Shown here: in pieces, positions 1 through 64,000 of the stretch
Layout: each line of letters starts with the position of its first letter
Position numbering within the stretch: the stretch's first letter is position 1
Virus record (IMG/VR): IMGVR_UViG_3300025138_000015
Length of the DNA: 64,000 bases
From: a virus
Strand: one strand, 5' to 3'
Notes under the pieces: generated by a model
Seen by the model: only the letters and a program-made list of their open reading frames with translations
Told to the model about the DNA's origin: nothing
Databases searched by the model: none
Position numbers and translations under genes: made by a program

Positions 1-230
1 TCTTTCTCTTTTGAGATTGTGATGTCTTTCTTATCAAATCCAGCTAATGCAAGTTCGATACTGAAGTTCTCTGCATCGTGTTTTACAATATTGTAAGGTG
101 GATAGTTTGTATTAGTCGGTGACTGATTAGCCCTTTCTAATAGTTGAAGAGTTCTGTCGAACCCGATTGCGAATGGGAATGATTTCCCGAAATTGAAGAC
201 ATCGAAGTCTCCGAGCTGTTTACTTGTCAT
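1..230 (-). CDS. hsp20: Small heat shock protein Hsp20/IbpA family (runs off window start)
   Basis: Manual translation MTSKQLGDFDVFNFGKSFPFAIGFDRTL...NYPPYNIVKHDAENFSIELALAGFDKKDI; GGAG SD upstream; not in ORF track. Confidence 0.92.
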   Translation of the reverse strand, partial: MTSKQLGDFDVFNFGKSFPFAIGFDRTLQLLERANQSPTNTNYPPYNIVKHDAENFSIELALAGFDKKDITISKEK

Positions 231-288
231 AGTTTTCTCCTTTATTAAGCAAGTTATGTTATGTAACCTCTAATGAGCATTACAATGG

Positions 289-338
289 TATTTATAACAC
301 CATATACCTATTATAAGGTCTTTTTCTGAAATTTCAAG
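289..338 (-). promoter_or_regulatory. Tandem promoters for hsp20: TTGAAA-N16-TATAAT plus T4 late box TATAAATA (289-296)
   Basis: Minus strand cTTGAAAtttcagaaaaagacctTATAATaggtatatggtgtTATAAATA. Confidence 0.6.
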
Positions 339-939
339 CGGTTTTTTGTAATTTATGACATCTTTTTGATGCTTTGTTTTTGACACTGTTATTATTTAAT
401 ACAACTATAGCCATAAGAGTATTGACATCTCTCATGTCTTCTTGTGTCATTACTGGTTGTTTCATTTCAAGAGTGACTACTGGATAAAGAATAAGAAACT
501 TTCTTACACCCATTTTCATTACTGAGGGTCTTTCACCAAAGATAGGATTTGCTTCATAAACACAATCGTATTTGAGTCCTTTATATGTGGTATACATATC
601 AAGGAATTGAAGTGTTATAAATGTAGTCCACTGAAAAGTGGATACTGGTTCATATAGTGTAAATTGTGACTTTCTCAGATTTACCTTTGACGAGAATTCT
701 GTCGACTTCAGTGAATGTTCTAGCAGGACACTGGAGATATGTTTCTTCTGATAACAACAAGTCCACCCCATTATAATTTCTCGTTTGGCCTTCGAGTCTA
801 GCACCAAGGTTGACGGCATCTCCAATGACGGAATAGTCAAATCTAAGTTCGCTACCCATGTTTCCGACAATACATTCTCCTGTGCTAATGCCAATACCGA
901 CATTGATAGGAGGGAGATTGAGAGGAGAAAGTTCTTCAT
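334..939 (-). CDS. Exported/membrane hypothetical protein with DUF5658-like C-terminal motif; 5' half overlaps the cyclase gene
   Basis: LQFLDMYTTYKGL...YEANPIFG motif; signal-peptide-like MKNFLLSISLLSMSVLALA start at 939 with AAGGAA upstream. Confidence 0.55.
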   Translation of the reverse strand: MKNFLLSISLLSMSVLALAQENVLSETWVANLDLTIPSLEMPSTLVLDSKAKREIIMGWTCCYQKKHISSVLLEHSLKSTEFSSKVNLRKSQFTLYEPVSTFQWTTFITLQFLDMYTTYKGLKYDCVYEANPIFGERPSVMKMGVRKFLILYPVVTLEMKQPVMTQEDMRDVNTLMAIVVLNNNSVKNKASKRCHKLQKTA

Positions 940-2491
940 TAAGTTCCTTGGTTGCAATTAATATTTCTTCTGCAGACTTTACTGCCAACTCGGCATGATT
1001 TGGACAATTGAGAGGAGCATTCCAGAAGGACATAATACAGTCCCCCATATACTTATCAATAGTTCCAGAATTATTTAGAATTATTTTAGTCTGAACATCT
1101 AAGAATCTATTAATTAAATTTACCAATCCCTCTGGGTCATCATTGTTCTTAAAAGTCTCGCTTATGGGAGTAAATCCACATATGTCCATGAACATGAAGG
1201 TCATCTCTCGCCTTTCACCACCTAGTCTCAATTTACTAGGGTCTTTTTGTAGTTCTTCAACCATGTCGGGAGATAAATATTTTTGGAACTGCTTCTTGAT
1301 TTGTTGTTTTTCTTGGTATGTAATATAGTATTTGTTAAACGAGGCATGTCCAAATATCAACAAGGAGCTTACTGATGAAAAGAAAGTATCGAAAAGAACG
1401 AGTTGAGAAGTCCACAAATAATAACCCCCACCCAGCTGAAGTGCAACTAGTGTTAGACTCATTATCGCCGCAAGAACTGTGGAAAGTTTGTAGACCATCA
1501 ACAATATCATTAAAAGACTTAACGCCAGAAGAACAATCTCGAGCTGTTCAAGATAGTAGGATTGTTGTATTCGAGTGTCTTGCAAGACGGTTTGGATTAG
1601 GTTCGCTTGCACTTCATGGGGATACATTACACCCATTGGGGTTGAAACTGGATTATTCAGACCTTCTGCAGTTAGACCCCATATCAGAATCTTATTATTA
1701 AGACCTGATTCAGGTAAGTCTACAGCAGAGATTCTCTGAAAGGTATTCCAGTATGAAATCATTACATCACCTGTAGGTGTTGTAGATATGGGTGGGTTTC
1801 TTCCCATTCTCACCCATTCTACACCTAGTTCAGGTGTGACTTTTAACTGATAAGATTTTTGGTCAAAGAATGCACGAAGAGTTTCTAGTGCAACTGAAGG
1901 ATATACTTGTTCATTTGCATAGACTAATAGTGGTGCAGAACGAACTGTTCCGTCAAAGTTCGGTGTTCCCGTAATCGGTGGAGTCGAAGATGACACACCA
2001 ACACCGTAAGTATTGTCTCTAAGTATGGGAATTGGTGATACTATCCCACTGTAATTCCATATAAAGTCTTTTGCCTCTGCACCACCTAGTGTGGAAGTTC
2101 CCACAAAAGGTGCAACTCCTGAATCTTTTTGTGGCGAAGGGGCAGAGGATAAAATTGAAAGTCTGTTTATTAATCCTTCGGCGAATAGTGCATCTTCGTT
2201 AGGGGTTCGGTCATTTTCACTAAACACCATACTAAAAACATGAGTATTACTATAATGAGAATCAAGCATAAGTTGACTGTAATTACCACGAGGTAAGGGA
2301 TACTGACCAAGAGTCTCCAAAGTTTTCTCATCAATGTCGACCAAAACGATGTCGTTAACATAAAATTCTCCTTTTTGTTGATGCAGTGTATCAAACCATG
2401 ACCACTGTATGTTCTCAACAATGTATGGTGACCATATCTTTAACCCTACTAGTAATGATATGCTTACTAGAACTGATTTCCAACTAAACAT
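650..2491 (-). CDS. CHASE2-domain class III adenylate/guanylate cyclase
   Basis: N-terminal TM, IVLVDIDEKTL...YPLPR CHASE2 signature, three TMs, FMDICGFT, DKYMGDCIM, GIGISTG, DYSVIGDAVNLGARLE. Confidence 0.93.
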   Translation of the reverse strand: MFSWKSVLVSISLLVGLKIWSPYIVENIQWSWFDTLHQQKGEFYVNDIVLVDIDEKTLETLGQYPLPRGNYSQLMLDSHYSNTHVFSMVFSENDRTPNEDALFAEGLINRLSILSSAPSPQKDSGVAPFVGTSTLGGAEAKDFIWNYSGIVSPIPILRDNTYGVGVSSSTPPITGTPNFDGTVRSAPLLVYANEQVYPSVALETLRAFFDQKSYQLKVTPELGVEWVRMGRNPPISTTPTGDVMISYWNTFQRISAVDLPESGLNNKILIWGLTAEGLNNPVSTPMGVMYPHEVQANLIQTVLQDTRIQQSYYLEQLEIVLLALSLLMILLMVYKLSTVLAAIMSLTLVALQLGGGYYLWTSQLVLFDTFFSSVSSLLIFGHASFNKYYITYQEKQQIKKQFQKYLSPDMVEELQKDPSKLRLGGERREMTFMFMDICGFTPISETFKNNDDPEGLVNLINRFLDVQTKIILNNSGTIDKYMGDCIMSFWNAPLNCPNHAELAVKSAEEILIATKELNEELSPLNLPPINVGIGISTGECIVGNMGSELRFDYSVIGDAVNLGARLEGQTRNYNGVDLLLSEETYLQCPARTFTEVDRILVKGKSEKVTIYTI

Positions 2492-2624
2492 AGAATAAGT
2501 AGATTGCACCACCTATTAAAACTGTTGCTAGAATTATGCGAAATACTTTCATCCAAAATTTCTTTCTTTCACTTTTTCTGTAGTCATTGACCATATCAAC
2601 GACTCTTTGTGGATAATAACTCAT
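2484..2624 (-). CDS. Small single-TM protein (46 aa)
   Basis: Manual translation MSYYPQRVVDMVNDYRKSERKKFWMKVFRIILATVLIGGAIYLFYV; fills the gap with overlapping start/stop codons. Confidence 0.6.
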   Translation of the reverse strand: MSYYPQRVVDMVNDYRKSERKKFWMKVFRIILATVLIGGAIYLFYV

Positions 2625-2899
2625 GAAAATTTCTTTTGTATTTTTTTATAGATGTAGTATATAGAGAGCCCATAAGTTGCAAGGACTGTCATTGTAAAAC
2701 CAATGTAAACTAGTTCTATTGGTGTAAGGAAGAGAACTTGCCAAACAAAATCACCTGCAGCTTCGACATCTCCTAATTCAAGTTCTGATTCGAGTTCATC
2801 GTCCCACTCGATAGGCTGTGTACAAATCTGATTATCATCCATATGTGAACCACTCATTGTTGTGTTATCGATACTGAACAACCGCCAACTGTTTGACAA
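2621..2899 (-). CDS. Small membrane protein (true start probably downstream, near 2843-2857)
   Basis: Acidic N-terminal region, hydrophobic segment, basic tail; in operon. Confidence 0.55.
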   Translation of the reverse strand: MSNSWRLFSIDNTTMSGSHMDDNQICTQPIEWDDELESELELGDVEAAGDFVWQVLFLTPIELVYIGFTMTVLATYGLSIYYIYKKIQKKFS

Positions 2900-3513
2900 T
2901 TCTGAGTAAGATTATAAGACTTATTACTAGTACCTTCTTGCAACAGATTAAATGTTGTTGGGTATGCACCAGTTAATGTTATTTGTGAAGTGTGGGCACC
3001 AGAACCTCTCTGCATAATACTTGTATCTGAACCTGAAGAAGAACCATAATAGTATGTGTGGTTGTATTTTGTTCCTGCACCTTCTTGCCACAATTCGTGG
3101 TCAACATTACTTGCATGTATGTCTAAGTTATGTGTATGAGAACCATTCTGATAGATATCAACATCATTACTATTACCCCTTATGTGCCTACCATATGTTG
3201 CACCATCATACTGTATTACTGCTTCGTTATTGCCTGTGCCATCGACATCACCACCCCAAGCTTTACCTGAACCCCAATATGAAACCCAAGAAATACTATT
3301 TCCTGAACCGTTTTGTTGAAAGTTAAATGTATTGTTTGCATGGTCAAAGGAGAAGTTTACTGTATTATCTGAACCTATTTGTGTGACATTAATATTTGCA
3401 TTGTCTCCACCACCGACTTGTTCAATATGAACATGATTATCACCAGCGAAAACCATAGGGGTCAATAAGACCCCTAAAGTAAATTTCAATAATGATTTAG
3501 TTATATAATCCAT
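2854..3513 (-). CDS. Curlin-repeat protein (CsgA/CsgB-like)
   Basis: Signal peptide, then repeated N-x-x-x-I-x-Q-x-G-x-x-N units (NHVHIEQVGG, NINVTQIGSDN, DVDIYQNG); C-terminal CxxxxxC. Confidence 0.82.
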   Translation of the reverse strand: MDYITKSLLKFTLGVLLTPMVFAGDNHVHIEQVGGGDNANINVTQIGSDNTVNFSFDHANNTFNFQQNGSGNSISWVSYWGSGKAWGGDVDGTGNNEAVIQYDGATYGRHIRGNSNDVDIYQNGSHTHNLDIHASNVDHELWQEGAGTKYNHTYYYGSSSGSDTSIMQRGSGAHTSQITLTGAYPTTFNLLQEGTSNKSYNLTQNCQTVGGCSVSITQQ

Positions 3514-3728
3514 AGTAATATCATCGTTAAGAAAACCCCTTTACTAAATGCCAACCAATACATATGGTAGTCATCAAGTCTAACAGACTTCTGAAACCCA
3601 ACTAATTGGGATTCATGCCATTCACGGAGTTGTGATAACATATTTATCATACGACCTCCTCTTTTTGTGTTGTCGTAGTAGTATTTAGTTAACTTGGTTG
3701 ATGTAAATGAAGATTTCATCTCCACCAT
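3501..3728 (-). CDS. Small membrane protein (likely start MINMLSQ at 3650)
   Basis: GGAGG SD before the internal ATG; hydrophobic C-terminus. Confidence 0.55.
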   Translation of the reverse strand: MVEMKSSFTSTKLTKYYYDNTKRGGRMINMLSQLREWHESQLVGFQKSVRLDDYHMYWLAFSKGVFLTMILLWII

Positions 3729-4845
3729 TTACTGTTATAACACCTTCATAACTTGGTGTAATTGTGTTTAATTGTACTGATGCACCTGGTTGAAATGTTA
3801 AAGTTATCTTTCCTTCAACCTCTCTGTAAAATACAAGACCACCATCTTCAATAAAAACATTGTATTGTGAATCTTTATTCTTACCAAGTGAAGCACCTTT
3901 TATGTTAAAGTCTGAACTTCCACCCGAAGATGATTGTCTATCTCCCAAAGCCTTTGTGGTTTTAATTAGTTCTTCAACAACATCTAACATGTCTACTAAG
4001 AAGTCTGCATCTAAGAAGTCAATATCAATAGAACTATATCTTGCATCATAGTCTGGGTCATTTGCATAATCATCGTAGTCTTTTTCCAACTCATTGAACT
4101 CTAAGAAATCTACATCTAACATTCCTTGGTCTTCATTGTTATCATCTTGAGCTGCTTCTTGTACTGCCTCTGCAACTGCCGGTGGTGGTGCAACAATAAA
4201 CATATTATCTATCTGATTAACTGATAGATTTGATATCGTCACAGGACTTGTTGGTGGACTATCTAAACTTGAAACCATTGTTGCCTGAAATGCCTTATCT
4301 AAGACTATTCGACCACCTTCATTTATGACTGTTATTTCTCCTGATGAATCACCAAATCTATCAGGAAGTAGAACTATCAAACTCCTTCCGAGTTCGTCAA
4401 TGGTTGTTGTAAAATCTGTACCACGGATTGCTATTTGTGCCGTAGGTGTTCGTATGTCTATGTTAGACTTTTTAATTTTTTGACCATTTCCAGAAGCAAA
4501 TCGTGCCGTGCCTTGCATCATTCTTAAAGACATCTTCGATAAACTTGGATTTGGGTCGTAGTATACTTCGTCTATGTATACTTGTGTGTGTTCTGTAAGT
4601 GCAAGTTCCTCATCATCAAGGAACTCAATAAGCATTCTGCCGTTGCCTGTTATTGCCTCATCATAGAGAACAATTCCTGTGCCAACATCATTACCTATTT
4701 CAGAATTGTTTCTAAGAACAGAACCAATTCCTGTGGATTCTACAATATCTCCAATGGAGTCTGCGTGAACAGACCCCATGAAGAGTAAACTACTAAGAAT
4801 CAGTAGATGTGTCTTTCTGATTGATTTGTATAATTGAATTATCAC
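3685..4845 (-). CDS. FecR-domain exported protein
   Basis: Signal peptide; IEFLDDEELALTEHT, LRMMQGTARF, IRTPTAQIAIRGTDF FecR motifs; acidic C-terminal extension. Confidence 0.85.
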   Translation of the reverse strand: MIIQLYKSIRKTHLLILSSLLFMGSVHADSIGDIVESTGIGSVLRNNSEIGNDVGTGIVLYDEAITGNGRMLIEFLDDEELALTEHTQVYIDEVYYDPNPSLSKMSLRMMQGTARFASGNGQKIKKSNIDIRTPTAQIAIRGTDFTTTIDELGRSLIVLLPDRFGDSSGEITVINEGGRIVLDKAFQATMVSSLDSPPTSPVTISNLSVNQIDNMFIVAPPPAVAEAVQEAAQDDNNEDQGMLDVDFLEFNELEKDYDDYANDPDYDARYSSIDIDFLDADFLVDMLDVVEELIKTTKALGDRQSSSGGSSDFNIKGASLGKNKDSQYNVFIEDGGLVFYREVEGKITLTFQPGASVQLNTITPSYEGVITVNGGDEIFIYINQVN

Positions 4846-5521
4846 TTGTGATGTCCAATGTTATCTCACCTTTACAAGTAGAAATACCTGTTGGGCATGT
4901 TCCACTTAACTGATTGATGTCTACATCTGCAGAATCACCATTCAATTCAAAAGTAATATTGTGATAGGCACCATCTTTCTGTAATGTGTTGATGTTATTT
5001 GAACCACCTGTGATGTCAAAGTTCCATGTGACATCATCTGATTCTACATCTACATCAAATACATTTGAGTTTCCTATTACAATTAAATCAAAGTCTAACC
5101 TCTCTGCTTGAGCAACTGAACCTTGGTCAAAGTTCATATTATTAGAATCACCAGTTATATCTACCAACATATTGGAAGAATCTGATGAACCAGATGAACC
5201 AATTAACCAATCAAACACATTACTATCACCGTTAAATTCTAGTGTGTATGATGATGAATCGGCAATCAATGTTCCATAAAGTAAGTTCTCGTTACCTAAC
5301 TGGTCGATGTTAAAAACCAACGAAGTACCTGTGATAGGCATGGCAGCTGAACTACTTGAAAAGTCATTCAGTCCCATTTTGTTACCATAACCGACTTGGT
5401 CGACATATAATCTTAATGTATCACCAACTTGTGTTATGTTAATTTCGTTGTCATCGTCTGCAGCTGCAAACAGAAAAGGTACAGTCAAAAATAAACTTAG
5501 CGCTAATATTATTTTTTTCAT
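4793..5521 (-). CDS. Curlin-repeat protein (CsgA/CsgB-like)
   Basis: MKKIILALSLFL signal peptide; repeats NEINITQVGD, YVDQVGYGN, NIDQLGNEN, DITGDSN. Confidence 0.8.
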   Translation of the reverse strand: MKKIILALSLFLTVPFLFAAADDDNEINITQVGDTLRLYVDQVGYGNKMGLNDFSSSSAAMPITGTSLVFNIDQLGNENLLYGTLIADSSSYTLEFNGDSNVFDWLIGSSGSSDSSNMLVDITGDSNNMNFDQGSVAQAERLDFDLIVIGNSNVFDVDVESDDVTWNFDITGGSNNINTLQKDGAYHNITFELNGDSADVDINQLSGTCPTGISTCKGEITLDITSDNSIIQINQKDTSTDS

Positions 5522-6432
5522 TTTTCTTTTCCTTCTATTTCCCAAAAACCTCTATCGTGTCCTTGGTTTATTAATTCGAACACTGCCGCTTCAACTGCAG
5601 ACCGTGTCGCGTATGTCACACTCTCATTATTTCCCACTCCGTCCTCGAATTCGATGAGTTGTGTTCCTTGTTCTATAAATCGGAATACATCACCTCCTCC
5701 ACCATAAGAAAGGATAGTCTTTCTTGTTTGGACATTCAATAATACTTCACCAGTTAGAACTGATACTGCTCGTAATGAAACAGTCACAGCATCCTTTCTA
5801 TACATCCTACTAACACCAACTCCAAGAGTTCTGGCACCTCGGCCACCACTCTCTAAATTGGTATCATACCCAATAATTCCACCCTCGATAATCATTCCTG
5901 CAAATAAAAGTGGTGCAACACCTGGAGAATCTTCTCCTTTTTTCTTTGCAATATCATCTCTGGCAGACCTAATAATTTGTCTCTCTCTAACAAGGTGGTC
6001 TAAACCTTGTCTTTCAACCACTCTAAACCATGTGTCTCCACCAGCAGTCTTTAATGCATCAATTAATAACTCAGTTCCACCTTGTGAGACTGCAGTTGAA
6101 AATGATGCAAGGTTATCAACTGCCTTTCTTTGTCCTGTTTTGTCTGAAAAATTATAGACTGCAACTACTGGTTTATTTTTTGCAGGTGGTAATTTAAGTA
6201 GTTCTATATAACTTGGAAGTTTAACTGCTTCTGGTTCATCAACACAAATGAAAGGCATTGCTCTCTCAAAAGTTCTACCCATTGCTCTGGCATAGTTAAC
6301 CAAATCATGGTCGTATTCATCACCCCATGTTTCTGGATTACACTCTTGTGGTTCGTTTGAAAATCTAGGAACCGATGCGCAAGAGGTAAGTATTATTGCT
6401 AAACTAACCGCCGTCAGTAGTCGAACCGTCAC
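5518..6432 (-). CDS. csgG: Curli secretion channel lipoprotein CsgG
   Basis: Lipobox LTSC; VAVYNFSDKTGQRK, FSTAVSQG, WFRVVERQGL, EGGIIGYD, VTVSLRAVSVLTGEVL; likely GTG start at 6432. Confidence 0.95.
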   Translation of the reverse strand: MTVRLLTAVSLAIILTSCASVPRFSNEPQECNPETWGDEYDHDLVNYARAMGRTFERAMPFICVDEPEAVKLPSYIELLKLPPAKNKPVVAVYNFSDKTGQRKAVDNLASFSTAVSQGGTELLIDALKTAGGDTWFRVVERQGLDHLVRERQIIRSARDDIAKKKGEDSPGVAPLLFAGMIIEGGIIGYDTNLESGGRGARTLGVGVSRMYRKDAVTVSLRAVSVLTGEVLLNVQTRKTILSYGGGGDVFRFIEQGTQLIEFEDGVGNNESVTYATRSAVEAAVFELINQGHDRGFWEIEGKEK

Positions 6433-6907
6433 CTGTATCACTCCCGAAGTTACCACTTCCAATTGGTATCTCTAAAATTGTTTCTGTTCCGTCACTATCA
6501 ATTATTGTCATTCTAATAAATTCTGTTCCATCTAAATTTGTTATAACTTCATATGTGACTGTTGAACCTTCTAATACGAATGAACCGAATCTAACTGGAT
6601 TATCGTTGTTGAACATATTTTCAACCAACTGTTTTGCCATTTGGGCATAGATTCTCGATTCTAAATTTCTAATAAATTTTGCTAAGGTTGTATTGTTCTC
6701 TTCTCTCTCGGCTGCTTTTCTTGCCGCTTCTAGTGCCTCTTCAATTGCCTTTTTTCTGGAGAACTCTTGGTTTTCCACGGTCAAATAATGAGATGCAGTT
6801 CCTACTCCTGAGAAACTAGGATTTTTAAACTTATGTACTATCTCTGTTGCAGATAGTGAAAATGATAATAGAAGTGCGATGAAACACATAGGTAAAATTA
6901 TTTTCAT
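6404..6907 (-). CDS. csgF: Curli assembly component CsgF
   Basis: Signal peptide then EIVHKFKNPSFSG; FIRNLESRIYAQMAKQL; adjacent to csgG. Confidence 0.9.
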   Translation of the reverse strand: MKIILPMCFIALLLSFSLSATEIVHKFKNPSFSGVGTASHYLTVENQEFSRKKAIEEALEAARKAAEREENNTTLAKFIRNLESRIYAQMAKQLVENMFNNDNPVRFGSFVLEGSTVTYEVITNLDGTEFIRMTIIDSDGTETILEIPIGSGNFGSDTGDGSTTDGG

Positions 6908-7161
6908 TTTTCCTTTCTCCTTTTCTTTTCGTTTTCTTTATATTCTAAGACCACATCAACCTTTTGTTGAAGTCTTATAAGGTCTTGGTCTAACATACGC
7001 ACTTGGTCAATTAATCTAATCAATGCCATATGTTGTTTTTCAATTTCAGGTTCTAGTTCGTTACCTACAAACCACCAGATGTAGTATATAAAATAACCTA
7101 GACCAACCATCATTACGATTGGGAATCCGTATTCGGATATTAATTGGGCAACTTCGGACAT
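6904..7161 (-). CDS. Small TM plus coiled-coil protein
   Basis: LISEYGFPI followed by TM and heptads; resembles the next ORF. Confidence 0.7.
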   Translation of the reverse strand: MSEVAQLISEYGFPIVMMVGLGYFIYYIWWFVGNELEPEIEKQHMALIRLIDQVRMLDQDLIRLQQKVDVVLEYKENEKKRRKEK

Positions 7162-7457
7162 TAATCCCTCCGTGCGTCAATCTTATCGTCTTCTATAAAG
7201 TTCTCTGCTCTGGCAATTCTCTCTATATCGGGTCTTAGTTCTAACGCTGAACTTACTAACATGTCTATCTTAATCATTTCGTTAGACATTGTTCTTGCAC
7301 GATTTTCTAGTGACTTACAGAACATGGTTAATGTTTTTATATCGTCTACAACACCTTCTAGTATCTGTTTTATAACAGTGAATATAAAGAAACCCATTAC
7401 TATACTTCCAGCAATAGGGGCACCAACTTCACTTATTAATCCAAAGATATCTTCCAT
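7161..7457 (-). CDS. Small TM plus coiled-coil protein, first gene of the curli operon
   Basis: LISEVGAPI followed by TM and heptads. Confidence 0.7.
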   Translation of the reverse strand: MEDIFGLISEVGAPIAGSIVMGFFIFTVIKQILEGVVDDIKTLTMFCKSLENRARTMSNEMIKIDMLVSSALELRPDIERIARAENFIEDDKIDARRD

Positions 7458-7462
7458 GCCAT

Positions 7463-7470
7463 TATTTATA
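7463..7470 (-). promoter_or_regulatory. T4-type late promoter of the curli/cyclase operon
   Basis: TATAAATA 5 nt before ATG at 7457, just downstream of a terminator. Confidence 0.8.
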
Positions 7471-7490
7471 CTTTTTGATTTCTCTTGGCG

Positions 7491-7519
7491 AAAAAAAAGG
7501 GCACCTTTCAGTACCCTTT
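7491..7519 (-). terminator. Rho-independent terminator
   Basis: AAAGGGTAC-TGAAAG-GTGCCCTTTTTTTT on the minus strand. Confidence 0.85.
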
Positions 7520-7538
7520 AGTGACTTAGAAGTCTATT

Positions 7539-7784
7539 TTATTTCATTTGAGAATGAATAGATTTTATCACTTCTGCTTTTGAACCCGAAACTTTTACCT
7601 TTAGGTTTTCCTTATCTGCAAGTTGAATCAACTGAACTTTAGTTAGTTTCTTTAACTCCGATTGTGAAGGAACTTTCTTTGCAGGTTTCTTTGCAACTGG
7701 TTTTACAGGTGTATCATTTGTAGACTTAGCTAAAAAATGATATGCTAGTAAAAGACCCACGATGCCTAGTATTACATATTCCAT
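7539..7784 (-). CDS. Membrane-anchored protein with Rho-N/SAP-like helical motif
   Basis: N-terminal TM, Lys/Pro linker, ELKKLTKVQLIQLA...SKAEVIKSI. Confidence 0.6.
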   Translation of the reverse strand: MEYVILGIVGLLLAYHFLAKSTNDTPVKPVAKKPAKKVPSQSELKKLTKVQLIQLADKENLKVKVSGSKAEVIKSIHSQMK

Positions 7785-7809
7785 AATTATACCTCTTGTT
7801 TATGTATAC

Positions 7810-8016
7810 TTATTTATCCAACAAAGGATTCTTATCCTTGGCCTTGCCTACTGCTAGTGCAAGAACTTCCAGATACTTGTATACTTTTGCCCAAAGTTTA
7901 TCGTCTGCTGGTGTTGGTGTCAAAGCGACAATAACACTACAGATAGAGATAACCACTGGTATTACCATTAATATATTCCAAATTCCCATAATAAAGTTTG
8001 CGATTGCTGTTAGCAT
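7810..8016 (-). CDS. Small membrane protein, possibly holin-like
   Basis: Hydrophobic helix followed by ALTPTPADD; GGAGG SD. Confidence 0.55.
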   Translation of the reverse strand: MLTAIANFIMGIWNILMVIPVVISICSVIVALTPTPADDKLWAKVYKYLEVLALAVGKAKDKNPLLDK

Positions 8017-8050
8017 AATCCGCCTCCTTATTTGATTTAATCAGGTTTAT

Positions 8051-8476
8051 TTAGGTTTTATTACTACCGATTGAGTATTTTGTTGTTAATTTCCATTGCA
8101 CTTTCTCTTTGAAAGGTATGATTTTAACTTGTGAAAGTGGTGCAGTTGGTTCTTTTATCTTATCATTATCTATAACTTTGATAAGACTCCACTGTTGTAA
8201 TAGATTACAGATAGTATTTCTTCTGCCAATATCATTTTCATCTATGTTGGTTGATTTACCGTCAAGAGCAAACAGTTCTTTGAAATGTACAATGTAATAC
8301 TTGCCTCTCTTATGTAAGATATGACATGATTGAAAAAGTTCTTGGTCTCTGCGAGATGCAACACCAATTCTGGAAAGTGTTTCTCGGATTTTGAGAAAAT
8401 CGTCCTCTTTCTCAAAGGAGATTTCTACTAATTTTTCTACTAAAGGGTCTATTTCATTCATTATTTTTACCACCAA
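8051..8476 (-). CDS. regA: Translational repressor RegA
   Basis: DFLKIRETLSRIGVAS, LFQSCHILHKRGKYYIVHFKELFALDG. Confidence 0.97.
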   Translation of the reverse strand: MVVKIMNEIDPLVEKLVEISFEKEDDFLKIRETLSRIGVASRRDQELFQSCHILHKRGKYYIVHFKELFALDGKSTNIDENDIGRRNTICNLLQQWSLIKVIDNDKIKEPTAPLSQVKIIPFKEKVQWKLTTKYSIGSNKT

Positions 8477-8846
8477 GTCGCATTCTATTCTTCAACTCAC
8501 GATACTGTTTATCAGATAAGAGGGATGCATAATCTTTTGCTTCTCTCGTTGATATCTTATAATACTGTTTAATTACATCGAGTTTCTTAGAGACATATGG
8601 TTTACTCCATTTGGAGAACCTTTGTCTTCTTCTTAGGGTATTTAGAAAAAATACATATTGAAGACGACCCTCAGTCGAATGCCTGATGTTCATTTCGTTT
8701 GTCAAGAAGATGCAATCTTCATGGTAAGATAATGATTTATTTATTAGGAACGGTTGATATGATTTCTCTTCGATATCATCAACCATGATATCTTTTTTGT
8801 CGTAAGAGACCGACTTGACAAAATCAAATGGATTGCGTTTTGTCAT
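8454..8846 (-). CDS. gp62: Clamp loader small subunit
   Basis: YQPFLINKSLS, NEMN, RRRQRFSKW; upstream of regA. Confidence 0.92.
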   Translation of the reverse strand: MTKRNPFDFVKSVSYDKKDIMVDDIEEKSYQPFLINKSLSYHEDCIFLTNEMNIRHSTEGRLQYVFFLNTLRRRQRFSKWSKPYVSKKLDVIKQYYKISTREAKDYASLLSDKQYRELKNRMRLGGKNNE

Positions 8847-8849
8847 TGT

Positions 8850-9122
8850 TTAAGTGTGCTTTATAAAGGAATCTATTAGGTCTTGGCCAGTCAATTGTAC
8901 ACCCATGATAATAACTTGGTCATTATCTAAAGTTCTTCTGATTGAACCATCATTGAATTCGATATCAACAACATTTCTAGTTCCTTCTGCAGTGTCTTCT
9001 GGTCTATCATCGTACCAAATACTATCTAAGGAGTGTGCATGAATTTGTCTAACGCCTTTAGCCCATATTTCTGCTTCTATTTTATTTCGTTGTTCTTCAA
9101 CTCTTGAATCATATTGTGTCAT
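8850..9122 (-). CDS. Hypothetical protein
   Basis: ORF with SD, in operon. Confidence 0.65.
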   Translation of the reverse strand: MTQYDSRVEEQRNKIEAEIWAKGVRQIHAHSLDSIWYDDRPEDTAEGTRNVVDIEFNDGSIRRTLDNDQVIIMGVQLTGQDLIDSFIKHT

Positions 9123-9223
9123 TTATTTCTCCCTTTTAAAAACTGTTTATCTGCATTTCGTTGTAATGATTTTTCTACTTGATAATCTAACCATCTAAAA
9201 AACCATTGTCTTAACTTTCCCAT
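9119..9223 (-). CDS. Small hypothetical protein (34 aa)
   Basis: Manual translation MGKLRQWFFRWLDYQVEKSLQRNADKQFLKGRNK; overlaps both neighbours' start/stop codons. Confidence 0.55.
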   Translation of the reverse strand: MGKLRQWFFRWLDYQVEKSLQRNADKQFLKGRNK

Positions 9224-9639
9224 TATGCCTCTTTGTTTGGATTCCACATTACTAAGTTCTTAGTTCTTAGTCTGTTTGCAACAATAGTATATCTGTTTTG
9301 TTCGTCTTTCCATTCTTTTAACCATTTGTGTCCGTCTCTCTCTGCATCTATAAAGATTGCATTAGTGAATGCCATTGGTAATAGTATTGCAACATGAATG
9401 ATTATACTTATTAAAGTATTGTAGTTAAACATACCTAGATAGTTTGCAGCTAGAAATCCAAAGAACACCGACCATATAGTAAACAACACTAACATAAAGT
9501 AAGTTTGTAAACTTGGGTCAGGTATATACTTTAATGGATTGTATCTGACATCCATAACTCTTCTCCACCCATTCACAAGACTCATTACAGTTCTTCTAAA
9601 TAAACTAGGTTTTTTCATCATTGGTTCTATTTTACTCAT
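9223..9639 (-). CDS. Two-TM membrane hypothetical protein
   Basis: MDVRYNPLKYIPD motif followed by two TM helices. Confidence 0.7.
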   Translation of the reverse strand: MSKIEPMMKKPSLFRRTVMSLVNGWRRVMDVRYNPLKYIPDPSLQTYFMLVLFTIWSVFFGFLAANYLGMFNYNTLISIIIHVAILLPMAFTNAIFIDAERDGHKWLKEWKDEQNRYTIVANRLRTKNLVMWNPNKEA

Positions 9640-9735
9640 TTCATTCTCCTGTGTGATTTCTCACAAACTCTTTTACCACATGAAGACCAACTGATGCCCA
9701 TGTAATTACTATTAAACTCCATACTAATAACTCAA

Positions 9736-10677
9736 TCACTTAAACTGACACTCTGACATAATCTCGGTGAGACATGCAACAAAGTTTATCTCTGAATCCA
9801 TTGAGAATGCAGATTTGTATTGATAGTCTGCAATGATTAAAACACATGCAGGTATGGAACTAGGTTCTAATTTAGATTCAAGTGCATTGAAAACTTTTCT
9901 GTAAAGTGTATTGAAATCATTATCAGAATTCTGACCGACCCATTTTCTCATGTCTGACCATTTCTTATCTTTAAGCATGTTGATTAGTGGTGTAAGTTTC
10001 TCTTCTGATAATGTAGATAATAATCCACTATCGATAATACCACTTGCACCATATCTCTGAATTTCATTTAGACATCTTCTGAAGTCTGGAAAGAATTTCA
10101 TAATAAGTTCTGCAAGGACTTTATTGTCTGCTTGAATACCTTCTGCATCACAAATCTCGTTGCATCTTTTCATCATTTGTTGTGCAAGGACTGGTTTGTC
10201 TGAAGGTTTGATTAAGAAATCAATTACTGTTGTTCGTGAATGTAAAGGTGGAATAATCCTGTTCTTGTAATTACAAGTAAAGATAAATCTACAATTAGAT
10301 GAGAACTCTTCTATAAAGTTTCTCAATGCAGGTTGCACTGAATCAGCAGATATGTAATCTGCCTCATCTAGTATCACAACTTTAGGTCCACCTGAAAGTG
10401 ATACTGTTGATGCAAAGTTTTTGATTTTAGTCCTGAGTGTATCAATCAATCTGCCTTCGTCTGAACCGTTTATAACAATGAAGTCTGCACCAAGTTCATT
10501 ACATAATGCCTTTGCAATGGTTGTTTTACCACAACCTGCAGAACCACATAACATAAGATTTGGTATTTGTTCTTGTTTAACAAACTCTCTGAAAGTAGAT
10601 TTGATTGATTCAGGAAGAATCGTGTCCTCAATATTTTGAGGACGATATTTTTCTACAAATAAAAATTCTTGATTCAT
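9736..10677 (-). CDS. gp44: Clamp loader large subunit (AAA+)
   Basis: VEKYRP, GSAGCGKTT, ILDEAD, LHSR. Confidence 0.97.
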   Translation of the reverse strand: MNQEFLFVEKYRPQNIEDTILPESIKSTFREFVKQEQIPNLMLCGSAGCGKTTIAKALCNELGADFIVINGSDEGRLIDTLRTKIKNFASTVSLSGGPKVVILDEADYISADSVQPALRNFIEEFSSNCRFIFTCNYKNRIIPPLHSRTTVIDFLIKPSDKPVLAQQMMKRCNEICDAEGIQADNKVLAELIMKFFPDFRRCLNEIQRYGASGIIDSGLLSTLSEEKLTPLINMLKDKKWSDMRKWVGQNSDNDFNTLYRKVFNALESKLEPSSIPACVLIIADYQYKSAFSMDSEINFVACLTEIMSECQFK

Positions 10678-10798
10678 AATTAGATGTTAAAACCCCTCCG
10701 AATTAACCGTTGTAAGAACTCCTAGCTGATGAGACATCTTACATCCCGAGTATAGAGCTGAGACTAATTTAACCCTATTCACACTATTATATATATGT

Positions 10799-11467
10799 CT
10801 ATTGACCATATTTTGAATCAGGTTCAAGTGCAATAAAGTATTCTAACTCTATATCTTTGTTATTGAAATGAGAAATACCTTTAGAAGATACTGAAACTGC
10901 ATAGTTTCCTTCTAATACTTTCAGATTATCAATCTTGAAATTGAAAGTAAAGGGTGTTCCGTCACCTGTGCCTACAGTTCTACTGAATGAATTAGATGTT
11001 GTATTCTTTTTATCAGTCACTAACAATGTCATTGTAGTTCCGTCTGATTTAAGAATCAAATCATTCACTCCTAGAACACTAGCAGCTTTGTTTAAATCAT
11101 TTAGAAGTGACGATGAAACATCAAAAGATACTTCTGCATCTGGCATTGTTATCATCTTTTCTGGTGTTGTTACCATTCCTTCACTTGCGTAGAAGTATGC
11201 CAATGCAGAATTTGTATCTGAGATTGTCACACTTGCATCACCGAATTGAAAGTCTGCATCTTCTAATAGAGAAGTCGCACCTAAGAATTCAGGTAGATTA
11301 TAGATTGAGAAATCCTGTGGGAATTCTTCTTCTATTGTTGCAACTGCCAGAATGTTTTTCATATTTGAAATTGTCTGCAGTTGTTTTCCACTGGTAACTT
11401 TAATACCAGAATTTATTGTTGAGAAATTCTTTAGAACATCCCTCGTATCATTACTTATTTTCATCAC
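10799..11467 (-). CDS. gp45: Sliding clamp
   Basis: LKNFSTIN, FSIYNLPEFL, YFIALE. Confidence 0.95.
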   Translation of the reverse strand: MMKISNDTRDVLKNFSTINSGIKVTSGKQLQTISNMKNILAVATIEEEFPQDFSIYNLPEFLGATSLLEDADFQFGDASVTISDTNSALAYFYASEGMVTTPEKMITMPDAEVSFDVSSSLLNDLNKAASVLGVNDLILKSDGTTMTLLVTDKKNTTSNSFSRTVGTGDGTPFTFNFKIDNLKVLEGNYAVSVSSKGISHFNNKDIELEYFIALEPDSKYGQ

Positions 11468-11763
11468 TTGTTAGCCTCCTTATTTGCTTTGTCGTGAACA
11501 TGTAGCATGAACAAAGCATAATGTAAAACCTTCAACAGGTCTGCTCTATTCTTCCCACCTTTTTTACCATATCGTTGTGCATATTTCATTATGTTTCCGA
11601 TACAGAACCCCTCACCATGTCCAGAATCTATAATAAACTCTGTAGATTGGTATTTGTTAAGAGAGTAATGTTGGTCATAAGTCTTATCGATATAAGAGGC
11701 AAGTTCCTTTAGAGAACTGTCCTCGTTATATTTGTAGTCGATTGTAGTCTTTTTACCAAACAT
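11464..11763 (-). CDS. DUF3310-like protein (related to T7 gp1.7 nucleotide kinase)
   Basis: QHYS, GFCIGNIMKYAQRYGKK, DLLKVLHYA; likely start at ATG 11763. Confidence 0.75.
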   Translation of the reverse strand: MFGKKTTIDYKYNEDSSLKELASYIDKTYDQHYSLNKYQSTEFIIDSGHGEGFCIGNIMKYAQRYGKKGGKNRADLLKVLHYALFMLHVHDKANKEANK

Positions 11764-11764
11764 A

Positions 11765-12988
11765 TTAATCATTATACTCTGAAGTCTCTGATTCGTCAAT
11801 GGGGTTTTCCTCAGTTAGAGAAACACCCTCATCAATTTTAGTGTAGAGGTCAAGAATAGACATTCTAGTCTCTTCATCAAACCTTGAAATACACATTTCA
11901 ATAGACTTCATTCTATCACCAAACATTCTGAATGCATTGACAATGTGAACAAGTCTTCTTGTTGTGATAACATCATCGATAGCACCCTCGTAGAAAGTTT
12001 TTCTGATAATGTCTGCCCAATCTACCAACTTGGTAGTGAACTCTGAATCAACTGCACCAGTTAGTTCCATTTCTTTTTCAAGAATTTTCTTCTCAACTGA
12101 CACTGGTGGATATTCTTGTTGCATAGTGATTGCAAATCTTTCTAACATTGCCTCATTCATGATTTGAGTTCCGATGAACTTGCCATCTTCTGAACCTTGA
12201 CCTTTAGTATTTGCAGTTGCAAGAACTGTGAAACCTGGTGCAGGTGTTACCCACTCACCAGTTTTCTTGATTAGGTAACCTTTACCTTCAAGAACTGATT
12301 GTAGACACATCAACTTGTTTGAACCAAGGTCAACTTCATCTAATAGAAGAACTGAACCTTTTCTCATTGCTTTGACAACCGGACCTTCTCTGAAGGAAAT
12401 GTTGCCATTAACAAGTGTGTGACCACCCATTAAATCATCTTCATCAGTTTCAATGGTCACATTGACTCTGAAAAGTTCCCTCTTTAAAGAGGCACATACT
12501 TGTTCAATCATTAATGTTTTACCATTACCTGAAAGACCAGTCACAAATACTGGAAAGAATATTCCAGATTTGATTATGTTTTTGACATCTTTAAAATGTC
12601 CGAAAGGGACATAATTAGTCATTTTCTCTGGAACAATTTTGACATTGTCTTCGAGTATATTAACCGTCTCTGATTGAGCTGCAACAGGCATGTTGCTAAC
12701 TGGCATAGATGCCATTGGCATGACAGGTTGTGGTTTCACTGGCATTGGAATGACATTGGTCATTAATGCAGATAAATCAAATACCGATGCATCAGAATTT
12801 CTGAATGGGTATTTGGTTGATTTGACCCAATATGGGACAGCACCAACATTCTCTAAATCTTCTTTAGAAAATGCAGTTTGGTCTGGATAGACCGATTGTA
12901 AAGTCGCGATAAACTCTTGTCTATCAGGACTCATTCTGAAATCTTTACCATTTACTGATACAGATTCCGTCATAGTTGAATAACTCAT
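11765..12988 (-). CDS. cobS: CobS-like MoxR-family AAA+ ATPase
   Basis: GLSGNGKT, LLLDEVD, ATANTKG, NEAMLERF. Confidence 0.9.
   Translation of the reverse strand: MSYSTMTESVSVNGKDFRMSPDRQEFIATLQSVYPDQTAFSKEDLENVGAVPYWVKSTKYPFRNSDASVFDLSALMTNVIPMPVKPQPVMPMASMPVSNMPVAAQSETVNILEDNVKIVPEKMTNYVPFGHFKDVKNIIKSGIFFPVFVTGLSGNGKTLMIEQVCASLKRELFRVNVTIETDEDDLMGGHTLVNGNISFREGPVVKAMRKGSVLLLDEVDLGSNKLMCLQSVLEGKGYLIKKTGEWVTPAPGFTVLATANTKGQGSEDGKFIGTQIMNEAMLERFAITMQQEYPPVSVEKKILEKEMELTGAVDSEFTTKLVDWADIIRKTFYEGAIDDVITTRRLVHIVNAFRMFGDRMKSIEMCISRFDEETRMSILDLYTKIDEGVSLTEENPIDESETSEYND
11771..11799 (-). promoter_or_regulatory. Sigma70-type promoter
   Basis: TTGACG-N17-TATAAT, 7 nt before ATG at 11763. Confidence 0.75.
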
Positions 12989-13029
12989 ATAGTCTCCTTT
13001 TCTTTGTTATTATTTCTCATCATTTGGAT

Positions 13030-13059
13030 ATGGTATCAAAAAGTGATACGCATTGGCAA
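13030..13059 (-). promoter_or_regulatory. Conserved phage promoter, copy 1
   Basis: TTGCCA-atgcgtatCACTTTTTga-TACCAT-N6-ATG. Confidence 0.8.
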
Positions 13060-13063
13060 CCGC

Positions 13064-13333
13064 CTACTCGCATATTCTTAGAATCCTCTCTAAGTCTTTT
13101 TCAATTGATATCATACCTTTTACTTTTTTAGAGTATGTTTCCATTTCTCCGTTGTTAACCCAAAATCTGAATGCTTTGCATTCTACCTTTTCTTCGGCAC
13201 ATTGTTTAAATCTTGGACAATTAAACTTGACGCAAGGACTTGGTCCTACATCCATAACTGCATCTGCAAATTTGGAATACGATGCATCGTAATTGTGGTA
13301 ATATGCCTGGTCTACTTGTAATGGTTCTCTCAT
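13064..13333 (-). CDS. Cys-rich hypothetical protein
   Basis: PCVKFNC...C...ECKAF. Confidence 0.65.
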   Translation of the reverse strand: MREPLQVDQAYYHNYDASYSKFADAVMDVGPSPCVKFNCPRFKQCAEEKVECKAFRFWVNNGEMETYSKKVKGMISIEKDLERILRICE

Positions 13334-15714
13334 TATGCTATCTCCTTGATAAATTCATTTGTTAAAAATCTTGATGTTGTTTTAGACTTTTGGTTTTTCT
13401 TAAAGGCACTTGTTAGTTTACCTTTCTTCGCACCGACCAAGTCTTCATTAAGTTCGTCTTCACCAGAAACAACTAAAGTAGTTGAACCAGTGGTGAATAA
13501 TTTTCCGTACCCTTTGGTTTCCCAAACAGTACCAGTTTTTCTAGTTTGTAACCAAGCAGAATTATCTGAATAATCCATCTGCTGTCCTATAGAATCCATG
13601 AGTTGCATGAAGTCTTGTTTTCTGCCACAAACAAAGTAGCCAGTTGTTATAACTCCTGTCTCTGATTTCAACCACTCTAAAAGATTGGTAGTTTTTTCAA
13701 AGTCACTTCTTCCGTATCTGTCTTCTTCATAGTCATAAACTTTTCCAGAATATGGGTCAACTAGTTTTCTTTTCTTAGTAGTTCTCCAAGAATCTTCATC
13801 ACCAACTTGTTCTTCAATTTGTTTGTTTTCTGCTTCATCAGGATAAAGAATGTCTGCTCTATGACTGTAACCATCGGTGACAATCGTTAGAATTGATTTC
13901 TCGATTCCGTATGCAGTGTTGAACTCTGGAATTAATTTTCTCATACCAACTAAACATTGGTCAAGAGGAGTACCACCTAAACCATATCCGTTTGGGTGAT
14001 TGTATCTTGTGTTCCAGTAGTAACCATTTGGGTCAATATACTCAATACCTTCAAACCACTCGTTGAATGCTTTTGCTTTGTCTTGAAAATTTCTTTGATG
14101 ATAACTTCCGACATTATCAGTATAGAATTCATTATAAAGACCACCAAGTATTGTCAATGCATCTAAGTATTCTTTTGATTTCATTTCGTTAGAGAATATT
14201 TCTACAAGTCTGATATTACCTTCTTCTCTGTCCCACCCATATCTTGAATTGTGCATGATTTGGTCGGTGAATAAGTATACTCTGAAAGGTATCTCAACCT
14301 TCTTACAGAACATTGCAAGAATCAAAGCTTGTTCTAATAAATCCATAACTTCACCAGAAATAGAACCAGACCAATCAAGTAGAACTTGAACACCATGATT
14401 CTTTCCGTCTGGAAGATATGTCATTCTTTTGAAAACATCATCAACAATCTGATACTTAGCAAGTCTATTCATATCTAACTTACCAGTTTTACCAGTGAAG
14501 GCATGTGCTTGAGCAAGAGCAGCTTGTTTCATTTCAAACTCTTTTGCCATATGCATAACTATTCTTTTGTTTTTATCAACCAGATTCCTAGAAGTTCTCT
14601 CTGCCATTTTTTGAGTCTTAGAATTATCAACATCATCAAAATCTGTTCCTAATGCTTCACCCTTTTTGTCTTTACCTTCGAAGAAGTTTTTCCAATCTTG
14701 TCTAACTCTCTTATAAGGATAAACAATATCTGTAATCTCTTTTGATTTCATTTTCTCTTTAAGATTAATATGAGTCATAATCACATTACTATCTGAAATG
14801 AATTGTTCTTCATTGTTATGTGCATTGTGTTCAGTGATAGACTCTCTAGCACCATCTTTTGAATCGTAATTCTCTGCATCATAACCATGACCACCTTTTT
14901 TACCAGTGTCTTTTCTTTCGTCTGACTCTTCTTCTTCACCTTCTTCTTCACCAGAATCTTCAGTGTCGTCTACATCTGGAAGATTGTCTTCGTCTGAATC
15001 TTCTTCAGAGTCCTCATAATCATCATCGTATGAATCTGAACCATCTTCGAAGTCTTCATCGTTTTGATTTTCTTCTTCTTCATCTGACTCGTCTTCATCA
15101 CCTACATCAAACATTTGAGGAACCATTTTTTCATCTTCATCAGTTCTTGTTTCGTTTTCTTTAGACCATTCGTAAATTGCAGTGGCACATTCTTCGACTT
15201 CTTCCCAAGTCTGACAAGACATTGCCCAATCTAAAAATTCTTGTTCCTTTTCAGTAAGTTTGATGTTGACTCTCTGACCACATTTAGTAATCAAATTGAT
15301 TTTATCAATCAGTGAAGTTTCTTGTATGTTTCTTGTATTAACACCGAAGAAATCGATGTCCATTAATTCGTTGTATGCTTTAAAGAATGATTTTCTAAGA
15401 CCAGGATAAGTCTCTTTAATCATTCTCTCAATTCTGACATCTTCAACAACATTCAAATACCCTTTAAGAGTTTTGTTTTTTGTCACTGCAGAATGAACAC
15501 CTTCATAAGGTGTATTCAATGCATGTGAAACTTCGTGACCCATAAACAAGTCATAAAGTTCTGGTGAAATGTCTTCTTTAAGAATAGGACAACAAAGTAT
15601 TCTATTCTTCAAATCGAAGTATGCAGTAGGAACTTTCCTATGCACGATTGTTAAGTTTTCCTTTGCAAGTAATTTTGCAAGGTTGTCTTTTTGTATTAGT
15701 AGTTTCTCAGTCAT
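13333..15714 (-). CDS. CobT-like protein: metallopeptidase-like N-domain, acidic linker, VWA domain
   Basis: GHEVSH, NVVEDVRIE, long D/E tract, MIDAS LLDWSGS, GGTPL, IVTDG; near cobS. Confidence 0.85.
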   Translation of the reverse strand: MTEKLLIQKDNLAKLLAKENLTIVHRKVPTAYFDLKNRILCCPILKEDISPELYDLFMGHEVSHALNTPYEGVHSAVTKNKTLKGYLNVVEDVRIERMIKETYPGLRKSFFKAYNELMDIDFFGVNTRNIQETSLIDKINLITKCGQRVNIKLTEKEQEFLDWAMSCQTWEEVEECATAIYEWSKENETRTDEDEKMVPQMFDVGDEDESDEEEENQNDEDFEDGSDSYDDDYEDSEEDSDEDNLPDVDDTEDSGEEEGEEEESDERKDTGKKGGHGYDAENYDSKDGARESITEHNAHNNEEQFISDSNVIMTHINLKEKMKSKEITDIVYPYKRVRQDWKNFFEGKDKKGEALGTDFDDVDNSKTQKMAERTSRNLVDKNKRIVMHMAKEFEMKQAALAQAHAFTGKTGKLDMNRLAKYQIVDDVFKRMTYLPDGKNHGVQVLLDWSGSISGEVMDLLEQALILAMFCKKVEIPFRVYLFTDQIMHNSRYGWDREEGNIRLVEIFSNEMKSKEYLDALTILGGLYNEFYTDNVGSYHQRNFQDKAKAFNEWFEGIEYIDPNGYYWNTRYNHPNGYGLGGTPLDQCLVGMRKLIPEFNTAYGIEKSILTIVTDGYSHRADILYPDEAENKQIEEQVGDEDSWRTTKKRKLVDPYSGKVYDYEEDRYGRSDFEKTTNLLEWLKSETGVITTGYFVCGRKQDFMQLMDSIGQQMDYSDNSAWLQTRKTGTVWETKGYGKLFTTGSTTLVVSGEDELNEDLVGAKKGKLTSAFKKNQKSKTTSRFLTNEFIKEIA

Positions 15715-15720
15715 AAGGTA

Positions 15721-15750
15721 ATGGTATCAAAAAGTGCGTGGCAATGTCAA
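15721..15750 (-). promoter_or_regulatory. Conserved phage promoter, copy 2
   Basis: TTGACA-ttgccacgCACTTTTTga-TACCAT-N6-ATG(15714). Confidence 0.85.
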
Positions 15751-15923
15751 CGCTTGAGTTGAATAAATTTTCTCCTTGATTTGGAGAACTGTTTCATAGG
15801 TGATTTGAAGATGATTTCTTCTTTAGTTCCTGTCTTAATATAACCAACTAGATGTCCAGCATCATTGACCATATATGTGTGATTGGATATTTCCCAATCT
15901 GTAATCTCTTTAAGATATTTCAT
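15747..15923 (-). CDS. Small hypothetical protein (58 aa)
   Basis: Manual translation MKYLKEITDWEISNHTYMVNDAGHLVGYIKTG...FSKSRRKF. Confidence 0.7.
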   Translation of the reverse strand: MKYLKEITDWEISNHTYMVNDAGHLVGYIKTGTKEEIIFKSPMKQFSKSRRKFIQLKR

Positions 15924-16207
15924 TATACTATTACCTTTTGTAAATCGTTAACCCAATATCCTGAACAACCGATTGCAGAATTATCACAACCTTGTCCTTC
16001 GAAAAACCACTCTATATTAATACCTTTAAATGTTTTATAAGGTAAGATATAAGTCTCGTAAGCAACCTCTTTACATGTATTATATGCTCTTACTAGTATG
16101 TCGGTATCATTGACTTCTTTAACATATCCTTCGAATGTCATACCACTAGTTGTGAACTTGATGCCATCATCTAGGCCTACTAAATCTTTTACATCTGTTA
16201 TTCTCAT
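15923..16207 (-). CDS. Hypothetical protein
   Basis: ORF with AAGGAG SD and coupled stop/start codons. Confidence 0.65.
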   Translation of the reverse strand: MRITDVKDLVGLDDGIKFTTSGMTFEGYVKEVNDTDILVRAYNTCKEVAYETYILPYKTFKGINIEWFFEGQGCDNSAIGCSGYWVNDLQKVIV

Positions 16208-16332
16208 TATGACTGACTCCTTAATAGTGCAGCTGCATATTCCGTCATGGACATACCCTCGGCACCAGTATATTTTGACATCAGTTTGATGTTTTCTGCG
16301 TTCAGTTTTGAACAGATTTCTTGAATAGTCAT
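16207..16332 (-). CDS. Small hypothetical protein (likely start MTIQEI)
   Basis: AAGGAG SD; directly downstream of promoter copy 3. Confidence 0.55.
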   Translation of the reverse strand: MTIQEICSKLNAENIKLMSKYTGAEGMSMTEYAAALLRSQS

Positions 16333-16359
16333 ATTATCTCCTTTCTTCATTATGGAATA

Positions 16360-16389
16360 AGGATAACAAAAAGCGTACAGCATTGGCAA
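16360..16389 (-). promoter_or_regulatory. Conserved phage promoter, copy 3
   Basis: TTGCCA-atgctgtaCGCTTTTTgt-TATCCT. Confidence 0.75.
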
Positions 16390-16418
16390 CGCTCAGGTCG
16401 GAGAAATATTAGATTAGA

Positions 16419-17150
16419 TTAGAAGTCGAATTGAGTCTGACTGGTATCGTCTGTTTGAAGGTCGGTAAGTATGTTTTCTGGTTTACCAGTGTACCATTGT
16501 GCTATAGTATATCGGCTGTTCCGTCTCACTGGAGACACTCCATGAAGCGTGGAGACACCACGGAAGATAACTGACTGACCTTGTTTAGGGGTATGTTTGA
16601 ATGATTCCTCATACCATGATTCGGCATGCTCTGGAAACCATGTTTCACCACCATTATAGTTAGTATTCAGGTAGGTTATACTAGTCCATTCACGATTTGG
16701 GTTGTCTTTTATGTTAAAACTTGCACGATTATTATCTAAATCTTCTTGTAATTCATCGGTTGGGTCTTCAATTTCGTATGTAGAATAGGTATCTACATGT
16801 GGATGTTGTTGTCCACCTATTGGCCATTCTGCAATTAATGACATTTCTGGATACATTGGTTTCTGTAAATGACCAACCAACCATGAAATATTATCGTAAG
16901 TCATACGATTAAAGAGTTTTCTTACATCATTATTTAAAATGGTGTGTCTTGTTATTGCTTGATAATCGAATGTCGAACCTACAGAACATAGGTCTTTATG
17001 ATTTTTGAACCAGTCTATCAGAAACCAACACTCATCTTGTGTAAAACTATCTACAAGATAAATCTCAGGCTGATACTGCTTGGTCTCCTTTTGATTCACT
17101 TGATTCATTATTTTCTTTTTCCTGTTGTGCTTCTTGTAAAGCACGAGCAA
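16419..17150 (-). CDS. 2OG-Fe(II) oxygenase, prolyl-4-hydroxylase-like
   Basis: HVD, TSITYLN...GGET, LHGVSPV...RYT. Confidence 0.88.
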   Translation of the reverse strand: MLVLYKKHNRKKKIMNQVNQKETKQYQPEIYLVDSFTQDECWFLIDWFKNHKDLCSVGSTFDYQAITRHTILNNDVRKLFNRMTYDNISWLVGHLQKPMYPEMSLIAEWPIGGQQHPHVDTYSTYEIEDPTDELQEDLDNNRASFNIKDNPNREWTSITYLNTNYNGGETWFPEHAESWYEESFKHTPKQGQSVIFRGVSTLHGVSPVRRNSRYTIAQWYTGKPENILTDLQTDDTSQTQFDF

Positions 17151-17667
17151 ATGCTTGTCTCTGTTCGTATTGTAATCTTTTTTGTGCTTCTTTAGGTCTG
17201 GACTTCAATGCCCTCTCTAATTTTAAACGAGACGCTCTTTGTAAGAAGAGTATACCATTTAAGTGGTCTATCTCATGTTGAACACATCTTGAACCTATTC
17301 CGTCAAGTGTAGTTATGTGTTCCTTTCCTTCTGCATCTTGGTATTTCATTTCAACAACTTTGCTTCTTTTAATCATTAAGTAAATATCTGGAAATGATAA
17401 ACACCCCTCTTTAAGTAGGTCTGTTTCTTGTGATACTTTTGTTAATTCTGGATTGAAGAATGCCTGTGTGCCTTCTTGTGTTCTCATTACGAACATTCTG
17501 TATGGAAGTCCAACCTGATTTGCAGACAATCCTAACCCACCGAATTTATCCATTGCTTCAGACATATTCTTTTCAATTTCTTTTGGGTCTTCTCGTGGAT
17601 TTTCAAAATCAAAAATCTCTGGTGGTTGTCTTAATACTTTACTTGCTTCTTCTACTAATTCATACAT
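17065..17667 (-). CDS. def: Peptide deformylase
   Basis: GLGLSANQVG, EGCLS, QHEIDHLNG. Confidence 0.97.
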   Translation of the reverse strand: MYELVEEASKVLRQPPEIFDFENPREDPKEIEKNMSEAMDKFGGLGLSANQVGLPYRMFVMRTQEGTQAFFNPELTKVSQETDLLKEGCLSFPDIYLMIKRSKVVEMKYQDAEGKEHITTLDGIGSRCVQHEIDHLNGILFLQRASRLKLERALKSRPKEAQKRLQYEQRQAFARALQEAQQEKENNESSESKGDQAVSA

Positions 17668-17669
17668 AA

Positions 17670-19154
17670 TTATAAACTCACATTCACTGGAACATTATTA
17701 ACATGACTAACTTGTAGTCCTAAAAAATTCATCAATGATTCGAACATCTTTTTGCCCATACTTGCAATTTTATTTAATGCTTTAGTAATAGACTGCATTA
17801 CTTTCTTAATCATATTCTGAAACTTTTTCCAAACTTTGGGACCTAAATCTTTTGCCCAATTGCCGGCTCTTTTAATCATATCAAATGCTCCCTCTTCTAA
17901 GAAGTCTTCTGTAAGAAGAGTATTGAATTCGTCAATACCATTTATCTCGTTTAATACTAATGTCTGTAAATTTTCTATACCGTTTTCTTTGAGTGATAAT
18001 CTCATAGCAGAATAGGCTGCTGAATTACCACCACCCTTTTTGAATGCAACATAAGGTCTTACTGAACTTGCATACTTTTTAATTATACTATCGTTAATAG
18101 ATGTTATTGGTTCTACTTGAACTGACATGTCACTAATTGAAAACTTGCCTAGTAGATTTGCTGAGGCAGGTCCACCCTCAAACTTAACAAGACCTGTTGA
18201 GGCCTCTAATATAACATTGAGTGAGAATAACTTGTTCGCGGCACTATCATTATTAATGTATGATGATAATAGGTTAGATAACTCTTTGTTGTCTGCATCT
18301 TTCTTTTGAAAGTCCACGATTGATTCATCTGATTCACCGTCTCGTATTCTATCGTTTAATGAGGTGACTGTTTCTTTGGTTATTAACTTAGACATTCCTT
18401 CTTCCATTGCCTTAGTTAGACCCTTTGCAAAGGGTTTATGTTGACCCATTTGTGATAAGGCAGCGTTTACAGTTGCAATTGCCTCACCTTTTGAACCTGA
18501 CATCAACTGAGAACCACCCTCTTTTTTAAGTGATATCTTTTCTTTAAAGGATGAACCTGCAATATCTGTTTTCGGTGTTTTGTTTGAAGCACCTGCATCA
18601 GTATAAATGTTCGATAGACTTACGGATATTCCACCTTTTCCTGTTGAGACCAATCTTTTTTCTGATAGTTCTTTATTGAAGTTCTTTGCAATATCTTTTG
18701 CCTTATCTAAATGTAATGCAAATCGTTCTGCAGTTTGTATAACTCCACTTTCATTTTTTTGTTTGTTCAGTTTATTGTATTCAAAGATGATAAGTTCTTC
18801 CCACTGAGCACCATTTGGTGTATCACCACTTTCTTTTACATGGTTGAAGTGTTTCATTTTGTATGATGTAGAACCTTTAATATGAAAGGTCTTGCCGTTG
18901 CACTCTAACCATTTCTCAAATTCACCTTCTTCTTTTCCTATAAAGATGCTGTTGTTGTTTGGTCTTACTATAGTAAAGATATCTCCGAACTTGAATCCTT
19001 CTGAATCCATTTCTTTGATTTCACCCTTATACAGAAACTTATGACCAATAACATAATCTGGTTTTAAGATAGATGCTTCCATAAGTTTAGGTGCAGTTAA
19101 ATCTAACTTGATATCGTCTAGTTTTGGTGATGTATATTGTTGAAAGGATTTCAT
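17670..19154 (-). CDS. Hypothetical late protein, possible internal head protein with PD-(D/E)xK-like motif
   Basis: TATAAATA (19160-19167) 5 nt before MKSFQQY; TPKTDI...ISLKK. Confidence 0.5.
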   Translation of the reverse strand: MKSFQQYTSPKLDDIKLDLTAPKLMEASILKPDYVIGHKFLYKGEIKEMDSEGFKFGDIFTIVRPNNNSIFIGKEEGEFEKWLECNGKTFHIKGSTSYKMKHFNHVKESGDTPNGAQWEELIIFEYNKLNKQKNESGVIQTAERFALHLDKAKDIAKNFNKELSEKRLVSTGKGGISVSLSNIYTDAGASNKTPKTDIAGSSFKEKISLKKEGGSQLMSGSKGEAIATVNAALSQMGQHKPFAKGLTKAMEEGMSKLITKETVTSLNDRIRDGESDESIVDFQKKDADNKELSNLLSSYINNDSAANKLFSLNVILEASTGLVKFEGGPASANLLGKFSISDMSVQVEPITSINDSIIKKYASSVRPYVAFKKGGGNSAAYSAMRLSLKENGIENLQTLVLNEINGIDEFNTLLTEDFLEEGAFDMIKRAGNWAKDLGPKVWKKFQNMIKKVMQSITKALNKIASMGKKMFESLMNFLGLQVSHVNNVPVNVSL

Positions 19155-19167
19155 ATAACTATTTATA

Positions 19168-20883
19168 TTATCCGGCAAGTCTGGAGAAGTTCTTATGTTT
19201 TTCGAATCTCAATACAGTTTCGAACTTGTCGTATAATGCATCTCCTTTATGTGATATAATGAAACAGTTTGTTTTCTCTGTAAGAGTTCCTAATAACTTA
19301 AAGAAATCATCGGTACCTTGTGAGTCTAAAGAGCTGTCAAATACCTCATCTAATACTAGTAAGTTAGTGTTCACACTGTTCTTCATTCTAGCAACACTTC
19401 TCCATGTGAATAACAATGCAAGGTCAATTCTCATCTTCTCACCTTGTGAAAAGTTATCATACTTGAATTCGTCTCTGAATCTGGACTTAATAGTCTCTTC
19501 GAATGCCTCATTCAATTCAAACCCCACATAGAATTCTAATTGTGCAAGATACTTATTAATAAGTTTGTTCATAATAGGAACATACTGTTTAATAATCTTC
19601 TGTTTAACACCTTGGTCTCTTAATAACATTGATGCAATATCATAGTAATGTTCTTTCTCAACCATAGATTCTTTTTTAGAGTGTAGTATGTTTAACTTCT
19701 CTTCAGTATCATCTATTTTGTCCTGAACTGAGTCTGTTGCCTGTTGTTCATTCTGCAGTTCTTCAATCTCTTTATTAATCTTTTGAATGTATTTCTGATT
19801 AGATGTAATCTCTGCCTGAAGTAAACCAATTTCTTTTTGAACTGTTGTTATTTCGTCTTGGACTCCGTTGATTCTTTGGATTTCGTTATTGAGCTCGGTG
19901 ACTTGTTCATCCAATGTTGACACTGCCGTCTTAATCTCAGAGATTTTTGTCTGTTTATCCTTAATATGTTTTTTCTTGTGTTCATGGTCTAAACCTTGTT
20001 TACATGTTGGGCAATTGTCGTTCTCTTCATAGAATTCAATGTCTTTAAGTGCTTTTCTTCTAGCGTCTTCAAGTTTAGATTCCATGTCGACAACTTGTTT
20101 GAGTCGAGTCTCAGTCGTGTCTTTATCATCGATTGAGGATTTTTTCTCCACCACATTTTCCGTCTTTTCATCTATCTCTCCTAAAAGTTTTGAAATATTT
20201 GTTTCTGTTTCATCAACATTGTGTTGAAACTTTTCAAGTTTTTCATTACGATTTTCACGGAGTGCATTCTGTTGTTCATTGAGGCCTGATATTCTCTCTT
20301 CTAATAAGTCAACCTCATGTACAGTATCTTTCAATTCAACTTTATGACTTGCAATCTTCTTACGAAGAATCTCCATCATGGTTGAAAAGATTGATATGTC
20401 TAGTAAGTCTTCTACCAACTTTCTTCTATGCAAGGCTTTTAATTGCATGAAAGGTGTGAAGTTAGCAGAACCAAGAATTGCAACCTGTGTGAAAGAACGA
20501 TAACTCATTTTGAGTATGTTCTTTTCTAGGTGTTCTTGATAGTCTTTAACGGTTGCATCTTGATTAATAAAAGTGTCATTAAGATACAGTTCAAATTTGT
20601 TTGGTTTGGCACCACGAATAACTTTATAGTTTCTTTTACCAATTGAGAATTCTAACTCAACTAATAAGTCTCTACCATTTAAAGTGTTTACTAGTAATTC
20701 CTTTTTAAGATTTCTGAACCCTTTACCATATAATGCAAAACATAATGCATCTAACAATGTGGATTTACCTGCACCATTCTCACCGAGAATTAGTGTTGTG
20801 TCTGTTGCGTCTAACTGTATTTCGGTGAATGTATTACCGGATGATAATAGATTTTTGTATTTAATATTTCTAAATGTTATCAT
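19168..20883 (-). CDS. gp46: Recombination endonuclease subunit (SbcC/Rad50-like)
   Basis: GENGAGKST, CPTC hook, FSQGEK, LDEVFD. Confidence 0.97.
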   Translation of the reverse strand: MITFRNIKYKNLLSSGNTFTEIQLDATDTTLILGENGAGKSTLLDALCFALYGKGFRNLKKELLVNTLNGRDLLVELEFSIGKRNYKVIRGAKPNKFELYLNDTFINQDATVKDYQEHLEKNILKMSYRSFTQVAILGSANFTPFMQLKALHRRKLVEDLLDISIFSTMMEILRKKIASHKVELKDTVHEVDLLEERISGLNEQQNALRENRNEKLEKFQHNVDETETNISKLLGEIDEKTENVVEKKSSIDDKDTTETRLKQVVDMESKLEDARRKALKDIEFYEENDNCPTCKQGLDHEHKKKHIKDKQTKISEIKTAVSTLDEQVTELNNEIQRINGVQDEITTVQKEIGLLQAEITSNQKYIQKINKEIEELQNEQQATDSVQDKIDDTEEKLNILHSKKESMVEKEHYYDIASMLLRDQGVKQKIIKQYVPIMNKLINKYLAQLEFYVGFELNEAFEETIKSRFRDEFKYDNFSQGEKMRIDLALLFTWRSVARMKNSVNTNLLVLDEVFDSSLDSQGTDDFFKLLGTLTEKTNCFIISHKGDALYDKFETVLRFEKHKNFSRLAG

Positions 20884-21947
20884 AAGAAGGAGTGTTCATC
20901 AAGTGCTTCATTATACAACGATTGCATGATATCGTTAAGGGGTTTTTTCTTTCCTTGTATGTCTAATGAATCAACATACTTTGAAAGTATAGTAAGTGTG
21001 TCTTCAACATCTTCTATATCATCATCTTCAAAAAAGTCCATATGCTTATTATCATCAACAACAGAAACATGAAGAGGTGATTCAGCATGAATCTTATCAA
21101 GAAATGTATCAAACCAATAGGGATTATCTTTATTGACAACAATAACTTTAGTAAACTTACCTGCATACTGACTGTAATCTGCATTAGCAATAGTCTCAAA
21201 CGATTCATTTGTATCATCGTAAAAAGCCTTTTCAAATAGTGTTAGTGGATTTAGAATTGGTGATAGTTCTTGTGTATCAGTATCAAATATATGAAAATAC
21301 TTTGGGTCTCCATAATCTGACCAAGTAAATTGCATCTGACTTCCTAGATATCTGATATTTGCAAACTCTGATTTCTGATGAAAATGACCTGATAAAACCT
21401 TTTCGAATCTATTAACATAAGAATGGTCAAATCCATGTTGACATGTCATGCCTGGCATCATCAATGCACCTTCAAATTCAAAGTGACCCATACACCAACT
21501 TGCTTCTGCAGTTCTTAAAAAGTCTACAGTGTCGGCATAGTTTTCGGGATTAATCCAAGGTACCATTGCAATATTAAAACCATCGTATTCATTAACACAA
21601 GGTTCTGTAATCACATTAATGTTCGCCTCATTGAATAGTAATAGTTGTGGTGCATTAACATCATTTGTTGACTTATAATAAGTGTCATGATTACCTATGA
21701 TTAAGTCCATAGAAATATCATTCTTTATTAAAGGTTCAATAAAGTGTTCTCTGTTTGCTTTTAGAGTTGCAAAGTTCACATACTTTCTTCTATCGAAGTA
21801 ATCACCTAAGTGAATAATGTGGTCTATGTTGTGTTCTTTTAGATATGGGAAGAAGATTTCTTCATAGAAACGACCTTGATATTTGGCCATTGCTTCCATA
21901 TCACCTCGGACACCTGCATGAGTGTCATTCAGTAATGCTATTTTCAT
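20880..21947 (-). CDS. gp47: Recombination endonuclease subunit (Mre11-like)
   Basis: DTH, LGDYFDRR, GNHD, SGHFH. Confidence 0.96.
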   Translation of the reverse strand: MKIALLNDTHAGVRGDMEAMAKYQGRFYEEIFFPYLKEHNIDHIIHLGDYFDRRKYVNFATLKANREHFIEPLIKNDISMDLIIGNHDTYYKSTNDVNAPQLLLFNEANINVITEPCVNEYDGFNIAMVPWINPENYADTVDFLRTAEASWCMGHFEFEGALMMPGMTCQHGFDHSYVNRFEKVLSGHFHQKSEFANIRYLGSQMQFTWSDYGDPKYFHIFDTDTQELSPILNPLTLFEKAFYDDTNESFETIANADYSQYAGKFTKVIVVNKDNPYWFDTFLDKIHAESPLHVSVVDDNKHMDFFEDDDIEDVEDTLTILSKYVDSLDIQGKKKPLNDIMQSLYNEALDEHSFL

Positions 21948-22501
21948 TCAGTAAAGTTTTCTAAGTTTTTCTTTTTAACTACAGTCTTTCTTTTAGACTT
22001 GCGTGGATTATATTCAACACGATTCATATTCTCTTGCATCCATTCTACATTCGTGTTAGATAAACTTGGGTCATGTTGACCATCAATTGTTTCAAAAGAG
22101 TCCATAGTAATACCACTTTCGTTGGTTACCGTCTGTTTGATATAGACTTGCTTCTTCTCTTTTTGAATTCTTCTTAGGAAAGCATAGTAGCATATCTGAG
22201 TGATATACGCAAATGCATTACTTGATTTTTCTACATTGAAATTACCGATATACTGAATACAATTTTCAATTGCATCACATATCATTTCATCTCTGTAGGT
22301 GTAGTTAATAAAATTAGGACGAGTCGATAATCGAGTCGCAATCTTATAGATACATTCACCAATGTATTCAGACATTTTTGGGAGTTCAGTGTCGTTTGCT
22401 TTTGCTTCTTTTATACCTGAGGAATATTCGGCAACAGCAGCAGTAAACTCTTTGTTGTTAACATAGTGTTCTGCCTTTTTGGGGTCTTTTTTCGTAGTCA
22501 T
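21944..22501 (-). CDS. gp55: Late transcription sigma factor
   Basis: HYVNNKEF, RPNFINYTYRDEMICDAIEN, AFAYITQICYYAFLRRI; CTTACA-N17-TATAAT lies 6 nt before ATG 22501. Confidence 0.96.
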   Translation of the reverse strand: MTTKKDPKKAEHYVNNKEFTAAVAEYSSGIKEAKANDTELPKMSEYIGECIYKIATRLSTRPNFINYTYRDEMICDAIENCIQYIGNFNVEKSSNAFAYITQICYYAFLRRIQKEKKQVYIKQTVTNESGITMDSFETIDGQHDPSLSNTNVEWMQENMNRVEYNPRKSKRKTVVKKKNLENFTE

Positions 22502-22635
22502 GTATACATTATACACCTTATCCTTTGTCCTGTAAGGTGGTTTTTATATTTATTTTATTTTATTTTTTATTAAAAAACCACTAGACAAGGAAGGAATCTA
22601 TGATAAAATAAATATGTTGCCGGTTAGGGAACCTA

Positions 22636-22767
22636 TTAGGAAGGGATGACTTTAACTCTACTCTTCTGAGATGCAACTTCCCCAATACGACTCATTCTTT
22701 CTAGTTCACCTATTGATAGGTAAAACATGCATAAACTCATTGCTGTGTATAGTATATAGTGTTTCAT
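22636..22767 (-). CDS. Small membrane peptide (43 aa)
   Basis: Manual translation MKHYILYTAMSLCMFYLSIGELERM...; ATGA overlap with upstream ORF. Confidence 0.5.
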   Translation of the reverse strand: MKHYILYTAMSLCMFYLSIGELERMSRIGEVASQKSRVKVIPS

Positions 22768-22934
22768 ACGAACTGGTTTATTAACCAAAAGGATAACAAC
22801 ATAAAACCGAAAACGAGGACTTGCACGACTGACATCACTGCAATCTGTTTCATTGGGTGAACTTCTTCTATCTTATCTAAAACGGACACATCAGGAGAGA
22901 GGTTTATGTATTGTAAGATTTTCTCTTCTTTCAC
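22764..22934 (-). CDS. Small membrane peptide (56 aa)
   Basis: Manual translation (GTG start) KEEKILQYINLSP...VHPMKQIAVMSVVQVLVFGFMLLSFWLI. Confidence 0.55.
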   Translation of the reverse strand: MKEEKILQYINLSPDVSVLDKIEEVHPMKQIAVMSVVQVLVFGFMLLSFWLINQFV

Positions 22935-23374
22935 TTTAGTTCTACCTCTATAAACTTACCAATCATATTGATTTGTGCATCACTTAACATGCCTGCTTGA
23001 GACCACATAGTAGAAGACATGTTACCGACTGTTTCTCTATTCTTATATGCATTAAGTCTACCAACAATATAGTCTTGTGACTGGCCAGCAAGTTTAGGGA
23101 AGACTGCCATACCTTGTCCTTCTGCACCATGACAAGCGGCACAACCTGACCATAGACTTCTGATATCACTGAACTCATCTAAGTTTGCAAGTTCCTGTTT
23201 TGCTCTTAATTGGTCTACTGATGTTCCATTCAATTTCACATATTCTGCATAACACATACCTGTACACGAACTATTATTAGAGAAACCTCTAATTTCCATG
23301 TCGGGTAATATTACAGCATTAAAGAATATGGTGAAAACAAAACATCCGAATAATACCATTCCTAATTCTCTCAT
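22931..23374 (-). CDS. Membrane-anchored c-type cytochrome (c4/c553-like)
   Basis: CAACH heme motif, FPKLAGQ, distal Met in STMWSQA; N-terminal TM. Confidence 0.92.
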   Translation of the reverse strand: MRELGMVLFGCFVFTIFFNAVILPDMEIRGFSNNSSCTGMCYAEYVKLNGTSVDQLRAKQELANLDEFSDIRSLWSGCAACHGAEGQGMAVFPKLAGQSQDYIVGRLNAYKNRETVGNMSSTMWSQAGMLSDAQINMIGKFIEVELK

Positions 23375-23375
23375 A

Positions 23376-23644
23376 TTAAGATACCGGTGTTAGGGCTAAT
23401 ATAGAAACCATGAAGACAGCCACAAGTGTGGTTATCTCCAAAGTATCTCTAAGTTTGTGGTTCATTAAAACATCCTCATAGATGATGCATAGAACATTAT
23501 AATAAATGGTAATAAGAACGGAAGAGTCATCAGCACTAGAAATTCGATAGTTTCAATCACTTTTCGTTTTTGAGGACGAATGATATGATTGACTTCTCTA
23601 GCTTTTCGCACCATGCTCTTCGCAAAAAAAGCTGCTGTGGTCAT
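23376..23644 (-). CDS. Two small membrane peptides (23465-23644, 59 aa; 23376-23465, 29 aa)
   Basis: Manual translations MTTAAFFAK...IEFLVLMTLPFLLPFII and MNHKLRDTLEITTLVAVFMVSILALTPVS. Confidence 0.5.
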
Positions 23645-23730
23645 GGTTTTCCTAAAAGTTAAGTTATAAAAATATTGTATAATGGTATATAGGCCAGTAT
23701 TATACGCACTTATTTAGTAAGAATAAAATC

Positions 23731-24198
23731 CTAATGTAGTTTCTTTTTATCTACAGGTGGTATTGCTTCTTCAAATTCTAAGTCTTCATACTCAATAAAT
23801 GCTTCGTCTGAAACCTCATTAATAAGATTCTGTAAAATCTTGTCTATATATTTTCTTTTTGTTGTACCATTGATTAATGGTATTGAATTATTCTCCAACA
23901 TATCTAACCATTGTGAAGATGCTTCATCGTAAAATGGAATGTATTGTTGATTCATTGAATTTCTATGTAGAATATGGTCTATAGGAACTACAACTGTTGT
24001 ATCTGATGTTAATGGTGCGTATGGATAAAATGTTGCAAGTGTCTCTACAGGTGTTTGTCCTGATGATAGTTTGCAAACCATTGGTAAGGTGACTTCAATA
24101 CCATTCGAGGTATCTCTTGTCATGCCAACTACTTCAAGTCCGTTTCTTAATTTTAGGACTTCGTATTGTTGTGGTGTTAAGTCTGAAGGTCTAGTCAC
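23731..24198 (-). CDS. Conserved T4-like hypothetical protein (Sm-like fold) downstream of uvsW
   Basis: VLKLRNGLEVVG start motif, KKLH end. Confidence 0.6.
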   Translation of the reverse strand: MTRPSDLTPQQYEVLKLRNGLEVVGMTRDTSNGIEVTLPMVCKLSSGQTPVETLATFYPYAPLTSDTTVVVPIDHILHRNSMNQQYIPFYDEASSQWLDMLENNSIPLINGTTKRKYIDKILQNLINEVSDEAFIEYEDLEFEEAIPPVDKKKLH

Positions 24199-25651
24199 TT
24201 TTTAAATCAAATTGTTGTATTATGTAAGGAAAACTTTCCTCGTTATAGATATTTATCCTTTCCTTTAAGTGATTCAAGGTGTGATTTTCACACTGCAAGT
24301 CATCTGATATATCAAATAACCTCATACTATCTTTGCCTTCTGTCTTACGAAGACCTCTACCAATTGATTGTAGATTTCGTATTCTCGATTTAGAAGGACT
24401 TGCAAATACAACATTGTCGATTTTTTTAATATTAACACCTGTAGAAAATGTTCCGTATGATGCTAGTATGACATTGTTTTTCTTTTTAGAGTTCTCAACA
24501 ATCTCTCTGACTGCCTCTCTATCTTCTGTATCAGTTGCACCATGAACATAATGTAATGTGCCTTTCATTCTACTGACCATAGGATTGAATAACTCCCATA
24601 GTGGTTGACCATGTTTCTCTATGTATTGAAACAATACAAGAGTATTTCCTTTAAGTGAACCTACTAGATTAGTTATGAATTGATTTCTTCCTTTATGAGA
24701 TACCAGATAGTCCATCTCATCTTGGTATGACATTTTTTTCTGTTTAGTATGACGAAGTATGATACATTGTATATCAATCTTTGCAATCGTACCTTCTTCT
24801 ATTAGTTGTGCAGACGAGATAACTTTTTTAACAGGACCAAAAAGACCCTCTAATTGCAATCTATGAACTTCTGTACCATCTAATGTACCTGTTGTACCTA
24901 TTCTTACTGCTGTGGTCTTCATCTTCTCTAAGATACCTTTAAGAGTTTGTGCTTTAAATAAATGTGCCTCGTCACCAACGACAACATCAAAAGACTCTAA
25001 CACCTCCTTAGGAGCTTTTGCGAATGATTGCCATGTAGTGACGGTTATAGGGGCATCAAATACTTCTTGACCATGATATATCTTACAGACTTTATCTTTA
25101 TAACCATAATCTATAAAGTCCTTTGTCATTTGTTCAACAAGTGATGTGGTTGGTACAATGATAATTGTTTTCTTATCATAGTATCTTGCTAACATGTATA
25201 TGATTAGAGATTTACCAGATGCAGTTGGAGACAATAATAGTTGTCTTCCATACTGAATACTGGATTTCAATGCCTCTAATTGATATCCACGAGGTTGGAA
25301 TGGTAAGTCAAGCCCCTTGACAAACTCATCTAATTCAGGTTTTCTTTCTTTTATACCTAAAACTTCTTCAACACCTTCAAATTCGAATCCTCTTTCTTTA
25401 CAGAACTCATCAATGTAAGGTAATAAACCAATGTAAATCTTATTTGTTTTTATAGAGAACAGTCTTACCTTTCCATCCCAAAATTTATTTCGGTATGAAG
25501 GCATGAACTTTGCATTTGGAACTGTAAAAGAAAAGAAATCAAATAAGTCTCTTGCAAGTCCATCATCACAATGGACTTTTAAAAAGACCTCATCAATCTT
25601 TGATACTTTGACTAGGTTAGACATATTGATTGCCCACACACCAACCGACAA
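24191..25651 (-). CDS. uvsW: DNA helicase UvsW
   Basis: WDGKVRLF, SPTASGKS, DEAH, QSIGRGLR. Confidence 0.96.
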   Translation of the reverse strand: MSVGVWAINMSNLVKVSKIDEVFLKVHCDDGLARDLFDFFSFTVPNAKFMPSYRNKFWDGKVRLFSIKTNKIYIGLLPYIDEFCKERGFEFEGVEEVLGIKERKPELDEFVKGLDLPFQPRGYQLEALKSSIQYGRQLLLSPTASGKSLIIYMLARYYDKKTIIIVPTTSLVEQMTKDFIDYGYKDKVCKIYHGQEVFDAPITVTTWQSFAKAPKEVLESFDVVVGDEAHLFKAQTLKGILEKMKTTAVRIGTTGTLDGTEVHRLQLEGLFGPVKKVISSAQLIEEGTIAKIDIQCIILRHTKQKKMSYQDEMDYLVSHKGRNQFITNLVGSLKGNTLVLFQYIEKHGQPLWELFNPMVSRMKGTLHYVHGATDTEDREAVREIVENSKKKNNVILASYGTFSTGVNIKKIDNVVFASPSKSRIRNLQSIGRGLRKTEGKDSMRLFDISDDLQCENHTLNHLKERINIYNEESFPYIIQQFDLKSD

Positions 25652-26306
25652 AAGATTTTCTCGTGCCTCTTGTCACAGGAGTGACTTGATGATGTACAAA
25701 CGAAGGAAAGAAGAAGATTGAACCTCTATCTTTAACTGAATATGGTAAAGTTTTTATACCATTGGTCATATCTATAGTTGCGTTATCGTGCATCATGTCA
25801 AAACATCTTTGAGGTTCTAACCATTGAAAATAACCACCTTCATAGTCTTCTGGACTAGATAATTGTAATGTGAAACTTAGTTTTCTTAACTGACCTCTTT
25901 CATCTAATTGATGACCTGCATCTGTATGCCAAGTGTAGAAATCACCTCTGTTCTTTTGAGTTATTTCAGGTGCGTTATAAGTTGTGAATTGATACTGTTG
26001 TCTATAGTCTATATGATAACCCCAACCGGTGTCCTTTAATGCCATGTTCATAGCATCATCAATCTTCCTTTCAATTTCAATTGGTAATTGTTCTGGACCT
26101 ATCCAATTTATTAAAGAACTTCGTATATCATCGGTAACATGTCCATCTTTATTCTTTTCATCTGGCATACCTACAGCACCCTCTTTAGTTGGTATTGTAC
26201 CTGCAATTCGAATTATCGTATCACACTCTTCTTCTGTAAAGAATTCTGGTAATCCATAAAGATAGTTCTCGTATAACATTATTGTCCTGCCATAAATTTT
26301 CTCCAA
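25617..26306 (-). CDS. 2OG-Fe(II) oxygenase, PKHD-type
   Basis: FYTWHTD, RKLSFTLQLS, YEGG, FPSFVHHQVTPVTRGTRKS. Confidence 0.92.
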   Translation of the reverse strand: MEKIYGRTIMLYENYLYGLPEFFTEEECDTIIRIAGTIPTKEGAVGMPDEKNKDGHVTDDIRSSLINWIGPEQLPIEIERKIDDAMNMALKDTGWGYHIDYRQQYQFTTYNAPEITQKNRGDFYTWHTDAGHQLDERGQLRKLSFTLQLSSPEDYEGGYFQWLEPQRCFDMMHDNATIDMTNGIKTLPYSVKDRGSIFFFPSFVHHQVTPVTRGTRKSFVGWCVGNQYV

Positions 26307-26722
26307 TCGATTGTGTTCTTAATCGTTTGGTGTCTCCAAGTAATGTTTTGCATACATTCTTTGAGAAAGTCCATTTGTATTTTTAATAGTTCTTCTTGTG
26401 CTTTAAGTTTAGTTAAGTCTTCATCTGAATTAAAGAAGTAGTGCATATCTGCTTTCATTACTTTCATGCCGTCAAATGGGTCATCTTGCCAACCGTATTT
26501 ATCAATAGTTTCTTTATCAAGTTTACCATTGAACCACAACCACTTATCTTTAATAAGAAGATTGTATTGGAATTGTTTTTGTTTGAGTTTAACCAGAGTA
26601 TCAGAAAGTAATTCTGAATACTTAGCATGTAGTTTAGGAACATCAAGACTTGATTTGTCGAGTTCAATATCATCGACAACACAGTCTTCTTTCCACATCA
26701 ATTTAATTTCATCTAAAGTCAT
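26279..26722 (-). CDS. uvsY: Recombination mediator UvsY
   Basis: PKLHAKY, IKNTIDWRKF. Confidence 0.9.
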   Translation of the reverse strand: MTLDEIKLMWKEDCVVDDIELDKSSLDVPKLHAKYSELLSDTLVKLKQKQFQYNLLIKDKWLWFNGKLDKETIDKYGWQDDPFDGMKVMKADMHYFFNSDEDLTKLKAQEELLKIQMDFLKECMQNITWRHQTIKNTIDWRKFMAGQ

Positions 26723-26765
26723 ATACGACCATTATATCATAATATACTAGTATTTATAAGGGGTT

Positions 26766-27302
26766 TTAAGAAGTCGTTTGAATGTCATAGTAAGAGAATA
26801 TAAACTCTACTTGACATGTCACAGGGTCATTCTCTGCACCAGATATCAGTTCTAGTTCTCCTAATGATGTAGGAAAACAGTCATGAAATCTAAAGAACTT
26901 ATTTGGTATGTTCTTATTTGTATTTGTCACCAATGTGATATCAGAATACTGATTCAAATCATTATCAATACCACTTGTTAAACCAGTTTTAGTTTTTGTG
27001 GTTTGTGTGTAGTTTGCAAAATCTGATGGGTCTTGAATGGGTATTATTGCATTCATCCAATCATAAACTTCTTTGAAGTTTTCTAAATCTTCATCTACTA
27101 AGAACTTAACATTTAGTTTACCAAACTCGATTTTATCACCTGGAAAAAATGCATCTAGTCCAACACCAGCACCTTGTCTAAGTTCAGTGAATGAAAGACC
27201 AGGTATATTAACAGATTGAACATAGTATTCAACTGTTGGTATTTTGTCTATTAGTAATCTAAAGTTATTCTTATTTAGAATTGATTTATTGATTGTTGTC
27301 AA
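26766..27302 (-). CDS. gp3: Tail tube terminator/completion protein
   Basis: NFRLLIDKIP, VNIPG, FLVDEDLENF, FHDCFPTSL. Confidence 0.85.
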   Translation of the reverse strand: MTTINKSILNKNNFRLLIDKIPTVEYYVQSVNIPGLSFTELRQGAGVGLDAFFPGDKIEFGKLNVKFLVDEDLENFKEVYDWMNAIIPIQDPSDFANYTQTTKTKTGLTSGIDNDLNQYSDITLVTNTNKNIPNKFFRFHDCFPTSLGELELISGAENDPVTCQVEFIFSYYDIQTTS

Positions 27303-27525
27303 GTTTTAATACTCTCTTATTTGTTGAGGTGTCAAAGTAATCATTACCTCTGTACTCTCTTGTGACTGTTTCTTCACATAAGTAACCATCTTTCTTATAA
27401 AGTGTAGTCATTGTTCTATGAATAACACCTTCTGTGGTTTCTTCACCTTTAGGAAATGCTTTAGATGACCAAGGACCTTCAAAGACATTAACCTGTTTTT
27501 CATATTGTTTCATTATATTCTCCAT
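27286..27525 (-). CDS. Hypothetical late protein
   Basis: TATAAATA at 27535-27542; SD. Confidence 0.6.
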   Translation of the reverse strand: MENIMKQYEKQVNVFEGPWSSKAFPKGEETTEGVIHRTMTTLYKKDGYLCEETVTREYRGNDYFDTSTNKRVLKLDNNQ

Positions 27526-27550
27526 TACATATACTATTTATATTTAGGCG

Positions 27551-27580
27551 TTGCCATAGCGGTCACTTTTTTACTATAAT
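27551..27580 (+). promoter_or_regulatory. Conserved phage promoter, copy 4
   Basis: TTGCCA-tagcggtCACTTTTTtac-TATAAT-N6-ATG(27587). Confidence 0.85.
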
Positions 27581-27586
27581 GGACAC

Positions 27587-28036
27587 ATGATAAAGAAACA
27601 AACAATAATTTTCGATGTAGACGGAACGATTGCAGATGTAGAACATAGGAGACATTTTGTGTCTCAAAAACCTGCAGACTGGAAATCATTCAGAGAACAG
27701 ACTAAGTTTGATACTCCTGTAGAATGGGTATGTGATATTGCAAAAAGGTTCATTGCACAAGGTGACAATGTTGCCTTCTTCAGTGCAAGAAACGAATCAG
27801 AAAGAGAAATTACAGAGAAACAAATTTCAGAATGGATTGGAAAAGGACATCAAGGACTTTTTCTTAGACCTGACGGTGACTTCAGAAGAGACGATGAGTT
27901 TAAATCTGACCTTGCAGATAAGTTTGAAGAAGTTGGTGGTAAAATCGACATTGTTTTTGACGATAGAAATCAAGTTGTTGACATGTGGAGGCAGAGAGGA
28001 ACTACTGTAGTTCAAGTTGCTGACGGTGACTTCTGA
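27587..28036 (+). CDS. HAD phosphatase, PseT 3'-phosphatase-like stand-alone domain
   Basis: IFDVDGT, FFSAR, VFDDRNQVVDMWR, QVADGDF. Confidence 0.88.
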   Translation: MIKKQTIIFDVDGTIADVEHRRHFVSQKPADWKSFREQTKFDTPVEWVCDIAKRFIAQGDNVAFFSARNESEREITEKQISEWIGKGHQGLFLRPDGDFRRDDEFKSDLADKFEEVGGKIDIVFDDRNQVVDMWRQRGTTVVQVADGDF

Positions 28037-28061
28037 TACTGCATCGTGCCACTGCAAAGCC

Positions 28062-28091
28062 AAAAAAAAGGGACTCAATTGAGTCCCTTTT
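28062..28091. terminator. Bidirectional terminator between the HAD gene and gp23
   Basis: AAAAAAAAGGGACTC-AATT-GAGTCCCTTTT. Confidence 0.9.
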
Positions 28092-28116
28092 AGTATCGAT
28101 AAATCGATTATACAGA

Positions 28117-29421
28117 TTATAGAATGTTTGAAACAGCCATCTTTCTGTAGTATTGGTTTGTTCCTGCTGAAGCAAGTCCGTCTGCTGGTGTAGCACCGAC
28201 AAAAGGATTAGATACCATTCCGTATCTTGTTTTGAAACCAATCTTAGGTTGGAAAGTATTCTCACCAACTGCACGAACCATTTGTAATGGAACATACGGA
28301 CAGTAGAATAAACCAGCATCGTAAGGGTTAGACCCTCTATAACCAACAGTCATGTAGTCAACACCAGCATATGGGTCGATATAGACTTTAACTTTTCCGT
28401 TAAGAACACCAGCAAAAGTATTGCCTGTGTCATCAACATTCAAAGAAGTTGATAGAGCAGGAGTATAATCTAATACTCCAGCCATTGATAATGCAGAAGC
28501 AACATCTGAAGAACATAAGATAAAGTTACCTTTTCCTCTTCTAGTTTCTTTTGCAATAACATTAGCTTCTCTTTCGATTTGGAAAATCAAACCTTTGAAT
28601 TTCTCAACTGACCATCTTCCGTTAGCATCAACATCTAAGTTGAAAGTACCAGCAACAGCTGTTGAAGCTGCACCAGTTTTTGCTTGAATGTTAACATTTC
28701 TGATAACTTCACGGTTGATTTCAGCAAGAATCTCAGATGATAAGATGTTTGCTAATTCTGATTCTGCATCAAGACCGTGGATTGCTTTGAGGTCTTGTGC
28801 TAATTCGAGTGTGTACTCAGCTTTTAATGCTCTGGATTTTGCAGTCACAGTTGCTTTCTCAATTGTGAAAGCCATTTCTGCAAAATGATTACCTGCTGCG
28901 TCACCTAAACTCTCAGCCGAAGCTGTTGACATACCTGCACCTGTTGTAGATGCGTATGAAGGAGAAGAAGTGTCGAAAGGGTCACCGATTGGGTCTGAAC
29001 CTACTGAAGTAGATGTAGTTTGCGGGCTAGCAGAGTAATCTGAACGAGCTTCGTTATGAAGAGCTTCTGATTTGTTATCTCTAGTCGCGTCTACATCGTC
29101 ATTATATCTTGCTTTCATGGCAAAGATAAGACCTGTAGGACCAGTCATTGGTTGAACACCACAAATGTCGTAAGCAACGAGATTTGGCATAGCTCTACGA
29201 ACTAGTGAAATAAGGATTGGGTCCCAATTACTAATCGCTGAGCCAGTAGCATTTAAAGGTGCTGCTTCTTCAAGAGTAGCTCTGTCTTCTGACATAGCTT
29301 TTTCTTGGTTTTCAAGAATCACAGCGGTTACTGCTCTCTTATAGTTGTCTTCGATTTTTGGTAAATCTGAGTGCTCAAGTATAGGAGACCATTTTTCTTG
29401 TAAATTTTCTGATAAAAACAT
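28117..29421 (-). CDS. gp23: Major capsid protein
   Basis: LISLVRRAMPNL, GVQPMTGPTGLIFAM, QPKIGFKTRYG. Confidence 0.99.
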   Translation of the reverse strand: MFLSENLQEKWSPILEHSDLPKIEDNYKRAVTAVILENQEKAMSEDRATLEEAAPLNATGSAISNWDPILISLVRRAMPNLVAYDICGVQPMTGPTGLIFAMKARYNDDVDATRDNKSEALHNEARSDYSASPQTTSTSVGSDPIGDPFDTSSPSYASTTGAGMSTASAESLGDAAGNHFAEMAFTIEKATVTAKSRALKAEYTLELAQDLKAIHGLDAESELANILSSEILAEINREVIRNVNIQAKTGAASTAVAGTFNLDVDANGRWSVEKFKGLIFQIEREANVIAKETRRGKGNFILCSSDVASALSMAGVLDYTPALSTSLNVDDTGNTFAGVLNGKVKVYIDPYAGVDYMTVGYRGSNPYDAGLFYCPYVPLQMVRAVGENTFQPKIGFKTRYGMVSNPFVGATPADGLASAGTNQYYRKMAVSNIL

Positions 29422-29437
29422 TGTTTTTTCCTTTAAA

Positions 29438-30790
29438 TTAACCTAATGGTTTTAGTTTACTAATAGCAGATGAGTATCTTGCAATTGTAGGGTCGAGTCT
29501 TACTGCTTCATTCTCTTCTGAGAAATCACCAGTTCCTTCTTCACTACTTACAGTCATCTCTTCTGCAATGTTGTCACCTTCTGCAGGAAAGTAAGCTTCT
29601 TTGATTTCTGCAATCTTCTCTTCGAAGTCTGCTGCGTCTTTAAAGTCTACACCTTTTGAAAGTGATTCCATTTTCTCTTTTTGTGATTCAGTTAGGTCGT
29701 TAGACGCTTCCTGAACTACATTTGCTCTCTTCAATGAATCTAACTCTTCAGTCACTTCCATATTCTTGGAAACTTCTGAGTCGAGTTTTTGTTCCATTTC
29801 ATCGAGTCTATTTGCGAGTTCGTCCATGACATTGTACTTATCTTCTGGTACTTCAACATAATGTTCTACGAACAATGTTTTCATTCCGTCGATAAAGTTT
29901 TCAGTCATCTCCGCTCTCAAACCTCTTTCTATTGCAAGTTCGTTTTCTTTCGTCCACTCTTCTGCACAATATGTAAGATATTTGTCAACTGCAACCGATA
30001 GGTCACCTTTAACTTTCTCTACTGAGGTTTTTAATTCTTCTGAATACTGAGACTCTAAGGCCTCTTTAATCTCTGCAACTTTACTTTGTACTGCTGCTTT
30101 AAAGATAGTTCTAGCTTTATCAGCATTTTCATCTGATAGGTCTAGTGCTTCTGAGATTGCATTGAGGTCGTCTTCAACTTCTATCTCTACTAATGAAGAT
30201 TCTAATTCTGCAGTGTCAACAGTTTCTTCAACTGATTCTTTCTGTTCTTCTTCCTCTTCTTCTTCGTCTTCATACTTCTCGGCAACTTTAAGCACTGATG
30301 CTTCGTCCATTCCTTTTAGCATTTCAACAATTTTTCTAGCGACTTCTGCTTTAGTCAAGGTCTCGTCAACTTCTTCTTCTGACATTTCACCAAAAGTTTT
30401 TTGAAGTTCTTCTTTGGTCATATCCTTCATGTTGTTGACAATCGCCTTGATTGATTCCATCTTAGTTGCTTTAACAACTTCTTTCTCAGAATCGTCATCT
30501 TCTTTAAGTTTTTCTGATTTCTCAGGAGCCGATGCTGATTTGTTCTGAGCATCTTTAACTTGTTTTGTTTCGCCTTCAGCCTTTTTAACTGATGCGACAG
30601 ACTTGTCAACAGGATTTTCTTCAGGTTTTACGACCTCACCTTTTCCGGATTCTATTTTCTCCGCATCTGATGAACCTTGCTTAACAGGTTTACTGTCACC
30701 CTTTTCAGCTTTAGCGTCAGGTTGACCTGCCTCTAATACTGTTTCAACAGTTTCTTCAACTGTTTCTAGGTTATTTTCTAACTCTGCCAT
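29438..30790 (-). CDS. gp22: Prohead core scaffold protein
   Basis: Acidic coiled coil; VDKYLTYCAEEW, EHYVEVPE. Confidence 0.92.
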   Translation of the reverse strand: MAELENNLETVEETVETVLEAGQPDAKAEKGDSKPVKQGSSDAEKIESGKGEVVKPEENPVDKSVASVKKAEGETKQVKDAQNKSASAPEKSEKLKEDDDSEKEVVKATKMESIKAIVNNMKDMTKEELQKTFGEMSEEEVDETLTKAEVARKIVEMLKGMDEASVLKVAEKYEDEEEEEEEQKESVEETVDTAELESSLVEIEVEDDLNAISEALDLSDENADKARTIFKAAVQSKVAEIKEALESQYSEELKTSVEKVKGDLSVAVDKYLTYCAEEWTKENELAIERGLRAEMTENFIDGMKTLFVEHYVEVPEDKYNVMDELANRLDEMEQKLDSEVSKNMEVTEELDSLKRANVVQEASNDLTESQKEKMESLSKGVDFKDAADFEEKIAEIKEAYFPAEGDNIAEEMTVSSEEGTGDFSEENEAVRLDPTIARYSSAISKLKPLG

Positions 30791-30846
30791 TTTTCTCTCC
30801 TGTTTGAGTATTAAACTTTTTTATAAGTTTACTTTTTATTTATATG

Positions 30847-31500
30847 TTATAGACTCTCAACGAACCTTTTCCATAAATTTAATTTGGTTTCCTCTATTTT
30901 TGACGCTTGGGCAGTGCGGATTTGCTTCTGCATTGCTTCAAGTTCAACTGCTTTGAGAATACCATTCTCCATGACCCACTCAACTCCTTCGTATATACCT
31001 TCAACGAAGGCCTCTGGAGCACTTGGGTCTGCAACGATGTCTGCCGCTGTTGCCAACTGAAAGTCACCCTTAACATATTGTGCATCACCTCGTGATTCAA
31101 GCGAACCTAAACCTCTTGATGAAACACCTAATTTAGCACCATCTGAAATCAAACTTCTTACGATTTGACCGTTTGGGGTACTTAAAATCTTTGCTCTCCC
31201 TATATAATTATCACCATCTTCTTCTAGTGATGTAATTAAATGAGAGACTCTATCTAAATTGATTGTCGGACCTTCTGGATGTCCTAATTCGCCGAATGCA
31301 CGGTCTTTTTCAATGAATTCTTTTCTATAACGACCAACCTCTTTTTCCATTATGTTTTTTGGATAGACTCTGCCGTTTCTGTTTTTGATTTCTGATTGCA
31401 TGAATACACCTTCGATGTAGTATTCTTTCTCACCCTTCTCGTTTTGTTCGATGATTACAGGTGATATTGCGTAATCGTTATATTCAGATATTAGTTTCAT
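30847..31500 (-). CDS. gp21: Prohead protease
   Basis: NRNGRVYP, GELGHP, GVSSRGLGS, DPSAP. Confidence 0.97.
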   Translation of the reverse strand: MKLISEYNDYAISPVIIEQNEKGEKEYYIEGVFMQSEIKNRNGRVYPKNIMEKEVGRYRKEFIEKDRAFGELGHPEGPTINLDRVSHLITSLEEDGDNYIGRAKILSTPNGQIVRSLISDGAKLGVSSRGLGSLESRGDAQYVKGDFQLATAADIVADPSAPEAFVEGIYEGVEWVMENGILKAVELEAMQKQIRTAQASKIEETKLNLWKRFVESL

Positions 31501-31783
31501 TGAATAACTCCTTAAATTCGTCTATAGAGAATGATTCTCCCATAGACTGTAAAACATTCTTAATGTCTTTCATGCTTTTCTCAGCATCTTTAATGTTTTT
31601 GTATGTATCACCTGTGTCCATTCCATCTAAAAATACAAAAACCTCTTTACCTTTTTGAGAATAAGTTAGGTCGTACTTCTTACTTCCAGCTTTAACTACT
31701 TCATTTTTAAGTTGTTTATGACCACTAGGCAACTTTACTTTTGCCTCATTTAGTTCTATAGTCATTTGCTGAAACGATTTCAT
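31484..31783 (-). CDS. Prohead core/internal protein (gp68 position)
   Basis: Position; MKSFQQM...LNEA N-terminus. Confidence 0.55.
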   Translation of the reverse strand: MKSFQQMTIELNEAKVKLPSGHKQLKNEVVKAGSKKYDLTYSQKGKEVFVFLDGMDTGDTYKNIKDAEKSMKDIKNVLQSMGESFSIDEFKELFNETNI

Positions 31784-31784
31784 A

Positions 31785-31946
31785 CTAGTCCTCTTTCTTA
31801 TCCATCCAATTTACCTGAGTTTCGACTCTTTTCATGTCTATACTCTCGGCTGCCTTTTGATGTAAACCTGTAAAGATAGAATCTTTGGCACTATCCATTT
31901 TACCATCTTCAATTTGGTCTACTATTTCTTTTGATATATCATTCAT
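31785..31946 (-). CDS. Small prohead core protein (gp67-like)
   Basis: Manual translation MNDISKEIVDQIEDGKMDSAKDSIF...; located between gp20 and gp21. Confidence 0.65.
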   Translation of the reverse strand: MNDISKEIVDQIEDGKMDSAKDSIFTGLHQKAAESIDMKRVETQVNWMDKKED

Positions 31947-31949
31947 TTA

Positions 31950-33494
31950 TTAAAATCCTCCGAAGTCGTCTTCGTCTTTTTCACCGTTTTCATCTCCACC
32001 ACCCTCTTTCTTTATTTGAGAGTCGATGATTTTGATATCTTCCTCTGTTTGATGCAACACATACTTTCTGATGTATTCATCTGAGAAGTATTTACCGACA
32101 TATTCACTCATTTGTCCTAGAGTGTCCATTCGTTCTCTTAATACTTCTGCATCTTTTAATTCTGTAAAGTGGTTGTCTGTTGCCCAATCGTATTGAATAA
32201 AATCTTTAATCTTATCAAACTCTTCTGAACTTACAATCTCTTTCAAAATTAATTGAGTTCTCAACATATCGTTGAATACTCTTGCAAATTTCTTTTGAAG
32301 TCTATTAGTAAACTTATTAAACTTCAATTCGTCTCTCGTAATCTCTGATGATTTACCCATGTTGAAACCATTATCTGATTCCATACGAGAGATAGGTACA
32401 TTCAATGCACGATATAGTTTCTTTTTAAAGTATTCTATATCTGCAATGTCATCTAAATTCTGACCACCTGGAAGTGTAGATATCTCTGTTCCTCTACCAC
32501 CTTCTCTTCTCGGTAACCAAAAGTCTTCCATCATTGACATGTGTTTTCTGTCGTCTTTGATTTCACCTGTCTGAGCATTATAAACAAGTTTATTTCTATA
32601 CTTGTTCATTACATCTGACAAATACTGTTCTGCTTTTGCCTTTGGCAAGTTACCAACATCGATGTAGAAGATTCTTCTTTCTGGTGCTCTTGATATCCTA
32701 TAGATAACAAGTGCATCTTCTATCATTGACAACTGATTTGCAGTCTTCATTGCCTTATGTAGATACCCAACTACAACATTTTTAGTGTAGTCTAATAGAC
32801 CTGAAGTAGTATAACATACTGCCTCTGGTGCAATCTTGACGGTGTTTCCTTCTCCAGAACCACTCTTGTCAAAACCTCTATCGTTGAAAAGATAAAACTC
32901 TTCAACCTTTGTAATCTTTTCAACATTCGTTTTATTGTCTCTGTCTTTCTCAATATTACGAACTTTCTTAATCTTTATAGGGTCAATATTCCTAATGTCG
33001 ATGATACCTGCTTTAGGTCTTTTTGAGTCCACAACTTTATGAAAGTAGACTCTACCATCGATGTACCATTTTCTGAATAATTCATGAGAGTTCTGATTGA
33101 ATCTCATTATGTTTAGGATGTGATAAAACTCGTCTTGCACCTTACTTTTGATGCTATCAGAGAGTTTTGCATCTCTGAGGTCGAGTGATACTATCCTATC
33201 CGAAGTATCAGAAGTAATACACTCATTTACTATATCTTCAATTGCTGAGTCACACTCAGGTATTAAAGATATTTCACGGTATCTTTTAATGAGTTCTGAC
33301 TCATTTTTGACACCACCTTCCATGTCGATATATGACCCATAAGCACCACCTGTAATAAAACCACCTGGTTGGGTTTGTATAACTGGTGTGCCATCGTCAT
33401 CGACTGGCGGTACGAAAGAGACTGCTTTTTTATCAATCTCTAACGCTCTTAACTCGTCTCTTTTACGAGTGATTTCGAACCCGAATATTTCCAT
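31950..33494 (-). CDS. gp20: Portal protein
   Basis: RAPERRIFYIDVGN, EDFWLPRREGGRGTEI. Confidence 0.98.
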   Translation of the reverse strand: MEIFGFEITRKRDELRALEIDKKAVSFVPPVDDDGTPVIQTQPGGFITGGAYGSYIDMEGGVKNESELIKRYREISLIPECDSAIEDIVNECITSDTSDRIVSLDLRDAKLSDSIKSKVQDEFYHILNIMRFNQNSHELFRKWYIDGRVYFHKVVDSKRPKAGIIDIRNIDPIKIKKVRNIEKDRDNKTNVEKITKVEEFYLFNDRGFDKSGSGEGNTVKIAPEAVCYTTSGLLDYTKNVVVGYLHKAMKTANQLSMIEDALVIYRISRAPERRIFYIDVGNLPKAKAEQYLSDVMNKYRNKLVYNAQTGEIKDDRKHMSMMEDFWLPRREGGRGTEISTLPGGQNLDDIADIEYFKKKLYRALNVPISRMESDNGFNMGKSSEITRDELKFNKFTNRLQKKFARVFNDMLRTQLILKEIVSSEEFDKIKDFIQYDWATDNHFTELKDAEVLRERMDTLGQMSEYVGKYFSDEYIRKYVLHQTEEDIKIIDSQIKKEGGGDENGEKDEDDFGGF

Positions 33495-33535
33495 ACTATT
33501 ATTTATAACACCCTTTTAGGTGCTAATTTCACTTA

Positions 33536-34033
33536 TTAAACTACTCTTTCCCAATGGGAAAAAGCGAATACTGCATCAAAAGTCTCTATTGCATCACCTG
33601 TATCGTAATCTAATGCGATTGGACCGATTGACTTAGGATACATGTTAAAAAATTCATATCTTGCTAGAACTCCGTCTGCTTTATCTAACTGTTCTACGAA
33701 TGCTCTATCAACCATATAATCTAATGTTGATGAACCTCTTGAATCAGAAGTTCCAGCAATCTCATTCATATGAGATTCTAAACCTGTTCTAACTTCAAAG
33801 TTAACATCATTAATTATGGTTACAGTCCAATCTTCGAAAGTTCTGTCACCAGGTAATTTTAATGTATTACCCATATGTTTAACAGAGATATCTCCGAATG
33901 CTGAACCTGGCATACTAGCAGCCTTAGCTAAAAACTCTATTTTGTTTCCTACTCTTGGGATAAAGACTTTGAATCGGTTAGCTCTTGGGCCGCCTCCGAT
34001 TAAGTTTGCTTTAAATTGGTCTATTGTTGCCAT
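33536..34033 (-). CDS. gp19: Tail tube protein
   Basis: GGPRANRF, GDRTFEDWTVTIIND. Confidence 0.95.
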   Translation of the reverse strand: MATIDQFKANLIGGGPRANRFKVFIPRVGNKIEFLAKAASMPGSAFGDISVKHMGNTLKLPGDRTFEDWTVTIINDVNFEVRTGLESHMNEIAGTSDSRGSSTLDYMVDRAFVEQLDKADGVLARYEFFNMYPKSIGPIALDYDTGDAIETFDAVFAFSHWERVV

Positions 34034-34045
34034 TCTTTACTCTCC

Positions 34046-36037
34046 TTAAACTGCTGAATAGATTTCACTAAACTCTACACCACTTCTCGCAGCTACAAAG
34101 TTCAATGTAATAAAGTTAATTGAACGAGCAGGTTTTACAAAGATTGAACAAACGAATTCGTTTCTGTCAATCACTGTATCAGTGTTATTTGTTTCGTCAC
34201 AAATAACTGAGAAGTCTACTAATCCTCTTCTGTTTTTTACATCTCTTAGGAAAGGTTCAACAGCACTTCTAAATTGTGCTCTTGTAAATGCATCGTTGAA
34301 CTCAAACAATTGTGCTTGAGCAGCCGCTGCTATTGCTTTCTCTAATACTATGAATAATCTTCTAACATTGATTCTATCGAATGCAGAAGGTGTTGTTAAT
34401 GCTGTTTTGTCACCAAATAGTACAGTACCTTGTCCAGGGAATGTGACTATTGGATTAATTCTTGCACGATATAGGTCATCTCTACTTCCTTGTTTCGGAT
34501 TGAAAGCAAGTTTAGTGATACCTAAGTATTGTCCTCTGCTGAATCCAGCAGGTGAGAACCATGGGTCTCTTAACAAGTCTGACCTTGCCATGATACCTGC
34601 AGTGTGTCCGTTGCCTGGAACCCAACAATACTTGTCATTGAATCTATCGTAAGAATATACCCAACCTGAATCTAACACTGCATATGATGAAGATGTGACA
34701 TTTGAAAAGTCTGCTTTAACATTTGCTACTTGTGTTGATTCTGAAGAAACATCAACGATTGATGTTTTTCTTGGTGAACATATGAACATGCAATCTTTTC
34801 TTGTTGTTGCAAGTAATATACCTTGATTCACTATTGTATTATGGTCTGCAACTGTATCTTGGTCTGTTCCACTTCCGTTATCAGTTCTTGTTGAACCACA
34901 TATTAAGAATGAAATGTCTACTGTATCTGCATCTGAGAAATGTGTGTCCCATGCACCATACTTTTGACCTGCAGTAGGACTTCTTCCGTCTACACCTGCA
35001 GATAGTGAATAGTTCACTGGTAATAATGGTCTTAAAAATGCAGCTGCAACTGATTGTGCATGAGTTCTATCTACTGTAGAACCATTAATGATTGTTGATT
35101 TATGACCTGACCACCATACCCATTCGGAATCTCTTGCAATTACATTCTTGTAGTAATTACTTCTTCCTGTTGAGTCTTTAGCGTCTGAAGCACAAGAAAC
35201 ATATCCGTGAGTCTCTAGGACTCCGTTAACTGTTCCTGATATTTCTCCATCTTCGTCTATGACAACGATGTGCATTTCATCTGCAGTTCCTGAAACCGCT
35301 GATTGAGCTGCTGAAATACCTGGTGCAGAATCAAACAAGTTATGGAATTCCCAATATCTATCGATATTAGAACCACTTGATTGAGCTACTAATAAACCTG
35401 TGCCAGCTGGTTGATTCAATGCAACAATAGTTATAGATGTTCCGTCTGGTTTTGATATAACTCTGTAGAAGTTATTATCACCTTGGAACTGAACCTGGTC
35501 TCTTATGTTGAATACTGATGAATCGGCAACTGAAATTATAGTTTGTCCGACTGCTTCTGTTCCACCTACAGTGGTAACTGAGTCGTTATAATATGCGTTC
35601 GCTGACGCACATACGGAAACTTTGACTGAGTTTCCTAAAGAACCTGCATATCTCGCTACCCAATCTCCGACTGTGCCGGACTGAGTTCCACCTTTATAGG
35701 TGCTTTCGTACTCGCCATCATTCTTTAGTAGTTGAGATGCACCACCTAAAGCATTTGCTGATGCTAAAGATGTTGTGTTAATTCTAACTACTCTTAGTGA
35801 TGAACCATACTTCAAGAATGCTTCTGCTGAATAAAAGTCTTCAGCTCCAGCATCGGTATTTGCAGGTGACGAAAACTCATCTATCAAACCCTTACTATCT
35901 GAAACTGTTTTTACTTCATCAACAGGTCCCCACTTAAATTGACCTGCAAAAGCACCAGTAGTGCTTGAAACTGCAGGCACAACATTTGTTAAGTCTATCT
36001 CTGAGACTTGAACTCCTGGTGATACTTGAAATGCCAT
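34046..36037 (-). CDS. gp18: Tail sheath protein
   Basis: SPGVQVSEID, WFSPAG, FDRINVRRLF. Confidence 0.98.
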   Translation of the reverse strand: MAFQVSPGVQVSEIDLTNVVPAVSSTTGAFAGQFKWGPVDEVKTVSDSKGLIDEFSSPANTDAGAEDFYSAEAFLKYGSSLRVVRINTTSLASANALGGASQLLKNDGEYESTYKGGTQSGTVGDWVARYAGSLGNSVKVSVCASANAYYNDSVTTVGGTEAVGQTIISVADSSVFNIRDQVQFQGDNNFYRVISKPDGTSITIVALNQPAGTGLLVAQSSGSNIDRYWEFHNLFDSAPGISAAQSAVSGTADEMHIVVIDEDGEISGTVNGVLETHGYVSCASDAKDSTGRSNYYKNVIARDSEWVWWSGHKSTIINGSTVDRTHAQSVAAAFLRPLLPVNYSLSAGVDGRSPTAGQKYGAWDTHFSDADTVDISFLICGSTRTDNGSGTDQDTVADHNTIVNQGILLATTRKDCMFICSPRKTSIVDVSSESTQVANVKADFSNVTSSSYAVLDSGWVYSYDRFNDKYCWVPGNGHTAGIMARSDLLRDPWFSPAGFSRGQYLGITKLAFNPKQGSRDDLYRARINPIVTFPGQGTVLFGDKTALTTPSAFDRINVRRLFIVLEKAIAAAAQAQLFEFNDAFTRAQFRSAVEPFLRDVKNRRGLVDFSVICDETNNTDTVIDRNEFVCSIFVKPARSINFITLNFVAARSGVEFSEIYSAV

Positions 36038-36134
36038 ACTTTTCTCCTGTTAATGTAAAAAGTGTTTACTAGATTATTTATAAGTTTAAATAACCCAATG
36101 AATGCTTCCGTTTACATTCTATACATGTATTTAG

Positions 36135-37715
36135 TTAATCTAAAAACCATCTATCTCCATCAGCATCGACAAAGGATTCAGTATTGTTCTGTCCTGTATC
36201 GAATACACCTGCTGGTAATATATCGTCTTCTATTTGTTTTTGTTGTTCTGCGTATAATAGTTCTTTAACTTGTCTATCAGTTAAATGGTAAAAGTGTTCT
36301 GTTGTCACAAACCATGAGAATAACACTAGATTCATAACCATATCGTCATGAAACCCTCTATCTGCCTCAAAACTAGTACCTTTACTTATAAAAGTCATGA
36401 GTTCGGTGATACCTTCTCTATCACATATTGTCATTCGGTTCTCTTCTAATAACTCTTTTAATGTCGAACAACCTATTCTTTTAATTCTTTTAGTCATTGT
36501 CACACCGATATCTTCTGCTTTACTCATACCTTGAACAAAGACATTTGGATATTCTATATCATAATGTAGTTGTGTTGCAACCATTCCACCCTCTGCATTG
36601 TTCTCAATGATTACTAATGATTCATTATAGGGTGTAGTATACTTTGCAATTAGGTCTGGAAATAACATAGGAGATATCATATTATCTCTATAGGTACAAA
36701 CCTGTCTGAATGGTTTCACTGATATATCCATAATAGTAAATGTAGAATAGTCTATTCCACGACCTTTGGAGACATCAACAGTAGTAATATATGTGTGTCC
36801 TTCTTTAGGTTTCTCATATACTTTAACACCATCTCTGTTCCAATCTGGTTCTTTTGCCATTAAACCCAATAATGTATTAGAATTTATAAGAGTATTACCT
36901 GTTCCTAAGAATGAGTTTCCATACTCTTGTTCAAATTGTGCTTCTGATGTGTTTGCAATAGTCTCTTTCTTCCATTCTTCATCTCTTCCTGGTACATCGA
37001 ACCAGTTAATAAGAAAGTGTTTATATTCAGATTGTTTATGAACGGCACTTTCATATATCTTATAGAACATATTACCAACACCGTTTGCAGTAGATGTAAT
37101 GATAACCTTAGAATCTTTACCAGATGTGACAACAGGATATGTTGCAGTATAGAATGTCTCTGCATCATCAACGAAGGCAAACTCATCAAGATACAAGAGG
37201 TTAATAGACAATCCACGGATACTGGAACTGGAAGTTGCCGCAGCGACTACTTTTGAGTCGTTTGCAAATTCTATGGACCCTTTGTTAAGTATTTTTACTC
37301 CAGGTTGTAGGAAAAAGGGAACACTTTCCAACATGGTTACCATTCTTGCAATCATTTCTCTTGCAATTGCACCTTTGTTTGCCAAAACAGCAACAGTGAC
37401 TTCTGGATTAAAGAGTAAAAACCATAATAGATACGCACAAGATGTGATTGATTTACCACTCTGACGAGATGCAAGAACGATATTAAAACGATTTGAGTTG
37501 TAGTGTTCGATGAGTCTGTCTTGGTACCCACGAAGTTTAAAGGGTACCATACCCTCATCTAGTGATATAATTTGTGTATAGTTCTCAATAAAATGACAAG
37601 GGTCTTGTGAACATTTCACATACTCTTGCATTTCTTGGTCGGAATACTTAGTTTCAATACCTGACCTTTTGACTAAAGTGTTACCTAAGTAACCTTCGTT
37701 TTTAGGTTGTACCAT
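36135..37715 (-). CDS. gp17: Terminase large subunit
   Basis: SRQSGKS, YLDEFAF, TSTANG, HDDMVM. Confidence 0.98.
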   Translation of the reverse strand: MVQPKNEGYLGNTLVKRSGIETKYSDQEMQEYVKCSQDPCHFIENYTQIISLDEGMVPFKLRGYQDRLIEHYNSNRFNIVLASRQSGKSITSCAYLLWFLLFNPEVTVAVLANKGAIAREMIARMVTMLESVPFFLQPGVKILNKGSIEFANDSKVVAAATSSSSIRGLSINLLYLDEFAFVDDAETFYTATYPVVTSGKDSKVIITSTANGVGNMFYKIYESAVHKQSEYKHFLINWFDVPGRDEEWKKETIANTSEAQFEQEYGNSFLGTGNTLINSNTLLGLMAKEPDWNRDGVKVYEKPKEGHTYITTVDVSKGRGIDYSTFTIMDISVKPFRQVCTYRDNMISPMLFPDLIAKYTTPYNESLVIIENNAEGGMVATQLHYDIEYPNVFVQGMSKAEDIGVTMTKRIKRIGCSTLKELLEENRMTICDREGITELMTFISKGTSFEADRGFHDDMVMNLVLFSWFVTTEHFYHLTDRQVKELLYAEQQKQIEDDILPAGVFDTGQNNTESFVDADGDRWFLD

Positions 37716-38463
37716 GTTTTAAACCCCAATGAGATATAGGCAGATGATTTGATAATTCATGTTTGCCATCAAATGTAAAAATCCAACCCAAATAATTCCA
37801 TGTTTCAATTGACTTGTAGTATGTTAAAAATTCCAAGTTTCCTTCCCATATTATCTTTTTATAATGAAAATTATTTCTATACATCAAATTTTCTTTTATA
37901 TCAGGATAGTAATCTTGTAAGAACTGTTTAGAATATTTGGAATGTTTATCATAACCTATATCTTCGTATTCACAAGTTGACTCTCCTCTGATATCTGATA
38001 GTTGCACTTTATTTGGATATAGTTTATCTATAAAGTTATGTCTTGTTGCGTATTCAACTAAGTCCAGTATGTGTCCAACATCTAACTCTTTATCTTCTTC
38101 TTTATAAAAGTTTTTAAGAAATCGTTTTTCATCCCAAAGTTCTGATGTTAACCATTCATGCAAGTAGATATCACATTCTGGTAATTCTGTTTCTAGTAAA
38201 TCACCATGAATATACTCTACTGTATCTCCTAGAATCTCTTTCATTCTATCTATAAGTTCAGACCGTCTCTCTAAGGCATATACTTTCTTTGCACCATACT
38301 TGACTGCAAGATAACATAGTATGCCTGAACCAGCACCCAAATCTATGACTATTTTATCTTTAACATTCTCTGATATCCAATTCTCATATGATGTATTTCT
38401 TTGAGAGTCGGTGAAGCAATATGCGGTTTTAAAGAACTCCACATCTTTTGGTGGTTTAATCAT
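37702..38463 (-). CDS. SAM-dependent methyltransferase, protein-arginine methyltransferase-like
   Basis: D..R...Y motif, VIDLGAGSGIL, GAKKVYALE, CDIYLHEWLTSELWDE, SHW. Confidence 0.8.
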   Translation of the reverse strand: MIKPPKDVEFFKTAYCFTDSQRNTSYENWISENVKDKIVIDLGAGSGILCYLAVKYGAKKVYALERRSELIDRMKEILGDTVEYIHGDLLETELPECDIYLHEWLTSELWDEKRFLKNFYKEEDKELDVGHILDLVEYATRHNFIDKLYPNKVQLSDIRGESTCEYEDIGYDKHSKYSKQFLQDYYPDIKENLMYRNNFHYKKIIWEGNLEFLTYYKSIETWNYLGWIFTFDGKHELSNHLPISHWGLKHGTT

Positions 38464-38466
38464 AAT

Positions 38467-38862
38467 CTATTTGTTTTTCTTTAAGAACTTCTGTAATTCT
38501 GCAGTTGACCCAACATATAAATGATTGTGTTGGTCTCTAATTTTTTCATCATTGTCTTCAAGTTTTCTAAGTTTCTGTTGAACATCGAGAAGCTTCTCTG
38601 CAGTCTCACCAACTGTTTTAATTAATTGGCCTGCAACTTCATATGCACGAGGATTCTCAGTCTCTTTACAGACATCTAAGATTCCTTCGATTGCATCTTG
38701 TCCTCTTTCAACAAGACCGTACAAGTTTTCTCTAGTGTATTTGTAATCAGTCTCAATGTTTTGAGACCTTTCTTTAGGAATTACCACTGCAGTGGTTTCT
38801 TTTTTAATCGAAGATTGAATGTCTAAAACATCATCTAGTTTTTTATCTATATCTTTTGGCAT
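38467..38862 (-). CDS. gp16: Terminase small subunit
   Basis: DYKYTRENLY, PRAYEVAGQLIK, VGSTAELQK. Confidence 0.93.
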   Translation of the reverse strand: MPKDIDKKLDDVLDIQSSIKKETTAVVIPKERSQNIETDYKYTRENLYGLVERGQDAIEGILDVCKETENPRAYEVAGQLIKTVGETAEKLLDVQQKLRKLEDNDEKIRDQHNHLYVGSTAELQKFLKKNK

Positions 38863-38864
38863 AA

Positions 38865-39911
38865 TTAAGCATCACTTGTAAGGTCCTCTGAATATGTGGT
38901 AGAACCTCCGTCATCATAAAAATTCACTGTTTCTGCAACTACGAATGTATCACCTGGGTCTACTGAACCAACGAATAACAACTTCGTATTTGCATCAATA
39001 GTAATTGCATTACTCACTACTATTGATAATTTATTACTTGCAACCGATGTAATGGTAGGATTTGTTGTTAGGTTTGTACCAAACACTTCATCACTTGCAC
39101 TTATCTTACTATTTATGGCACTTGGGAAAGTGACTGTGGTTGAGTTAGATACAGCATTTGCAACTTCATCGAAAGCAGGTTCGTAATGTTTAACTTCTTT
39201 TACAAGACCTGAACTTTGAATTTGTGTTGTAGTGAAACCAACATTATCATCTGAGTTAATGTAATCTCTTTCAATAACATTTTTAATAATCTTACCAGTA
39301 TAAACAGGACCGAAGAAGTATAATTTCATATCAAAGTCTAATGAATACTCAATGAATCTCCTTTCTTCAAATCCACTCTCATAGTTATCTTCGAATGCTA
39401 CAGTTTTGAGTGTGATTGGTACATCTCTATAATCAGTCATAGAGTCAATCATTTTCATTGTGACTGTATACTCTGGTTGAAAATAGGGTATAATTTGTTC
39501 TACAATTTGTAATGCATCGTTCATGTTCTTAGTCATAATACTAAGTTTAAAACCTAATGTATATGGTGCAGGATTATATTGAAATCCTCTATTAACACCA
39601 TCTGATTCTAAGGAACTTTTCTGACTTCTAATTAACTTGTTTTGTTGTCTCGTTGCATCATATTCTATACTAGATAATTCAAACGCCATTCTAGGAAATG
39701 TCATACCTGTAATATTGCCATCTCGTTCTTTCGGGTCTACATTTATTCTCTCTAACCATTTCTGTTTTGGACCATATGATATAGGAACTATCTGTTGACC
39801 TACAACAGTACCATCTGCTTTTATCTTTTTAAGAGTTATGTTATTGAATAATGTTCCAAAAATAGATACACTTCTTTTAATTGTTTCATTATAAAAATAT
39901 GTACCGAACAT
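38865..39911 (-). CDS. gp15: Tail sheath stabilizer/completion protein
   Basis: FGTLFNNI, VPISYGP, QIVEQIIPYFQP. Confidence 0.95.
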   Translation of the reverse strand: MFGTYFYNETIKRSVSIFGTLFNNITLKKIKADGTVVGQQIVPISYGPKQKWLERINVDPKERDGNITGMTFPRMAFELSSIEYDATRQQNKLIRSQKSSLESDGVNRGFQYNPAPYTLGFKLSIMTKNMNDALQIVEQIIPYFQPEYTVTMKMIDSMTDYRDVPITLKTVAFEDNYESGFEERRFIEYSLDFDMKLYFFGPVYTGKIIKNVIERDYINSDDNVGFTTTQIQSSGLVKEVKHYEPAFDEVANAVSNSTTVTFPSAINSKISASDEVFGTNLTTNPTITSVASNKLSIVVSNAITIDANTKLLFVGSVDPGDTFVVAETVNFYDDGGSTTYSEDLTSDA

Positions 39912-40765
39912 TATGTGACCTCACCGAAAGGATTGGTTTCTGAGAAGTCTAGGTAACCATCTGCACTAGTCTCTAAGTCTGCATTATCGGCACCTGTACC
40001 ATCATTCATTGTTAGAATATCTCTAATACTTGCAACTGTATAAGATGCATTGTTAACGGCACCAACTATCGTGTCACCAACCTGAATCGTTGTGGTGATG
40101 TCTTTAACTGTAAGTAGATGTGTAGATGCTTTCCAAGATGTTACCTCTCCAATGGTTGTACCACCAATGGATATTGATTCATTCGCTGCATAGTCACCTG
40201 AACCAGAAGAATCTAATGTTAATTGAATTGTATATGCTTGTTGGTCTTCAACGATATCAATTGCATCAATTTCTGTATCGAAGTCTTCTCCTGAGTATTC
40301 AAACAATGTACATTTGAGTTTGAAAACAAATAGTTTACCTATTTGATAGAAAGGATTTTGGTCTTCTACATATCTAATTTCAAACATAGAACCTGACATA
40401 GGAAAATATACTAAATCTCCTTCGTTAGGTCTAAGTGATGAAACTAAATTTGAATCTAATGATATGAATCTTTCCCAGGTTCTAAGTGAAAGTGTGAAGG
40501 TACATTCTTCTTGTGTTTGAATACCAAACTTAGAGAATAAATCCTCACCTTCAAACCCCTCAACATTATCCAAGTACATCTCTACTGAATAAGCATCTCC
40601 GAATTTTGATTGAACATCTTCTCCTAGAATAGAATCTTCTTCGACTATTTCTCTAGGCAGATAGTATGTTTCATGACCATAGAATCTAAGTGACTCAACA
40701 ACTAAATCCTCGTATAGGTGTTGTTCAGTATTAACTGCATGGTTAAAAAATACATTTGTTGGCAT
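39911..40765 (-). CDS. gp14: Neck protein
   Basis: YYLPRE, RPNEGDLVYFP, PFYQIGK, FSETNPFG. Confidence 0.95.
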   Translation of the reverse strand: MPTNVFFNHAVNTEQHLYEDLVVESLRFYGHETYYLPREIVEEDSILGEDVQSKFGDAYSVEMYLDNVEGFEGEDLFSKFGIQTQEECTFTLSLRTWERFISLDSNLVSSLRPNEGDLVYFPMSGSMFEIRYVEDQNPFYQIGKLFVFKLKCTLFEYSGEDFDTEIDAIDIVEDQQAYTIQLTLDSSGSGDYAANESISIGGTTIGEVTSWKASTHLLTVKDITTTIQVGDTIVGAVNNASYTVASIRDILTMNDGTGADNADLETSADGYLDFSETNPFGEVT

Positions 40766-40769
40766 AATA

Positions 40770-41585
40770 TTATCCCATTAAGTCAATTGGCATCATATCA
40801 AAATTCAACCTTGACTCTTCTTCTAATCGTGTAATCTCTTCTTGTGCTTCAGTCTTCATCTGAGTTGCATCTAATGTCACACCACCTGGTAATGCAACAC
40901 CTGAGAACTTAGATAAGTTTTCTCCCCATTGATACTTGACTAATGCAGTTGCATATTTCTTCAACCACATATCATTATATATGTCGGTAAAGTTTGTAGG
41001 GTCTATCTTTCTATAACATTCCACAATGATATACTCATCTGCACTTACATTTGAAGTGTCCATATCTAAGTATAGTCTGTTCTGATGAGTATTATATCTT
41101 ATTGGTGTTTGTCCAACCAGTAAATCATCTAACATACTAATGTGTTGTTGAACCATTGAATAGTTTAGAATGCTTGTTGATGTTAAATCTTGCATATCAT
41201 TAAGTCTCATTTGATATCTAAGGTCAAACATATTTAAATTGTGTTTATCATTGAATGGGAATATGTTCATAACAGCAAGAACAAACTCTGGAAGAACGAT
41301 ATAATTCTGTTGTTCTTTAAATGAAGTGTTTGAATAATCGTGTGTTCCTGCAGGATTCGATGTCATACTTGTATCAGTCTTCATCTGAGTTAGATTAGAA
41401 GATGTAAGTTGATGTTTTAGATATGTTTTAATAGAACCATCGTAATGATACTCATGAAAGTATTGTAGTGCCTCATCTATTCTATCATCAAACTGGTCGT
41501 CATCAACATTGATTTCTAAAACAGGCGCACCAAGTCTTCTTTTGATGTATTCTTTGAAGGTTGCTTTGCTATTTGGTTTTGCCAT
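40770..41585 (-). CDS. gp13: Neck protein
   Basis: RRLGAPVLEINV, WLKKYATAL, QWGENLSKF, LPGGV. Confidence 0.95.
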   Translation of the reverse strand: MAKPNSKATFKEYIKRRLGAPVLEINVDDDQFDDRIDEALQYFHEYHYDGSIKTYLKHQLTSSNLTQMKTDTSMTSNPAGTHDYSNTSFKEQQNYIVLPEFVLAVMNIFPFNDKHNLNMFDLRYQMRLNDMQDLTSTSILNYSMVQQHISMLDDLLVGQTPIRYNTHQNRLYLDMDTSNVSADEYIIVECYRKIDPTNFTDIYNDMWLKKYATALVKYQWGENLSKFSGVALPGGVTLDATQMKTEAQEEITRLEEESRLNFDMMPIDLMG

Positions 41586-41627
41586 AGTAATATTCCATTT
41601 TAAGGTCTACTACTATTTATACAGATT

Positions 41628-41888
41628 CTATTCTTGGAAATAGGTTTTACTCTGGAGTCTATCTATCTTCTCATCAATTCTTTGAAGTTGTCTAGCAAGT
41701 CTTTCCATGTCTTGTTCAATCTCTTGCCTGGTGACATAGTCTCTAGCAACCTCTTCTCGTGTTTTGTTAACTAGAATATCAAGTCTTTTCTGTTCTGAGA
41801 GAACTGACCTTACAAGAAACCCTAACGGTGCTAATACTACCGTTATAAGTATATTCCAAATTACATGTGCGTCGATTATTAATTCCAT
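41628..41888 (-). CDS. TM plus coiled-coil hypothetical protein
   Basis: N-terminal TM, TREEVARDYVTR; CATAAATA 5 nt upstream. Confidence 0.65.
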   Translation of the reverse strand: MELIIDAHVIWNILITVVLAPLGFLVRSVLSEQKRLDILVNKTREEVARDYVTRQEIEQDMERLARQLQRIDEKIDRLQSKTYFQE

Positions 41889-41906
41889 ACAGTTATTTAT
41901 GGAATA

Positions 41907-42629
41907 TCACTGTTCTAAAGTCGACACCTGAAGAATTTTTCCATCTAAAGTTATATCAAATAGAGTTTCATCCCAACGGAAACCCTCAATTTCTTCTACT
42001 TTATTGTCACCTTTGAATTTATAACCCATATTAAATGATATACTATATCTATCTCTATCTGTAGTATTTGGTTCGACCATGTGAGTTAAACCACTAGGAA
42101 AGATATACAACATTCCTGTCTTAGGTTGAAAGTGTTCGTTATCATTGAATCTAGGAGAATTAGGAAAATCACCCATAACTCTTGATGTATCTGACATTGC
42201 AATAAAATCACCTTCATCACCTTGTGCATCTATGTAAAAAGCACCTGACATCCAACAACCATTGTGTTTATGTGGTTTGTTCCAAGCACCCTTATCATTG
42301 ATATTTGCCCATGAGTTATGCATATCGACTACATGACCTTTATGTCTTTCTAACCCCCAAAAAGGCCAAACCTCTTCATAGAGAGTGTCTTTTATACATG
42401 ACATCAATTTCATAAATGCTGGATTGGTATCACAACCATCATTTGATTGCCAACCTGTATCTGCATTTGATATCTTTCTACCTTTAGGGTCGTTTGACCT
42501 CATTTCATCCACCGTTCTTTTAAGTAGAGTCATATAATTATCGTCAAGTGCATTATATTGTGGGTCTAATAAATCTCTTATAAAGACCATTTGTGGGGCA
42601 ATAAACTTAACTGGCATCTTTGTCTCCAA
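41907..42629 (-). CDS. Putative 2OG-Fe(II) oxygenase (TIGR02466-like)
   Basis: SN..GWQS, WANIN...NKPHKH...SGAFY, IFPSGLTHMVEPN, RYSISFN. Confidence 0.85.
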   Translation of the reverse strand: METKMPVKFIAPQMVFIRDLLDPQYNALDDNYMTLLKRTVDEMRSNDPKGRKISNADTGWQSNDGCDTNPAFMKLMSCIKDTLYEEVWPFWGLERHKGHVVDMHNSWANINDKGAWNKPHKHNGCWMSGAFYIDAQGDEGDFIAMSDTSRVMGDFPNSPRFNDNEHFQPKTGMLYIFPSGLTHMVEPNTTDRDRYSISFNMGYKFKGDNKVEEIEGFRWDETLFDITLDGKILQVSTLEQ

Positions 42630-43611
42630 AGTCCATCTCTAGTTGTATTTCGTTTGATTCTTCACTGACATGCATAGGGCATTCAGGTGGTATTTCTAAT
42701 TTGTTTTCTGCATTACCAAATAGTTTGCTTTTAGAAACATGCATACCTAGTTTTCTATAAGGTCCTAAACCACCCTCTTCTAATAGATTCGATTCATTTA
42801 TGGCTGCTTGAACTGATTTCGATGTAATTGAACCATCATTTCTAACATCTTGAAGCTTCTTTTTCTTTTTATTCCTATCTTCTTTCAGTTCTCTATATTC
42901 TAAGTGTAAAGTGGTTGTTTGTTCGTCTCTGTCTTTATATGGAGATGTGATATCTGACATATTATCTATAAAAGCTTTCGGGTCTTTAATCTGTGCCGAT
43001 GAAGACCACTCCTCTCTTCTAAATGGAATTACCTGAACAATTGGTGTTCCTTTTGGTATAATAAATGAATGGTTAACTTTGGGATAGAATATAATTTGTG
43101 CATTGTCCATGTTTAGATTAAACTTATCAGTATCAATTATACCTGGCCAAACACTAAAATGTTGATTCTGGTGTAAGAATGGGTCTAAGTAAAGTGTAGA
43201 ATAACCATCAGGTGTTTTTATATTCCAAGGATTTCTAAATTTAAATGCATCTTTTACTGGAAGTCCAGACATTTTCTCTGGTTCCATAGCATTCCCAAAT
43301 TGTGTGTCTGGATGACTTGTTGAACCTATTTTCTTTTGTTCATAAGACCAAGCAGTCGATTGGGTTCCGTCATCAGAATTTAAATCTTGACCTACTTGAA
43401 CTACGATATCTGTTTCTGCAACTAGATAATACCCCATAGTCAACCAATCCTGCATAGCAGGACATGCTCTGATAGTCTGTTGTTTGTCACCTCTAACTAT
43501 CTCATTAATTCTCATCTTTTTCCACCATTCAGGTTGAACTTTAGATGCAAGAATAGGTTTACTATGTTTAACGGTATTAGGGTTGTATGATGTAAATTCA
43601 ATTGTTGGCAT
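42607..43611 (-). CDS. DUF6065-like hypothetical protein
   Basis: TIRACPAMQD, KFRNPWNIKTPDGYS, GIIDTD, IPKGTPIVQVIPFRRE. Confidence 0.6.
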   Translation of the reverse strand: MPTIEFTSYNPNTVKHSKPILASKVQPEWWKKMRINEIVRGDKQQTIRACPAMQDWLTMGYYLVAETDIVVQVGQDLNSDDGTQSTAWSYEQKKIGSTSHPDTQFGNAMEPEKMSGLPVKDAFKFRNPWNIKTPDGYSTLYLDPFLHQNQHFSVWPGIIDTDKFNLNMDNAQIIFYPKVNHSFIIPKGTPIVQVIPFRREEWSSSAQIKDPKAFIDNMSDITSPYKDRDEQTTTLHLEYRELKEDRNKKKKKLQDVRNDGSITSKSVQAAINESNLLEEGGLGPYRKLGMHVSKSKLFGNAENKLEIPPECPMHVSEESNEIQLEMDFGDKDAS

Positions 43612-44339
43612 TATAAAAGTGTACTCTTTCTTTTGAACTCTACTTCGGTGTATTTTAAATATCTGGTGTTTTGGTCTTTGACAAGTTCAATCTCATCTCC
43701 TCTCACCACTAAAGATTTTCTATCCATGTATCTTGCTGATTCATTCGGAGCATCTGCACCATGAGGTATTCTTCCATCAAATATGACAAGTCTATTAGGA
43801 ACAAACTCGACTTCGGCTACTTGATGTTTTTCAATATGTTCTTGTCTTCCGTCTAAACCTTGATGTGGTTTATCGAACATTCTCAATGTACCACCCCAAT
43901 TAGGATTCCAAAATGTATTTGGGTAATATAGAAATGATATATTCCATGCGTCATCATTTGGACAATCTTGATGTATTGTTCCTGGACAACCTTGTGATTG
44001 TGAATTAAGGCCTGCATATTGAAAACGAGTATATTTAAAACCAAACTCTGTTTCTAATCTTTCTATAAGATACTTTACGAAGAATGTGTCTATTGGTTCC
44101 ATATCTTGTTCTATTGCATAATTATCTCTAAAGAAAGATGCACCCCAAAAAGAATGGTGTGCAAGACCTGTAGGACTATTACTAGACACTTGATTTGTCT
44201 TAGACCACCAACTACTTGTTGTTATGAGTTTATCAAAGTGATGTTGAAGTTCAACTGATAACCAATCATCTAAGACATAGATATCCTTTAAAGGCATGTC
44301 CTGTATATGAAATGGTTTATCAATATGAACAACTTGCAT
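43611..44339 (-). CDS. 2OG-Fe(II) oxygenase
   Basis: IHQD, LYYPN..W...WGG, FVPNRLVIFDGRIPH...R. Confidence 0.88.
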   Translation of the reverse strand: MQVVHIDKPFHIQDMPLKDIYVLDDWLSVELQHHFDKLITTSSWWSKTNQVSSNSPTGLAHHSFWGASFFRDNYAIEQDMEPIDTFFVKYLIERLETEFGFKYTRFQYAGLNSQSQGCPGTIHQDCPNDDAWNISFLYYPNTFWNPNWGGTLRMFDKPHQGLDGRQEHIEKHQVAEVEFVPNRLVIFDGRIPHGADAPNESARYMDRKSLVVRGDEIELVKDQNTRYLKYTEVEFKRKSTLL

Positions 44340-44921
44340 TTAAGACTGTCCTAAATCCACATGTCCTGTTGCCATTGCAGCTGCTGGTATTTGTCTTCTA
44401 TAATGTTCGAAGTCTTTAAGTAATTCTTCTTTAGTGCTAAAGATTTCATCACGGATTTGAAAGTAAACATTGTGAGTATTATCAATATACTCTAAAACTC
44501 TTCTAGCATTTCCTCTTGCTGGATGGTTGGAACCTTCTCTGCCGGCAATTAGAACCATTTGCAAATCACGGAATCCATATAATTGAGCTACCTCTTCATG
44601 TTGTTCCCTAACAACAAAATTAAGTTTTTCAGCATATTGTGATTGAAGATTTATATCTTCTGGTGCTTCAGAGTTTGAAATATATTGTTCACACAATTCT
44701 TTCTCCATATCATTTAAAGCTACCTGTTCCTGGTCTTCGAATCTCTTTCCAGGAATCCATTCCATAATTTTCATTTCAATATCATCATAGACGACAACAT
44801 CAAATTCAAAACCTAATGCAGGTTTATCAACATTCTCGAATGTGTATTCAAGTCCGTTTGGTTTTCTTATATAAAGGTTCTTGTTTTCACAAAATACCAG
44901 TGCGTTCATTTGTTGATTCAT
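44340..44921 (-). CDS. Hypothetical protein resembling tail-fibre assembly chaperones
   Basis: C-terminal AQLYGFRDL...GSNHPARGNARRVLEY helical motif like those in small fibre-associated proteins. Confidence 0.45.
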   Translation of the reverse strand: MNQQMNALVFCENKNLYIRKPNGLEYTFENVDKPALGFEFDVVVYDDIEMKIMEWIPGKRFEDQEQVALNDMEKELCEQYISNSEAPEDINLQSQYAEKLNFVVREQHEEVAQLYGFRDLQMVLIAGREGSNHPARGNARRVLEYIDNTHNVYFQIRDEIFSTKEELLKDFEHYRRQIPAAAMATGHVDLGQS

Positions 44922-44924
44922 AAT

Positions 44925-46559
44925 TTATCCTCTCTTTAAATTATTTAGGTTGTCTCTACGAGTCTTAATTTCCTCGTAATGAGATAGTCGTTTAATGTTA
45001 GATGTATCCATATTTTCTATCCAAGGACCACCTCTTGTATAATGATAACCAGAACAACCCCATTTGGTTTCCGGATTATCATATCCTTCAGTAAAGATGT
45101 AATGTTCAGGTATCTTACTCAATTTATCTGTCCATTCAAACTGATGCAACTGAGCACCTGTCCATGAATTAACAACATCTGGTGTTAGTTTCTTACAATC
45201 TTCATGACCATTGTTAAATATCATTAATGAAGACCATAATTTACATGGATAGTCTATGTTTATTTCACCATTAAACTTAACAGAATCATGTGCGTATTGT
45301 GGGTATTGAATACATGCAACAGCATTATCAGGATTTAAATAGTATAACATTGGTAATAGTGATTTTTCAAAAAGAATATCGTCATCAATAAACATACTAA
45401 AACCTTCATAATTCTCTAAGTAAGGTATTAAGAATCTACTGTATGTAAACGCAGTAGATTGATTCTTATACTCCCTATTATACTCTGGAATCTTTGAATA
45501 GTCAAGATACTTTATTTCAGGCATGAATTGATTTGTAGTATCACCTTGTGAGTATGTTGAACGAATACTCGATTCTATTGAGAACTTTGTTAAATCTTCA
45601 ATTTGTTTATGTGTAGAATCATAACCAATGTATATATTAAATGGTTTTCCTTTTGCAAGTTTATGCACCTTCCTGTTAAACTCATATACTTTAGGTCTGA
45701 AATCCCCCACATTTGCAAACTCACTATTGACTTCTATAACTCCACCTGTTATAATAAAAGATAAATTATCTTGTGTGATTCCTCTTTTTTTGAGTAAGTC
45801 TTTCCAATAATCTAAAAATTCATCAACTGTTGCTGGTTTTATTTCAGGAACTTTATTATGTGGGTCAAAGAAATGACATAACATACTAGGGTCTTGCATC
45901 TCTTCAATAACACCTGAACGAACAGAACCTGGATGAACAAAGAACTTAAATTTCTCATCACCATATGATGTGTCTTTTAAAATAACTCCTTGAATTGGTG
46001 CCCATAATCCTTCTTCGATTATACTTTGAGTTAACCAATGGGCTTTTGCTGAGTGATAGTAGGAACTATCCCACATATTCTTTAGATTTGTATTTGTTTT
46101 GTCATCTTCGTCAACACCTACTCCGTGAGATTGTATATATCTTTCTCCGTTTGGGTCTTCTTCAGTTCTTATCATGTTTGTATTCATTCCCATTGGAAAC
46201 ATTTCTGCTGTAGGACCACAAGTATAACCATGAGGTAAGAATTGATTGTATGTGAGAGAGTGGTGTTTTAGACCGTGCATTGTCACCATGTTGTTGTCTC
46301 TTCTATCTTGCATCACATCACCATATGTGAATAACTTTAGAGGAGGAACTTTACCTTCTTCGAAGATTTTCTTTAAAATTAGATAACAAGGATTATGTTC
46401 TTTCATAACCCTATTTACATTAAGACTTCCTAAATGATAGTGTGGATTTTTGTCTCTTATTGCAAAAGCACTTTCACAACCATCAAAGTCTATAGGTATA
46501 ATTGAGTCTACATCGTCAACTGTTTTAATGTCTGTAAAATCGGGATTATTTGATGCCAT
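44925..46559 (-). CDS. Two-domain protein: unknown (ParB/Srx-like?) N-domain plus GT-A glycosyltransferase
   Basis: IYIGYD, STAFTYSRFLIPYL, FIDDD (DxD), WSSLMIFN, LHQFEW, HYTRGGPW. Confidence 0.82.
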   Translation of the reverse strand: MASNNPDFTDIKTVDDVDSIIPIDFDGCESAFAIRDKNPHYHLGSLNVNRVMKEHNPCYLILKKIFEEGKVPPLKLFTYGDVMQDRRDNNMVTMHGLKHHSLTYNQFLPHGYTCGPTAEMFPMGMNTNMIRTEEDPNGERYIQSHGVGVDEDDKTNTNLKNMWDSSYYHSAKAHWLTQSIIEEGLWAPIQGVILKDTSYGDEKFKFFVHPGSVRSGVIEEMQDPSMLCHFFDPHNKVPEIKPATVDEFLDYWKDLLKKRGITQDNLSFIITGGVIEVNSEFANVGDFRPKVYEFNRKVHKLAKGKPFNIYIGYDSTHKQIEDLTKFSIESSIRSTYSQGDTTNQFMPEIKYLDYSKIPEYNREYKNQSTAFTYSRFLIPYLENYEGFSMFIDDDILFEKSLLPMLYYLNPDNAVACIQYPQYAHDSVKFNGEINIDYPCKLWSSLMIFNNGHEDCKKLTPDVVNSWTGAQLHQFEWTDKLSKIPEHYIFTEGYDNPETKWGCSGYHYTRGGPWIENMDTSNIKRLSHYEEIKTRRDNLNNLKRG

Positions 46560-46560
46560 A

Positions 46561-46595
46561 AAATATCTGTATTAGTTTAATTAATACAGATATTT
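46561..46595. repeat. Perfect 14-bp inverted repeat directly before the glycosyltransferase start
   Basis: AAATATCTGTATTA-gtttaat-TAATACAGATATTT. Confidence 0.85.
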
Positions 46596-46605
46596 AGGTG
46601 TTATT

Positions 46606-47388
46606 TTATGAAGAGACTGGAGATGCTGGCCAAGTTTGTGCTAAACTACCATCCCAACGAGCAACTGGTGTTTGACCTTGTGTTCCATATGTGAATGGAC
46701 TTCTGTTCTGATAAGTGAACGGAGTCTGACCTTGTCTTGCATATGTTCCAGGTTGTCTATTCTGATAAGTGAACGGAGTCTGACCTTGTCTTGAATATGT
46801 AGTAGGATTCTGATTAGAATATGTGAAAGGAGTTTGTCCTTGTCTTGCATATGTTCCAGGTTGCCTATTCTGATATGTTCCAGGTTGTCTTGCATTCGCA
46901 ATGTAAGGTTGCTGACCATTTACAGGATTCTGATAGATAGCAGGTTGTCTTGCATTCGCAATATAAGGTTGTTGACCATTTACAGGATTTCTGTAAGTAA
47001 ATGGACTTCTAGCATTCGCAATATATGGTTGCTGAGCATTTACAGGATTTCTGTAAGTAAATGGTTGTCTCGCATTGGCAATGTAAGGTTGTTGGGCAGA
47101 AACAGGGTTTCTGTATCCAGCAGGATACCTAGCATTGTAAGTAAACGGTTGCTGAGCATTACTAGGTGACTGAGCATTCGCAGGATACCTAGCATTATAA
47201 GTGAAAGGTGTTCTTGCATTACTAGGTGACTGTGCATTTGCAGGATATCTTGCATTATAAGTGAAAGGTGTTCTTGCATTATAAGTGAAAGGTGTTCTTG
47301 CACTATAAGTAAATGGGTTTCGACCACTTGCTATAAAAGGCTGCCTTGCATTTCCTATTGCAGGTGCATAATAGAATCCAATTGCCAT
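46606..47388 (-). CDS. Q/N/P/Y/R-rich repeat protein B1
   Basis: TPFTYNAR, QPYIANAR, QPGTYARQGQ units; GAGGAG SD. Confidence 0.8.
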   Translation of the reverse strand: MAIGFYYAPAIGNARQPFIASGRNPFTYSARTPFTYNARTPFTYNARYPANAQSPSNARTPFTYNARYPANAQSPSNAQQPFTYNARYPAGYRNPVSAQQPYIANARQPFTYRNPVNAQQPYIANARSPFTYRNPVNGQQPYIANARQPAIYQNPVNGQQPYIANARQPGTYQNRQPGTYARQGQTPFTYSNQNPTTYSRQGQTPFTYQNRQPGTYARQGQTPFTYQNRSPFTYGTQGQTPVARWDGSLAQTWPASPVSS

Positions 47389-47415
47389 GTTATTTAACTC
47401 CTCTTAATATATACA

Positions 47416-48363
47416 TTATCTCGCCTCGAAGTTTGGCATGAAGCTATTGAAGCCGCCACCGTCACCGCCGCCGCCGAACGGTTGGTAATATGGATATGGT
47501 GCCAGATATAAGAATGGATATGTAAACGGATTCTGAGCATTACCTGAGAATGGTTGTTGTCCATTCGCAATGTACGGTTGTCTTGCATTCGCAATGTACG
47601 GTTGTCTTGCATTCGCAATATAAGGCACACGATATGTAAATGGATTTCTGTATGTAAATGGTTGTCTAGCATTAGCAATATAAGGAACACGATATGTAAA
47701 CGGATTCCTATATGTAAATGGACTTCTAGCATTTGCAATATAAGGCACCTGATAACCTACAGGATTTCTGTATGTAAATGGAGACCTTGCTTGATATGTA
47801 AATGGACTCTGACCGCTTACAGGATTTCTATATGTAAATGGACTTCTATTAGCATATGTAAATGGTTGCTGAGCATTTACAGGATTTCTGTATGTAAACG
47901 GAGACCTATTACTATATGTAAATGGATTTTGACTACTAGACGGATTTCTATATGTGAATGGTTGTCTATTCTGATATGTAAACGGTGTTTGACTATTCGC
48001 AATATACGGAGTCTGACTGTTCGCTATATAAGGATAAGGTTGTTGTGCATTCGCAATATAGGGTTGACCACCATTAGCAATATACGGATACGGTTGTTGT
48101 GCATTCGCAATATATGGGGTCTGACTGTTTGCAATGTATGGGTAAGGTTGTTGTGCATTCGCAATGTATGGTTGTTGACCATTTGCAATATACGGATAGG
48201 GTGCTTGAACTATTGCCTGACCTGATGCATTATTCCAACCTGATGGAGTTTTTACATAAATCTGGTCAACATCTTTCCAAGTTGTTGAACTTGTCTTAAC
48301 CCATGCCCCTCTGGTTGAATTCCATCCAGCTGGGGTTTTAACCTTTTGATTACCTGTTACCAT
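47416..48363 (-). CDS. Q/N/P/Y/R-rich repeat protein A1 with N-terminal VKT..GW fibre-type motifs
   Basis: QPY(PY)IANAQ and SPFTYRNP units; Gly-rich end; AAGGTG SD. Confidence 0.8.
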   Translation of the reverse strand: MVTGNQKVKTPAGWNSTRGAWVKTSSTTWKDVDQIYVKTPSGWNNASGQAIVQAPYPYIANGQQPYIANAQQPYPYIANSQTPYIANAQQPYPYIANGGQPYIANAQQPYPYIANSQTPYIANSQTPFTYQNRQPFTYRNPSSSQNPFTYSNRSPFTYRNPVNAQQPFTYANRSPFTYRNPVSGQSPFTYQARSPFTYRNPVGYQVPYIANARSPFTYRNPFTYRVPYIANARQPFTYRNPFTYRVPYIANARQPYIANARQPYIANGQQPFSGNAQNPFTYPFLYLAPYPYYQPFGGGGDGGGFNSFMPNFEAR

Positions 48364-48381
48364 TTATTTCACCTTACTCGA

Positions 48382-50445
48382 TTAAGAGTAGTAAATCCAT
48401 AAGTCACCAACTGCACCATCTGAACCAGAAGGAGTTGAAGTTGACTGATATATATTTCTTGCTGTACCGCCACTATTTGTGGCATTCGTTATTGTTATTG
48501 CACCTGATGCTACTGTACCTAATGATACATTTGAACCACTCTCATATTTAGTATTCAATGCAGTTTGTAATCCGTCAACATTTGCAATTGTATGATTATG
48601 TGAATCATCAGCAACTGTTGCTGTTATTGATATGTTTGCACTTCCATTAAAACTTGCAGAACCCGATAGGTCTCCACCAAGTGATATTGTTCTTGCTGTC
48701 TCTAAGACTGTTGCTGAACCAGCATTTCCTGAAACTGTTCCAGTGACATTACCAGTTAGATTACCTTCGAATGTTGATGCAACAAAAGTTTCTGAACCTA
48801 CTGTCCATTTGTCATTTGTTTCATCCCAAACAAGAGTCTTAGCTGCAGAACCACCTCTAGTGACACTTATTCCTGAATCTTGTGTTGGTGAACCTGAAGT
48901 GAAGTCTGAGTTCAATGCAATAATGTTATCTGCAAGATTGATTGTTTCTGAATTAACTGTTGTAGTTGTTCCTGATACTGTTAAGTTACCTGAAACGGTT
49001 AGTGAATCACTAACTGCAACAACACCTGTTCCGTTTGCACTCAATGTTAGGTTAGTATCTGTACTTCTGGATTCGATTGAATCTACATCAATTGCGTTTG
49101 AGAATGATATTGCATTTCCGTCTGATGATGATACATTCTTACCTGCAGTAATTTGTACCGCACCTTTTAATTGAATTGCACCAGTTCCAGTAGGATTAAG
49201 TTCTACATCACCTGAACCACTTGTTTGAACTGATACATTTTGGTTTGCATCAGCAGAAACAGTAATTGTACCTGAATTATCAGATACTACTTGTTGTCCG
49301 TTAACATATAAAGACCCAGGTCCAACATAGATATCTCTCCATTGTTTCGAAGAAGAACCTAAGTCGTATGTGACATCGGCATTCGGTATGATATGACCTG
49401 ATAAATTACCACCACCTAGGAATGATTGAACTTGTGAGTCACCATAATCGTTAGAAAGTGTTAATGTACCCGCTGCATCGTCATATGTAGAAGTGATGTT
49501 TGTTCCACCAACTACTAAACCATTTACGATATCTTCTATTTCTTCTTCTGTTTTACCTGAAGATGCAATTGTTAAAGTTCCCGCTGCGTCATCATATGTT
49601 GTTGATATGTTTGTTCCTGCAACTAATAATGCATTAACTCTGTCGTCAACTCTTTCGTTTGTAAAGTAGAGGTTTGTATTTTCTGTTAGGTTTGCAGTTG
49701 TTGAACTAGACTCATCTAGTAATTTTTTCCATGCACCAGCATGAGCAAAATAACCTGCTCCAGTTCCGTGAACATGAGCAAACATACCATGGTATGTACT
49801 TGCACTAGGTAAGTCACTTTCTGCAGAGTATACATTTGAGTACATCATCTTACCTGTTGTAGTAATATTGAATGCTTGTGCATCTAAGTTACCACCAAGT
49901 TGTGGTGTTGTATCTTCAACTACATTATTGATTGAAACTGCTTCTGCTCTTGCATCTGTAAAGTAAAGGTTAGATGAACCTTCATTGACATCGTCTGTAT
50001 TACCTGAAAGTTCTGATAATGCGTCTTTACTTGCTACTTGTGAATCAACATATGCTTTAATAGACTGCTGTGATGCAGCGTGAGTTGCACTGCCTGAGGA
50101 CATATCATCTTCGTCTTTAAGGTCGATTGCAATGTCATTTGCATTTACAGTCATACCTGTTCCAGCACCGACTGCTAATGTTGCATCACCGGATGATGCA
50201 TCACCAGTAAGACCAGCACCTGCAATGATACCTGTGATATCACCTTGTTGTCCTGATACTGTTAATGTTCCATTGGCATCATCATATGTTAATGTGATTC
50301 CTGTTCCTGCTGTTAATAGAGAATTAACTCTATCGTCAATTGATTCTACAATTGCTGTACCTGTTAAAGCACCAGCACTAGTTATAACCTCTACTCCGCC
50401 TACAGATAGACCATTCTTAATATTAAAGTTCTTTTCACCTGCCAT
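48382..50445 (-). CDS. Tail fibre protein
   Basis: Three DDRVN...TYDDA.GTLT repeats, YDLGSSSKQWRDIY, C-terminal GDLWI. Confidence 0.8.
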   Translation of the reverse strand: MAGEKNFNIKNGLSVGGVEVITSAGALTGTAIVESIDDRVNSLLTAGTGITLTYDDANGTLTVSGQQGDITGIIAGAGLTGDASSGDATLAVGAGTGMTVNANDIAIDLKDEDDMSSGSATHAASQQSIKAYVDSQVASKDALSELSGNTDDVNEGSSNLYFTDARAEAVSINNVVEDTTPQLGGNLDAQAFNITTTGKMMYSNVYSAESDLPSASTYHGMFAHVHGTGAGYFAHAGAWKKLLDESSSTTANLTENTNLYFTNERVDDRVNALLVAGTNISTTYDDAAGTLTIASSGKTEEEIEDIVNGLVVGGTNITSTYDDAAGTLTLSNDYGDSQVQSFLGGGNLSGHIIPNADVTYDLGSSSKQWRDIYVGPGSLYVNGQQVVSDNSGTITVSADANQNVSVQTSGSGDVELNPTGTGAIQLKGAVQITAGKNVSSSDGNAISFSNAIDVDSIESRSTDTNLTLSANGTGVVAVSDSLTVSGNLTVSGTTTTVNSETINLADNIIALNSDFTSGSPTQDSGISVTRGGSAAKTLVWDETNDKWTVGSETFVASTFEGNLTGNVTGTVSGNAGSATVLETARTISLGGDLSGSASFNGSANISITATVADDSHNHTIANVDGLQTALNTKYESGSNVSLGTVASGAITITNATNSGGTARNIYQSTSTPSGSDGAVGDLWIYYS

Positions 50446-50705
50446 TAGAATGACCCTCCGTTAACACCTGGTAAACTGAGTTCACCATTCGATGAGTTAT
50501 AACTTAGATTTGTTTCGCCTGATGCAAGTGAAATAGCTGTTCTAGCTCTTGCATTAGTAAAGTATTGATTCGTTGAACCTTCTGAAAGATTATCCGTATC
50601 TAATTCTGAAATCGCTGATGCGACAAGTTTTCCAGATGATGAAATAATTTCAGTGGTACCGACGGTAATCCCATACTCTACTACAAATGTGTTTTGTGTT
50701 GCCAT
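50445..50705 (-). CDS. Small fibre-associated virion protein
   Basis: EGSTNQYFTNARA shared with adjacent fibre; NGGSF end; late promoter 50745-50752. Confidence 0.65.
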   Translation of the reverse strand: MATQNTFVVEYGITVGTTEIISSSGKLVASAISELDTDNLSEGSTNQYFTNARARTAISLASGETNLSYNSSNGELSLPGVNGGSF

Positions 50706-50808
50706 ATTCGTTTGTCCTAGTCTAAGAATGTATTATTATACAGATATTTATAAGAAGTGAGTCCTCTCGGCACATACTTTTTTTAGATATCTACAATTTA
50801 TTTTTAGT

Positions 50809-51105
50809 CTATCCTGATTGATTTGCTTCGTTCCATGCTTTCTTAGCATTCTTTACTGTTGTTGTCCATACTGCTGTTGCTATGCCTTGAACTTCTGCGC
50901 TTTCACTTGATACATCTGTATCAGTATGTGTCCAAGTATTGTCCTCGTTCTTTGCAGAGGATACGCAATCTAATATGTTTCTATGAAAAGACCTATTTAT
51001 CTCTACACCATCTTCTTTGATAATTGTAGCAGTACGAATTTGTATATTTTTATATTCTCCGACAATTTCTATTTTGTCTTCTATTAATTCTTTTGTTAAT
51101 GCCAT
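50809..51105 (-). CDS. Small protein typically following marine phage fibre genes
   Basis: DKIEIVG..K.IQIR.AT...DG.E..RSFHR. Confidence 0.65.
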   Translation of the reverse strand: MALTKELIEDKIEIVGEYKNIQIRTATIIKEDGVEINRSFHRNILDCVSSAKNEDNTWTHTDTDVSSESAEVQGIATAVWTTTVKNAKKAWNEANQSG

Positions 51106-51148
51106 TTTATTTTTCCTTCTCCGTGCCTATCTCCGATAGACATAATTG

Positions 51149-52831
51149 TTATGTTGTTGTATAATGTCCATGTATGTTTAGTTCAATTGATGTAGAGTCC
51201 ATTGTATTATAAGTCCAATACGCTGTAGTTCCGCTGTTCAAGTAGACTCCTTGTAGACTAGTGCCATTTGTTCTAAAATGTGCTTTACCAATAGCTAATC
51301 CACCTAAATTTACACAATCTCCACCTATCGTTATAATTGCTCTTTGATTCGAATCACTTGCATCTAAAGATGTAAAGGGTAATCCACTAATATTCCAGTT
51401 TGAGCCAGGTAATGAAGCTAATGTTACAGCTATTTTTGCGTGTATATGACATATATTACCAATCTTTGTATATATACCGTACATTGTTGATGAGTTTGTT
51501 GTTACATTCTGAAGAACAGGAGTCCAAGTGCCTTCTTCGTAATCGTCAAGTGCATTAGCTGCTGCTGTATCTCCATTAAATGTAATACCACCACTTGTAA
51601 GGATTCTCATTTTTTCTGAATTATTTACAAAGAACTGCATATAGTTAGTATTGTGCTGATAGCTTATTCTTCCATGAGCAGTCGTACCATCTGAATGATT
51701 AAAAGCTAAATTGCCTTGATGTGTTGAACCTGATTGAATAGTAATACCATCATTTGCATCTCCATCACCTACTACTAATTTTTGGCCAAAAGCATATCCT
51801 GTTTGAGATGTTTGCCCTATAAGTACATCTCCATCTGCAAGAATACGCATTCTTTCTGTATTTCCACCAGCAAAGAACAGTAAATCAGCTTTATTTAAAG
51901 CTGTTCCATACCCTGCTATTCCTGCACCTTCTGTAGAAGTACCTGCAGTAAAATTAATTTTTGCACCATCTCCTACTGTAGTATTAGCATTTTTAAGACG
52001 AAGTCCAACTATAGAACCAGCACCATTTGATTCAACATGAAGTTTTGCAGTTGGTGATGCAGTGCCGATGCCAACTTCTGCAGAGTTGTTCACATGAATA
52101 ACATTTGTATCATCTTCTGATTGAATGATTGTAGTCGAACCACTTGTGACAATTCCGTCTGCACTTCCAGTTTTTACCCAAGTGTTGTTGTTAGTTGTTG
52201 CATTAGTACAAACATATACATCACCAGTGTCCTCTTCTATCCATATAGCACCTGCATATGGTGGATTGGTAGTTGCATTTGGTGTCGAACTTGATATAGT
52301 ACAATCTGATAATGAGTCTAAAGTTGCACTACCGAATGATAATGTACCACTTCCGTTTGTTTTAATTACTTGACCACTTGTACCATCTGATGTTGGGAAA
52401 ACAATCGAAGCACCTGTGATACTATTAGTTGCAGTGATAGTTGTTGCAGTTAAATCTCCTACGAGTATATCTGCAAGTGCATATCCTGTTCCTGTTATAT
52501 TAACAGTCGAACCAGGTTCTACTTCAAGACCATCAAATAATTTCCATGTGGAATCTGTTGCATCTCTGAATAGACCTGTAAATTCTGTAGCACCACTATC
52601 TGATAATCCGTCATCATAATTACCATAGAACCCAATGTCTAGTGTATCTGAACTTGTATTACCGTTTGCAAGTTCTAACATTGAATCAGCTACTGAAGTT
52701 ATTGAAGAATTAACTGTTACCGATGTACCGTTAACTGTTAAATTACCTGTAATGGTTGCATTACCATCAACTTGCAAATTACTTGCTGATTCTAATCCTA
52801 GGTCTGCATAAAATTGTGATTTTGTTGCCAT
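51149..52831 (-). CDS. Tail fibre protein
   Basis: VGIGTASPTAKLHV, ERMRI repeats, ALDDYEEGTWTP, YTKIGN; late promoter 52854-52861. Confidence 0.85.
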   Translation of the reverse strand: MATKSQFYADLGLESASNLQVDGNATITGNLTVNGTSVTVNSSITSVADSMLELANGNTSSDTLDIGFYGNYDDGLSDSGATEFTGLFRDATDSTWKLFDGLEVEPGSTVNITGTGYALADILVGDLTATTITATNSITGASIVFPTSDGTSGQVIKTNGSGTLSFGSATLDSLSDCTISSSTPNATTNPPYAGAIWIEEDTGDVYVCTNATTNNNTWVKTGSADGIVTSGSTTIIQSEDDTNVIHVNNSAEVGIGTASPTAKLHVESNGAGSIVGLRLKNANTTVGDGAKINFTAGTSTEGAGIAGYGTALNKADLLFFAGGNTERMRILADGDVLIGQTSQTGYAFGQKLVVGDGDANDGITIQSGSTHQGNLAFNHSDGTTAHGRISYQHNTNYMQFFVNNSEKMRILTSGGITFNGDTAAANALDDYEEGTWTPVLQNVTTNSSTMYGIYTKIGNICHIHAKIAVTLASLPGSNWNISGLPFTSLDASDSNQRAIITIGGDCVNLGGLAIGKAHFRTNGTSLQGVYLNSGTTAYWTYNTMDSTSIELNIHGHYTTT

Positions 52832-52880
52832 AAAAGAATCTCTTGTGTTATACTATTTATAACATTTGGGAAGTGGGAAT

Positions 52881-52909
52881 AAAAAAAAGGGGAACCGAAG
52901 TTCCCCTTT
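52881..52909 (-). terminator. Rho-independent terminator with UUCG loop
   Basis: AAAGGGGAAC-TTCG-GTTCCCCTTTTTTTT. Confidence 0.92.
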
Positions 52910-52929
52910 CCGTATAATATAAAGAAGTC

Positions 52930-53340
52930 TTACGCTGAAACTAATACTCTATGAATATTAATTACTGTAGAACTGCTTGACGCTGGAGTTATCCTTAATC
53001 TTGCATCTGTTCCAGAAATATCTGAATCAAATGATGCCAAATTGGCAGATTTAAGTGTACCATACTGTGTCATCGTCACATTACTTCCGTCATGTACCAA
53101 TACTATCTCTGTGGAATGGAAATCCGAACCACTTGACATTGCTACAATGTATCTCGCTGCTCTATAAGAAGCATGAGCAAAGGTATCTAAATTTACCTCT
53201 GTAGTTGCAGTTGTTGTCAAAGAACTTGAAGTCCTATGTTTAGTATCTAGTTCTTTAGAAGTAGTGATAACATCAGCAGATGAATCATAAGAGAAGACTC
53301 TTATTAACTCTGCGATTTTAAATGCATTTGTTTTAGCCAT
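52930..53340 (-). CDS. Virion structural protein
   Basis: YRAARY...EIVLVHDG...QYG domain, also present at the C-terminus of 53351-54178. Confidence 0.7.
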   Translation of the reverse strand: MAKTNAFKIAELIRVFSYDSSADVITTSKELDTKHRTSSSLTTTATTEVNLDTFAHASYRAARYIVAMSSGSDFHSTEIVLVHDGSNVTMTQYGTLKSANLASFDSDISGTDARLRITPASSSSTVINIHRVLVSA

Positions 53341-53350
53341 TTTCTACTCC

Positions 53351-54178
53351 TTAACTATGTCTAATTTGGAAAGTATCCACTGTTGTGTTAGTGTTTGCAG
53401 GTGTAATGAGAAGTCTCATATTACCTGAGTTAACATCTGAACTCAAAGTGAAAAGTGAAGATGATGAAAAGACATCACCGTATTGTACAAAATATGCACT
53501 AGTACCATCATTTATCAATAGAACCTCAGCTGCGTGAGTTCCTGCTGATGCGTGAGTAGCATTAATTACATATTTAACCGCTTTATTCGCGACTGCGTTA
53601 GATGATAAGACCTGATTAGCAGTAGTTGCTGTCAATGCAGTAGCAGTAAAGAAACCTTCTACAAGGTTACTTGCCGCTGTGATTGCAACAACTTGAACAA
53701 CATCACCAGATAAGCCATTCTCAGCAAGTGTTATAACAGTCGAAGAGGTTGTAGTATAATCTGCACCACCTCCAACTAATTTAACACCGTTTATGAATAC
53801 CTGTTCTGAACCAGCTTGATAAACGAGAGAGTTTGAACTATCATCGTTTCCAGTGATTGATGTTGTAGTGCTTGATAATGTATATGTGAATATAACAATA
53901 CCACTACTAGGTTGGTCTGCCCAATCTAAAGCTCCTGAACCGTTAGTCTTTAAGACCTGATTCGAAGAACCATCATTAGTCGGGAATGAGAATGCGTCGT
54001 TAACAGTAAGAGTTGCTGGATTTGACCCAACTTCTACAACTGAAGCAGAACCATCGTTCTTTTCAGTATAGAATCTACCATGATAAGTGTTGACTGCTAA
54101 TTCACCTAGTGTTAAATCACTAGTTGCAGGCACACTGTTCTGAGTAGAACTTCTTTTAAATTGAATTACTGTTGCCAT
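53351..54178 (-). CDS. Fibre/virion structural protein
   Basis: IQFKRS...L..GELA N-domain; VFINGVKL; QYG domain. Confidence 0.7.
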   Translation of the reverse strand: MATVIQFKRSSTQNSVPATSDLTLGELAVNTYHGRFYTEKNDGSASVVEVGSNPATLTVNDAFSFPTNDGSSNQVLKTNGSGALDWADQPSSGIVIFTYTLSSTTTSITGNDDSSNSLVYQAGSEQVFINGVKLVGGGADYTTTSSTVITLAENGLSGDVVQVVAITAASNLVEGFFTATALTATTANQVLSSNAVANKAVKYVINATHASAGTHAAEVLLINDGTSAYFVQYGDVFSSSSLFTLSSDVNSGNMRLLITPANTNTTVDTFQIRHS

Positions 54179-54206
54179 CTGTATTCTCCGTTAGAATTAA
54201 GCGTTA

Positions 54207-55805
54207 TTAAAATGTTCCGCCATCTATAGCTGTGACTGTAACCGCACCACTAGATACTGTAAAGTTTGCAGAAGCAAAACTTGCAATACCTTTTGCTGAT
54301 GTAGTTGCGTCATTGATAGCTACATCTCCTGAACTTACAGTGAAGTAAGAACCTGAGAAACTTGCGATACCTTTATTGGAATCAGTTGCATCTTCTGCTG
54401 AAAGAGTGATAGCACCTGCACCATTACTGATGTCAAGTCCTTCTCCTGCAGTTAAAGTAGCAGCGTCAAATACTCCTGATGAAGTATCTCCAATTAATAA
54501 CTGACCATCTGTCGGAGCTGAACCTGCATAAGAGTCAATACTTCCACTTAGAGATGCGTTAGCAACTGTTAAGTTTCCGAATTTACCTGCCATAGCAGTT
54601 CCAGAGAATACTGATGAACTATCTGTTGCACTTGAAAGAGCAACAAAAGAACCGTCTGTATCATCCATACCAAAGAAACCAATTTTAGCACCACCGGAGT
54701 TGTACTTAAATTTGATACCTCTGTCTAGGTTATCGTCTGAACTATCTGAACCAAGTTCAAATACAGGGTCAGCGATATTTACTGTTGTCGAGTTTACTGT
54801 AGTTGTAGTACCATTAACTGTCAAGTTACCTGTGACTGTTAAGTTACCAGATGTTGTTAAAGTTGCAGTTGTAATATCGTCTGATATTAAGTTTCCTGAA
54901 ACTGTTAAGTTATTTGCAATTGTGACATCGTTAGGAAGACCAACTGTTATAGTTTGTCCACTTGCTGAAGTCTCAACTTCGTTTGCTGTACCTGTGACTG
55001 TTAATGATTGAGTGTCTAAATCAACTGTACCTGTTCCTGAAGAACCTGCAATGTTTAAGTCGTCATCTCTATCTAAACTATCTACATAGTCTTTAACAGC
55101 AGCTGAAGTAGGTATAGTAGTGTCGTTATCGTTTGAACCGATACCTTCTGCTTGTGTTACCCATAAAGCGTCTGCTAATTTATCTAAAGTCACTGCATCA
55201 TCAGCTATCATTGCTGTTTCAACTGCTGAGTTAGCAATTGTTAAAGCACCGTTTGCAGCTAATGTTGCATCTCCTGATACGCTAACATTGTCAAATGAAT
55301 CTGAACCGTCATGCACAAGAATTTGTGCTGAACTTGGTGAAGAAATATCTGAATCCGTTGCACCTGCTAATGTAGATGTTGTTGATAAGAATGATAAGTT
55401 TCCACTACCGTCAGTTGCAATTACTTGGTTAGCAGAACCGTCTGCTGTAGGTAAAGTAAAGGTTGTTGATGCGGCTAATGTATCGGCAGATTTTAATGCA
55501 ACGAAGTTCGTTCCATTATCACTGTCTTCCATTAGTTGAACACTAGCACCTGCTGTTGAACCATTACCAACTTTAAAGTTGGATGGTGTAGCAGAAGAAC
55601 CAGAAAGAATATCAGTATAATACTTACCACCAATCGCTTGGATTAGGGGTGTAGAGTTATCTGAGTCTACTGATTCAATGAATAGTTTCGCACCAGCACC
55701 TGAATTAGACCTATCCTGTACATACGCTAATTCACCTTCCGACAAATCTGAGATTGCTGGAGCTGAGACGCCTGTACTTCTTTTAATCTGAATTACTGTT
55801 GCCAT
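54207..55805 (-). CDS. Tail fibre protein
   Basis: IQIKRS...GELA N-domain, GNLTV repeats, DAT...KGIASF repeats, DGGTF end. Confidence 0.78.
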   Translation of the reverse strand: MATVIQIKRSTGVSAPAISDLSEGELAYVQDRSNSGAGAKLFIESVDSDNSTPLIQAIGGKYYTDILSGSSATPSNFKVGNGSTAGASVQLMEDSDNGTNFVALKSADTLAASTTFTLPTADGSANQVIATDGSGNLSFLSTTSTLAGATDSDISSPSSAQILVHDGSDSFDNVSVSGDATLAANGALTIANSAVETAMIADDAVTLDKLADALWVTQAEGIGSNDNDTTIPTSAAVKDYVDSLDRDDDLNIAGSSGTGTVDLDTQSLTVTGTANEVETSASGQTITVGLPNDVTIANNLTVSGNLISDDITTATLTTSGNLTVTGNLTVNGTTTTVNSTTVNIADPVFELGSDSSDDNLDRGIKFKYNSGGAKIGFFGMDDTDGSFVALSSATDSSSVFSGTAMAGKFGNLTVANASLSGSIDSYAGSAPTDGQLLIGDTSSGVFDAATLTAGEGLDISNGAGAITLSAEDATDSNKGIASFSGSYFTVSSGDVAINDATTSAKGIASFASANFTVSSGAVTVTAIDGGTF

Positions 55806-55841
55806 TTTTATTTTCCTATAAAAATTAAATTGTTATTGTTT

Positions 55842-55929
55842 GACCTGTCACTGTCGAGGTCGTGATTACATAATATATAAAAATTCTATCCTCTCACTAT
55901 GAGGGTCGATACCTTCACTGATTGGTATC
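55842..55929 (-). promoter_or_regulatory. Candidate structured 5' leader with three AGUGA-loop hairpins
   Basis: GATACC-aatcAGTGAa-GGTATC, CCTC-atAGTGA-GAGG, GACCT-cgacAGTGAc-AGGTC downstream of late promoter 55949-55956. Confidence 0.6.
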
Positions 55930-55959
55930 CTTGATTTGTTTGTATAAGTATTTATACAA

Positions 55960-56202
55960 TTAAAATGTTCCGCCGTCTATTGCAGTGGTTGTTGTCCATT
56001 TATCTGTAGATGCATCGTATGAAAGAAGTCCATCATCCGTTTCTGTTGCATTCACATCTGCAAGTTCATTGATTGACTTTGCAGATAAGTCTGCACTTCC
56101 ACCTGAACCAACTTGAACTTGTTTGGCACGAATGTTTCCTGTACCTCCGACTCTTCCTGAGATACCTGCAACTCTTGAAATTGTTCCTTTAATGTTCGAC
56201 AT
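55960..56202 (-). CDS. Small virion protein
   Basis: LADVN...DGLLSYD...W, DGGTF end. Confidence 0.65.
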   Translation of the reverse strand: MSNIKGTISRVAGISGRVGGTGNIRAKQVQVGSGGSADLSAKSINELADVNATETDDGLLSYDASTDKWTTTTAIDGGTF

Positions 56203-56204
56203 AA

Positions 56205-56540
56205 TTAACTCCGACTTACTCCTGGTGTCACTACTGCTTGTCCTTCAACGACTCTTGTGGTGACTCCACCAGGACTTGTAATATTTAAATCATATACATA
56301 TCGACCTGCTTCTAAAGAAGTGGTTTGAGTATCAGTTAAACTTAATGTGACTTGTCCATTCGATGCTGATATAGTACAATTGAATGCAACTGAGGTACTA
56401 GAAGAACTGTATGTTTTTCTTACCTGTGCAAGTGCAGAATATGAAGTCAAATCAAGGATATCTCCCGCTGCATCAGTCACATCTACTGTAATTGTGAAGT
56501 CGGTTCCTTGGTCAATATATAAATTTGCGATAATAGCCAT
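56205..56540 (-). CDS. Virion structural protein (BppU-like Ig fold)
   Basis: NLYIDQGTDF, DLTSY, GRYVYD, RVVEG; late promoter 56546-56553. Confidence 0.7.
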   Translation of the reverse strand: MAIIANLYIDQGTDFTITVDVTDAAGDILDLTSYSALAQVRKTYSSSSTSVAFNCTISASNGQVTLSLTDTQTTSLEAGRYVYDLNITSPGGVTTRVVEGQAVVTPGVSRS

Positions 56541-56566
56541 ATAACTATTTATACGAAAAAAGAACT

Positions 56567-57283
56567 CTAGGAATTAGGTTCTGATAATTGTGCTGTGGGT
56601 TGAGTTTGATGTATCTTTTCTGCAGTTCCAGAATTATTTACATATACTTCTGATGCTTTTCTTAGAGTGCCATTATCATTGACATATACTTGTTTAACTT
56701 TTGCCAAAGGACCTATTGTTCTTGTACTTGGAAAAGGATTTTGATATGTGAATGGACTTCTGTTCTGATAAGTAAATGGTTGTCTATTCTGATATGTTCC
56801 AGGTTGCCTTGCATTCGCAATATAAGGTTGTTGATAACTTGTAGGATTTCTATATGTACCAGGTTGTCTATTACTATATGTAAATGGTGTTTGACCTTGT
56901 CTATCATAGGTGAAAGGTGTTCTTGCCTGATAAGTGAAAGGAGTTTGACCTTGTCTTGCATATGTGAATGGTTGTCTATTTTCATATGTGAAAGGTGTTC
57001 GACCTGTGGCATTTGCAATGTATGTACTAGGTTGTCTATTATTATATGTTCCAGGTTGTCTTGCATCCGCAATATATGGGTGTTGATATATCGCAGGTTG
57101 TCTATTATTATATTCTGCAGGTTGTCGTGCATTCGCAATATAAGGTTGTTGATATGTAAATGGATGCCTGTATGTAAAAGGTTGCCTTGCACTTGCCTGA
57201 TACGGAGTTTGAGCATTACTAGGTTGTCTTGCATTAGCAATATAAGGTTGTTGAACTATAACTGGCTGTTGTCCTGTTGGCAT
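56567..57283 (-). CDS. Q/N/P/Y/R-rich repeat protein B2 with C-terminal VYVN..G motifs
   Basis: QPYIANAR, TPFTY, QPGTY units; VKQVYVNDNG...EVYVNNSG. Confidence 0.8.
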   Translation of the reverse strand: MPTGQQPVIVQQPYIANARQPSNAQTPYQASARQPFTYRHPFTYQQPYIANARQPAEYNNRQPAIYQHPYIADARQPGTYNNRQPSTYIANATGRTPFTYENRQPFTYARQGQTPFTYQARTPFTYDRQGQTPFTYSNRQPGTYRNPTSYQQPYIANARQPGTYQNRQPFTYQNRSPFTYQNPFPSTRTIGPLAKVKQVYVNDNGTLRKASEVYVNNSGTAEKIHQTQPTAQLSEPNS

Positions 57284-58683
57284 TATCTAAACCCCGCCTG
57301 TGTACCATAAGTAGACCTTAGATATATCTGACTTATATGACCTTGAACAGCACCACTGTTGCTACAAATAAAATGAGTATAGTAAGTTGTTTGACCAGTC
57401 TTACTAGCTTTAATAGTAAATATAACACCTTGTGCCTGTGTCATTCCAGTTTGTTGATTGGTATTTGACGCTGATGCTGCCATCCACATAAATTGTTTAG
57501 AACTCGATGATGAACCATTCCAAATACTATAATAAGTACCGGCAATTCTACCAGCTATTCCTGTTGCCGGTGTGACTGTATCAGAAGTACCTCCACTAGC
57601 AGTTTGACTCTGAACAGTATACTTAACATCAATATTCCATGAACTATCAATTACATTATTATTATTAAGTTCTGTTAAAGGCAAATATATGTAATAAGGA
57701 TTGTAACCATAATAATCTGCATATGCTGTGGAATTTCCACCTGAATATTCATAATATACTTTATTTTGTGTTGAACTATAACCAATAATAAACTGAGCAA
57801 AACATTGACCATGTGAATAACTAAAATTCTGAATTTGAGTAGTTTGCCATGCATAATTTGGTAATCCACTGGCCAATGGATTAGTTGGGTAAAGAGGATT
57901 ACTCGGTGAGAATGCAGAGTTTGGGCTCGTTGTCATATGTGGAGAATTAGAACCCCACCATTCGTTTGATGACATACCTACAGTTGTATTGCTAACAGTT
58001 GAAAAAGGAGCATTTGTAGGACTTAAATCTGTTGTTGTTTCAATATTTGCGGTTGCTGAACTTCCCCCACCCCAAACATCGTAAGTCACAGGAGTCCGAC
58101 TTGATACTGCCGTACTATGATTATATGTAAATGGATGTTGATATATCGCAGGTTGTCTATTATCATATGTAAACGGATTCTGACCATTACTAGGTTGTTG
58201 TGCATCAGGTGTTGCTCTTGCCTGATATGTAAATGGTGTTTGACTATTTGCAATATAAGGAGTTTGAGAATTACTTGGTTGTCTGTTTTGATATGTAAAC
58301 GGTGTTTGACTATTTGCTATATAAGGTGTCTGTGCGTTAGCAGTATATGTAAATGGGTATGGTTGTTGTGCTGATGCCTGATATGGATTTTGTCCATTTG
58401 CAATATACGGATAAGGTTGTTGTGCGTTTGCTATATAAGGTTGTCTTGCATTCGCAATATATGGATATGCCTGTTGAGCATTCGCAATGTAAGGTGTCTG
58501 ATTACTTGTAGGATTCCTGTATAGGGCAGGATTTCTATTACTATATGTAAATGGTGATTGACTATTTGCTATGTACGGTTGTTGTGCATTCGCAATGTAT
58601 GGTTGTTGTGCATTCGAAGGTTGTCTATCATTGAAAGACTGTTGAATGGTTGTACCAGTATTTACATAAATCTTGTCTGACAT
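57283..58683 (-). CDS. Repeat protein A2: N-terminal repeats plus non-repetitive C-terminal domain
   Basis: KIYVNTG start, QPYIANAQ/TPFTY units for about 200 aa, then an S/T/Y-rich globular-looking region. Confidence 0.8.
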   Translation of the reverse strand: MSDKIYVNTGTTIQQSFNDRQPSNAQQPYIANAQQPYIANSQSPFTYSNRNPALYRNPTSNQTPYIANAQQAYPYIANARQPYIANAQQPYPYIANGQNPYQASAQQPYPFTYTANAQTPYIANSQTPFTYQNRQPSNSQTPYIANSQTPFTYQARATPDAQQPSNGQNPFTYDNRQPAIYQHPFTYNHSTAVSSRTPVTYDVWGGGSSATANIETTTDLSPTNAPFSTVSNTTVGMSSNEWWGSNSPHMTTSPNSAFSPSNPLYPTNPLASGLPNYAWQTTQIQNFSYSHGQCFAQFIIGYSSTQNKVYYEYSGGNSTAYADYYGYNPYYIYLPLTELNNNNVIDSSWNIDVKYTVQSQTASGGTSDTVTPATGIAGRIAGTYYSIWNGSSSSSKQFMWMAASASNTNQQTGMTQAQGVIFTIKASKTGQTTYYTHFICSNSGAVQGHISQIYLRSTYGTQAGFR

Positions 58684-58687
58684 GATT

Positions 58688-60142
58688 CTATATCACAAAC
58701 CATAAGTGACCTGATGCTGTCGAACCAACTCCAGATGGAACTGTTCCTGTTATCGTTTTATCCATCACTACATTATCACCATCTATTTTAACACCTTCTG
58801 CTGTATTAACACTGATATTTATATCACCGTCCAAAGGATTTCCTGTGTTAGTATTATATGATTTGGCTAAACCTGCTTCGGCATTAATGATTGCATTAAC
58901 TCTATCATCTGTAAAATAGAAACTATTCGAACCTTCTGATACTGAGTCTGTTGTATTTGTAGGATTAACAGGTTCCCAATAATTATTACCAGCATCCCAT
59001 GCTAAAACTTGTCCAGCAGTTGGAGTAGTTGAATAATTAACATCTGATAGTGCTGAAACACCGTGATTAGTTATACTTGAAATTGTTCCTGTGACATTAC
59101 CAGTCACATTTCCGATTAAATCACCAGTCACATTGCCTGTCACTGCACCATTTAATGTTGTTGCAGTAATAGTTGTTGCATGTAAACTCTGATATCTTTT
59201 TGATGAAGAACCTAATGTTCTAGTATTATCTGAATTAGGCATTATATTTGTGTCTACAACACCATTGATTGATACTGTATCACTTGCATCACTTCCTAAG
59301 TCTACATTTCCTGTAAAACTTGCAGTTGTTCCTGTAATACCACCTGATGACAAAGTACCTACTGTTGCAGTTCCAGTGACTCCTAAGTCACCACCAATTG
59401 TTGCATCATCTGAGACTACTAAGTCATCTGATGATGATAAATGTTCTGCTGAAACTGTTCCTGAGAATGTTCCATTTACTGCACTTGTTAATGAACCACC
59501 TGATAATGATGCAGTTCCGTCTGTGACTGTTGGTGCAGTTAATACTTTACCTGTTGCAAGTGTTATGTCGTCTTCTGCATAAGTTCTACCTGCAAGTTGT
59601 AGATTAAATCCACCTTGTAGAGTTGTGGTAACAGATGAATTATCTCCTTGAAGTATAATACCATTTGAGTTAGTATTATAGATTGTGTTCTGTAATGTTT
59701 CTGTAAAGAATGAAAGTATTGCACTTGATGTTGCAGTTCCTTCAAAAGAACCTGTGTATGCATAGATTTGTATTAAATCATTAGCACTTGCCGCCGATAT
59801 CAATTGTATGTTATAATAGAAAGCACCTGCAAGTCCACCAACTTGCCAATCACTTTGTTCTTCTAATAAGACACCGTTTTTAAATACTTGAACTCTATTT
59901 CCTTTGTATTTAAGAATGTTCCCATTTGCATCTGCACCTGTGAATGTTTGTTGTCCTGCAGTTGCAGTGTATCTATATTTTCCAAAGTAGAATGCTTTGT
60001 CTTCAACTGCGTTAACAGCATCGACTAGATTTTCACCTAATGCAGGTCTTAATCCTGAAACCTCACCAACATCTACGGCAAGTTCATTATACTTCAGTCT
60101 AAATTCATCTATTGTGCTATAATTGTCTACTGTTTTAGCCAT
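58688..60142 (-). CDS. Tail fibre/baseplate-associated protein
   Basis: ATAGQQTF, VFKNGVLL, GNVTG repeats, LSDV...GQVLAWD, C-terminal GHLWF. Confidence 0.78.
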   Translation of the reverse strand: MAKTVDNYSTIDEFRLKYNELAVDVGEVSGLRPALGENLVDAVNAVEDKAFYFGKYRYTATAGQQTFTGADANGNILKYKGNRVQVFKNGVLLEEQSDWQVGGLAGAFYYNIQLISAASANDLIQIYAYTGSFEGTATSSAILSFFTETLQNTIYNTNSNGIILQGDNSSVTTTLQGGFNLQLAGRTYAEDDITLATGKVLTAPTVTDGTASLSGGSLTSAVNGTFSGTVSAEHLSSSDDLVVSDDATIGGDLGVTGTATVGTLSSGGITGTTASFTGNVDLGSDASDTVSINGVVDTNIMPNSDNTRTLGSSSKRYQSLHATTITATTLNGAVTGNVTGDLIGNVTGNVTGTISSITNHGVSALSDVNYSTTPTAGQVLAWDAGNNYWEPVNPTNTTDSVSEGSNSFYFTDDRVNAIINAEAGLAKSYNTNTGNPLDGDINISVNTAEGVKIDGDNVVMDKTITGTVPSGVGSTASGHLWFVI

Positions 60143-60347
60143 TTAACTTTCCTAATATACCATGAAGTAGTTCTTTAATTTCACCTACCTCACTCTTTAA
60201 ATTATTTATCTCGTTTGCTTGGGTTTGAAAACGCATTTTTCTTTGTTTTGCAAGTTTCCATTGTTCAATATCTGTATTTACAATTGCGGATGATTCTTCG
60301 TCTCTTGCAAGATTAGAATGACCTTCAACTTGTGCATACTCATTCAT
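60135..60347 (-). CDS. Small coiled-coil hypothetical protein
   Basis: VEGHSNLARD..S.AIVN, EINNLKSEVGEIKELL. Confidence 0.7.
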   Translation of the reverse strand: MNEYAQVEGHSNLARDEESSAIVNTDIEQWKLAKQRKMRFQTQANEINNLKSEVGEIKELLHGILGKLNG

Positions 60348-60348
60348 A

Positions 60349-63300
60349 TTATGTTGCCAATGCAATACATCTTAATGCCGCTATTAACGGTATTTCTGAT
60401 GTATTTGTTCCTTGTCCTACAACTTTAACAGCAAATGCTGAGAACTCTGCAAGACCCTCTGCAGTATAATCATACTCTTTGAAGTTTCTTGCATCTGATT
60501 CAAGTGTAGTATCTGGAGAACCATCAGTGTTGAAATATTCCCAACCTAAATCATCCCAAGGAGATGACTCATCGTTCTTCAGAATTTTATACATAAATTT
60601 GATATCTGTTGTCACTGGTTTAAATAAATCTGCTGTGACTTTTACTGCAGTAGCAGGTGTTTTTAAGTTCACCTTTCTCGTACAATATACCATTACATTG
60701 TTATCACCTTCAGGTTCAGTAGATGAAACATATACTGTTCCTTCTGGTAATGAATTTGTAGTTGTATCAAGTTTCTTAGATGTTGCACTATCAATGTTAT
60801 TCAATCTATTCATAATACCAATAGCACCTAATGTTCCGACATCGATTACAGGTGATAAGTTAGGATTGAATGATTGTAATTGCAACTGAGCAGTAAATGA
60901 TTTTGTTCCACCATTGTGAGCAGATTCATTTACTGTAGATGAAACAACATGTGCATTACCAAAATGACTATTATCATTTAATGTTATAAATTCTGTTATT
61001 GATTTTTTAACATGATTTGTTCCACCTGCATTATATCCTTCTGGAGATTGCATTGGAGACATGTAAACACTTGAATATATTCTAGTGTTTTTAAACTGCA
61101 CATTTGGTATCATAGTATGCAAAGTATCAAAGTAATAGTTTCTTGTTGATGTTGCAACTGAACCACCACTTACTGTTGATGCTGGTGCAGTATAACCTGA
61201 TACGAAGTGATAAGAAGATACATCTGGTGTGACGCAGAATGAATCAATTCCAATTTCTTTGATTACAGTAAATGTTCCATTGATTGCATCTACTGGAATA
61301 CCACCAATTGTTTCACCGATTGATGCAACTCTAACAGTTAAGTCATGTGTTGATTCAAAATCTGTAAATGTTATTATATCACCAACGGCATGTCCTTGTC
61401 CTGGGTCTGATATTAATACACTTGATACTGCACTACTAGAGTTTGTAGTAATACTTACTACCATTCCTGTTCCTGTACCGTCTGTAGAATCTTGTGTGAC
61501 ACTAGAAGTTGTAGTTGATGCAGTTGGTGTTCCTGTTAAAGTATAATTATCAACTGTCAAGGCAGAACCTTTCTTATCACCAGTTAATCCTGCAAGGACT
61601 ACACTTGATGCAGTTGTATACATTCCATGTGAATAGTTGTATACTTTAACAAAGTTTTTACCTGACATTGCTTCTACTGGATTATTCTGTAGTTTATGTG
61701 TTGGCAATGCAGTATTATTAAATCTTAAATCTGGTGTTTTTGATACATCAAAGGAACATATTTTCATGTTAAACTTCATGTCATCTGTTTGTTCTGCAGT
61801 CCATGTTGATGCGTTTTGTGACAAGAACAATGAACCAGCATATGGTTGTCCTGAAATTGTTTCACCAGTTATGATATCTTTTTCACCCATTCTTGAAATG
61901 AATACTTCGTAATCATTTGAATTAGATAGTACCACATAACACATTTCAGCACCCTCTTCTATATAAACTGGTGATTCGAATGTAAATGTTGTTGCAACTG
62001 AACCATCTGAAGAGGTAGTAACCTCTCCTGGGTTTTTAGTCACTACTGAGAATGGTAATACTACTTGTCCTGGATATCCGTTTACCATGTTTCTGATTTC
62101 TACAGATACAGGTAAGTTCTCTGACTTAGTTGCAAAGTATAAATCAATAGATGACAAGAACATTCCACCTTGTGGTTCACACATAAATGATTGTGCTAAT
62201 GGGTCTTTCCAACCACCTCTTCCACCACCATCTAGTCTTGTGATGAATCTTCTATCAGTAATTAAATCTGGGAATCTCTCTAACTGAGGAGGTCGTATCG
62301 GTGCTTGAATAGGAAGGTCAGGTTCTTCTGCAGGTGGAACAAACGGAGAACTATCTGGTGGTGTTGTAGTACCTGGTGGTGTTGTATCTACTGGTATTTC
62401 TGGTGCGTTTGAATCCCATTCAGTAGCATTTATATTCTCACCTCTTCTTGTAAACTGTCTCTCACCTCTTGTTCTTTCTGTAATAACTCGACCATTTCTT
62501 GTAGAAACGATTTCTGTTTGTGAAGATTGTAATAATCCTTGTGCTTGATATATAACACTAGCAGAAGATGCTGGGTTAGACAAGTTGAATGATGATGAAG
62601 TAATCATCATCTCTCTCATTCCTGAAGGGAATCTTTGTGTACTATTATTAGGTAATTCAAAGTATGCACGACATCTTCCGTTTCCGTCTGTTTTAAGACT
62701 TGAAGTGACTGTTGTACCACCATCTTGTGAATATGATGCACTGTAAGGCCTTACATATTTGTTTACATCTAAATTATCAAAGAAGATATAATGATTTGAA
62801 CCTGGTTTTAAGTTTGTTGCATCTATCTCAATTGTTCTGGCACGCATGAAAGGTATCATTGATACTGATACGACTCTATCGTTTCTTGTTTCTACGAAGT
62901 CTTCAACAACACTTGTTGTGACACCTGTTCTTGTTTGTGTTTCAGGTGTTTCTGTAATTTCTCTTGTGACTTGTAAACCTGCAACCCATTCACCACCTTG
63001 TGCTGGGTCTCCTGACCATGAACCATTTGAAGTTGCTTGAACTTCTGAACTTACTTGTGATGGTTCACCTGCCCATGTTGTTTGCCAATTGTTCCAAACT
63101 GTACCTAATGCATTACCATTTCCGGCAATAACTGCATCGAAGTTTCCTTCTCTATTAACTCTAACTTCTGGTAGTTGTTCTGTATCTTGCCAGATATCAG
63201 TTCCAGGAGTTAGTTTAAGTTGTCCGTCAAACGCAAACACATGATATGGGTTAACATTTAATTGTCTTGATGCCTTATCTTGGTGTACATATGAAAATTC

Positions 63301-64000
63301 TGAAAAAGGTAATGTAATTAAATCACCTGTTTTAGTAAAGTTAGATGATGCATTTGTATCTAATTCAATGTCAAAGAATTGTGAATATGATTTAGGTCTC
63401 ATAGCACCTAATTTTGCATCAATAGATACATTATAGTCTGGATGATTTACATCACCAACTCTATGACCTCTGAAGTTGTCTACTAAGAAACCTGATTTAA
63501 ATCTATCAAATCCGTCTGCATCTAAAATTTGTTTTGTTTGTGTGTCTTTCTCTAATAGAGATAATGCAGTGATTCTTTCTAAGTTTGTGACCCTATTATT
63601 AATCTTGCCGATATCTTTCATTGTAAATCGTCTATGGTCATGTGACCTTACTCTGATATCTTTTAGACTATTTGTATAAGGTGGTAATCTTAATTCAAAC
63701 ATTTCTATTGCATCATCAATACCTTTCGGTTTAGTTGGTGTTAATGAAGGAATACCTGTTGCAACCATCATCTGACCTGTTTTATGCATGAATACTTTAT
63801 CAATTCTTCCTACATAGAAACTAATTGCACCTGTGACACTTGAACCATGTACAGGTGAATCTACTGCACTTGCACTAGATAATGTTATGTTTGTTCTACT
63901 TGATGCAAAAGAACGACCTAAATCATAAGAGAAAGGAGAGTATCTAGCACCATTTGTTGTGTCTGATAAGTCTAGTGGACTTGCAACATTGTGTTGTAAA
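60349..64000 (-). CDS. Large virion structural protein (DUF4815/VrlC-like), 5' end outside the window
   Basis: RRFTMKDIG, DRFKSGFLVDNF, NVNPY, DPLAQSF, GSLFLSQNASTW; frame open to 64000. Confidence 0.88.
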   Translation of the reverse strand, partial: LQHNVASPLDLSDTTNGARYSPFSYDLGRSFASSRTNITLSSASAVDSPVHGSSVTGAISFYVGRIDKVFMHKTGQMMVATGIPSLTPTKPKGIDDAIEMFELRLPPYTNSLKDIRVRSHDHRRFTMKDIGKINNRVTNLERITALSLLEKDTQTKQILDADGFDRFKSGFLVDNFRGHRVGDVNHPDYNVSIDAKLGAMRPKSYSQFFDIELDTNASSNFTKTGDLITLPFSEFSYVHQDKASRQLNVNPYHVFAFDGQLKLTPGTDIWQDTEQLPEVRVNREGNFDAVIAGNGNALGTVWNNWQTTWAGEPSQVSSEVQATSNGSWSGDPAQGGEWVAGLQVTREITETPETQTRTGVTTSVVEDFVETRNDRVVSVSMIPFMRARTIEIDATNLKPGSNHYIFFDNLDVNKYVRPYSASYSQDGGTTVTSSLKTDGNGRCRAYFELPNNSTQRFPSGMREMMITSSSFNLSNPASSASVIYQAQGLLQSSQTEIVSTRNGRVITERTRGERQFTRRGENINATEWDSNAPEIPVDTTPPGTTTPPDSSPFVPPAEEPDLPIQAPIRPPQLERFPDLITDRRFITRLDGGGRGGWKDPLAQSFMCEPQGGMFLSSIDLYFATKSENLPVSVEIRNMVNGYPGQVVLPFSVVTKNPGEVTTSSDGSVATTFTFESPVYIEEGAEMCYVVLSNSNDYEVFISRMGEKDIITGETISGQPYAGSLFLSQNASTWTAEQTDDMKFNMKICSFDVSKTPDLRFNNTALPTHKLQNNPVEAMSGKNFVKVYNYSHGMYTTASSVVLAGLTGDKKGSALTVDNYTLTGTPTASTTTSSVTQDSTDGTGTGMVVSITTNSSSAVSSVLISDPGQGHAVGDIITFTDFESTHDLTVRVASIGETIGGIPVDAINGTFTVIKEIGIDSFCVTPDVSSYHFVSGYTAPASTVSGGSVATSTRNYYFDTLHTMIPNVQFKNTRIYSSVYMSPMQSPEGYNAGGTNHVKKSITEFITLNDNSHFGNAHVVSSTVNESAHNGGTKSFTAQLQLQSFNPNLSPVIDVGTLGAIGIMNRLNNIDSATSKKLDTTTNSLPEGTVYVSSTEPEGDNNVMVYCTRKVNLKTPATAVKVTADLFKPVTTDIKFMYKILKNDESSPWDDLGWEYFNTDGSPDTTLESDARNFKEYDYTAEGLAEFSAFAVKVVGQGTNTSEIPLIAALRCIALAT

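Follow-up and report, generated by a model that had tools for sequence, protein, structure and literature searches.

The closest known system to the locus described here is the viral type VIII secretion (curli) region of pelagiphages (PMC9599517; PMC7029224), present in HTVC008M (7562-13807) and in Melnitz (gp99-104, PMC9004378). A curli block that includes FecR and a cyclase was previously described in SAR11 phages (Wittmers et al. 2022, PMC9599517). In bacteria, FecR-domain and CHASE2 genes are also found side by side: the CHASE2 cyclase cluster of Campylobacterota is a cassette of the TPR-FecR-CHASE2 type (PMC9239204), and in S. meliloti the FecR-domain gene smc02177 lies beside the CHASE2 cyclase gene cyaD1, where it is dispensable for signal perception (PMC5498481).

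The gene block analysed here is an intact copy of the already known viral curli block, carried by an uncultured marine T4-like phage. It shares with the pelagiphage region the marine T4-like setting, the lack of CsgE and the order of two small genes, CsgF, CsgG, a curlin-like protein, FecR, a second curlin-like protein and the cyclase. In the window, by which we mean the whole 64,000-nucleotide stretch of DNA that was analysed, it occupies positions 334-7470 of the minus strand as a single tightly packed unit downstream of a terminator and a T4-type late promoter, with hsp20 as the next gene past it. The features are listed in their order on the minus strand.

7496..7519, minus: terminator-like hairpin followed by T8, which ends the upstream gene
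7463..7470, minus: T4-type late promoter TATAAATA, 5 nt ahead of the first ATG
7161..7457, minus: small single-pass membrane protein A, 98 aa (phrog_18771, E 2e-24)
6904..7161, minus: small single-pass membrane protein B, 85 aa, a paralog of A (phrog_18771, E 3.5e-25; hydropathy)
6404..6907, minus: CsgF with a signal peptide (PF10614, E 1e-14; phrog_35372)
5518..6462, minus: CsgG lipoprotein with lipobox LTSC (PF03783, E 5e-54), exact start uncertain
4793..5545, minus: curlin-like secreted beta-solenoid 1, likely start 5521 (Curlin_rpt, E 0.004, sub-threshold)
3685..4845, minus: exported FecR-fold protein (PF04773, E 2e-8)
3501..3728, minus: tiny protein whose TM helix is C-terminal, 49 aa from its probable start at 3650 (hydropathy)
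2854..3513, minus: curlin-like secreted protein 2 (Curlin_rpt, E 0.07, sub-threshold)
2621..2899, minus: small protein, acidic at the N-terminus, with a TM helix at the C-terminus (hydropathy)
2484..2624, minus: 46-aa protein with a single TM helix (hydropathy)
650..2512, minus: CHASE2 / class III adenylate cyclase (CHASE2, E 9e-31; Guanylate_cyc, E 1e-15)
334..957, minus: DUF5658-like membrane protein (DUF5658, E 2e-4, 22.4 bits against a Pfam cut-off of 25.2, sub-threshold)
3..296, minus: next late promoter (296-289) and start of hsp20, the downstream boundary

Every gene named in the preliminary description was found on the minus strand in the order it gave, and the terminator (the hairpin with T8), the late promoter (TATAAATA) and hsp20 that were said to bound the tight operon were all located, the identity of hsp20 being confirmed via a full-length orthologue. 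That csgC, csgD and csgE went unrecognised there agrees with our Pfam scan, in which none of the operon ORFs scanned matched these families. The TATAAATA sequence occurs 14 times in the window, all 14 on the coding strand, and no copy lies inside the operon between those at 7470-7463 and 296-289. The operon is a conserved unit and, judged from these signals, appears to be expressed late.

To place the block among its relatives we used 80 loci retrieved with the cyclase as query and 9 contigs of phages that had been binned in MAGs. Wherever a related phage locus has sufficient flanking sequence, the operon order is found again, and HTVC008M and Melnitz have the block in matching gene order (their cyclases are 40% and 34% identical to this one, respectively), so the arrangement is not due to chance. 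The preliminary description had proposed synteny as a check, and in the phage relatives FecR and the cyclase do co-occur with csg genes. Compared with the pelagiphage region, the clade of the window has an extra three tiny membrane proteins (that at 3501..3728 is kept in most relatives and that at 2621..2899 is found in part of the clade), the overlapping DUF5658-like gene, and hsp20 next. The pelagiphage papers make no mention of CHASE2.

CsgF carries the N-terminal motif FKNPSFSG, as read from the translation, and CsgG aligns to E. coli CsgG structures with an E value of 6e-50; relative to the E. coli protein, its constriction loop retains the Phe and has substitutions of the Asn and Tyr. 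The two curlin-like proteins are homologues (hhalign 99.2%, E 1e-19), with roughly nine rungs and a pair of conserved Cys residues at the C-terminus. The predicted model of the first has a beta-helix fold (pLDDT 82, Z up to 16.8), and 31 of 62 homologues of this protein match Curlin_rpt, the best with E 1e-10. Solved CsgA is matched in sequence only at chance level (E 0.61).

These genes on their own could make up a machine for curli-like surface fibres, serving aggregation ('sibling capture') or a superinfection shield, with FecR as a periplasmic secretion adaptor or chaperone that replaces CsgE and the cyclase as a separate, optional host-manipulating gene. Fibres were proposed by Wittmers et al. 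(PMC9599517) and Zaragoza-Solas et al. (PMC7029224), and both secreted curlin-repeat proteins are conserved. The lack of a CsgE match among the scanned ORFs is consistent with such a replacement, as is gene content: all 13 of the phage loci have FecR after CsgG and curlin, and of the 10 informative CsgG-FecR loci 3 lack the cyclase. We nevertheless consider fibres alone rather unlikely as the whole explanation, for the FecR fold resembles no known CsgG gating factor, Melnitz infections showed no clumping (PMC9004378), and FecR-CHASE2 pairs in bacteria that are free of curli, set out below, make the two proteins more likely to be partners of each other.

The predicted model of the FecR-fold protein comprises a signal peptide, a FecR/PupR-like beta domain (approximately residues 30-217), an acidic linker modelled with low confidence and, at the C-terminus, a small beta domain. 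It matches the periplasmic signalling domain of PupR (6ovk) with Z 15.3, a match limited to PupR residues 111-249, which presumably omit the STN subdomain, the part that contacts the outer-membrane transducer. The preliminary description had assigned this protein the relay of outer-membrane signals; the export signal and the PupR/FecR periplasmic fold speak for such a role, but the structural match leaves the rest of PupR uncovered. The same protein bears on an ungated import pore, in which CsgG-CsgF without CsgE would admit larger nutrients or cofactors to the periplasm and FecR would have an iron-related role. This was put forward in PMC7029224 and PMC9599517 and fits the missing CsgE match; however, the Pfam scan of the operon found no TonB-dependent transducer, ECF sigma factor or iron-uptake gene, the FecR-fold protein begins with a signal peptide and has neither a cytoplasmic anti-sigma part nor a TM anchor, and the curlin-like proteins and the cyclase would be left unexplained. 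An import pore is thus very unlikely.

Both domains of the claimed CHASE2 nucleotidyl cyclase were matched in Pfam, and Pfam and hydropathy give a layout of a TM helix, a periplasmic CHASE2 domain (approximately residues 33-318), a hydrophobic block and a cytoplasmic catalytic domain. The catalytic residues are all intact, D443, K487, D491, S561, N568 and R572 being invariant in 16 relatives. In PDB alignments the purine-specifying position is Lys here and in the engineered adenylate cyclase 6fht, and Glu in the guanylate cyclase Cya2; cAMP is the probable product. The catalytic domain also matches PycC models (best E 2e-24), as it would if the cyclase were part of a Pycsar-like cyclic-nucleotide defence or counter-defence system, but that match spans only the generic class III catalytic domain, the operon has no Pycsar effector or other defence family, and the Lys and the CHASE2 sensor domain suit a signalling adenylate cyclase. 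A defence role therefore seems the most improbable of the alternatives weighed here.

The DUF5658-like ORF begins within the cyclase gene in the +1 frame, with a probable ATG at 939 and a signal-peptide-like N-terminus, and overlaps it by approximately 100 codons. This frame is open across the final 97-142 cyclase codons in 69 distinct relatives, whereas cyclases without a DUF5658-like gene have 4-14 stops in the corresponding region.

Proteins A and B, named histidine kinases in the pelagiphage papers, gave no kinase domain in the Pfam scan, and that label is unsupported. Protein A has no Pfam match; it opens with a TM helix and continues in a charged heptad-like tail that looks like a coiled coil by eye, and the named feature clusters closest to it, YvrJ and Holin_BhlA (0.85), are leads only. 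Protein B has a faint match to a holin phrog (phrog_4898, E 5e-5) over residues 1-20 only. Such features, though below any threshold, would suit a lysis-timing device of the kind that Buchholz et al. suggested for Melnitz (PMC9004378), with CsgG-CsgF as a gated pinholin- or secretin-like pore, the small paralogs as holin/antiholin-like partners, and the sensor setting the time of lysis. The unit is apparently expressed late, and in a non-T4 phage that lacks the cyclase the block stops one gene before a phage lysozyme. Holins, however, act in the inner membrane and CsgG is an outer-membrane lipoprotein, and two conserved secreted solenoid proteins would have no part to play; we regard lysis timing as improbable.

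In bacteria, FecR-domain and CHASE2 genes recur together as a sensor cassette in the absence of csg genes. In 7 of 37 bacterial FecR loci, FecR has a CHASE2 cyclase directly downstream in the same orientation and then GAF effectors, and a CsgG search of four genomes with such a pair gave no match in three and only a sub-threshold one in the fourth. Among Pelagibacterales, 25 of 80 sampled genomes have a CHASE2-PP2C gene, with a phosphatase as output; of the 9 loci examined, 7 have it flanked by FecR and TPR-like genes. In alphaproteobacterial CHASE2 loci, whose flanks were short, only 3 of 30 had FecR within 1.5 kb. Since the two are paired in bacteria without curli genes, FecR and CHASE2 are more likely each other's partners, and since none of seven bona fide alphaproteobacterial csgF-csgG loci has FecR or CHASE2 within 9 kb, the block is best seen as a phage-specific fusion of two modules.

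We propose, with a probability of roughly 45% for the whole, that the block combines a curli secretion set with a FecR-CHASE2 sensor running from envelope to cytoplasm. Late in infection the phage would place both joined modules in the host envelope. The first would be an alphaproteobacterial-type curli secretion apparatus, with lipoprotein CsgG as the outer-membrane channel, CsgF as its cap, and the two Sec-exported curlin-repeat beta-solenoid proteins as substrates probably exported through CsgG. In the second, the exported FecR-fold protein and the inner-membrane CHASE2 adenylate cyclase would act as a periplasm-to-cytoplasm sensor pair. The FecR protein, a constant companion of CsgG and curlin, would be the hinge, sensing either a cue that comes in via the pore or a periplasmic condition tied to the pore or to what it exports, and the cyclase, where present, its readout: CHASE2 would contact FecR and turn its report into synthesis of cAMP, which may then act downstream. 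Trans-envelope signalling, as the preliminary description had it, is plausible. The conserved late unit, the intact cyclase, the FecR fold and the bacterial pairing argue for it; the phage loci that lack the cyclase argue against it, as do the dispensability of smc02177 in S. meliloti, the small number of alphaproteobacterial CHASE2 loci with a FecR neighbour, and the lack of a cNMP reader in relatives, five of which (69-81% complete) contained no cNMP-binding or GAF protein. A cNMP-binding domain is present in only 7 of 81 Pelagibacterales genomes.

Compared with E. coli CsgBAC/CsgDEFG, the phage block likewise combines CsgF and substrates of the curlin-repeat kind with CsgG as a lipoprotein channel, but Curlin_rpt is matched weakly, CsgC, CsgD and CsgE are unmatched among the operon ORFs scanned, and the gene order is of the alphaproteobacterial csgF-csgG-curlin type, unlike that of E. 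coli. With FecA-FecR-FecI and PupB-PupR the phage protein shares the periplasmic FecR-domain fold, and its G142-T143 dipeptide, invariant among relatives, resembles the FecR/FoxR self-cleavage motif (PMC8144685); it differs from them in its missing anti-sigma domain and anchor, and the operon in its missing sigma factor and transducer. The S. meliloti outer-membrane protein NsrA and the CHASE2 cyclases CyaK, CyaD1 and CyaD2 pass an external signal inward as cAMP (PMC7529298). This is the sole experimental precedent for such logic. Its cAMP reader, Clr, is known, whereas no reader was found in the phage relatives, and NsrA, unlike the secretion channel CsgG, is predicted to be a beta-barrel receptor. 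Bacterial TPR-FecR-CHASE2 cassettes resemble the phage block in that they pair the gene of an exported FecR-domain protein with that of an inner-membrane CHASE2 sensor whose output domain is cytoplasmic. They add a TPR-like partner, often with GAF effectors or a phosphodiesterase, and have no csg genes, whereas in the phage TPR and GAF genes are lacking and curli genes are interspersed with the FecR-CHASE2 pair. The bacterial FecR-CHASE2 cassette, its CHASE2-PP2C version in Pelagibacterales, the phage-specific fusion, the constancy of FecR beside a sometimes missing cyclase, the lack of a cNMP receptor in phage relatives and most SAR11 genomes, the unsupported histidine kinase label and the overlapping last gene are what this analysis adds to the published block.

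The operon at 334-7470 is delimited and composed as follows.

Boundary elements and main genes of the operon, in order of transcription
7519-7496, minus strand: hairpin followed by T8, preceding the operon
7470-7463, minus strand: T4-type late promoter TATAAATA, ending 5 nt ahead of the first ATG
6904-7457, minus strand: two small paralogs of 98 and 85 aa (phrog_18771), each with one N-terminal TM helix
6404-6907, minus strand: CsgF
5518-6462, minus strand: CsgG
4793-5545, minus strand: first curlin-like protein
3685-4845, minus strand: FecR-domain protein
2854-3513, minus strand: second curlin-like protein
650-2512, minus strand: CHASE2 cyclase
334-957, minus strand: DUF5658-like protein
296-289, minus strand: next TATAAATA after the operon promoter, in front of hsp20

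The preliminary description placed a late operon between a terminator with a late promoter and hsp20. This holds, since the hairpin and T8 precede the operon, TATAAATA stands at both limits, and a scan of the window found no copy between 7470-7463 and 296-289; the operon itself is confirmed from the domain matches, the gene order and the boundaries. By the T4 promoter consensus it would be transcribed late. The motif occurs 14 times in the window (289-58823), always on the minus strand, which is the coding strand, compared with 7.0 +/- 2.8 copies in shuffled sequences with both strands summed. A transcript starting from TATAAATA would have almost no leader, as the motif lies 5 nt before the start codon. 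Every gene in window positions 1-9700 is on the minus strand, the operon has T4-like regA and clamp-loader genes on its upstream side, and the identity of hsp20 was confirmed via a full-length orthologue. In a related phage locus (L014, 11874-13485) a redoxin gene comes after hsp20, and next to it a gene for a 370-aa protein whose match to the Druantia protein DruA lies just under the cut-off (E 3.7e-6; 26.8 bits, cut-off 27). RNA-library contigs from four runs of a single study match most of the operon at 90-99% identity, but they also span the terminator and promoter and may reflect DNA carry-over, so they do not demonstrate transcription.

The secretion genes are readily assigned. CsgG matches PF03783 (E 5e-54) and the E. 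coli CsgG structures (E 6e-50), and has the lipobox LTSC and a constriction loop in which the Phe is retained and the Asn and Tyr are substituted. CsgF matches PF10614 (E 1e-14) and has no sequence match in the PDB; its signal peptide is followed by FKNPSFSG, which we take, from structures 6l7a and 6si7, to be the CsgG-binding peptide of CsgF that enters the CsgG barrel.

The two curlin-like proteins are secreted repeat proteins of 250 aa and 219 aa that are homologous to each other (hhalign 99.2%, E 1e-19). They score 17.4 and 13.5 bits against Curlin_rpt (PF07012), under the cut-off of 20.7. A profile search of 1.84 billion representatives returned 881 homologues; Curlin_rpt matches 31 of the 62 that are full length (best E 1e-10), and any other family matches at most two. 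The model of the first protein is a beta-solenoid (pLDDT 82, pTM 0.75) resembling SufD-type helices, adhesins and two-partner-secretion domains (Z up to 16.8). Foldseek with this model gave no match at E <= 0.001, solved CsgA is missing among its structural matches, and CsgA structure 8enq reaches only E 0.61 against the curlin-like profile. We read these 'curlins', from their sequences, as a probable divergent branch of the curlin-repeat proteins, which may form amyloid.

The FecR-domain protein (386 aa; PF04773, E 2e-8; more than 4,900 homologues) is modeled (pLDDT 74) as a signal-peptide-like helix (residues 2-22), a beta domain directly after it, an acidic linker of low confidence (about 220-310) and, at the C-terminus, a small beta domain. 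Its profile has no meaningful sequence match in the PDB. Model residues 59-217 superpose on residues 111-249 of PupR, in its periplasmic signalling domain (6ovk; Z 15.3, rmsd 2.5 over 135 residues), and the model also superposes on BDI_1681. PupR is an anti-sigma factor, and in FecR/PupR-type proteins the C-terminal STN subdomain binds the transducer; the structural match stops at PupR residue 249, and the C-terminal domain of the phage model comprises residues 325-386. A Gly-Thr dipeptide, G142-T143, is invariant across 22 relatives of the FecR protein and, by analogy, may be the counterpart of the conserved GT motif at which FecR and FoxR undergo self-cleavage (PMC8144685). Residues 28-123 also superpose, with a middling score, on the 76-residue cell-surface anchoring domain of a Marinomonas ice-binding adhesin (5ix9; Z 7.1, 73 residues, 23% identity).

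The cyclase (620 aa) combines CHASE2 (PF05226, E 9e-31, residues 23-335) with a class III catalytic domain (PF00211, E 1e-15, residues 436-618), and its hydropathy places CHASE2 in the periplasm between TM segments and the catalytic domain in the cytoplasm. Its closest solved relatives are Cya2 and the engineered adenylate cyclase form of Cya2. The metal-binding Asp pair D443/D491, the transition-state residues N568/R572 and the purine-specifying K487 are invariant in 16 relatives. The purine-specifying residue is Glu in the wild-type guanylate cyclase Cya2 (2w01) and Lys in 6fht; as the phage enzyme has the same invariant Lys as 6fht, ATP is its predicted substrate. Five phage relatives, whose records are 69-81% complete, yielded neither a cNMP_binding nor a GAF domain, and a cNMP_binding domain is present in only 7 of 81 genomes of the SAR11 order (Pelagibacterales). 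Assignment to the Pycsar systems was rejected: the PADLOC matches are to the generic PycC catalytic domain only, and no effector family was found.

The remaining genes encode small membrane proteins. The 98- and 85-aa paralogs have no Pfam family and carry a charged, heptad-like tail that by eye looks like a coiled coil. The label 'histidine kinase', applied to such genes by Wittmers et al. (PMC9599517), is not supported for these two, which are single-pass membrane proteins without a kinase domain; HisKA and HATPase were absent from both in a Pfam scan at E up to 10. Their nearest named feature clusters, YvrJ and BhlA-type holins, are leads only. Between the FecR and second curlin-like genes lies one for a tiny protein whose TM helix is C-terminal, and two more, for further tiny TM proteins, lie between the second curlin-like gene and the cyclase. 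The DUF5658-like membrane protein, a match under the Pfam cut-off, has a signal-peptide-like N-terminus ending in Ala-x-Ala, and its gene apparently begins within that of the cyclase, in the +1 frame, with a probable ATG at 939. In each of the 69 distinct relatives this frame has no stop across the final 97-142 codons of the cyclase, compared with about one +1 stop per 13 codons elsewhere, and cyclases from clades that lack the DUF5658-like gene have 4-14 stops in the corresponding region. Synonymous-site diversity in the cyclase falls over codons 541-600, but it also falls over codons 271-420, where no overlap is proposed, and is ambiguous taken alone. That second stretch (about 1250-1700; diversity 0.23-0.31 vs 0.40-0.52 elsewhere, 56 relatives) covers the last part of CHASE2 plus the TM block and holds a 108-aa antisense ORF (1375-1701, plus strand). 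An origin of the DUF5658-like protein as a split-off cyclase tail was rejected, as its C-terminal part lacks a homologue among the longer cyclases found in the clades of HTVC008M and Melnitz, two T4-like marine phages cultured on Pelagibacter HTCC1062 and OM43 H5P1, respectively.

The block of csgF, csgG, curlin-like, FecR and cyclase genes is already published; the copy in the window is divergent and carries additions specific to its clade. Its core recurs in the same order in HTVC008M and Melnitz. Megablast with the region as query matched no phage record. Zaragoza-Solas et al. 2020 (PMC7029224) reported csgF and csgG in pelagimyophages, and Buchholz et al. 2022 (PMC9004378) discussed a pore or lysis role for Melnitz and mention neither FecR nor the cyclase. 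Wittmers et al. 2022 (PMC9599517) covered the complete block in myo- and podophages, its FecR, cyclase and 'histidine kinase' genes included, together with its global distribution and expression, including presence at all 65 GOV2.0 stations; they treat FecR as an iron regulator and do not mention CHASE2.

Querying IMG/VR with the cyclase returned 291 loci. Gene set and order were identical in every locus with enough flank among 80 kept IMG/VR loci and nine MAG-binned phage contigs; the MAGs holding these contigs belong to six different phyla, so they carry no host information. A second set of fourteen loci was seeded with HTVC008M-type CsgG. The FecR and cyclase genes had been expected to accompany csg genes in relatives, and here the FecR gene does so throughout, directly after a curlin-like gene in 13 of 13 loci, while the cyclase does so in part (7 of 10 informative loci, absent from three). 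A cyclase-less type in non-T4 phages (L182, 8132-10824; L183, 2-3478) consists of a small membrane protein, CsgF, CsgG, a curlin-like protein and FecR, with tail-fibre genes upstream in L182 and genes for a 157-aa unknown protein and then a phage lysozyme downstream in L183.

In bacteria the two halves of the block occur apart. Among 37 loci collected with the FecR profile, in 7 a CHASE2 cyclase gene follows immediately downstream, on the strand of the FecR gene, and none has csgG or csgF; in genomes with the FecR-CHASE2 pair a CsgG match is absent in three of four and only sub-threshold in the fourth. In two FecR-CHASE2 loci examined, GAF-HD or GAF-SpoIIE effectors follow the cyclase. The gene ahead of FecR is often TPR-like, a layout that agrees with a Campylobacterota cluster (PMC9239204) and with the S. 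meliloti cyaD1-smc02177 neighbourhood (PMC5498481). Conversely, none of seven bona fide alphaproteobacterial csgF-csgG loci, most of which adjoin curlin-like genes, has FecR or CHASE2 within 9 kb. The phage block thus fuses two bacterial modules that, among the loci compared here, are joined only in phages, in agreement with Wittmers et al.

Within the SAR11 order, 25 of 80 genomes sampled have one chromosomal CHASE2 protein, and the twelve best of these are orthologues of a CHASE2-PP2C phosphatase. FecR-domain and TPR-like genes flank the CHASE2 gene in 7 of 9 loci examined at 20 kb. Sites of this native cassette are L160 (10034-14916), L161-L172 and L187-L194, and we found no description of it in the literature cited here. 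A general link of the cassette to two-partner secretion was not confirmed in this order, an ShlB/FhaC gene lying near it in one SAR11-order genome and in none of eight others.

We interpret the block, at a probability of about 45%, as two fused modules that hinge on FecR: a curli-type secretion set and a sensor pair made up of FecR and the CHASE2 adenylate cyclase. The proposal that pore, FecR and cyclase form a possible trans-envelope signalling system is partly supported. Its fullest form, an envelope-spanning sense organ built by the phage, we consider improbable. An outside cue, for which lysed-neighbour material or a superinfecting phage would be candidates, would enter by an ungated CsgG-CsgF pore or act on the surface solenoid proteins, and be taken up by the exported FecR-fold protein; a CHASE2 protein, either the phage cyclase or, where the phage has none, the native CHASE2-PP2C of the host, would then convert it into an intracellular signal for lysis timing or exclusion. 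As an analogy, S. meliloti NsrA-CyaK responds to a free ribosomal protein that is present in any cell extract. In S. meliloti the outer-membrane protein NsrA is required together with the CHASE2 cyclases (PMC7529298), and the FecR-domain neighbour is not required for signal perception (PMC5498481).

Across the ocean this block is very common, and it would supply its hosts with a secretion system otherwise absent from them. Should FecR and the cyclase be an envelope-sensor pair borrowed from bacteria and not an 'iron regulator', the priorities become cAMP readouts, FecR-CHASE2 binding and Gly-Thr self-cleavage, along with the question of what reads cAMP in hosts mostly without CRP-type receptors.

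Compared with known systems, the window shares with the pelagiphage region of Wittmers et al. the series of adjacent csgF and csgG, a curlin-repeat gene, FecR, a second curlin-like gene and an adenylate cyclase, and has two non-kinase small genes where that region has its preceding 'histidine kinase' gene or genes. With curli type VIII secretion it shares the CsgG outer-membrane lipoprotein and a CsgF with its N-terminal peptide, whereas the CsgE adaptor, CsgC chaperone and CsgD regulator are unmatched among the operon ORFs scanned against Pfam, as the preliminary description had stated. The periplasmic FecR-domain fold is common to the phage protein and FecR/PupR-type anti-sigma factors, but the phage protein lacks their cytoplasmic anti-sigma domain and TM anchor, and the Pfam scan found no ECF sigma factor or TonB-dependent transducer gene among the operon ORFs. 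Of the bacterial TPR-FecR-CHASE2 cassette, with its TPR-like partner and GAF/phosphodiesterase effector, TPR and GAF are unmatched among the scanned phage ORFs, while the FecR-CHASE2 adjacency is retained, the two genes lying on one strand and separated by about 1.2 kb that holds small genes. With CHASE2 receptor adenylate cyclases of the CyaD1/CyaK type, the phage cyclase shares, as judged from sequence, both the domain layout and the catalytic residues.

What the first reader, a model, noticed from the sequence alone, without database searches (positions are those of the whole stretch)
41907..48363. Candidate new system: repetitive fibre proteins with a dedicated tailoring cassette
Seen: two proteins built from 8-12-aa units (QPYIANAR, QPYPYIANSQ, SPFTYRNP, TPFTYNAR, QPGTYARQGQ), almost free of acidic residues, directly followed on the same strand by a glycosyltransferase fusion, a chaperone-like ORF, a 2OG-Fe(II) oxygenase, a DUF6065-like protein and a second oxygenase. 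Known: 2OG oxygenases hydroxylate Pro/Asn/Arg, and hydroxylation followed by glycosylation matures collagens and extensins; repeated cores plus tailoring enzymes also describe RiPP clusters. Inference: a pathway making hydroxylated and glycosylated virion filaments for adhesion, receptor binding or shielding, or less likely releasing modified peptides. No protease is encoded here, which favours intact fibres.
Basis: partly seen in the sequence, partly recalled or inferred. Interest (0 to 1): 0.9.

Follow-up and report, generated by a model that had tools for sequence, protein, structure and literature searches.

The report
Phage repeat fibres beside late sugar-transferase operon
An abundant uncultured marine T4-like phage encodes four odd proline/tyrosine-rich repeat proteins among its tail-fibre genes, always followed by one late operon of a sugar transferase and two oxygenases; the enzymes may decorate the fibres, but gene order alone does not prove it.

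Summary
The window is the host-recognition region of an uncultured marine T4-like myophage related to pelagimyophages. It holds four, not two, K/D/E-free repeat proteins built from xP(x)4-6 units. They form two tandem pairs, each after a fibre gene, and are under purifying selection.

About half of the database relatives of the 315-aa protein end in GGGG|Cys plus a self-processing Hint domain. The window copy lacks it.

In 59 of 59 distinct relatives (43-95% identity) a repeat gene ends within 400 nt upstream of the glycosyltransferase gene. In 55 of 55 with enough downstream sequence the same four genes follow. The five enzyme genes are:
- a GT8-type transferase fused to an unknown N-domain
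- an orphan 193-aa protein
- a P4H/FlmC-like 2OG oxygenase
- a dUTPase-fold protein
- a TIGR02466 oxygenase

They have their own T4-type late promoter (47 of 49 distinct upstream regions).

Late timing and strict linkage fit virion tailoring, which I put at about 0.4. Against it, all loci belong to one clade, so the linkage counts as one evolutionary event. The spot before the neck gene is also a known insertion site for unrelated enzymes in sister phages, and the nearest relatives of the enzyme domains sit in sugar/LPS or metabolic clusters. A PRMT-like methyltransferase nearby is a further lead.

First readers of this scan noted this cassette in related genomes, and analogous repeat-Hint-enzyme modules in other phages.

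The parts
57283..58683 (-). rep466: repeat protein with about 180 aa of xP(x)4-6 units followed by a 265-aa non-repeat C-terminal domain. First gene of the upstream repeat pair, directly after fibre gene 58688-60142.
   Evidence: Homologues share the C-domain (A7). No Pfam hit.
56567..57283 (-). rep238: second repeat protein of the upstream pair. Its start overlaps the stop of rep466. It has a 58-aa C-terminal YVN..G hairpin-like tail.
   Evidence: pN/pS 0.24 against the L083 orthologue.
48382..50445 (-). fib687: tail-fibre protein that precedes the downstream repeat pair. It belongs to the late unit that starts at TATAAATA 50745-50752.
   Evidence: PHROG tail-fibre families; promoter.
47416..48363 (-). 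rep315: 56-aa Trp-rich N-domain, 230 aa of repeats, and a poly-Gly tail. About half of the listed database relatives continue after GGGG with Cys and a Hint domain; the window copy does not.
46606..47388 (-). rep260: repeat protein made almost wholly of units; 0 D/E/K, 9% R.
   Evidence: pN/pS 0.08-0.09.
46561..46597 (-). Intergenic control region. CTAAATA late-promoter-like box at 46591-46597 overlaps a 14-bp AT hairpin (46561-46595) that is followed by TTTTAT. In relatives a GC-rich terminator plus CTAAATA occupies this place.
   Evidence: 47 of 49 distinct upstream regions carry the box; background 4.2% of 60-nt windows.
44925..46559 (-). GT544: residues about 304-544 are a GT8-type retaining GT-A glycosyltransferase with an invariant DxD (D392, D394). 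Residues 1-300 are an undescribed domain with an invariant HPGSxRS motif, known almost only in fusion with GT8.
44340..44921 (-). h193: clade-restricted orphan protein, always second in the operon.
   Evidence: no family, no solved relative, no isolate-phage homologue.
43611..44339 (-). ox242: 2OG-Fe(II) oxygenase of the P4H-like family with an intact H123-x-D125...H193 triad.
   Evidence: DdPhyA-type P4H 6t8m E 0.003; EGLN1; Tpa1; FlmC family 1.8e-8, below cut-off.
42607..43611 (-). d334: N-domain (1-205) with a dUTPase-like fold and an invariant GIIDTD. The C-terminal 130 aa have low model confidence.
41907..42629 (-). ox240: TIGR02466 / 2OG-FeII_Oxy_5 oxygenase, last gene of the enzyme operon.
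41628..41888 (-). tm86: small membrane-anchor plus coiled-coil protein with its own late box. Conserved neighbour, probably not part of the module.
   Evidence: 57 of 57
37702..38463 (-). mt253: PRMT-like methyltransferase. Possible further tailoring enzyme for the Arg-rich repeats; membership of the module is unproven.

Best explanation
The four repeat proteins are late-expressed structural parts of the tail-fibre network of a marine T4-like myophage. Each pair follows a fibre gene. The proteins combine a small docking end, an extended K/D/E-free stalk of xP(x)4-6 units, and an exchangeable far end: a globular domain, a hairpin tail, or poly-Gly plus a Hint domain that cuts itself off at GGGG|C in most relatives.

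The five-gene operon directly downstream is a separate late transcription unit. I read it as a glycosylation module that acts in the cytoplasm during virion assembly. The GT8 domain of GT544 would transfer a sugar from a UDP-sugar. The unknown N-domain would supply acceptor or nucleotide binding. ox242 and ox240 would hydroxylate either the acceptor (Pro/Asn/Tyr-rich units) or the sugar. d334 would handle a nucleotide by-product or precursor. The adjacent repeat proteins are the most likely acceptors.

Shown: gene content, folds, catalytic motifs, strict linkage, late-promoter boxes and purifying selection.
Inferred: that the proteins are in the virion, that the enzymes act on proteins at all, which residue is modified, and the role of each accessory enzyme.
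For: - Position. The repeat genes lie between fibre genes inside the VrlC-to-neck region that the literature calls the host recognition cluster (PMC7029224).
- Linkage. In 59 of 59 distinct GT544 homologues (43-95% identity) a repeat gene ends less than 400 nt upstream. In 55 of 55 with enough downstream sequence h193, ox242, d334 and ox240 follow. Exactly two repeat genes precede GT544 in 49 of 49. The most divergent subclade keeps the order.
- Timing. All 14 TATAAATA boxes in the window are on the coding strand, several 13-54 nt before genes. A [C/T/A]TAAATA box precedes GT544 in 47 of 49 distinct relatives against a 4% background. It is absent before ox242, d334 and ox240, so the five genes form one late operon. 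GC-rich terminators separate it from the repeat genes in relatives.
- GT domain. Z 14-16 to GT8 enzymes, including protein-glycan transferases GlyE, Skp1 Gat1 (6mw8), glycogenin and UGGT; Z 12.3 to PBCV-1 A64R and 10.1 to mimivirus R699. The DxD motif is invariant.
- ox242. Nearest solved relatives are protein prolyl hydroxylases, and it resembles FlmC of the Caulobacter flagellin-glycosylation gene set (PMC7591256).
- Clade restriction. Three of the enzyme genes (GT544 fusion, h193, ox242 orthologues) and the repeats are confined to this clade and absent from HTVC008M, Mosig and Melnitz.
- A PRMT-like methyltransferase with a double-E loop is conserved nearby in the same clade, and the repeats are Arg-rich.
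Against: - All loci are one clade with frozen gene order from fibre to neck. Linkage is therefore a single event and equally explained by descent.
- The site before the neck gene is an insertion hot spot. HTVC008M carries four oxygenases and a ferrochelatase there. Mosig carries oxygenases, ferrochelatase, heme oxygenase and pcyA, in the structural orientation, with no repeat or Hint protein within 20 kb.
- Standalone relatives of the GT domain sit with methyltransferases, sulfotransferase, other GTs or KdsA/KdsB, far from fibres.
- d334 relatives sit in metabolic or replication contexts, and its fold is that of nucleotide enzymes.
- GT8 enzymes mostly extend glycans. No initiating protein GT was found.
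- Similarity of ox242 to prolyl hydroxylases is weak (E 0.003).
- No evidence that the repeat proteins are in virions.
Confidence: 0.4

Rival explanations
1. The enzyme operon is an unrelated accessory island that landed in the hypervariable slot before the neck gene. It acts on host envelope glycans (LPS/O-chain or capsule precursors), on nucleotide sugars or on small metabolites, as proposed for pelagimyophage GT8 genes. The repeat proteins are unmodified fibre parts.
For: - The same slot holds unrelated oxygenases, ferrochelatase, heme oxygenase and pcyA in HTVC008M and Mosig, without repeats.
- Relatives of the GT domain lie with KdsA/KdsB, sulfotransferase, methyltransferases and other GTs.
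- The literature reading of GT8 in this region is host O-chain modification (PMC7029224).
- GT8 enzymes mostly act on sugar acceptors (LgtC, WbbM).
- d334 has a nucleotide-enzyme fold.
- FlmC-type oxygenases belong to a sugar-nucleotide pathway gene set.
Against: - A conserved late promoter, and no early-type signal, is odd for superinfection exclusion or host takeover.
- Perfect retention of five genes in one order in a region otherwise called hypervariable.
- The GT is fused to a clade-specific domain not found in the LPS-type relatives.
Confidence: 0.33
2. The operon does tailor virion proteins, but the acceptors are other structural proteins, for example the Ser/Thr/Asn/Gly-rich fibres (687, 560, 532 and 484 aa), not the Pro/Tyr repeat proteins.
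For: - Late operon inside the fibre module.
- The large fibres are very rich in Ser/Thr, the usual O-glycosylation sites.
- Mycobacteriophage GTs next to structural genes glycosylate capsid and tail proteins (Freeman et al. 2023, PMC10527164, cited).
Against: The operon is always adjacent to the repeat pair rather than to any one fibre. The fibres vary much more than the repeats and enzymes across loci.
Confidence: 0.12
3. The operon modifies phage DNA or nucleotide pools, with hydroxylase plus glycosyltransferase plus dUTPase-like enzyme working as in base J or glucosyl-hmC systems.
For: - d334 has a dUTPase/dCTP-deaminase fold with a motif-3-like GIIDTD.
- The GT N-domain motif (K..WL...K..GL..P.QG ... 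HPGxxR..A) recalls ParB/Srx nucleotide- or DNA-binding domains. This is from memory and is not confirmed by any profile.
- PHROG labels ox242 relatives 'DNA endonuclease V'. This sits oddly with the clear 2OG-oxygenase Pfam match of ox242.
Against: - Neither oxygenase matches TET/JBP. Both match PF13640 or PF13759.
- A late-only promoter is wrong for enzymes needed during replication.
- Pfam ParBc is not detected even at E 10.
Confidence: 0.08
4. The repeat proteins are RiPP-like precursors whose repeated cores are modified and released as peptides.
For: Repeated near-identical units next to tailoring enzymes. A Hint domain in relatives gives one self-cleavage.
Against: - No leader/core organisation, no peptidase, no exporter, no cyclase or RRE-type partner in the window.
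- Hint cuts once at the C-terminus, not between units.
- Non-repeat docking and tip domains argue for an intact structural protein.
Confidence: 0.02

Closest known systems
Host recognition cluster of pelagimyophages and cyanomyophages (Zaragoza-Solas et al. 2020, PMC7029224)
   Same: Same genomic slot (VrlC gene to neck gene), the same mix of fibre genes with GT8 glycosyltransferases and oxygenases, and the same kind of marine T4-like phage. One homologue comes from a contig of 110,977 bp, the length listed for PMP-MAVG-23 of group E.
   Different: In the passages read, that paper does not describe the Pro/Tyr repeat family, the Hint-capped forms, the GT fusion or the fixed five-gene late operon. 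It proposes host O-chain modification as the role of the GTs.
Mycobacteriophage virion glycosylation (Freeman et al. 2023, PMC10527164)
   Same: Phage-encoded glycosyltransferase genes placed next to structural genes that glycosylate the phage's own virion proteins.
   Different: Different phage group and different acceptors (C-terminal extensions of capsid and tail-tube proteins), with no oxygenases or repeat-Hint proteins. Here no modification has been shown.
Mimivirus collagen modification (L230 lysyl hydroxylase/glucosyltransferase; R699 GT8 glucosyltransferase; PMC9546862, PMC12279948)
   Same: A virus encodes repeat structural proteins plus a 2OG oxygenase and a GT8-fold transferase. R699 is a structural neighbour of the GT544 C-domain (Z 10.1).
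   Different: The repeats here are not collagen (no Gly-X-Y, no Lys). The oxygenases are not lysyl hydroxylases, and the similarity to R699 is at fold level only.
Skp1 hydroxyproline glycosylation pathway (PhyA, Gnt1, Gat1) of Dictyostelium and Toxoplasma
   Same: Cytoplasmic prolyl 4-hydroxylase followed by glycosyltransferases. The best solved hit of ox242 is a P4H of this type (6t8m), and Gat1 (6mw8) is among the best fold matches of the GT domain (Z 15.3).
   Different: No GT60-type initiating enzyme here. Single-site modification of a globular protein there, hundreds of candidate sites in repeats here. Sequence similarity is marginal.
Bacterial intein-like (BIL) / Hedgehog-type Hint autoprocessing domains
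   Same: In relatives the repeat protein ends in Gly|Cys, a TxxH block and a terminal His-Asn, with no nucleophile after it (G, I, F, M or R). This matches cleaving, non-splicing Hint domains.
   Different: Fused to a phage fibre-module repeat protein. The window's own copy lacks the domain. The fate of the thioester (hydrolysis or ligation) is unknown.

Membership tests
CAZy GT8-type retaining GT-A glycosyltransferase (GT544, residues about 304-544) | GT-A fold closest to GT8 members | tested here: met
   AF2 model pLDDT 82. VIA Z 16.4 (3tzt, rmsd 2.9, 189 aligned), 16.3 LgtC, 15.5 GlyE, 15.3 Gat1, 14.7 glycogenin. Foldseek E 1e-6 range.
CAZy GT8-type retaining GT-A glycosyltransferase (GT544, residues about 304-544) | DxD metal/nucleotide-sugar motif | tested here: met
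   D392 and D394 are invariant in 29 homologues (FIDDD).
CAZy GT8-type retaining GT-A glycosyltransferase (GT544, residues about 304-544) | Pfam PF01501 above the gathering score | tested here: inconclusive
   Window protein scores 23.6 bits against a cut-off of 24.3. 23 of 29 homologues match at E up to 1.
Prolyl 4-hydroxylase-like 2OG-Fe(II) oxygenases (ox242) | HxD...H iron triad and family profile | tested here: met
   H123, D125 and H193 are invariant. PF13640 scores 33.5 bits against a cut-off of 27.
Prolyl 4-hydroxylase-like 2OG-Fe(II) oxygenases (ox242) | Peptidyl-proline substrate | not testable with these tools
   Only weak profile similarity to DdPhyA-type P4H (E 0.003), EGLN1 and Tpa1. 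FlmC family 34.7 bits against a cut-off of 240.
TIGR02466 / PF13759 oxygenases (ox240) | Family profiles above curated cut-offs | tested here: met
   TIGR02466 74.5 bits against 62.5. PF13759 70.2 bits against 27. Solved relatives 3bvc and 2rg4 are uncharacterised.
dUTPase-fold / DUF6065 (d334) | dUTPase-like beta fold | tested here: met
   The 23 top chains are all dUTPase or dCTP deaminase, Z 10.3-5.3; the next unrelated chain has Z 3.7. The model is of low confidence (pLDDT 52).
dUTPase-fold / DUF6065 (d334) | Profile membership of PF19541 or PF00692, and the five dUTPase motifs | tested here: inconclusive
   DUF6065 in 2 of 29 members (E 0.026) and dUTPase in 3 of 29 (E 0.15). Only a motif-3-like GIIDTD is clearly invariant.
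Hint / BIL autoprocessing domain on the repeat protein | N-terminal Cys after Gly, TxxH block, C-terminal His-Asn, Hint profile | tested here: not met
   The window has no Hint domain in any frame. It is met in relatives: Vint 30.3 bits against 27, GGGG|C junction in 60 of 72 junctions counted, HN followed by G/I/F/M/R.
RiPP biosynthetic cluster | Leader-core precursor with peptidase, recognition element or exporter | tested here: not met
   No such family among the ORFs from 37.7 to 60 kb that were scanned with Pfam or PHROGs.
Collagen/extensin-type hydroxylation then glycosylation | Hydroxylase plus an initiating glycosyltransferase acting on the hydroxylated residue (GT25, GT60 or Hyp-arabinosyl type) | tested here: inconclusive
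   Only a GT8-type domain was recognised. The 300-aa N-domain of GT544 and h193 have no assignable family.
Protein arginine methyltransferase (mt253, outside the given span) | PRMT-type SAM domain with a double-E loop | tested here: met
   All 57 top PDB hits are PRMTs, best 2.8e-10. HEWLTSELWDE has the E-to-E spacing of PRMT1 (spacing recalled from memory). The C-terminal barrel was not tested.
T4-type late transcription unit | TATAAATA-like box shortly upstream of the first gene, absent before internal genes | tested here: met
   GT544 47 of 49, tm86 57 of 57, neck 44 of 44, ox242 1 of 52, d334 0 of 50, ox240 0 of 56; background 4.2%.

The most novel reading that the evidence does not exclude
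An abundant marine phage clade runs a multi-step protein-tailoring programme on its own appendages: hydroxylation of Pro/Asn/Tyr-rich units, glycosylation by a GT8 fusion, arginine methylation by a minimal PRMT, and Hint-driven C-terminal thioester chemistry that ligates the poly-Gly end to another virion part. The product would be an extensin- or mussel-adhesive-like, covalently anchored fibre coat. This would give the many orphan 2OG oxygenases of marine phages their first defined substrate.
Probability: 0.12. Interest if true: 0.9.

Novelty: new variant of a known kind. Interest (0 to 1): 0.6.

Why it matters
Marine T4-like phages carry many 2OG-Fe(II) oxygenase and GT8 genes whose substrates have been unknown since the first cyanophage genomes. 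Here a fixed late operon of such enzymes sits next to an undescribed family of K/D/E-free Pro/Tyr/Asn/Arg repeat proteins, with a self-cleaving Hint cap in many relatives, in a phage clade seen in hundreds of ocean metagenome contigs.

That gives a concrete, cheap test: co-express one repeat protein with five enzymes and read the masses. A positive result would show virion protein hydroxylation and glycosylation in an abundant ocean phage group. It would also bear on host recognition, particle stickiness and stability. A negative result would push the field back to host-envelope or metabolite targets.

Tried and rejected
- Complex prediction on three copies of rep466 residues 150-466 (alignment A7) gave no answer: score 0.00, partner fold uncertain. 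It says nothing either way.
- The AF2 model of d334 was of low confidence (pLDDT 52), so only the fold class of the N-domain is used.
- The GT544 N-domain had no PDB sequence hit, no Pfam or NCBIfam family and no Atlas hit.
- A ParB/Srx-like reading of its HPGxxR motif rests on memory only. Pfam ParBc is not found even at E 10 in remote relatives.
- h193 had no family, no solved relative and no isolate-phage homologue. 'Chaperone-like' is dropped.
- blastn of the 6.8-kb span and tblastn of rep315 against 50,697 phage records found nothing.
- The window's assembly is not held, and the nearest record (16.8 kb) lacks GT544.
Contexts of distant database homologues and RNA evidence could therefore not be obtained.
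- Literature searches for Hint domains in phage fibre proteins found only terminase and RNR inteins.
- The RiPP and DNA-modification readings were considered and ranked low (see rivals).
- An independent-lineage co-occurrence test could not be made. Every fetched locus belongs to one syntenic clade.

Full report
**What the window is.** All genes of the region lie on the minus strand, and GC is about 35%. The tail sheath is 49% identical to that of Pelagibacter phage Mosig and 47% to HTVC008M. The neck protein at 40770-41585 is 50-52% identical to those of Melnitz, Mosig and HTVC008M. The span from the VrlC-like gene (60349 onward) to the neck gene matches what Zaragoza-Solas et al. 2020 (PMC7029224) call the host recognition cluster of pelagimyophages. 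They describe it as a hypervariable block of fibre genes mixed with GT8 glycosyltransferases. One homologue of the 193-aa protein comes from a contig of 110,977 bp, the length listed there for PMP-MAVG-23 of group E. That hints at the clade but does not prove it.

**The observation.**
- The seven ORFs are as described.
- Both repeat genes show nested DNA periods of 24-120 nt.
- At protein level the unit is a polar residue, Pro, then 4 or 6 residues ending in Q or R. This gives 6-mers and 8-mers with a few 10-mers.
- Together P, Q, Y, N, A, T and R make up about 75-85% of the repeat regions.
- The repeat regions of rep315 and rep260 contain no Asp, Glu, Lys, Cys, Met, Trp or His.
- The frame is real. 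Against equal-length orthologues, pS is 0.24 and pN 0.021 for rep260. Non-repeat domains continue in the same frame.
- The antisense and shifted ORFs listed are by-products of the repeats.

- There are four repeat proteins, not two. rep466 and rep238 (57283-58683 and 56567-57283) follow the fibre gene 58688-60142, just as rep315 and rep260 follow the fibre gene 48382-50445.
- The ends are modular. rep466 has a 265-aa non-repeat C-domain shared with many homologues. rep238 ends in a YVN..G hairpin-like tail. rep315 starts with a Trp-rich 56-aa domain and ends in poly-Gly.
- Among relatives, the C-terminal part is swapped between several unrelated domain types.
- 56 of the 120 best database relatives of rep315, and repeat genes in 26 of 153 fetched loci, continue after GGGG with Cys and a complete Hint domain (Pfam Vint 4.4e-7; Intein_splicing).
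- That domain ends in His-Asn followed by G, I, F, M or R and a 4-15-residue tail. This is the pattern of cleaving, non-splicing BIL/Hog-type domains.
- The window has no Hint domain in any frame. 'No protease' therefore holds for this genome but not for the family.

**The enzymes.**
- GT544. The AF2 model has pLDDT 82. Residues about 304-544 form a GT8-type GT-A domain with Z 14-16 to LgtC, GlyE, Skp1 Gat1, glycogenin, UGGT and LARGE1, 12.3 to PBCV-1 A64R and 10.1 to mimivirus R699. The DxD motif is invariant.
- GT544 N-domain (residues 1-300). It matches no family or solved sequence. An exhaustive profile search of 1.84 billion proteins found 71 hits. The full-length ones are this same kind of protein, three of the remote ones scanned (P0377, P0386, P0422) also carry GT8, and the others scanned are 250-360-aa proteins without any Pfam family. 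They share K..WL...K..GL..P.QG and HPGxxR..A. This reminds me of ParB/Srx domains, but no profile confirms it.
- ox242. It has the full HxD...H triad. Its nearest solved relatives are protein prolyl hydroxylases, weakly (6t8m E 0.003; EGLN1; Tpa1). It also matches NCBIfam 'FlmC family 2OG-Fe(II) oxygenase' below cut-off. flmC is one of the genes needed to reconstitute Caulobacter flagellin pseudaminylation (PMC7591256).
- ox240. It is a TIGR02466/PF13759 member above cut-offs. Its solved relatives are uncharacterised.
- d334. The N-domain has a dUTPase-like fold. The 23 best chains are all dUTPases or dCTP deaminases, Z 10.3 to 5.3, then a drop to 3.7. GIIDTD is invariant. The model is weak.
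- h193. It remains an orphan.

**Linkage.**
- About 160 IMG/VR loci fetched with GT544 or rep315 show one gene order from fibre to sheath-stabiliser.
- Counting distinct GT544 proteins (43-95% identity), 59 of 59 have a repeat gene ending within 400 nt upstream.
- 55 of 55 with enough downstream sequence are followed by h193, ox242, d334 and ox240.
- 49 of 49 have exactly two repeat genes between the fibre and GT544.
- The most divergent subclade I could fetch keeps the order, with a Hint-capped first repeat gene.
- This is strong co-conservation, but within one clade it counts as one event.

**Timing.**
- All 14 TATAAATA boxes in the window are on the coding strand. Several lie 13-54 nt before genes, among them the fibre, neck and sheath genes.
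- A [C/T/A]TAAATA box lies within 60 nt upstream of GT544 in 47 of 49 distinct relatives, against 4.2% of random 60-nt windows.
- The same box precedes tm86 in 57 of 57, the neck gene in 44 of 44 and the small gene before fib687 in 45 of 47.
- It is essentially absent before ox242 (1 of 52), d334 (0 of 50), ox240 (0 of 56) and fib687 (1 of 46). Before h193, 11 of 49 carry a box.
- In several relatives a GC-rich hairpin with a U-run separates the repeat genes from this box. In the window an AT hairpin overlaps it.
- The five enzyme genes are therefore one late operon, separate from but adjacent to the repeat operon.
- That TATAAATA is the T4 late promoter is textbook knowledge. Late-transcription sigma factor genes are annotated in the sister phages.
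- Late timing fits action on virion proteins. It fits poorly with DNA modification or early host takeover.

**Evidence against a dedicated link.**
- The slot before the neck gene is an insertion hot spot. HTVC008M has four oxygenases and a ferrochelatase there. Mosig has oxygenases, ferrochelatase, heme oxygenase and pcyA, in the structural orientation. Melnitz has nothing.
- None of the three has a Pro-rich repeat protein or a Hint domain within 20 kb. None has an orthologue of GT544, h193, ox242 or d334. Only ox240 finds about 30% paralogues.
- Standalone relatives of the GT domain (30-40% identity) lie with methyltransferases, a sulfotransferase and other GTs in Mosig and Stenotrophomonas phage DLP_6, and with KdsA/KdsB and oxygenases in a cyanophage.
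- d334 relatives lie in a metabolic-gene region of a cyanophage and beside RNR in haloarchaeal HF2.
- ox242 relatives (25% identity) are scattered in cyanomyophages.
At orthologue level they never do.

**A further lead.** The 253-aa gene at 37702-38463, between the terminase genes, finds only eukaryotic protein arginine methyltransferases among its 57 best PDB hits (best 2.8e-10). It carries a double-E-loop-like HEWLTSELWDE. It is conserved at the same place in the divergent subclade and absent from the three sister phages. The repeat regions hold 4-10% Arg and no Lys. This fits a protein-tailoring lifestyle but is not evidence of a link.

**Verdict.** The repeat proteins are real, conserved, fibre-module proteins of a new family, often Hint-capped. 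The enzyme block is a real, conserved late operon centred on a GT8 fusion. Tailoring of the repeats by that operon is the single best reading (about 0.4). It is closely rivalled by an unrelated glycan or metabolite role in a known insertion slot (about 0.33) and by action on other virion proteins (about 0.12). Nothing here shows chemistry.

First readers of this scan noted this same gene set in related genomes, and first-reader and follow-up notes describe analogous repeat-Hint-enzyme modules in other phages. I did not test those notes and do not count them as support.

Noticed in passing
window 37702-38463 (-): A 253-aa methyltransferase between the terminase genes. Its 57 best PDB hits are all eukaryotic PRMTs (best 2.8e-10). 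It has a double-E-loop-like HEWLTSELWDE and a C-terminal SHW. It is conserved in the clade and absent from HTVC008M, Mosig and Melnitz.
   Followed up: partly
window 56567-58683 (-): A second tandem pair of repeat proteins (466 and 238 aa) follows another fibre gene. It mirrors the fibre, repeat A, repeat B order of the reported locus.
   Followed up: yes
relatives of window 47416-48363, e.g. P0001, P0005, P0010; L168:6077-8335: About half of the database relatives of the 315-aa repeat protein end in GGGG|Cys plus a Hint autoprocessing domain, with a terminal His-Asn and no downstream nucleophile. The window copy ends in poly-Gly plus 15 residues instead.
   Followed up: yes
window 41614-41621, 46591-46597, 50745-50752, 52854-52861, 55949-55956, 56546-56553 (-): T4-type late promoter boxes (TATAAATA or CTAAATA) mark the starts of the late units. 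All 14 exact TATAAATA copies in the window are on the coding strand.
   Followed up: yes
window 52884-52911 (-): Strong intrinsic terminator (12-bp stem with 5 GC pairs, then a T-run) between the 136-aa gene and the late promoter of the 560-aa fibre gene.
   Followed up: no
L165 (HTVC008M 56402-59681) and L166 (Mosig 39650-44735): Sister pelagimyophages carry other enzyme clusters (2OG oxygenases, ferrochelatase, heme oxygenase, pcyA) at the same slot before the neck gene. HTVC008M also has a dioxygenase and a tryptophan halogenase between its terminase genes, where this phage has the PRMT-like gene.
   Followed up: partly
window 41628-41888 (-): An 86-aa protein with an N-terminal membrane helix and a coiled coil (PHROG 462). 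It has its own late box in 57 of 57 relatives and sits between the enzyme operon and the neck gene.
   Followed up: no
window 46834-47169 (+), 47554-48225 (+), 56690-57310 (+): Long antisense ORFs (111-223 aa) run through the repeat genes. They are stop-free by-products of the codon repeats, not genes.
   Followed up: partly

What the first reader, a model, noticed from the sequence alone, without database searches (positions are those of the whole stretch)
46606..60142. Duplicated three-gene architecture suggesting a split docking motif
Seen: both repeat loci read [fibre ending P..G...G(D/H)LW] then [repeat protein A] then [repeat protein B]: 50445 to 46606 and 60142 to 56567. The repeat proteins carry YV(K/N)..G motifs at a terminus (IYVKTPSGW, KIYVNTG, QVYVNDNG). 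In many phage fibres GDLW and YV...GW appear consecutively in one chain. Inference: the motif is split between genes so that repeat proteins plug onto fibre tips as exchangeable adhesins; A2 adds a candidate receptor-binding domain.
Basis: partly seen in the sequence, partly recalled or inferred. Interest (0 to 1): 0.7.

Follow-up and report, generated by a model that had tools for sequence, protein, structure and literature searches.

The report
Split-motif phage fibre with mirrored partners
An uncultured marine T4-like phage carries two copies of a three-gene tail-fibre kit: each fibre protein stops halfway through a small, widespread beta-sheet module, and the next two genes encode repeat proteins that match each other unit for unit when one is read backwards. 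This points to a three-part fibre, not yet described, that is assembled by piecing folds together across chains.

Summary
Both loci read fibre, repeat protein A, repeat protein B. In IMG/VR relatives the order and the terminal motifs are strictly kept: an F1-type end is followed by an A1-type start in 36 of 36 cases, and an F2-type end by an A2-type start in 20 of 20.

The split-motif idea is partly supported.
- About 244 proteins hold a contiguous ~45-aa module, which AlphaFold2 folds confidently.
- Both fibres end inside its strand 1 to strand 2 turn.
- Fibre 2's end joined to A2's start aligns to the module without gaps (E 5e-6) and scores best of 72 gene junctions in the window.
- A1's start fits only weakly.
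- A single-chain AF2 fusion did not fold the junction.
- No fused natural form was found.

New here for this window: A and B are mirror partners.
- All prolines sit on one residue parity and all Tyr/Phe on the other.
- Repeat lengths of A and B track each other (r = 1.00 and 0.88).
- A1 read forwards equals B1 read backwards over 30 units (224 residues), always with opposite unit types.

A's N-terminus and B's C-terminus therefore lie at the fibre end, and A's variable C-domain lies at the far tip.

This scan had already found the mirror pairing on other genomes. The link to the fibre through a truncated module is what this report adds. Physical docking is untested.

The parts
48382..50445 (-). 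Fibre F1 (687 aa), a tail-fibre shaft protein
   Evidence: ORF. PHROG tail-fibre families phrog_9729, phrog_7389 and phrog_11011. tblastn hits to tail fibres of many phages.
48385..48456 (-). F1 C-terminal 24 aa (NIYQSTSTPSGSDGAVGDLWIYYS): first half (strand 0, loop, strand 1) of the contiguous beta-module, ending in the strand 1 to strand 2 turn
   Evidence: hhalign to module columns 4-24, probability 89%, E 2.5e-6. Conserved in 23 distinct relatives. Codon position 3 identity 0.62 against 0.86 for positions 1+2.
48202..48363 (-). A1 N-terminal adaptor (residues 1-54) with three hVKT...W units (QKVKTPAGW, AWVKTSSTTW, QIYVKTPSGW)
   Evidence: Strongly conserved in 22 distinct relatives. Always follows an F1-type end. 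In-register but weak match to the module's second half (E about 0.08).
47530..48201 (-). A1 repeat region (residues 55-278): 30 proline-started units with lengths (10,8)x4, 8, (6,6,8)x6, 8,8,8
   Evidence: All 38 prolines sit on one residue parity and all 49 Tyr/Phe on the other.
47416..48363 (-). Repeat protein A1 (315 aa). In this phage it ends in a short Gly-rich tail with no globular domain
   Evidence: ORF with its own SD and two upstream stops. No Pfam or PHROG hit.
46669..47340 (-). B1 repeat region (residues 17-240). Read C to N, it is the exact length mirror of the A1 repeat region, with the opposite unit type at every position
   Evidence: 30 of 30 unit pairs have equal length. YIA-type faces xTY-type in 13/13 and 4/4 pairs, and same type never faces same type. 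Antiparallel proline overlap z = 8.4.
46609..46668 (-). B1 conserved C-terminal tail (PVARWDGSLAQTWPASPVSS). The mirror alignment places it next to A1's N-terminal adaptor
   Evidence: Conserved in 19 distinct relatives. Position inferred.
46606..47388 (-). Repeat protein B1 (260 aa)
   Evidence: ORF with its own SD. 0.4% acidic residues.
58688..60142 (-). Fibre F2 (484 aa), the first gene downstream of the VrlC-like baseplate protein
   Evidence: ORF. N-terminus MAKTVDN.. conserved in 46 distinct relatives. VrlC context.
58691..58756 (-). F2 C-terminal 22 aa (..TGTVPSGVGSTASGHLWFVI): first half of the beta-module, ending in the strand 1 to strand 2 turn
   Evidence: hhalign E 7e-5 alone, and 5e-6 gapless when joined to A2's start. 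Conserved in 18 distinct relatives.
58621..58683 (-). A2 N-terminal unit (MSDKIYVNTGTT..), equivalent to strand 2 of the module
   Evidence: Aligns to module columns 28-38 in exact register. Best of 73 N-termini when appended to the F2 end (14.3 bits against 5.5 for the next). Changes YVN to YVK together with both B2 units in the L133/L144 lineage.
58084..58620 (-). A2 repeat region (about residues 22-200)
   Evidence: 21 proline coincidences with reversed B2, z = 7.3.
57286..58083 (-). A2 C-terminal non-repeat domain (about residues 201-466): a beta-rich domain and candidate receptor-binding tip
   Evidence: 21 homologues, all with A2-like architecture. AF2 of the L004 orthologue gives strands with pLDDT 70-90. 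Only weak fold matches, to fimbrial adhesins, Z <= 4.1. Replaced by unrelated domains in other lineages.
56735..57280 (-). B2 repeat region (about residues 2-183), the mirror partner of the A2 repeats
56570..56734 (-). B2 conserved C-terminal piece with two YVN..GT units (KQVYVNDNGT, EVYVNNSGT) and ..KIHQ.QPTAQ
   Evidence: Conserved in 21 distinct relatives. Residues 194-227 match phrog_13729.
52166..52303 (-). Complete, contiguous copy of the module in a paralogous fibre protein (51149-52831, residues 177-222)
   Evidence: Used as the query that found 244 proteins. AF2 pLDDT 93-96.

Best explanation
Each locus encodes one three-component tail fibre in the host-recognition cluster of a marine T4-like phage.

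1. The fibre protein. F is assumed to be trimeric, like other phage fibres. It ends after strand 1 of a small four-stranded beta-module. In hundreds of other phage proteins this module lies in one chain between the shaft and the distal domain.

2. The A/B pair. The two downstream, tightly coupled genes encode A and B. They zip together antiparallel along their proline-punctuated repeats. Unit lengths are mirrored and unit types are complementary. A is the outward strand and B the return strand.

3. The junction. This arrangement puts A's conserved N-terminus and B's conserved C-terminus at the same end. I infer that this end docks on F by supplying the missing strand(s) of the truncated module, that is, fold completion in trans. 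The other end displays A's variable C-terminal domain as the receptor-binding tip.

What is shown: the conserved cassette, truncation of the module in F, the in-register match of A2's start, protein-level selection on the termini, and the A/B mirror code.

What is inferred: physical docking, beta-strand geometry, stoichiometry (3:3:3, or a trimer capped by one A.B pair) and receptor binding.
For: - Cassette order and cognate termini are invariant in relatives.
- The gap between F and A is 1-54 nt, often too short to hold an SD, which fits coupled translation.
- A contiguous module exists in 244 proteins, sometimes in up to 19 tandem copies, and often lies before Gly_rich_2 or Laminin_G_3 domains.
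- AF2 gives a confident four-strand fold for the module.
- F1 and F2 ends match only the module's first half.
- F2 end plus A2 start aligns gaplessly to the module, with the same 8-residue W-to-Y spacing. It ranks first of 72 junctions.
- Third codon positions at the termini are 50-62% identical, against 76-90% for positions 1+2.
- Co-variation: YVN changes to YVK in A2's start and in both B2 units, together with an acidic change next to GHLW in F2. F1 YY(S/A) goes with A1 GNQ in 9/9 cases, and LYS with G(S/K)Q in 26/27.
- A/B pairing: proline-to-proline spacing is even 3446 times and odd 8 times; the Tyr/Phe offset is odd 4228 times and even 5 times.
- Repeat lengths of A and B correlate: A1/B1 r = 1.00 over 182-540 residues, A2/B2 r = 0.88.
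- Mean antiparallel proline overlap is z = 10.7 and 6.0, against about 1.4 for parallel.
- In this window, 30/30 mirrored units have opposite types, and non-cognate pairs score z <= 1.7.
- No DNA inverted repeat explains the mirror.
- A's C-terminal part varies between lineages.
Against: - The single-chain AF2 model of a natural in-frame read-through fusion (L004 F2 end, two-residue linker, A2) left the junction unstructured (pLDDT 31-38) and the repeats at about 25.
- A1's N-terminus is not significantly similar to the module's second half (E about 0.08). The module HMM prefers A2's start even on the F1 end.
- No natural fused fibre-plus-A chain was found, although those searches are weak.
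- A2's start lacks the module's third strand with its Trp.
- In one relative (L117) an F1-type end has no A/B gene next to it.
- No cultured phage carries A or B, so there is no virion proteomics or imaging.
Confidence: 0.55

Rival explanations
1. A and B form the mirror-coded fibre and are attached to F, but not by completing the truncated module. On this reading the resemblance of A2's start to strand 2 is vestigial, left over from an old gene fission, or coincidental. Attachment would use another interface, as in the T2/S16 gp38 attachment domain on gp37.
For: - The second-half match is short and weak when taken alone (A2 start E 0.01, A1 start E 0.08).
- The AF2 fusion did not fold the junction.
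- Gp38 is reported to attach to gp37 through its own N-terminal attachment domain and electrostatic contacts (PMC12032242).
Against: - The gapless register and identical loop length across the junction.
- The junction ranks first among 72.
- Both fibres are cut at the same point in a turn.
- Strong purifying selection acts on both halves.
Confidence: 0.2
2. A and B are not attached to F. They would form a separate filament, such as whiskers, tail hairs or a secreted or host-surface matrix, that is merely co-expressed with the fibre genes.
For: - Extreme Q/N/Y/P composition with almost no acidic residues.
- Relatives of this phage group encode curli-secretion genes whose substrate is unknown (PMC7029224).
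- L117 has an F1-type end with no A/B next to it.
Against: - Cognate pairing of fibre-end type with A-start type is strict: 56/56 plus 43/46.
- Stop-start distances are only 1-4 nt.
- The termini co-vary.
- The cassette sits directly after the VrlC baseplate gene, where the fibres lie.
Confidence: 0.13
3. A and/or B are assembly chaperones or scaffolds for F, in the manner of Tfa or T4 gp38/gp57, and are not part of the finished fibre.
For: Genes directly downstream of fibre genes are often chaperones (established knowledge of T4, lambda, Mu and P2).
Against: - They are long (238-740 aa) and length-matched over a three-fold range.
- A carries variable distal domains.
- No similarity to known chaperone families in Pfam or PHROGs.
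Confidence: 0.08
4. F and A are made as one polypeptide by programmed read-through or frameshifting, so the motif is not really split.
For: In the window F1, A1 and B1 share one reading frame. Some relatives have F2 and A2 in frame with a single stop between them.
Against: - Two stops separate F1 from A1 and A1 from B1.
- F-to-A gaps are 1, 3, 4, 9, 12, 16, 18 to 54 nt, in all three frames, with TAA, TAG and TGA stops and no conserved slippery site.
- A always keeps its own ATG.
Confidence: 0.02

Closest known systems
T2/T6/S16-type long tail fibre: gp37 shaft capped by the separately encoded gp38 adhesin (PMC12032242)
   Same: The gene directly downstream of the distal fibre gene encodes the receptor-binding piece. 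That piece has a conserved N-terminal attachment part and a variable distal part, and it sits on the fibre's C-terminal tip.
   Different: - No sequence or family similarity to gp38.
- Here there are two downstream proteins that pair with each other.
- The stalk is a long octad-type repeat, not a polyglycine sandwich.
- Attachment appears to use a fold that is cut between the two chains, not a self-contained attachment domain.
[quoted passage not shown]
   Same: There are outward and return strands running antiparallel along the fibre axis, with the receptor-binding domain at the turn. Here A would be the outward strand plus tip and B the return strand.
   Different: - In gp37 both strands belong to one chain and the needle is short.
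- Here they are two gene products.
- The paired region is 170-540 residues long and is held in register by mirrored unit lengths and complementary unit types.
- No homology was detected.
T4 long tail fibre assembled from gp34, gp35, gp36 and gp37 (established knowledge)
   Same: Fibre segments encoded by consecutive genes join end to end through conserved termini.
   Different: The T4 junctions are not known to be halves of a single small domain, and the T4 segments are homotrimers or a monomer, not a mirror-coded hetero-pair.
Donor-strand complementation in chaperone-usher pili (established knowledge; EcpA entry 3qs3 appears among the weak fold hits)
   Same: Works alike in principle: an incomplete beta fold in one subunit is completed by a strand from the next subunit.
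   Different: No homology. The fold is different (an Ig-like pilin against a ~45-aa four-strand module). The mechanism is inferred here, not shown.
Contiguous GHLW...YVCT...W module family, unnamed (244 proteins)
   Same: The F ends are homologous to its first half, and A2's start fits its second strand. In that family too the module sits between a shaft and a distal domain (Gly_rich_2, Laminin_G_3).
   Different: In that family the module lies in one chain. Here the chain ends in the strand 1 to strand 2 turn.

Membership tests
Contiguous GHLW-YVCT beta-module (unnamed, 244 proteins) | First half: P-rich loop followed by G(H/D)LW(I/V) strand 1 | tested here: met
   hhalign of the F1 end gives probability 89%, E 2.5e-6. 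The F2 end gives E 7e-5.
Contiguous GHLW-YVCT beta-module (unnamed, 244 proteins) | Second half (G.hYVCT strand 2 and N.W.N.G strand 3) in the same chain | tested here: not met
   Both fibres stop 3-4 residues after the Trp. All 41 distinct relatives do the same.
Contiguous GHLW-YVCT beta-module (unnamed, 244 proteins) | Second half supplied by the next gene product, in register | tested here: inconclusive
   - F2+A2 aligns gaplessly, E 5e-6, and ranks first of 72 junctions.
- A2's start alone gives E 0.01 and A1's start E 0.08.
- The AF2 fusion left the junction at pLDDT 31-38.
gp38-type adhesin on the gp37 tip (T2/S16) | Adhesin gene immediately downstream of the fibre gene, with a conserved N-terminus and a variable distal part | tested here: met
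gp38-type adhesin on the gp37 tip (T2/S16) | Sequence membership: glycine-rich motifs, polyglycine sandwich, gp38 families | tested here: not met
   No Pfam or PHROG family matches A or B, apart from a 34-residue match of B2 to phrog_13729, a family of unknown function. No tblastn match of A1 or A2 to any cultured phage.
gp38-type adhesin on the gp37 tip (T2/S16) | Monomeric adhesin bound to a trimeric tip | not testable with these tools
   No multimer prediction or experiment is available here.
Mirror-coded antiparallel A/B repeat pair (noted earlier by this scan on other genomes) | Unit lengths of B read C to N equal those of A read N to C | tested here: met
   - 30/30 units over 224 residues for A1/B1.
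- 21 proline coincidences for A2/B2, z = 7.3.
- Family-wide mean z = 10.7 and 6.0.
Mirror-coded antiparallel A/B repeat pair (noted earlier by this scan on other genomes) | Facing units are of opposite type | tested here: met
   For A1/B1, YIA faces xTY in 13 pairs, xTY faces YIA in 4, and same type never faces same type. Not tabulated for A2/B2.
Mirror-coded antiparallel A/B repeat pair (noted earlier by this scan on other genomes) | A and B lengths change together across lineages | tested here: met
   r = 1.00 (n = 21, 182-540 residues) and r = 0.88 (n = 16).
Programmed read-through or frameshift fusion | Conserved frame relation and recoding signal at the junction | tested here: not met
   Gaps, frames and stop codons all vary, and two stops occur at some junctions.
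Triple-stranded beta-helix with octapeptide repeats (T4 gp5C type) | Parallel homotrimer built from a regular 8-residue repeat | tested here: inconclusive
   Eight-residue units dominate, but units of 6, 10, 12 and 20 residues are interspersed. The partner relationship is antiparallel and between two different proteins. No structure was obtained: AF2 pLDDT is about 25 for the repeats.

The most novel reading that the evidence does not exclude
The cassette encodes a fibre architecture that has not been described. A trimeric shaft would leave its last small beta-module deliberately incomplete. A two-gene, mirror-coded antiparallel beta-ribbon or needle (A outward, B return) would plug in by completing that module in trans. 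The pairing code of mirrored unit lengths and complementary unit types would fix the register over 170-540 residues (about 60-180 nm if extended). Each junction might carry exactly three hV(K/N) units (three in A1; one in A2 plus two in B2), so that one A.B pair caps one trimer.
Probability: 0.35. Interest if true: 0.85.

Novelty: new variant of a known kind. Interest (0 to 1): 0.74.

Why it matters
Multi-part tail fibres and tip adhesins are known. A junction made by cutting a small autonomous beta-module between two gene products would be a new docking principle for phage receptor-binding proteins, one that can be predicted from sequence. A stalk made of two proteins that encode each other's register in mirror image would also be new.

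The system occurs in well over a hundred uncultured marine T4-like phage contigs, in the host-recognition cluster. It therefore bears on how abundant ocean phages find their hosts.

The conserved half-modules suggest natural plug points for swapping distal domains. The strict proline and aromatic parity and the pairing code give protein designers a natural example of register control in long beta assemblies.

Every part of this can be tested with recombinant proteins, without culturing the phage.

Tried and rejected
- Read-through or frameshift fusion: rejected. Junction sequences and variable gaps and frames argue against it.
- Conserved termini as DNA-level recombination linkers or RNA signals: rejected. 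Third codon positions are much more diverged than positions 1 and 2.
- The mirror as a DNA inverted repeat: rejected. Only one 14-nt imperfect pair was found.
- Natural fused fibre-plus-A chains: none among 158 repeat ORFs in the loci or in two 'longer' protein searches. Both searches are weak.
- Cultured-phage relatives of A and B: none for A1 or A2. B2 gave only Pseudomonas phage hits, which I took to be compositional but did not check. The B2 end alone gave only a marginal Pectobacterium phage hit.
- Own assembly: not held. The nearest record, G001, does not cover the region.
- The module against solved structures: nothing by sequence. Nothing significant by Foldseek; collagen XV/XVIII trimerisation domains and a chitin-binding domain appear only at E > 3.
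- AF2 single-chain fusion of F2 end plus A2: junction and repeats had low confidence, so it is uninformative for docking.
- Fold of the A2-type C-domain: only weak matches (Z <= 4.1, fimbrial adhesins; BFVD uncharacterised phage proteins at E 2.7e-5). The protein-atlas leads all score below 0.85.
- tblastn hits of the F1 C-terminal third to other fibres cover the HxH repeat region, not the GDLW end.
- Literature: no paper holds the repeat word or links GDLW to tail fibres.


Full report
**Context**

The window is a 35% G+C stretch with all genes on the minus strand. The large protein at 60349-63999 is a VrlC-type baseplate protein. Its best named relatives are Methylophilales phage Melnitz (38.6% identity), Pelagibacter phage Mosig and T4-like cyanophages. 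In pelagimyophages the region downstream of VrlC is the hypervariable host-recognition cluster, which holds the tail fibres and glycosyltransferases (PMC7029224). The finding lies exactly there. The window's own assembly is not held and the nearest record does not cover the region. No cultured phage is close at the DNA level.

**Observation**

The six ORFs and the quoted motifs are present.
- F1 matches tail-fibre PHROGs.
- A1, B1, A2 and B2 have no Pfam family. Their only PHROG hit is a 34-residue match of the B2 end to a family of unknown function.
- The genes are separate. TAA..TAA and an SD precede A1 and B1. F2 and A2 are 4 nt apart and out of frame. A2 and B2 overlap by one base.
- The literal P..G...G pattern is slightly off, and B1 lacks a YV motif. 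Otherwise the description is accurate.

**Conservation**

A search of IMG/VR with A2 gave 178 hits, and 71 loci were fetched.
- Among distinct repeat proteins, every F1-type end (..YQSTS.P...DGAVGD[LM]W[IV][YL]Y[SA]) is followed by an A1-type start (M..G.Q.VKTP.GW...WVKT...TWK.V.QIYVKTP.GWNNASGQ), 36/36.
- Every F2-type end (DYE..S.AP..VGST..GHLWFV[IV]) is followed by an A2-type start (MS[DE][EK]IY[VI]NTG), 20/20.
- A1 is always followed by a B with the end RWDG.L.Q.WP.TPVSS (21/21). A2 is always followed by a B with two YVND.GT units and KIHQSVPTAQF (16/16).
- A second scan, seeded with the F2 N-terminus, found 46 distinct F2-type fibres. Of these, 43 end in GHxWFVx and are followed by an A2-like gene.
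- Exceptions. L117 has an F2 N-terminus with an F1-type end and no A/B next to it. L143 and L149 have a long coiled-coil-ended version followed by a different gene.
- The conserved termini are constrained at the protein level. Third codon positions are 50-62% identical, against 76-90% for positions 1+2.
- F-to-A gaps of 1-54 nt, in all frames and with all three stop codons, exclude a conserved recoding event.

**The contiguous module**

The paralogous fibre protein at 51149-52831 has GAIWIEEDTGDVYVCTNATTNNNTWVKTGS in one chain.
- A 75-residue piece around it found 244 proteins at E <= 1e-3 among 1.84 billion representatives. Some have up to 19 tandem copies.
- The consensus is STSDPTATTNPSAVGHLWINKTTGEIYVCTDATTNANVWVNIGEGSG.
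- It includes Pelagibacter phage HTVC104P gp68 and a Helicobacter prophage protein.
- It often precedes Gly_rich_2 or Laminin_G_3 domains, so it sits between shaft and distal domain.
- It has no Pfam model of its own, no sequence match in the PDB and no significant Foldseek match.
- AF2 with a 53-sequence alignment folds it with pLDDT 93-96 into four strands: CTIS, IWIE, DVYVCTN and TWVKTG.

**Is the motif split?**

- Profile-profile comparison shows that the F1 end matches module columns 4-24 (probability 89%, E 2.5e-6) and the F2 end matches columns 12-24 (E 7e-5). Neither goes further, because the chains stop 3-4 residues after the Trp, in the strand 1 to strand 2 turn.
- Joining the F2 ends to their cognate A2 starts extends the alignment, without a gap, to column 38 (E 5e-6, score 29.0). 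F2 alone scores 21.3, and F2 joined to reversed A2 starts scores 22.0.
- The W-to-Y spacing is 8 residues, as in the consensus.
- Against the module HMM, the F2/A2 junction is the best of 72 adjacent-gene junctions in the window (14.3 bits). F1/A1 is second (5.6 bits) and the next is 3.6. A2's start is the best of 73 N-termini on the F2 end.
- For module 1 the second half is weak. A1 residues 2-14 align in the right register (TG..kVkT...W) at only E 0.085. The HMM prefers A2's start even on the F1 end.
- An AF2 model of a natural in-frame fusion left the junction at pLDDT 31-38. The fusion was the L004 F2 end, the TAA stop read as Gly, one further codon, then full A2. The alignment had 7 paired and 28 unpaired rows.

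In sum, truncation of the module in both fibres is solid. Complementation by A is well supported at the sequence level for F2/A2 and only suggested for F1/A1. It has not been shown physically for either.

**Co-variation**

In the divergent L133/L144 lineage, A2's start reads YVK/YIK instead of YVN. Both units in the B2 end also read Y(V/F)K, and the F2 end gains an acidic residue beside GHLW (GKPEGHLW, GKEVGHLW). In module 1, fibre ends ..YY(S/A) go with A1 starts ..GNQ.. (9/9), and ..LYS goes with ..G(S/K)Q.. (26/27). These cases are few and confounded by phylogeny, but they are what a shared interface predicts.

**What A and B are**

- The repeats are proline-started units, mostly 8 residues long: PYIANAQQ, PFTYQNRQ and variants of 2-20 residues. 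They have almost no acidic residues.
- Across the family, consecutive prolines are an even distance apart 3446 times and odd 8 times. Tyr/Phe lie at an odd offset from the preceding proline 4228 times and even 5 times. In A1, all 38 prolines share one parity and all 49 aromatics the other. A period of two over hundreds of residues points to an extended, two-faced beta-type chain. This is an inference.
- The repeat lengths of A and B match. For A1/B1, r = 1.00 over 182-540 residues, with B a median of 8 residues shorter. For A2/B2, r = 0.88.
- The proline spacing of B read backwards coincides with that of A read forwards, for example 45/45 and 40/40 prolines. Mean z is 10.7 and 6.0, while the parallel orientation is at background.
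- In this window, A1 residues 55-278 and B1 residues 240-17 share the unit-length series (10,8)x4, 8, (6,6,8)x6, 8,8,8, that is 30 units and 224 residues. YIA-type units always face xTY-type units and never their own type.
- A2/B2 show 21 coincidences (z = 7.3). The non-cognate pairs A1/B2 and A2/B1 do not (z <= 1.7).
- No DNA inverted repeat underlies the mirror.
- After I had found the parity, length and mirror relations, a look-up showed that this scan had already reported the same mirror pairing for related gene pairs in other genomes. I then confirmed their 'opposite type' rule here.

**Consequences for the model**

- The mirror places A's N-terminus and B's C-terminus at one end. These are exactly the two conserved pieces, and in module 2 both carry the same YVN unit.
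- The junction pieces add up to similar sizes: A1 N-terminus 54 aa plus B1 end about 20 aa, and A2 N-terminus 21 aa plus B2 end about 55 aa.
- By my motif reading (not a statistical test), each module has three hV(K/N) units: three in A1, or one in A2 plus two in B2.
- This count could mean that one A.B pair caps a trimer. A 3:3:3 assembly resembling a very long, two-gene version of the six-stranded antiparallel needle of T4 gp37 (PMC7291167) is equally possible.
- The far end carries A's C-terminal part. It is a beta-rich domain in A2: 21 homologues, pLDDT 70-90 in the orthologue, and only weak fold matches to fimbrial adhesins. It is a short Gly-rich tail in A1 here. In relatives it is one of several unrelated domains of 150-370 residues, including Hint domains.
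- This pattern of a conserved plug, a stalk and a variable tip is the usual signature of a receptor-binding protein. Receptor binding itself is inferred.

**Comparison with known systems**

- Functionally the closest are the gp37-gp38 tip adhesin of T2/S16-type phages (PMC12032242) and the end-to-end T4 fibre segments.
- Mechanistically, the proposed trans-completion of a beta fold resembles donor-strand complementation in pili.
- Membership in any of these families is not supported by sequence.
- I therefore class the finding as a new variant of a known kind, a multi-component tail fibre. It has two features for which I found no description: a junction cut through a small module, and a mirror-coded two-protein stalk.

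**Confidence by step**

| Step | Confidence |
|---|---|
| Cassette and motifs real and conserved | about 1.0 |
| A.B antiparallel pairing | about 0.8 |
| A.B attached to the F C-terminus | about 0.65 |
| Attachment by completing the truncated module | about 0.45 |
| Exactly three units per trimer | about 0.25 |

Noticed in passing
L015:5073-6368, L056:993-2750, L013:8001-9686 (relatives; not in the window): In some lineages the A protein ends in a Hint (intein-like) domain: Vint 32.5 bits and Hint 31.4 bits in L015, Hom_end_hint 37.4 bits in L056, all above Pfam cut-offs. The C-terminal ends read ..VLVHNG.. . This suggests self-cleavage or ligation at the distal end of the stalk.
   Followed up: partly
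window 54207-55805, 55960-56202, 50445-50705: A second recurring terminal motif: three ORFs end in ..(I/V)(D/N)GG(T/S)F. Their downstream genes start MATVIQ(I/F)KRS.. or MAGEKNFNIKNG.. . This may be another conserved end-to-start junction in the same fibre cluster.
   Followed up: no
L117:7001-7900: A chimeric fibre with the F2-type N-terminus and an F1-type C-terminal half-module (..GDGQVGDVWILYS). It is followed directly by the 111-aa MAIIAN.. gene, with no A/B pair. The half-module ends therefore appear to be shuffled between shafts.
   Followed up: partly
window 41907-46559: Directly downstream of B1 lie a glycosyltransferase-8-like fusion protein (Pfam GT8, 23.6 bits, just under the cut-off) and further genes that other first-stage notes read as 2OG-Fe(II) oxygenases. 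The Pro/Tyr/Asn-rich repeats could be their substrates.
   Followed up: no
L021, L023, L045 and others, between A and B: Where the A1-type protein carries a large C-terminal domain, an extra small ORF of 86-104 aa sits between A and B. It may be a chaperone for that domain.
   Followed up: no
window 58684-58690 and L004/L008 7995-8003: The F2 stop and the A2 start are 1-4 nt apart in many relatives, with no room for a separate ribosome-binding site. This suggests termination-reinitiation coupling and fixed expression ratios.
   Followed up: partly
window 56567-57283 against Pseudomonas phages (H31-H37): tblastn of B2 hits 'hypothetical protein' regions of several Pseudomonas aeruginosa phages (44% identity over about 150 aa, E 9e-8). 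This is probably compositional, but I did not examine it.
   Followed up: no
P0008, P0016, P0092 (database proteins): Some proteins carry 16-19 tandem copies of the contiguous GxLW..YVCT..W module, so it also serves as a repeat unit of long fibres or adhesins. It has no Pfam model of its own.
   Followed up: partly
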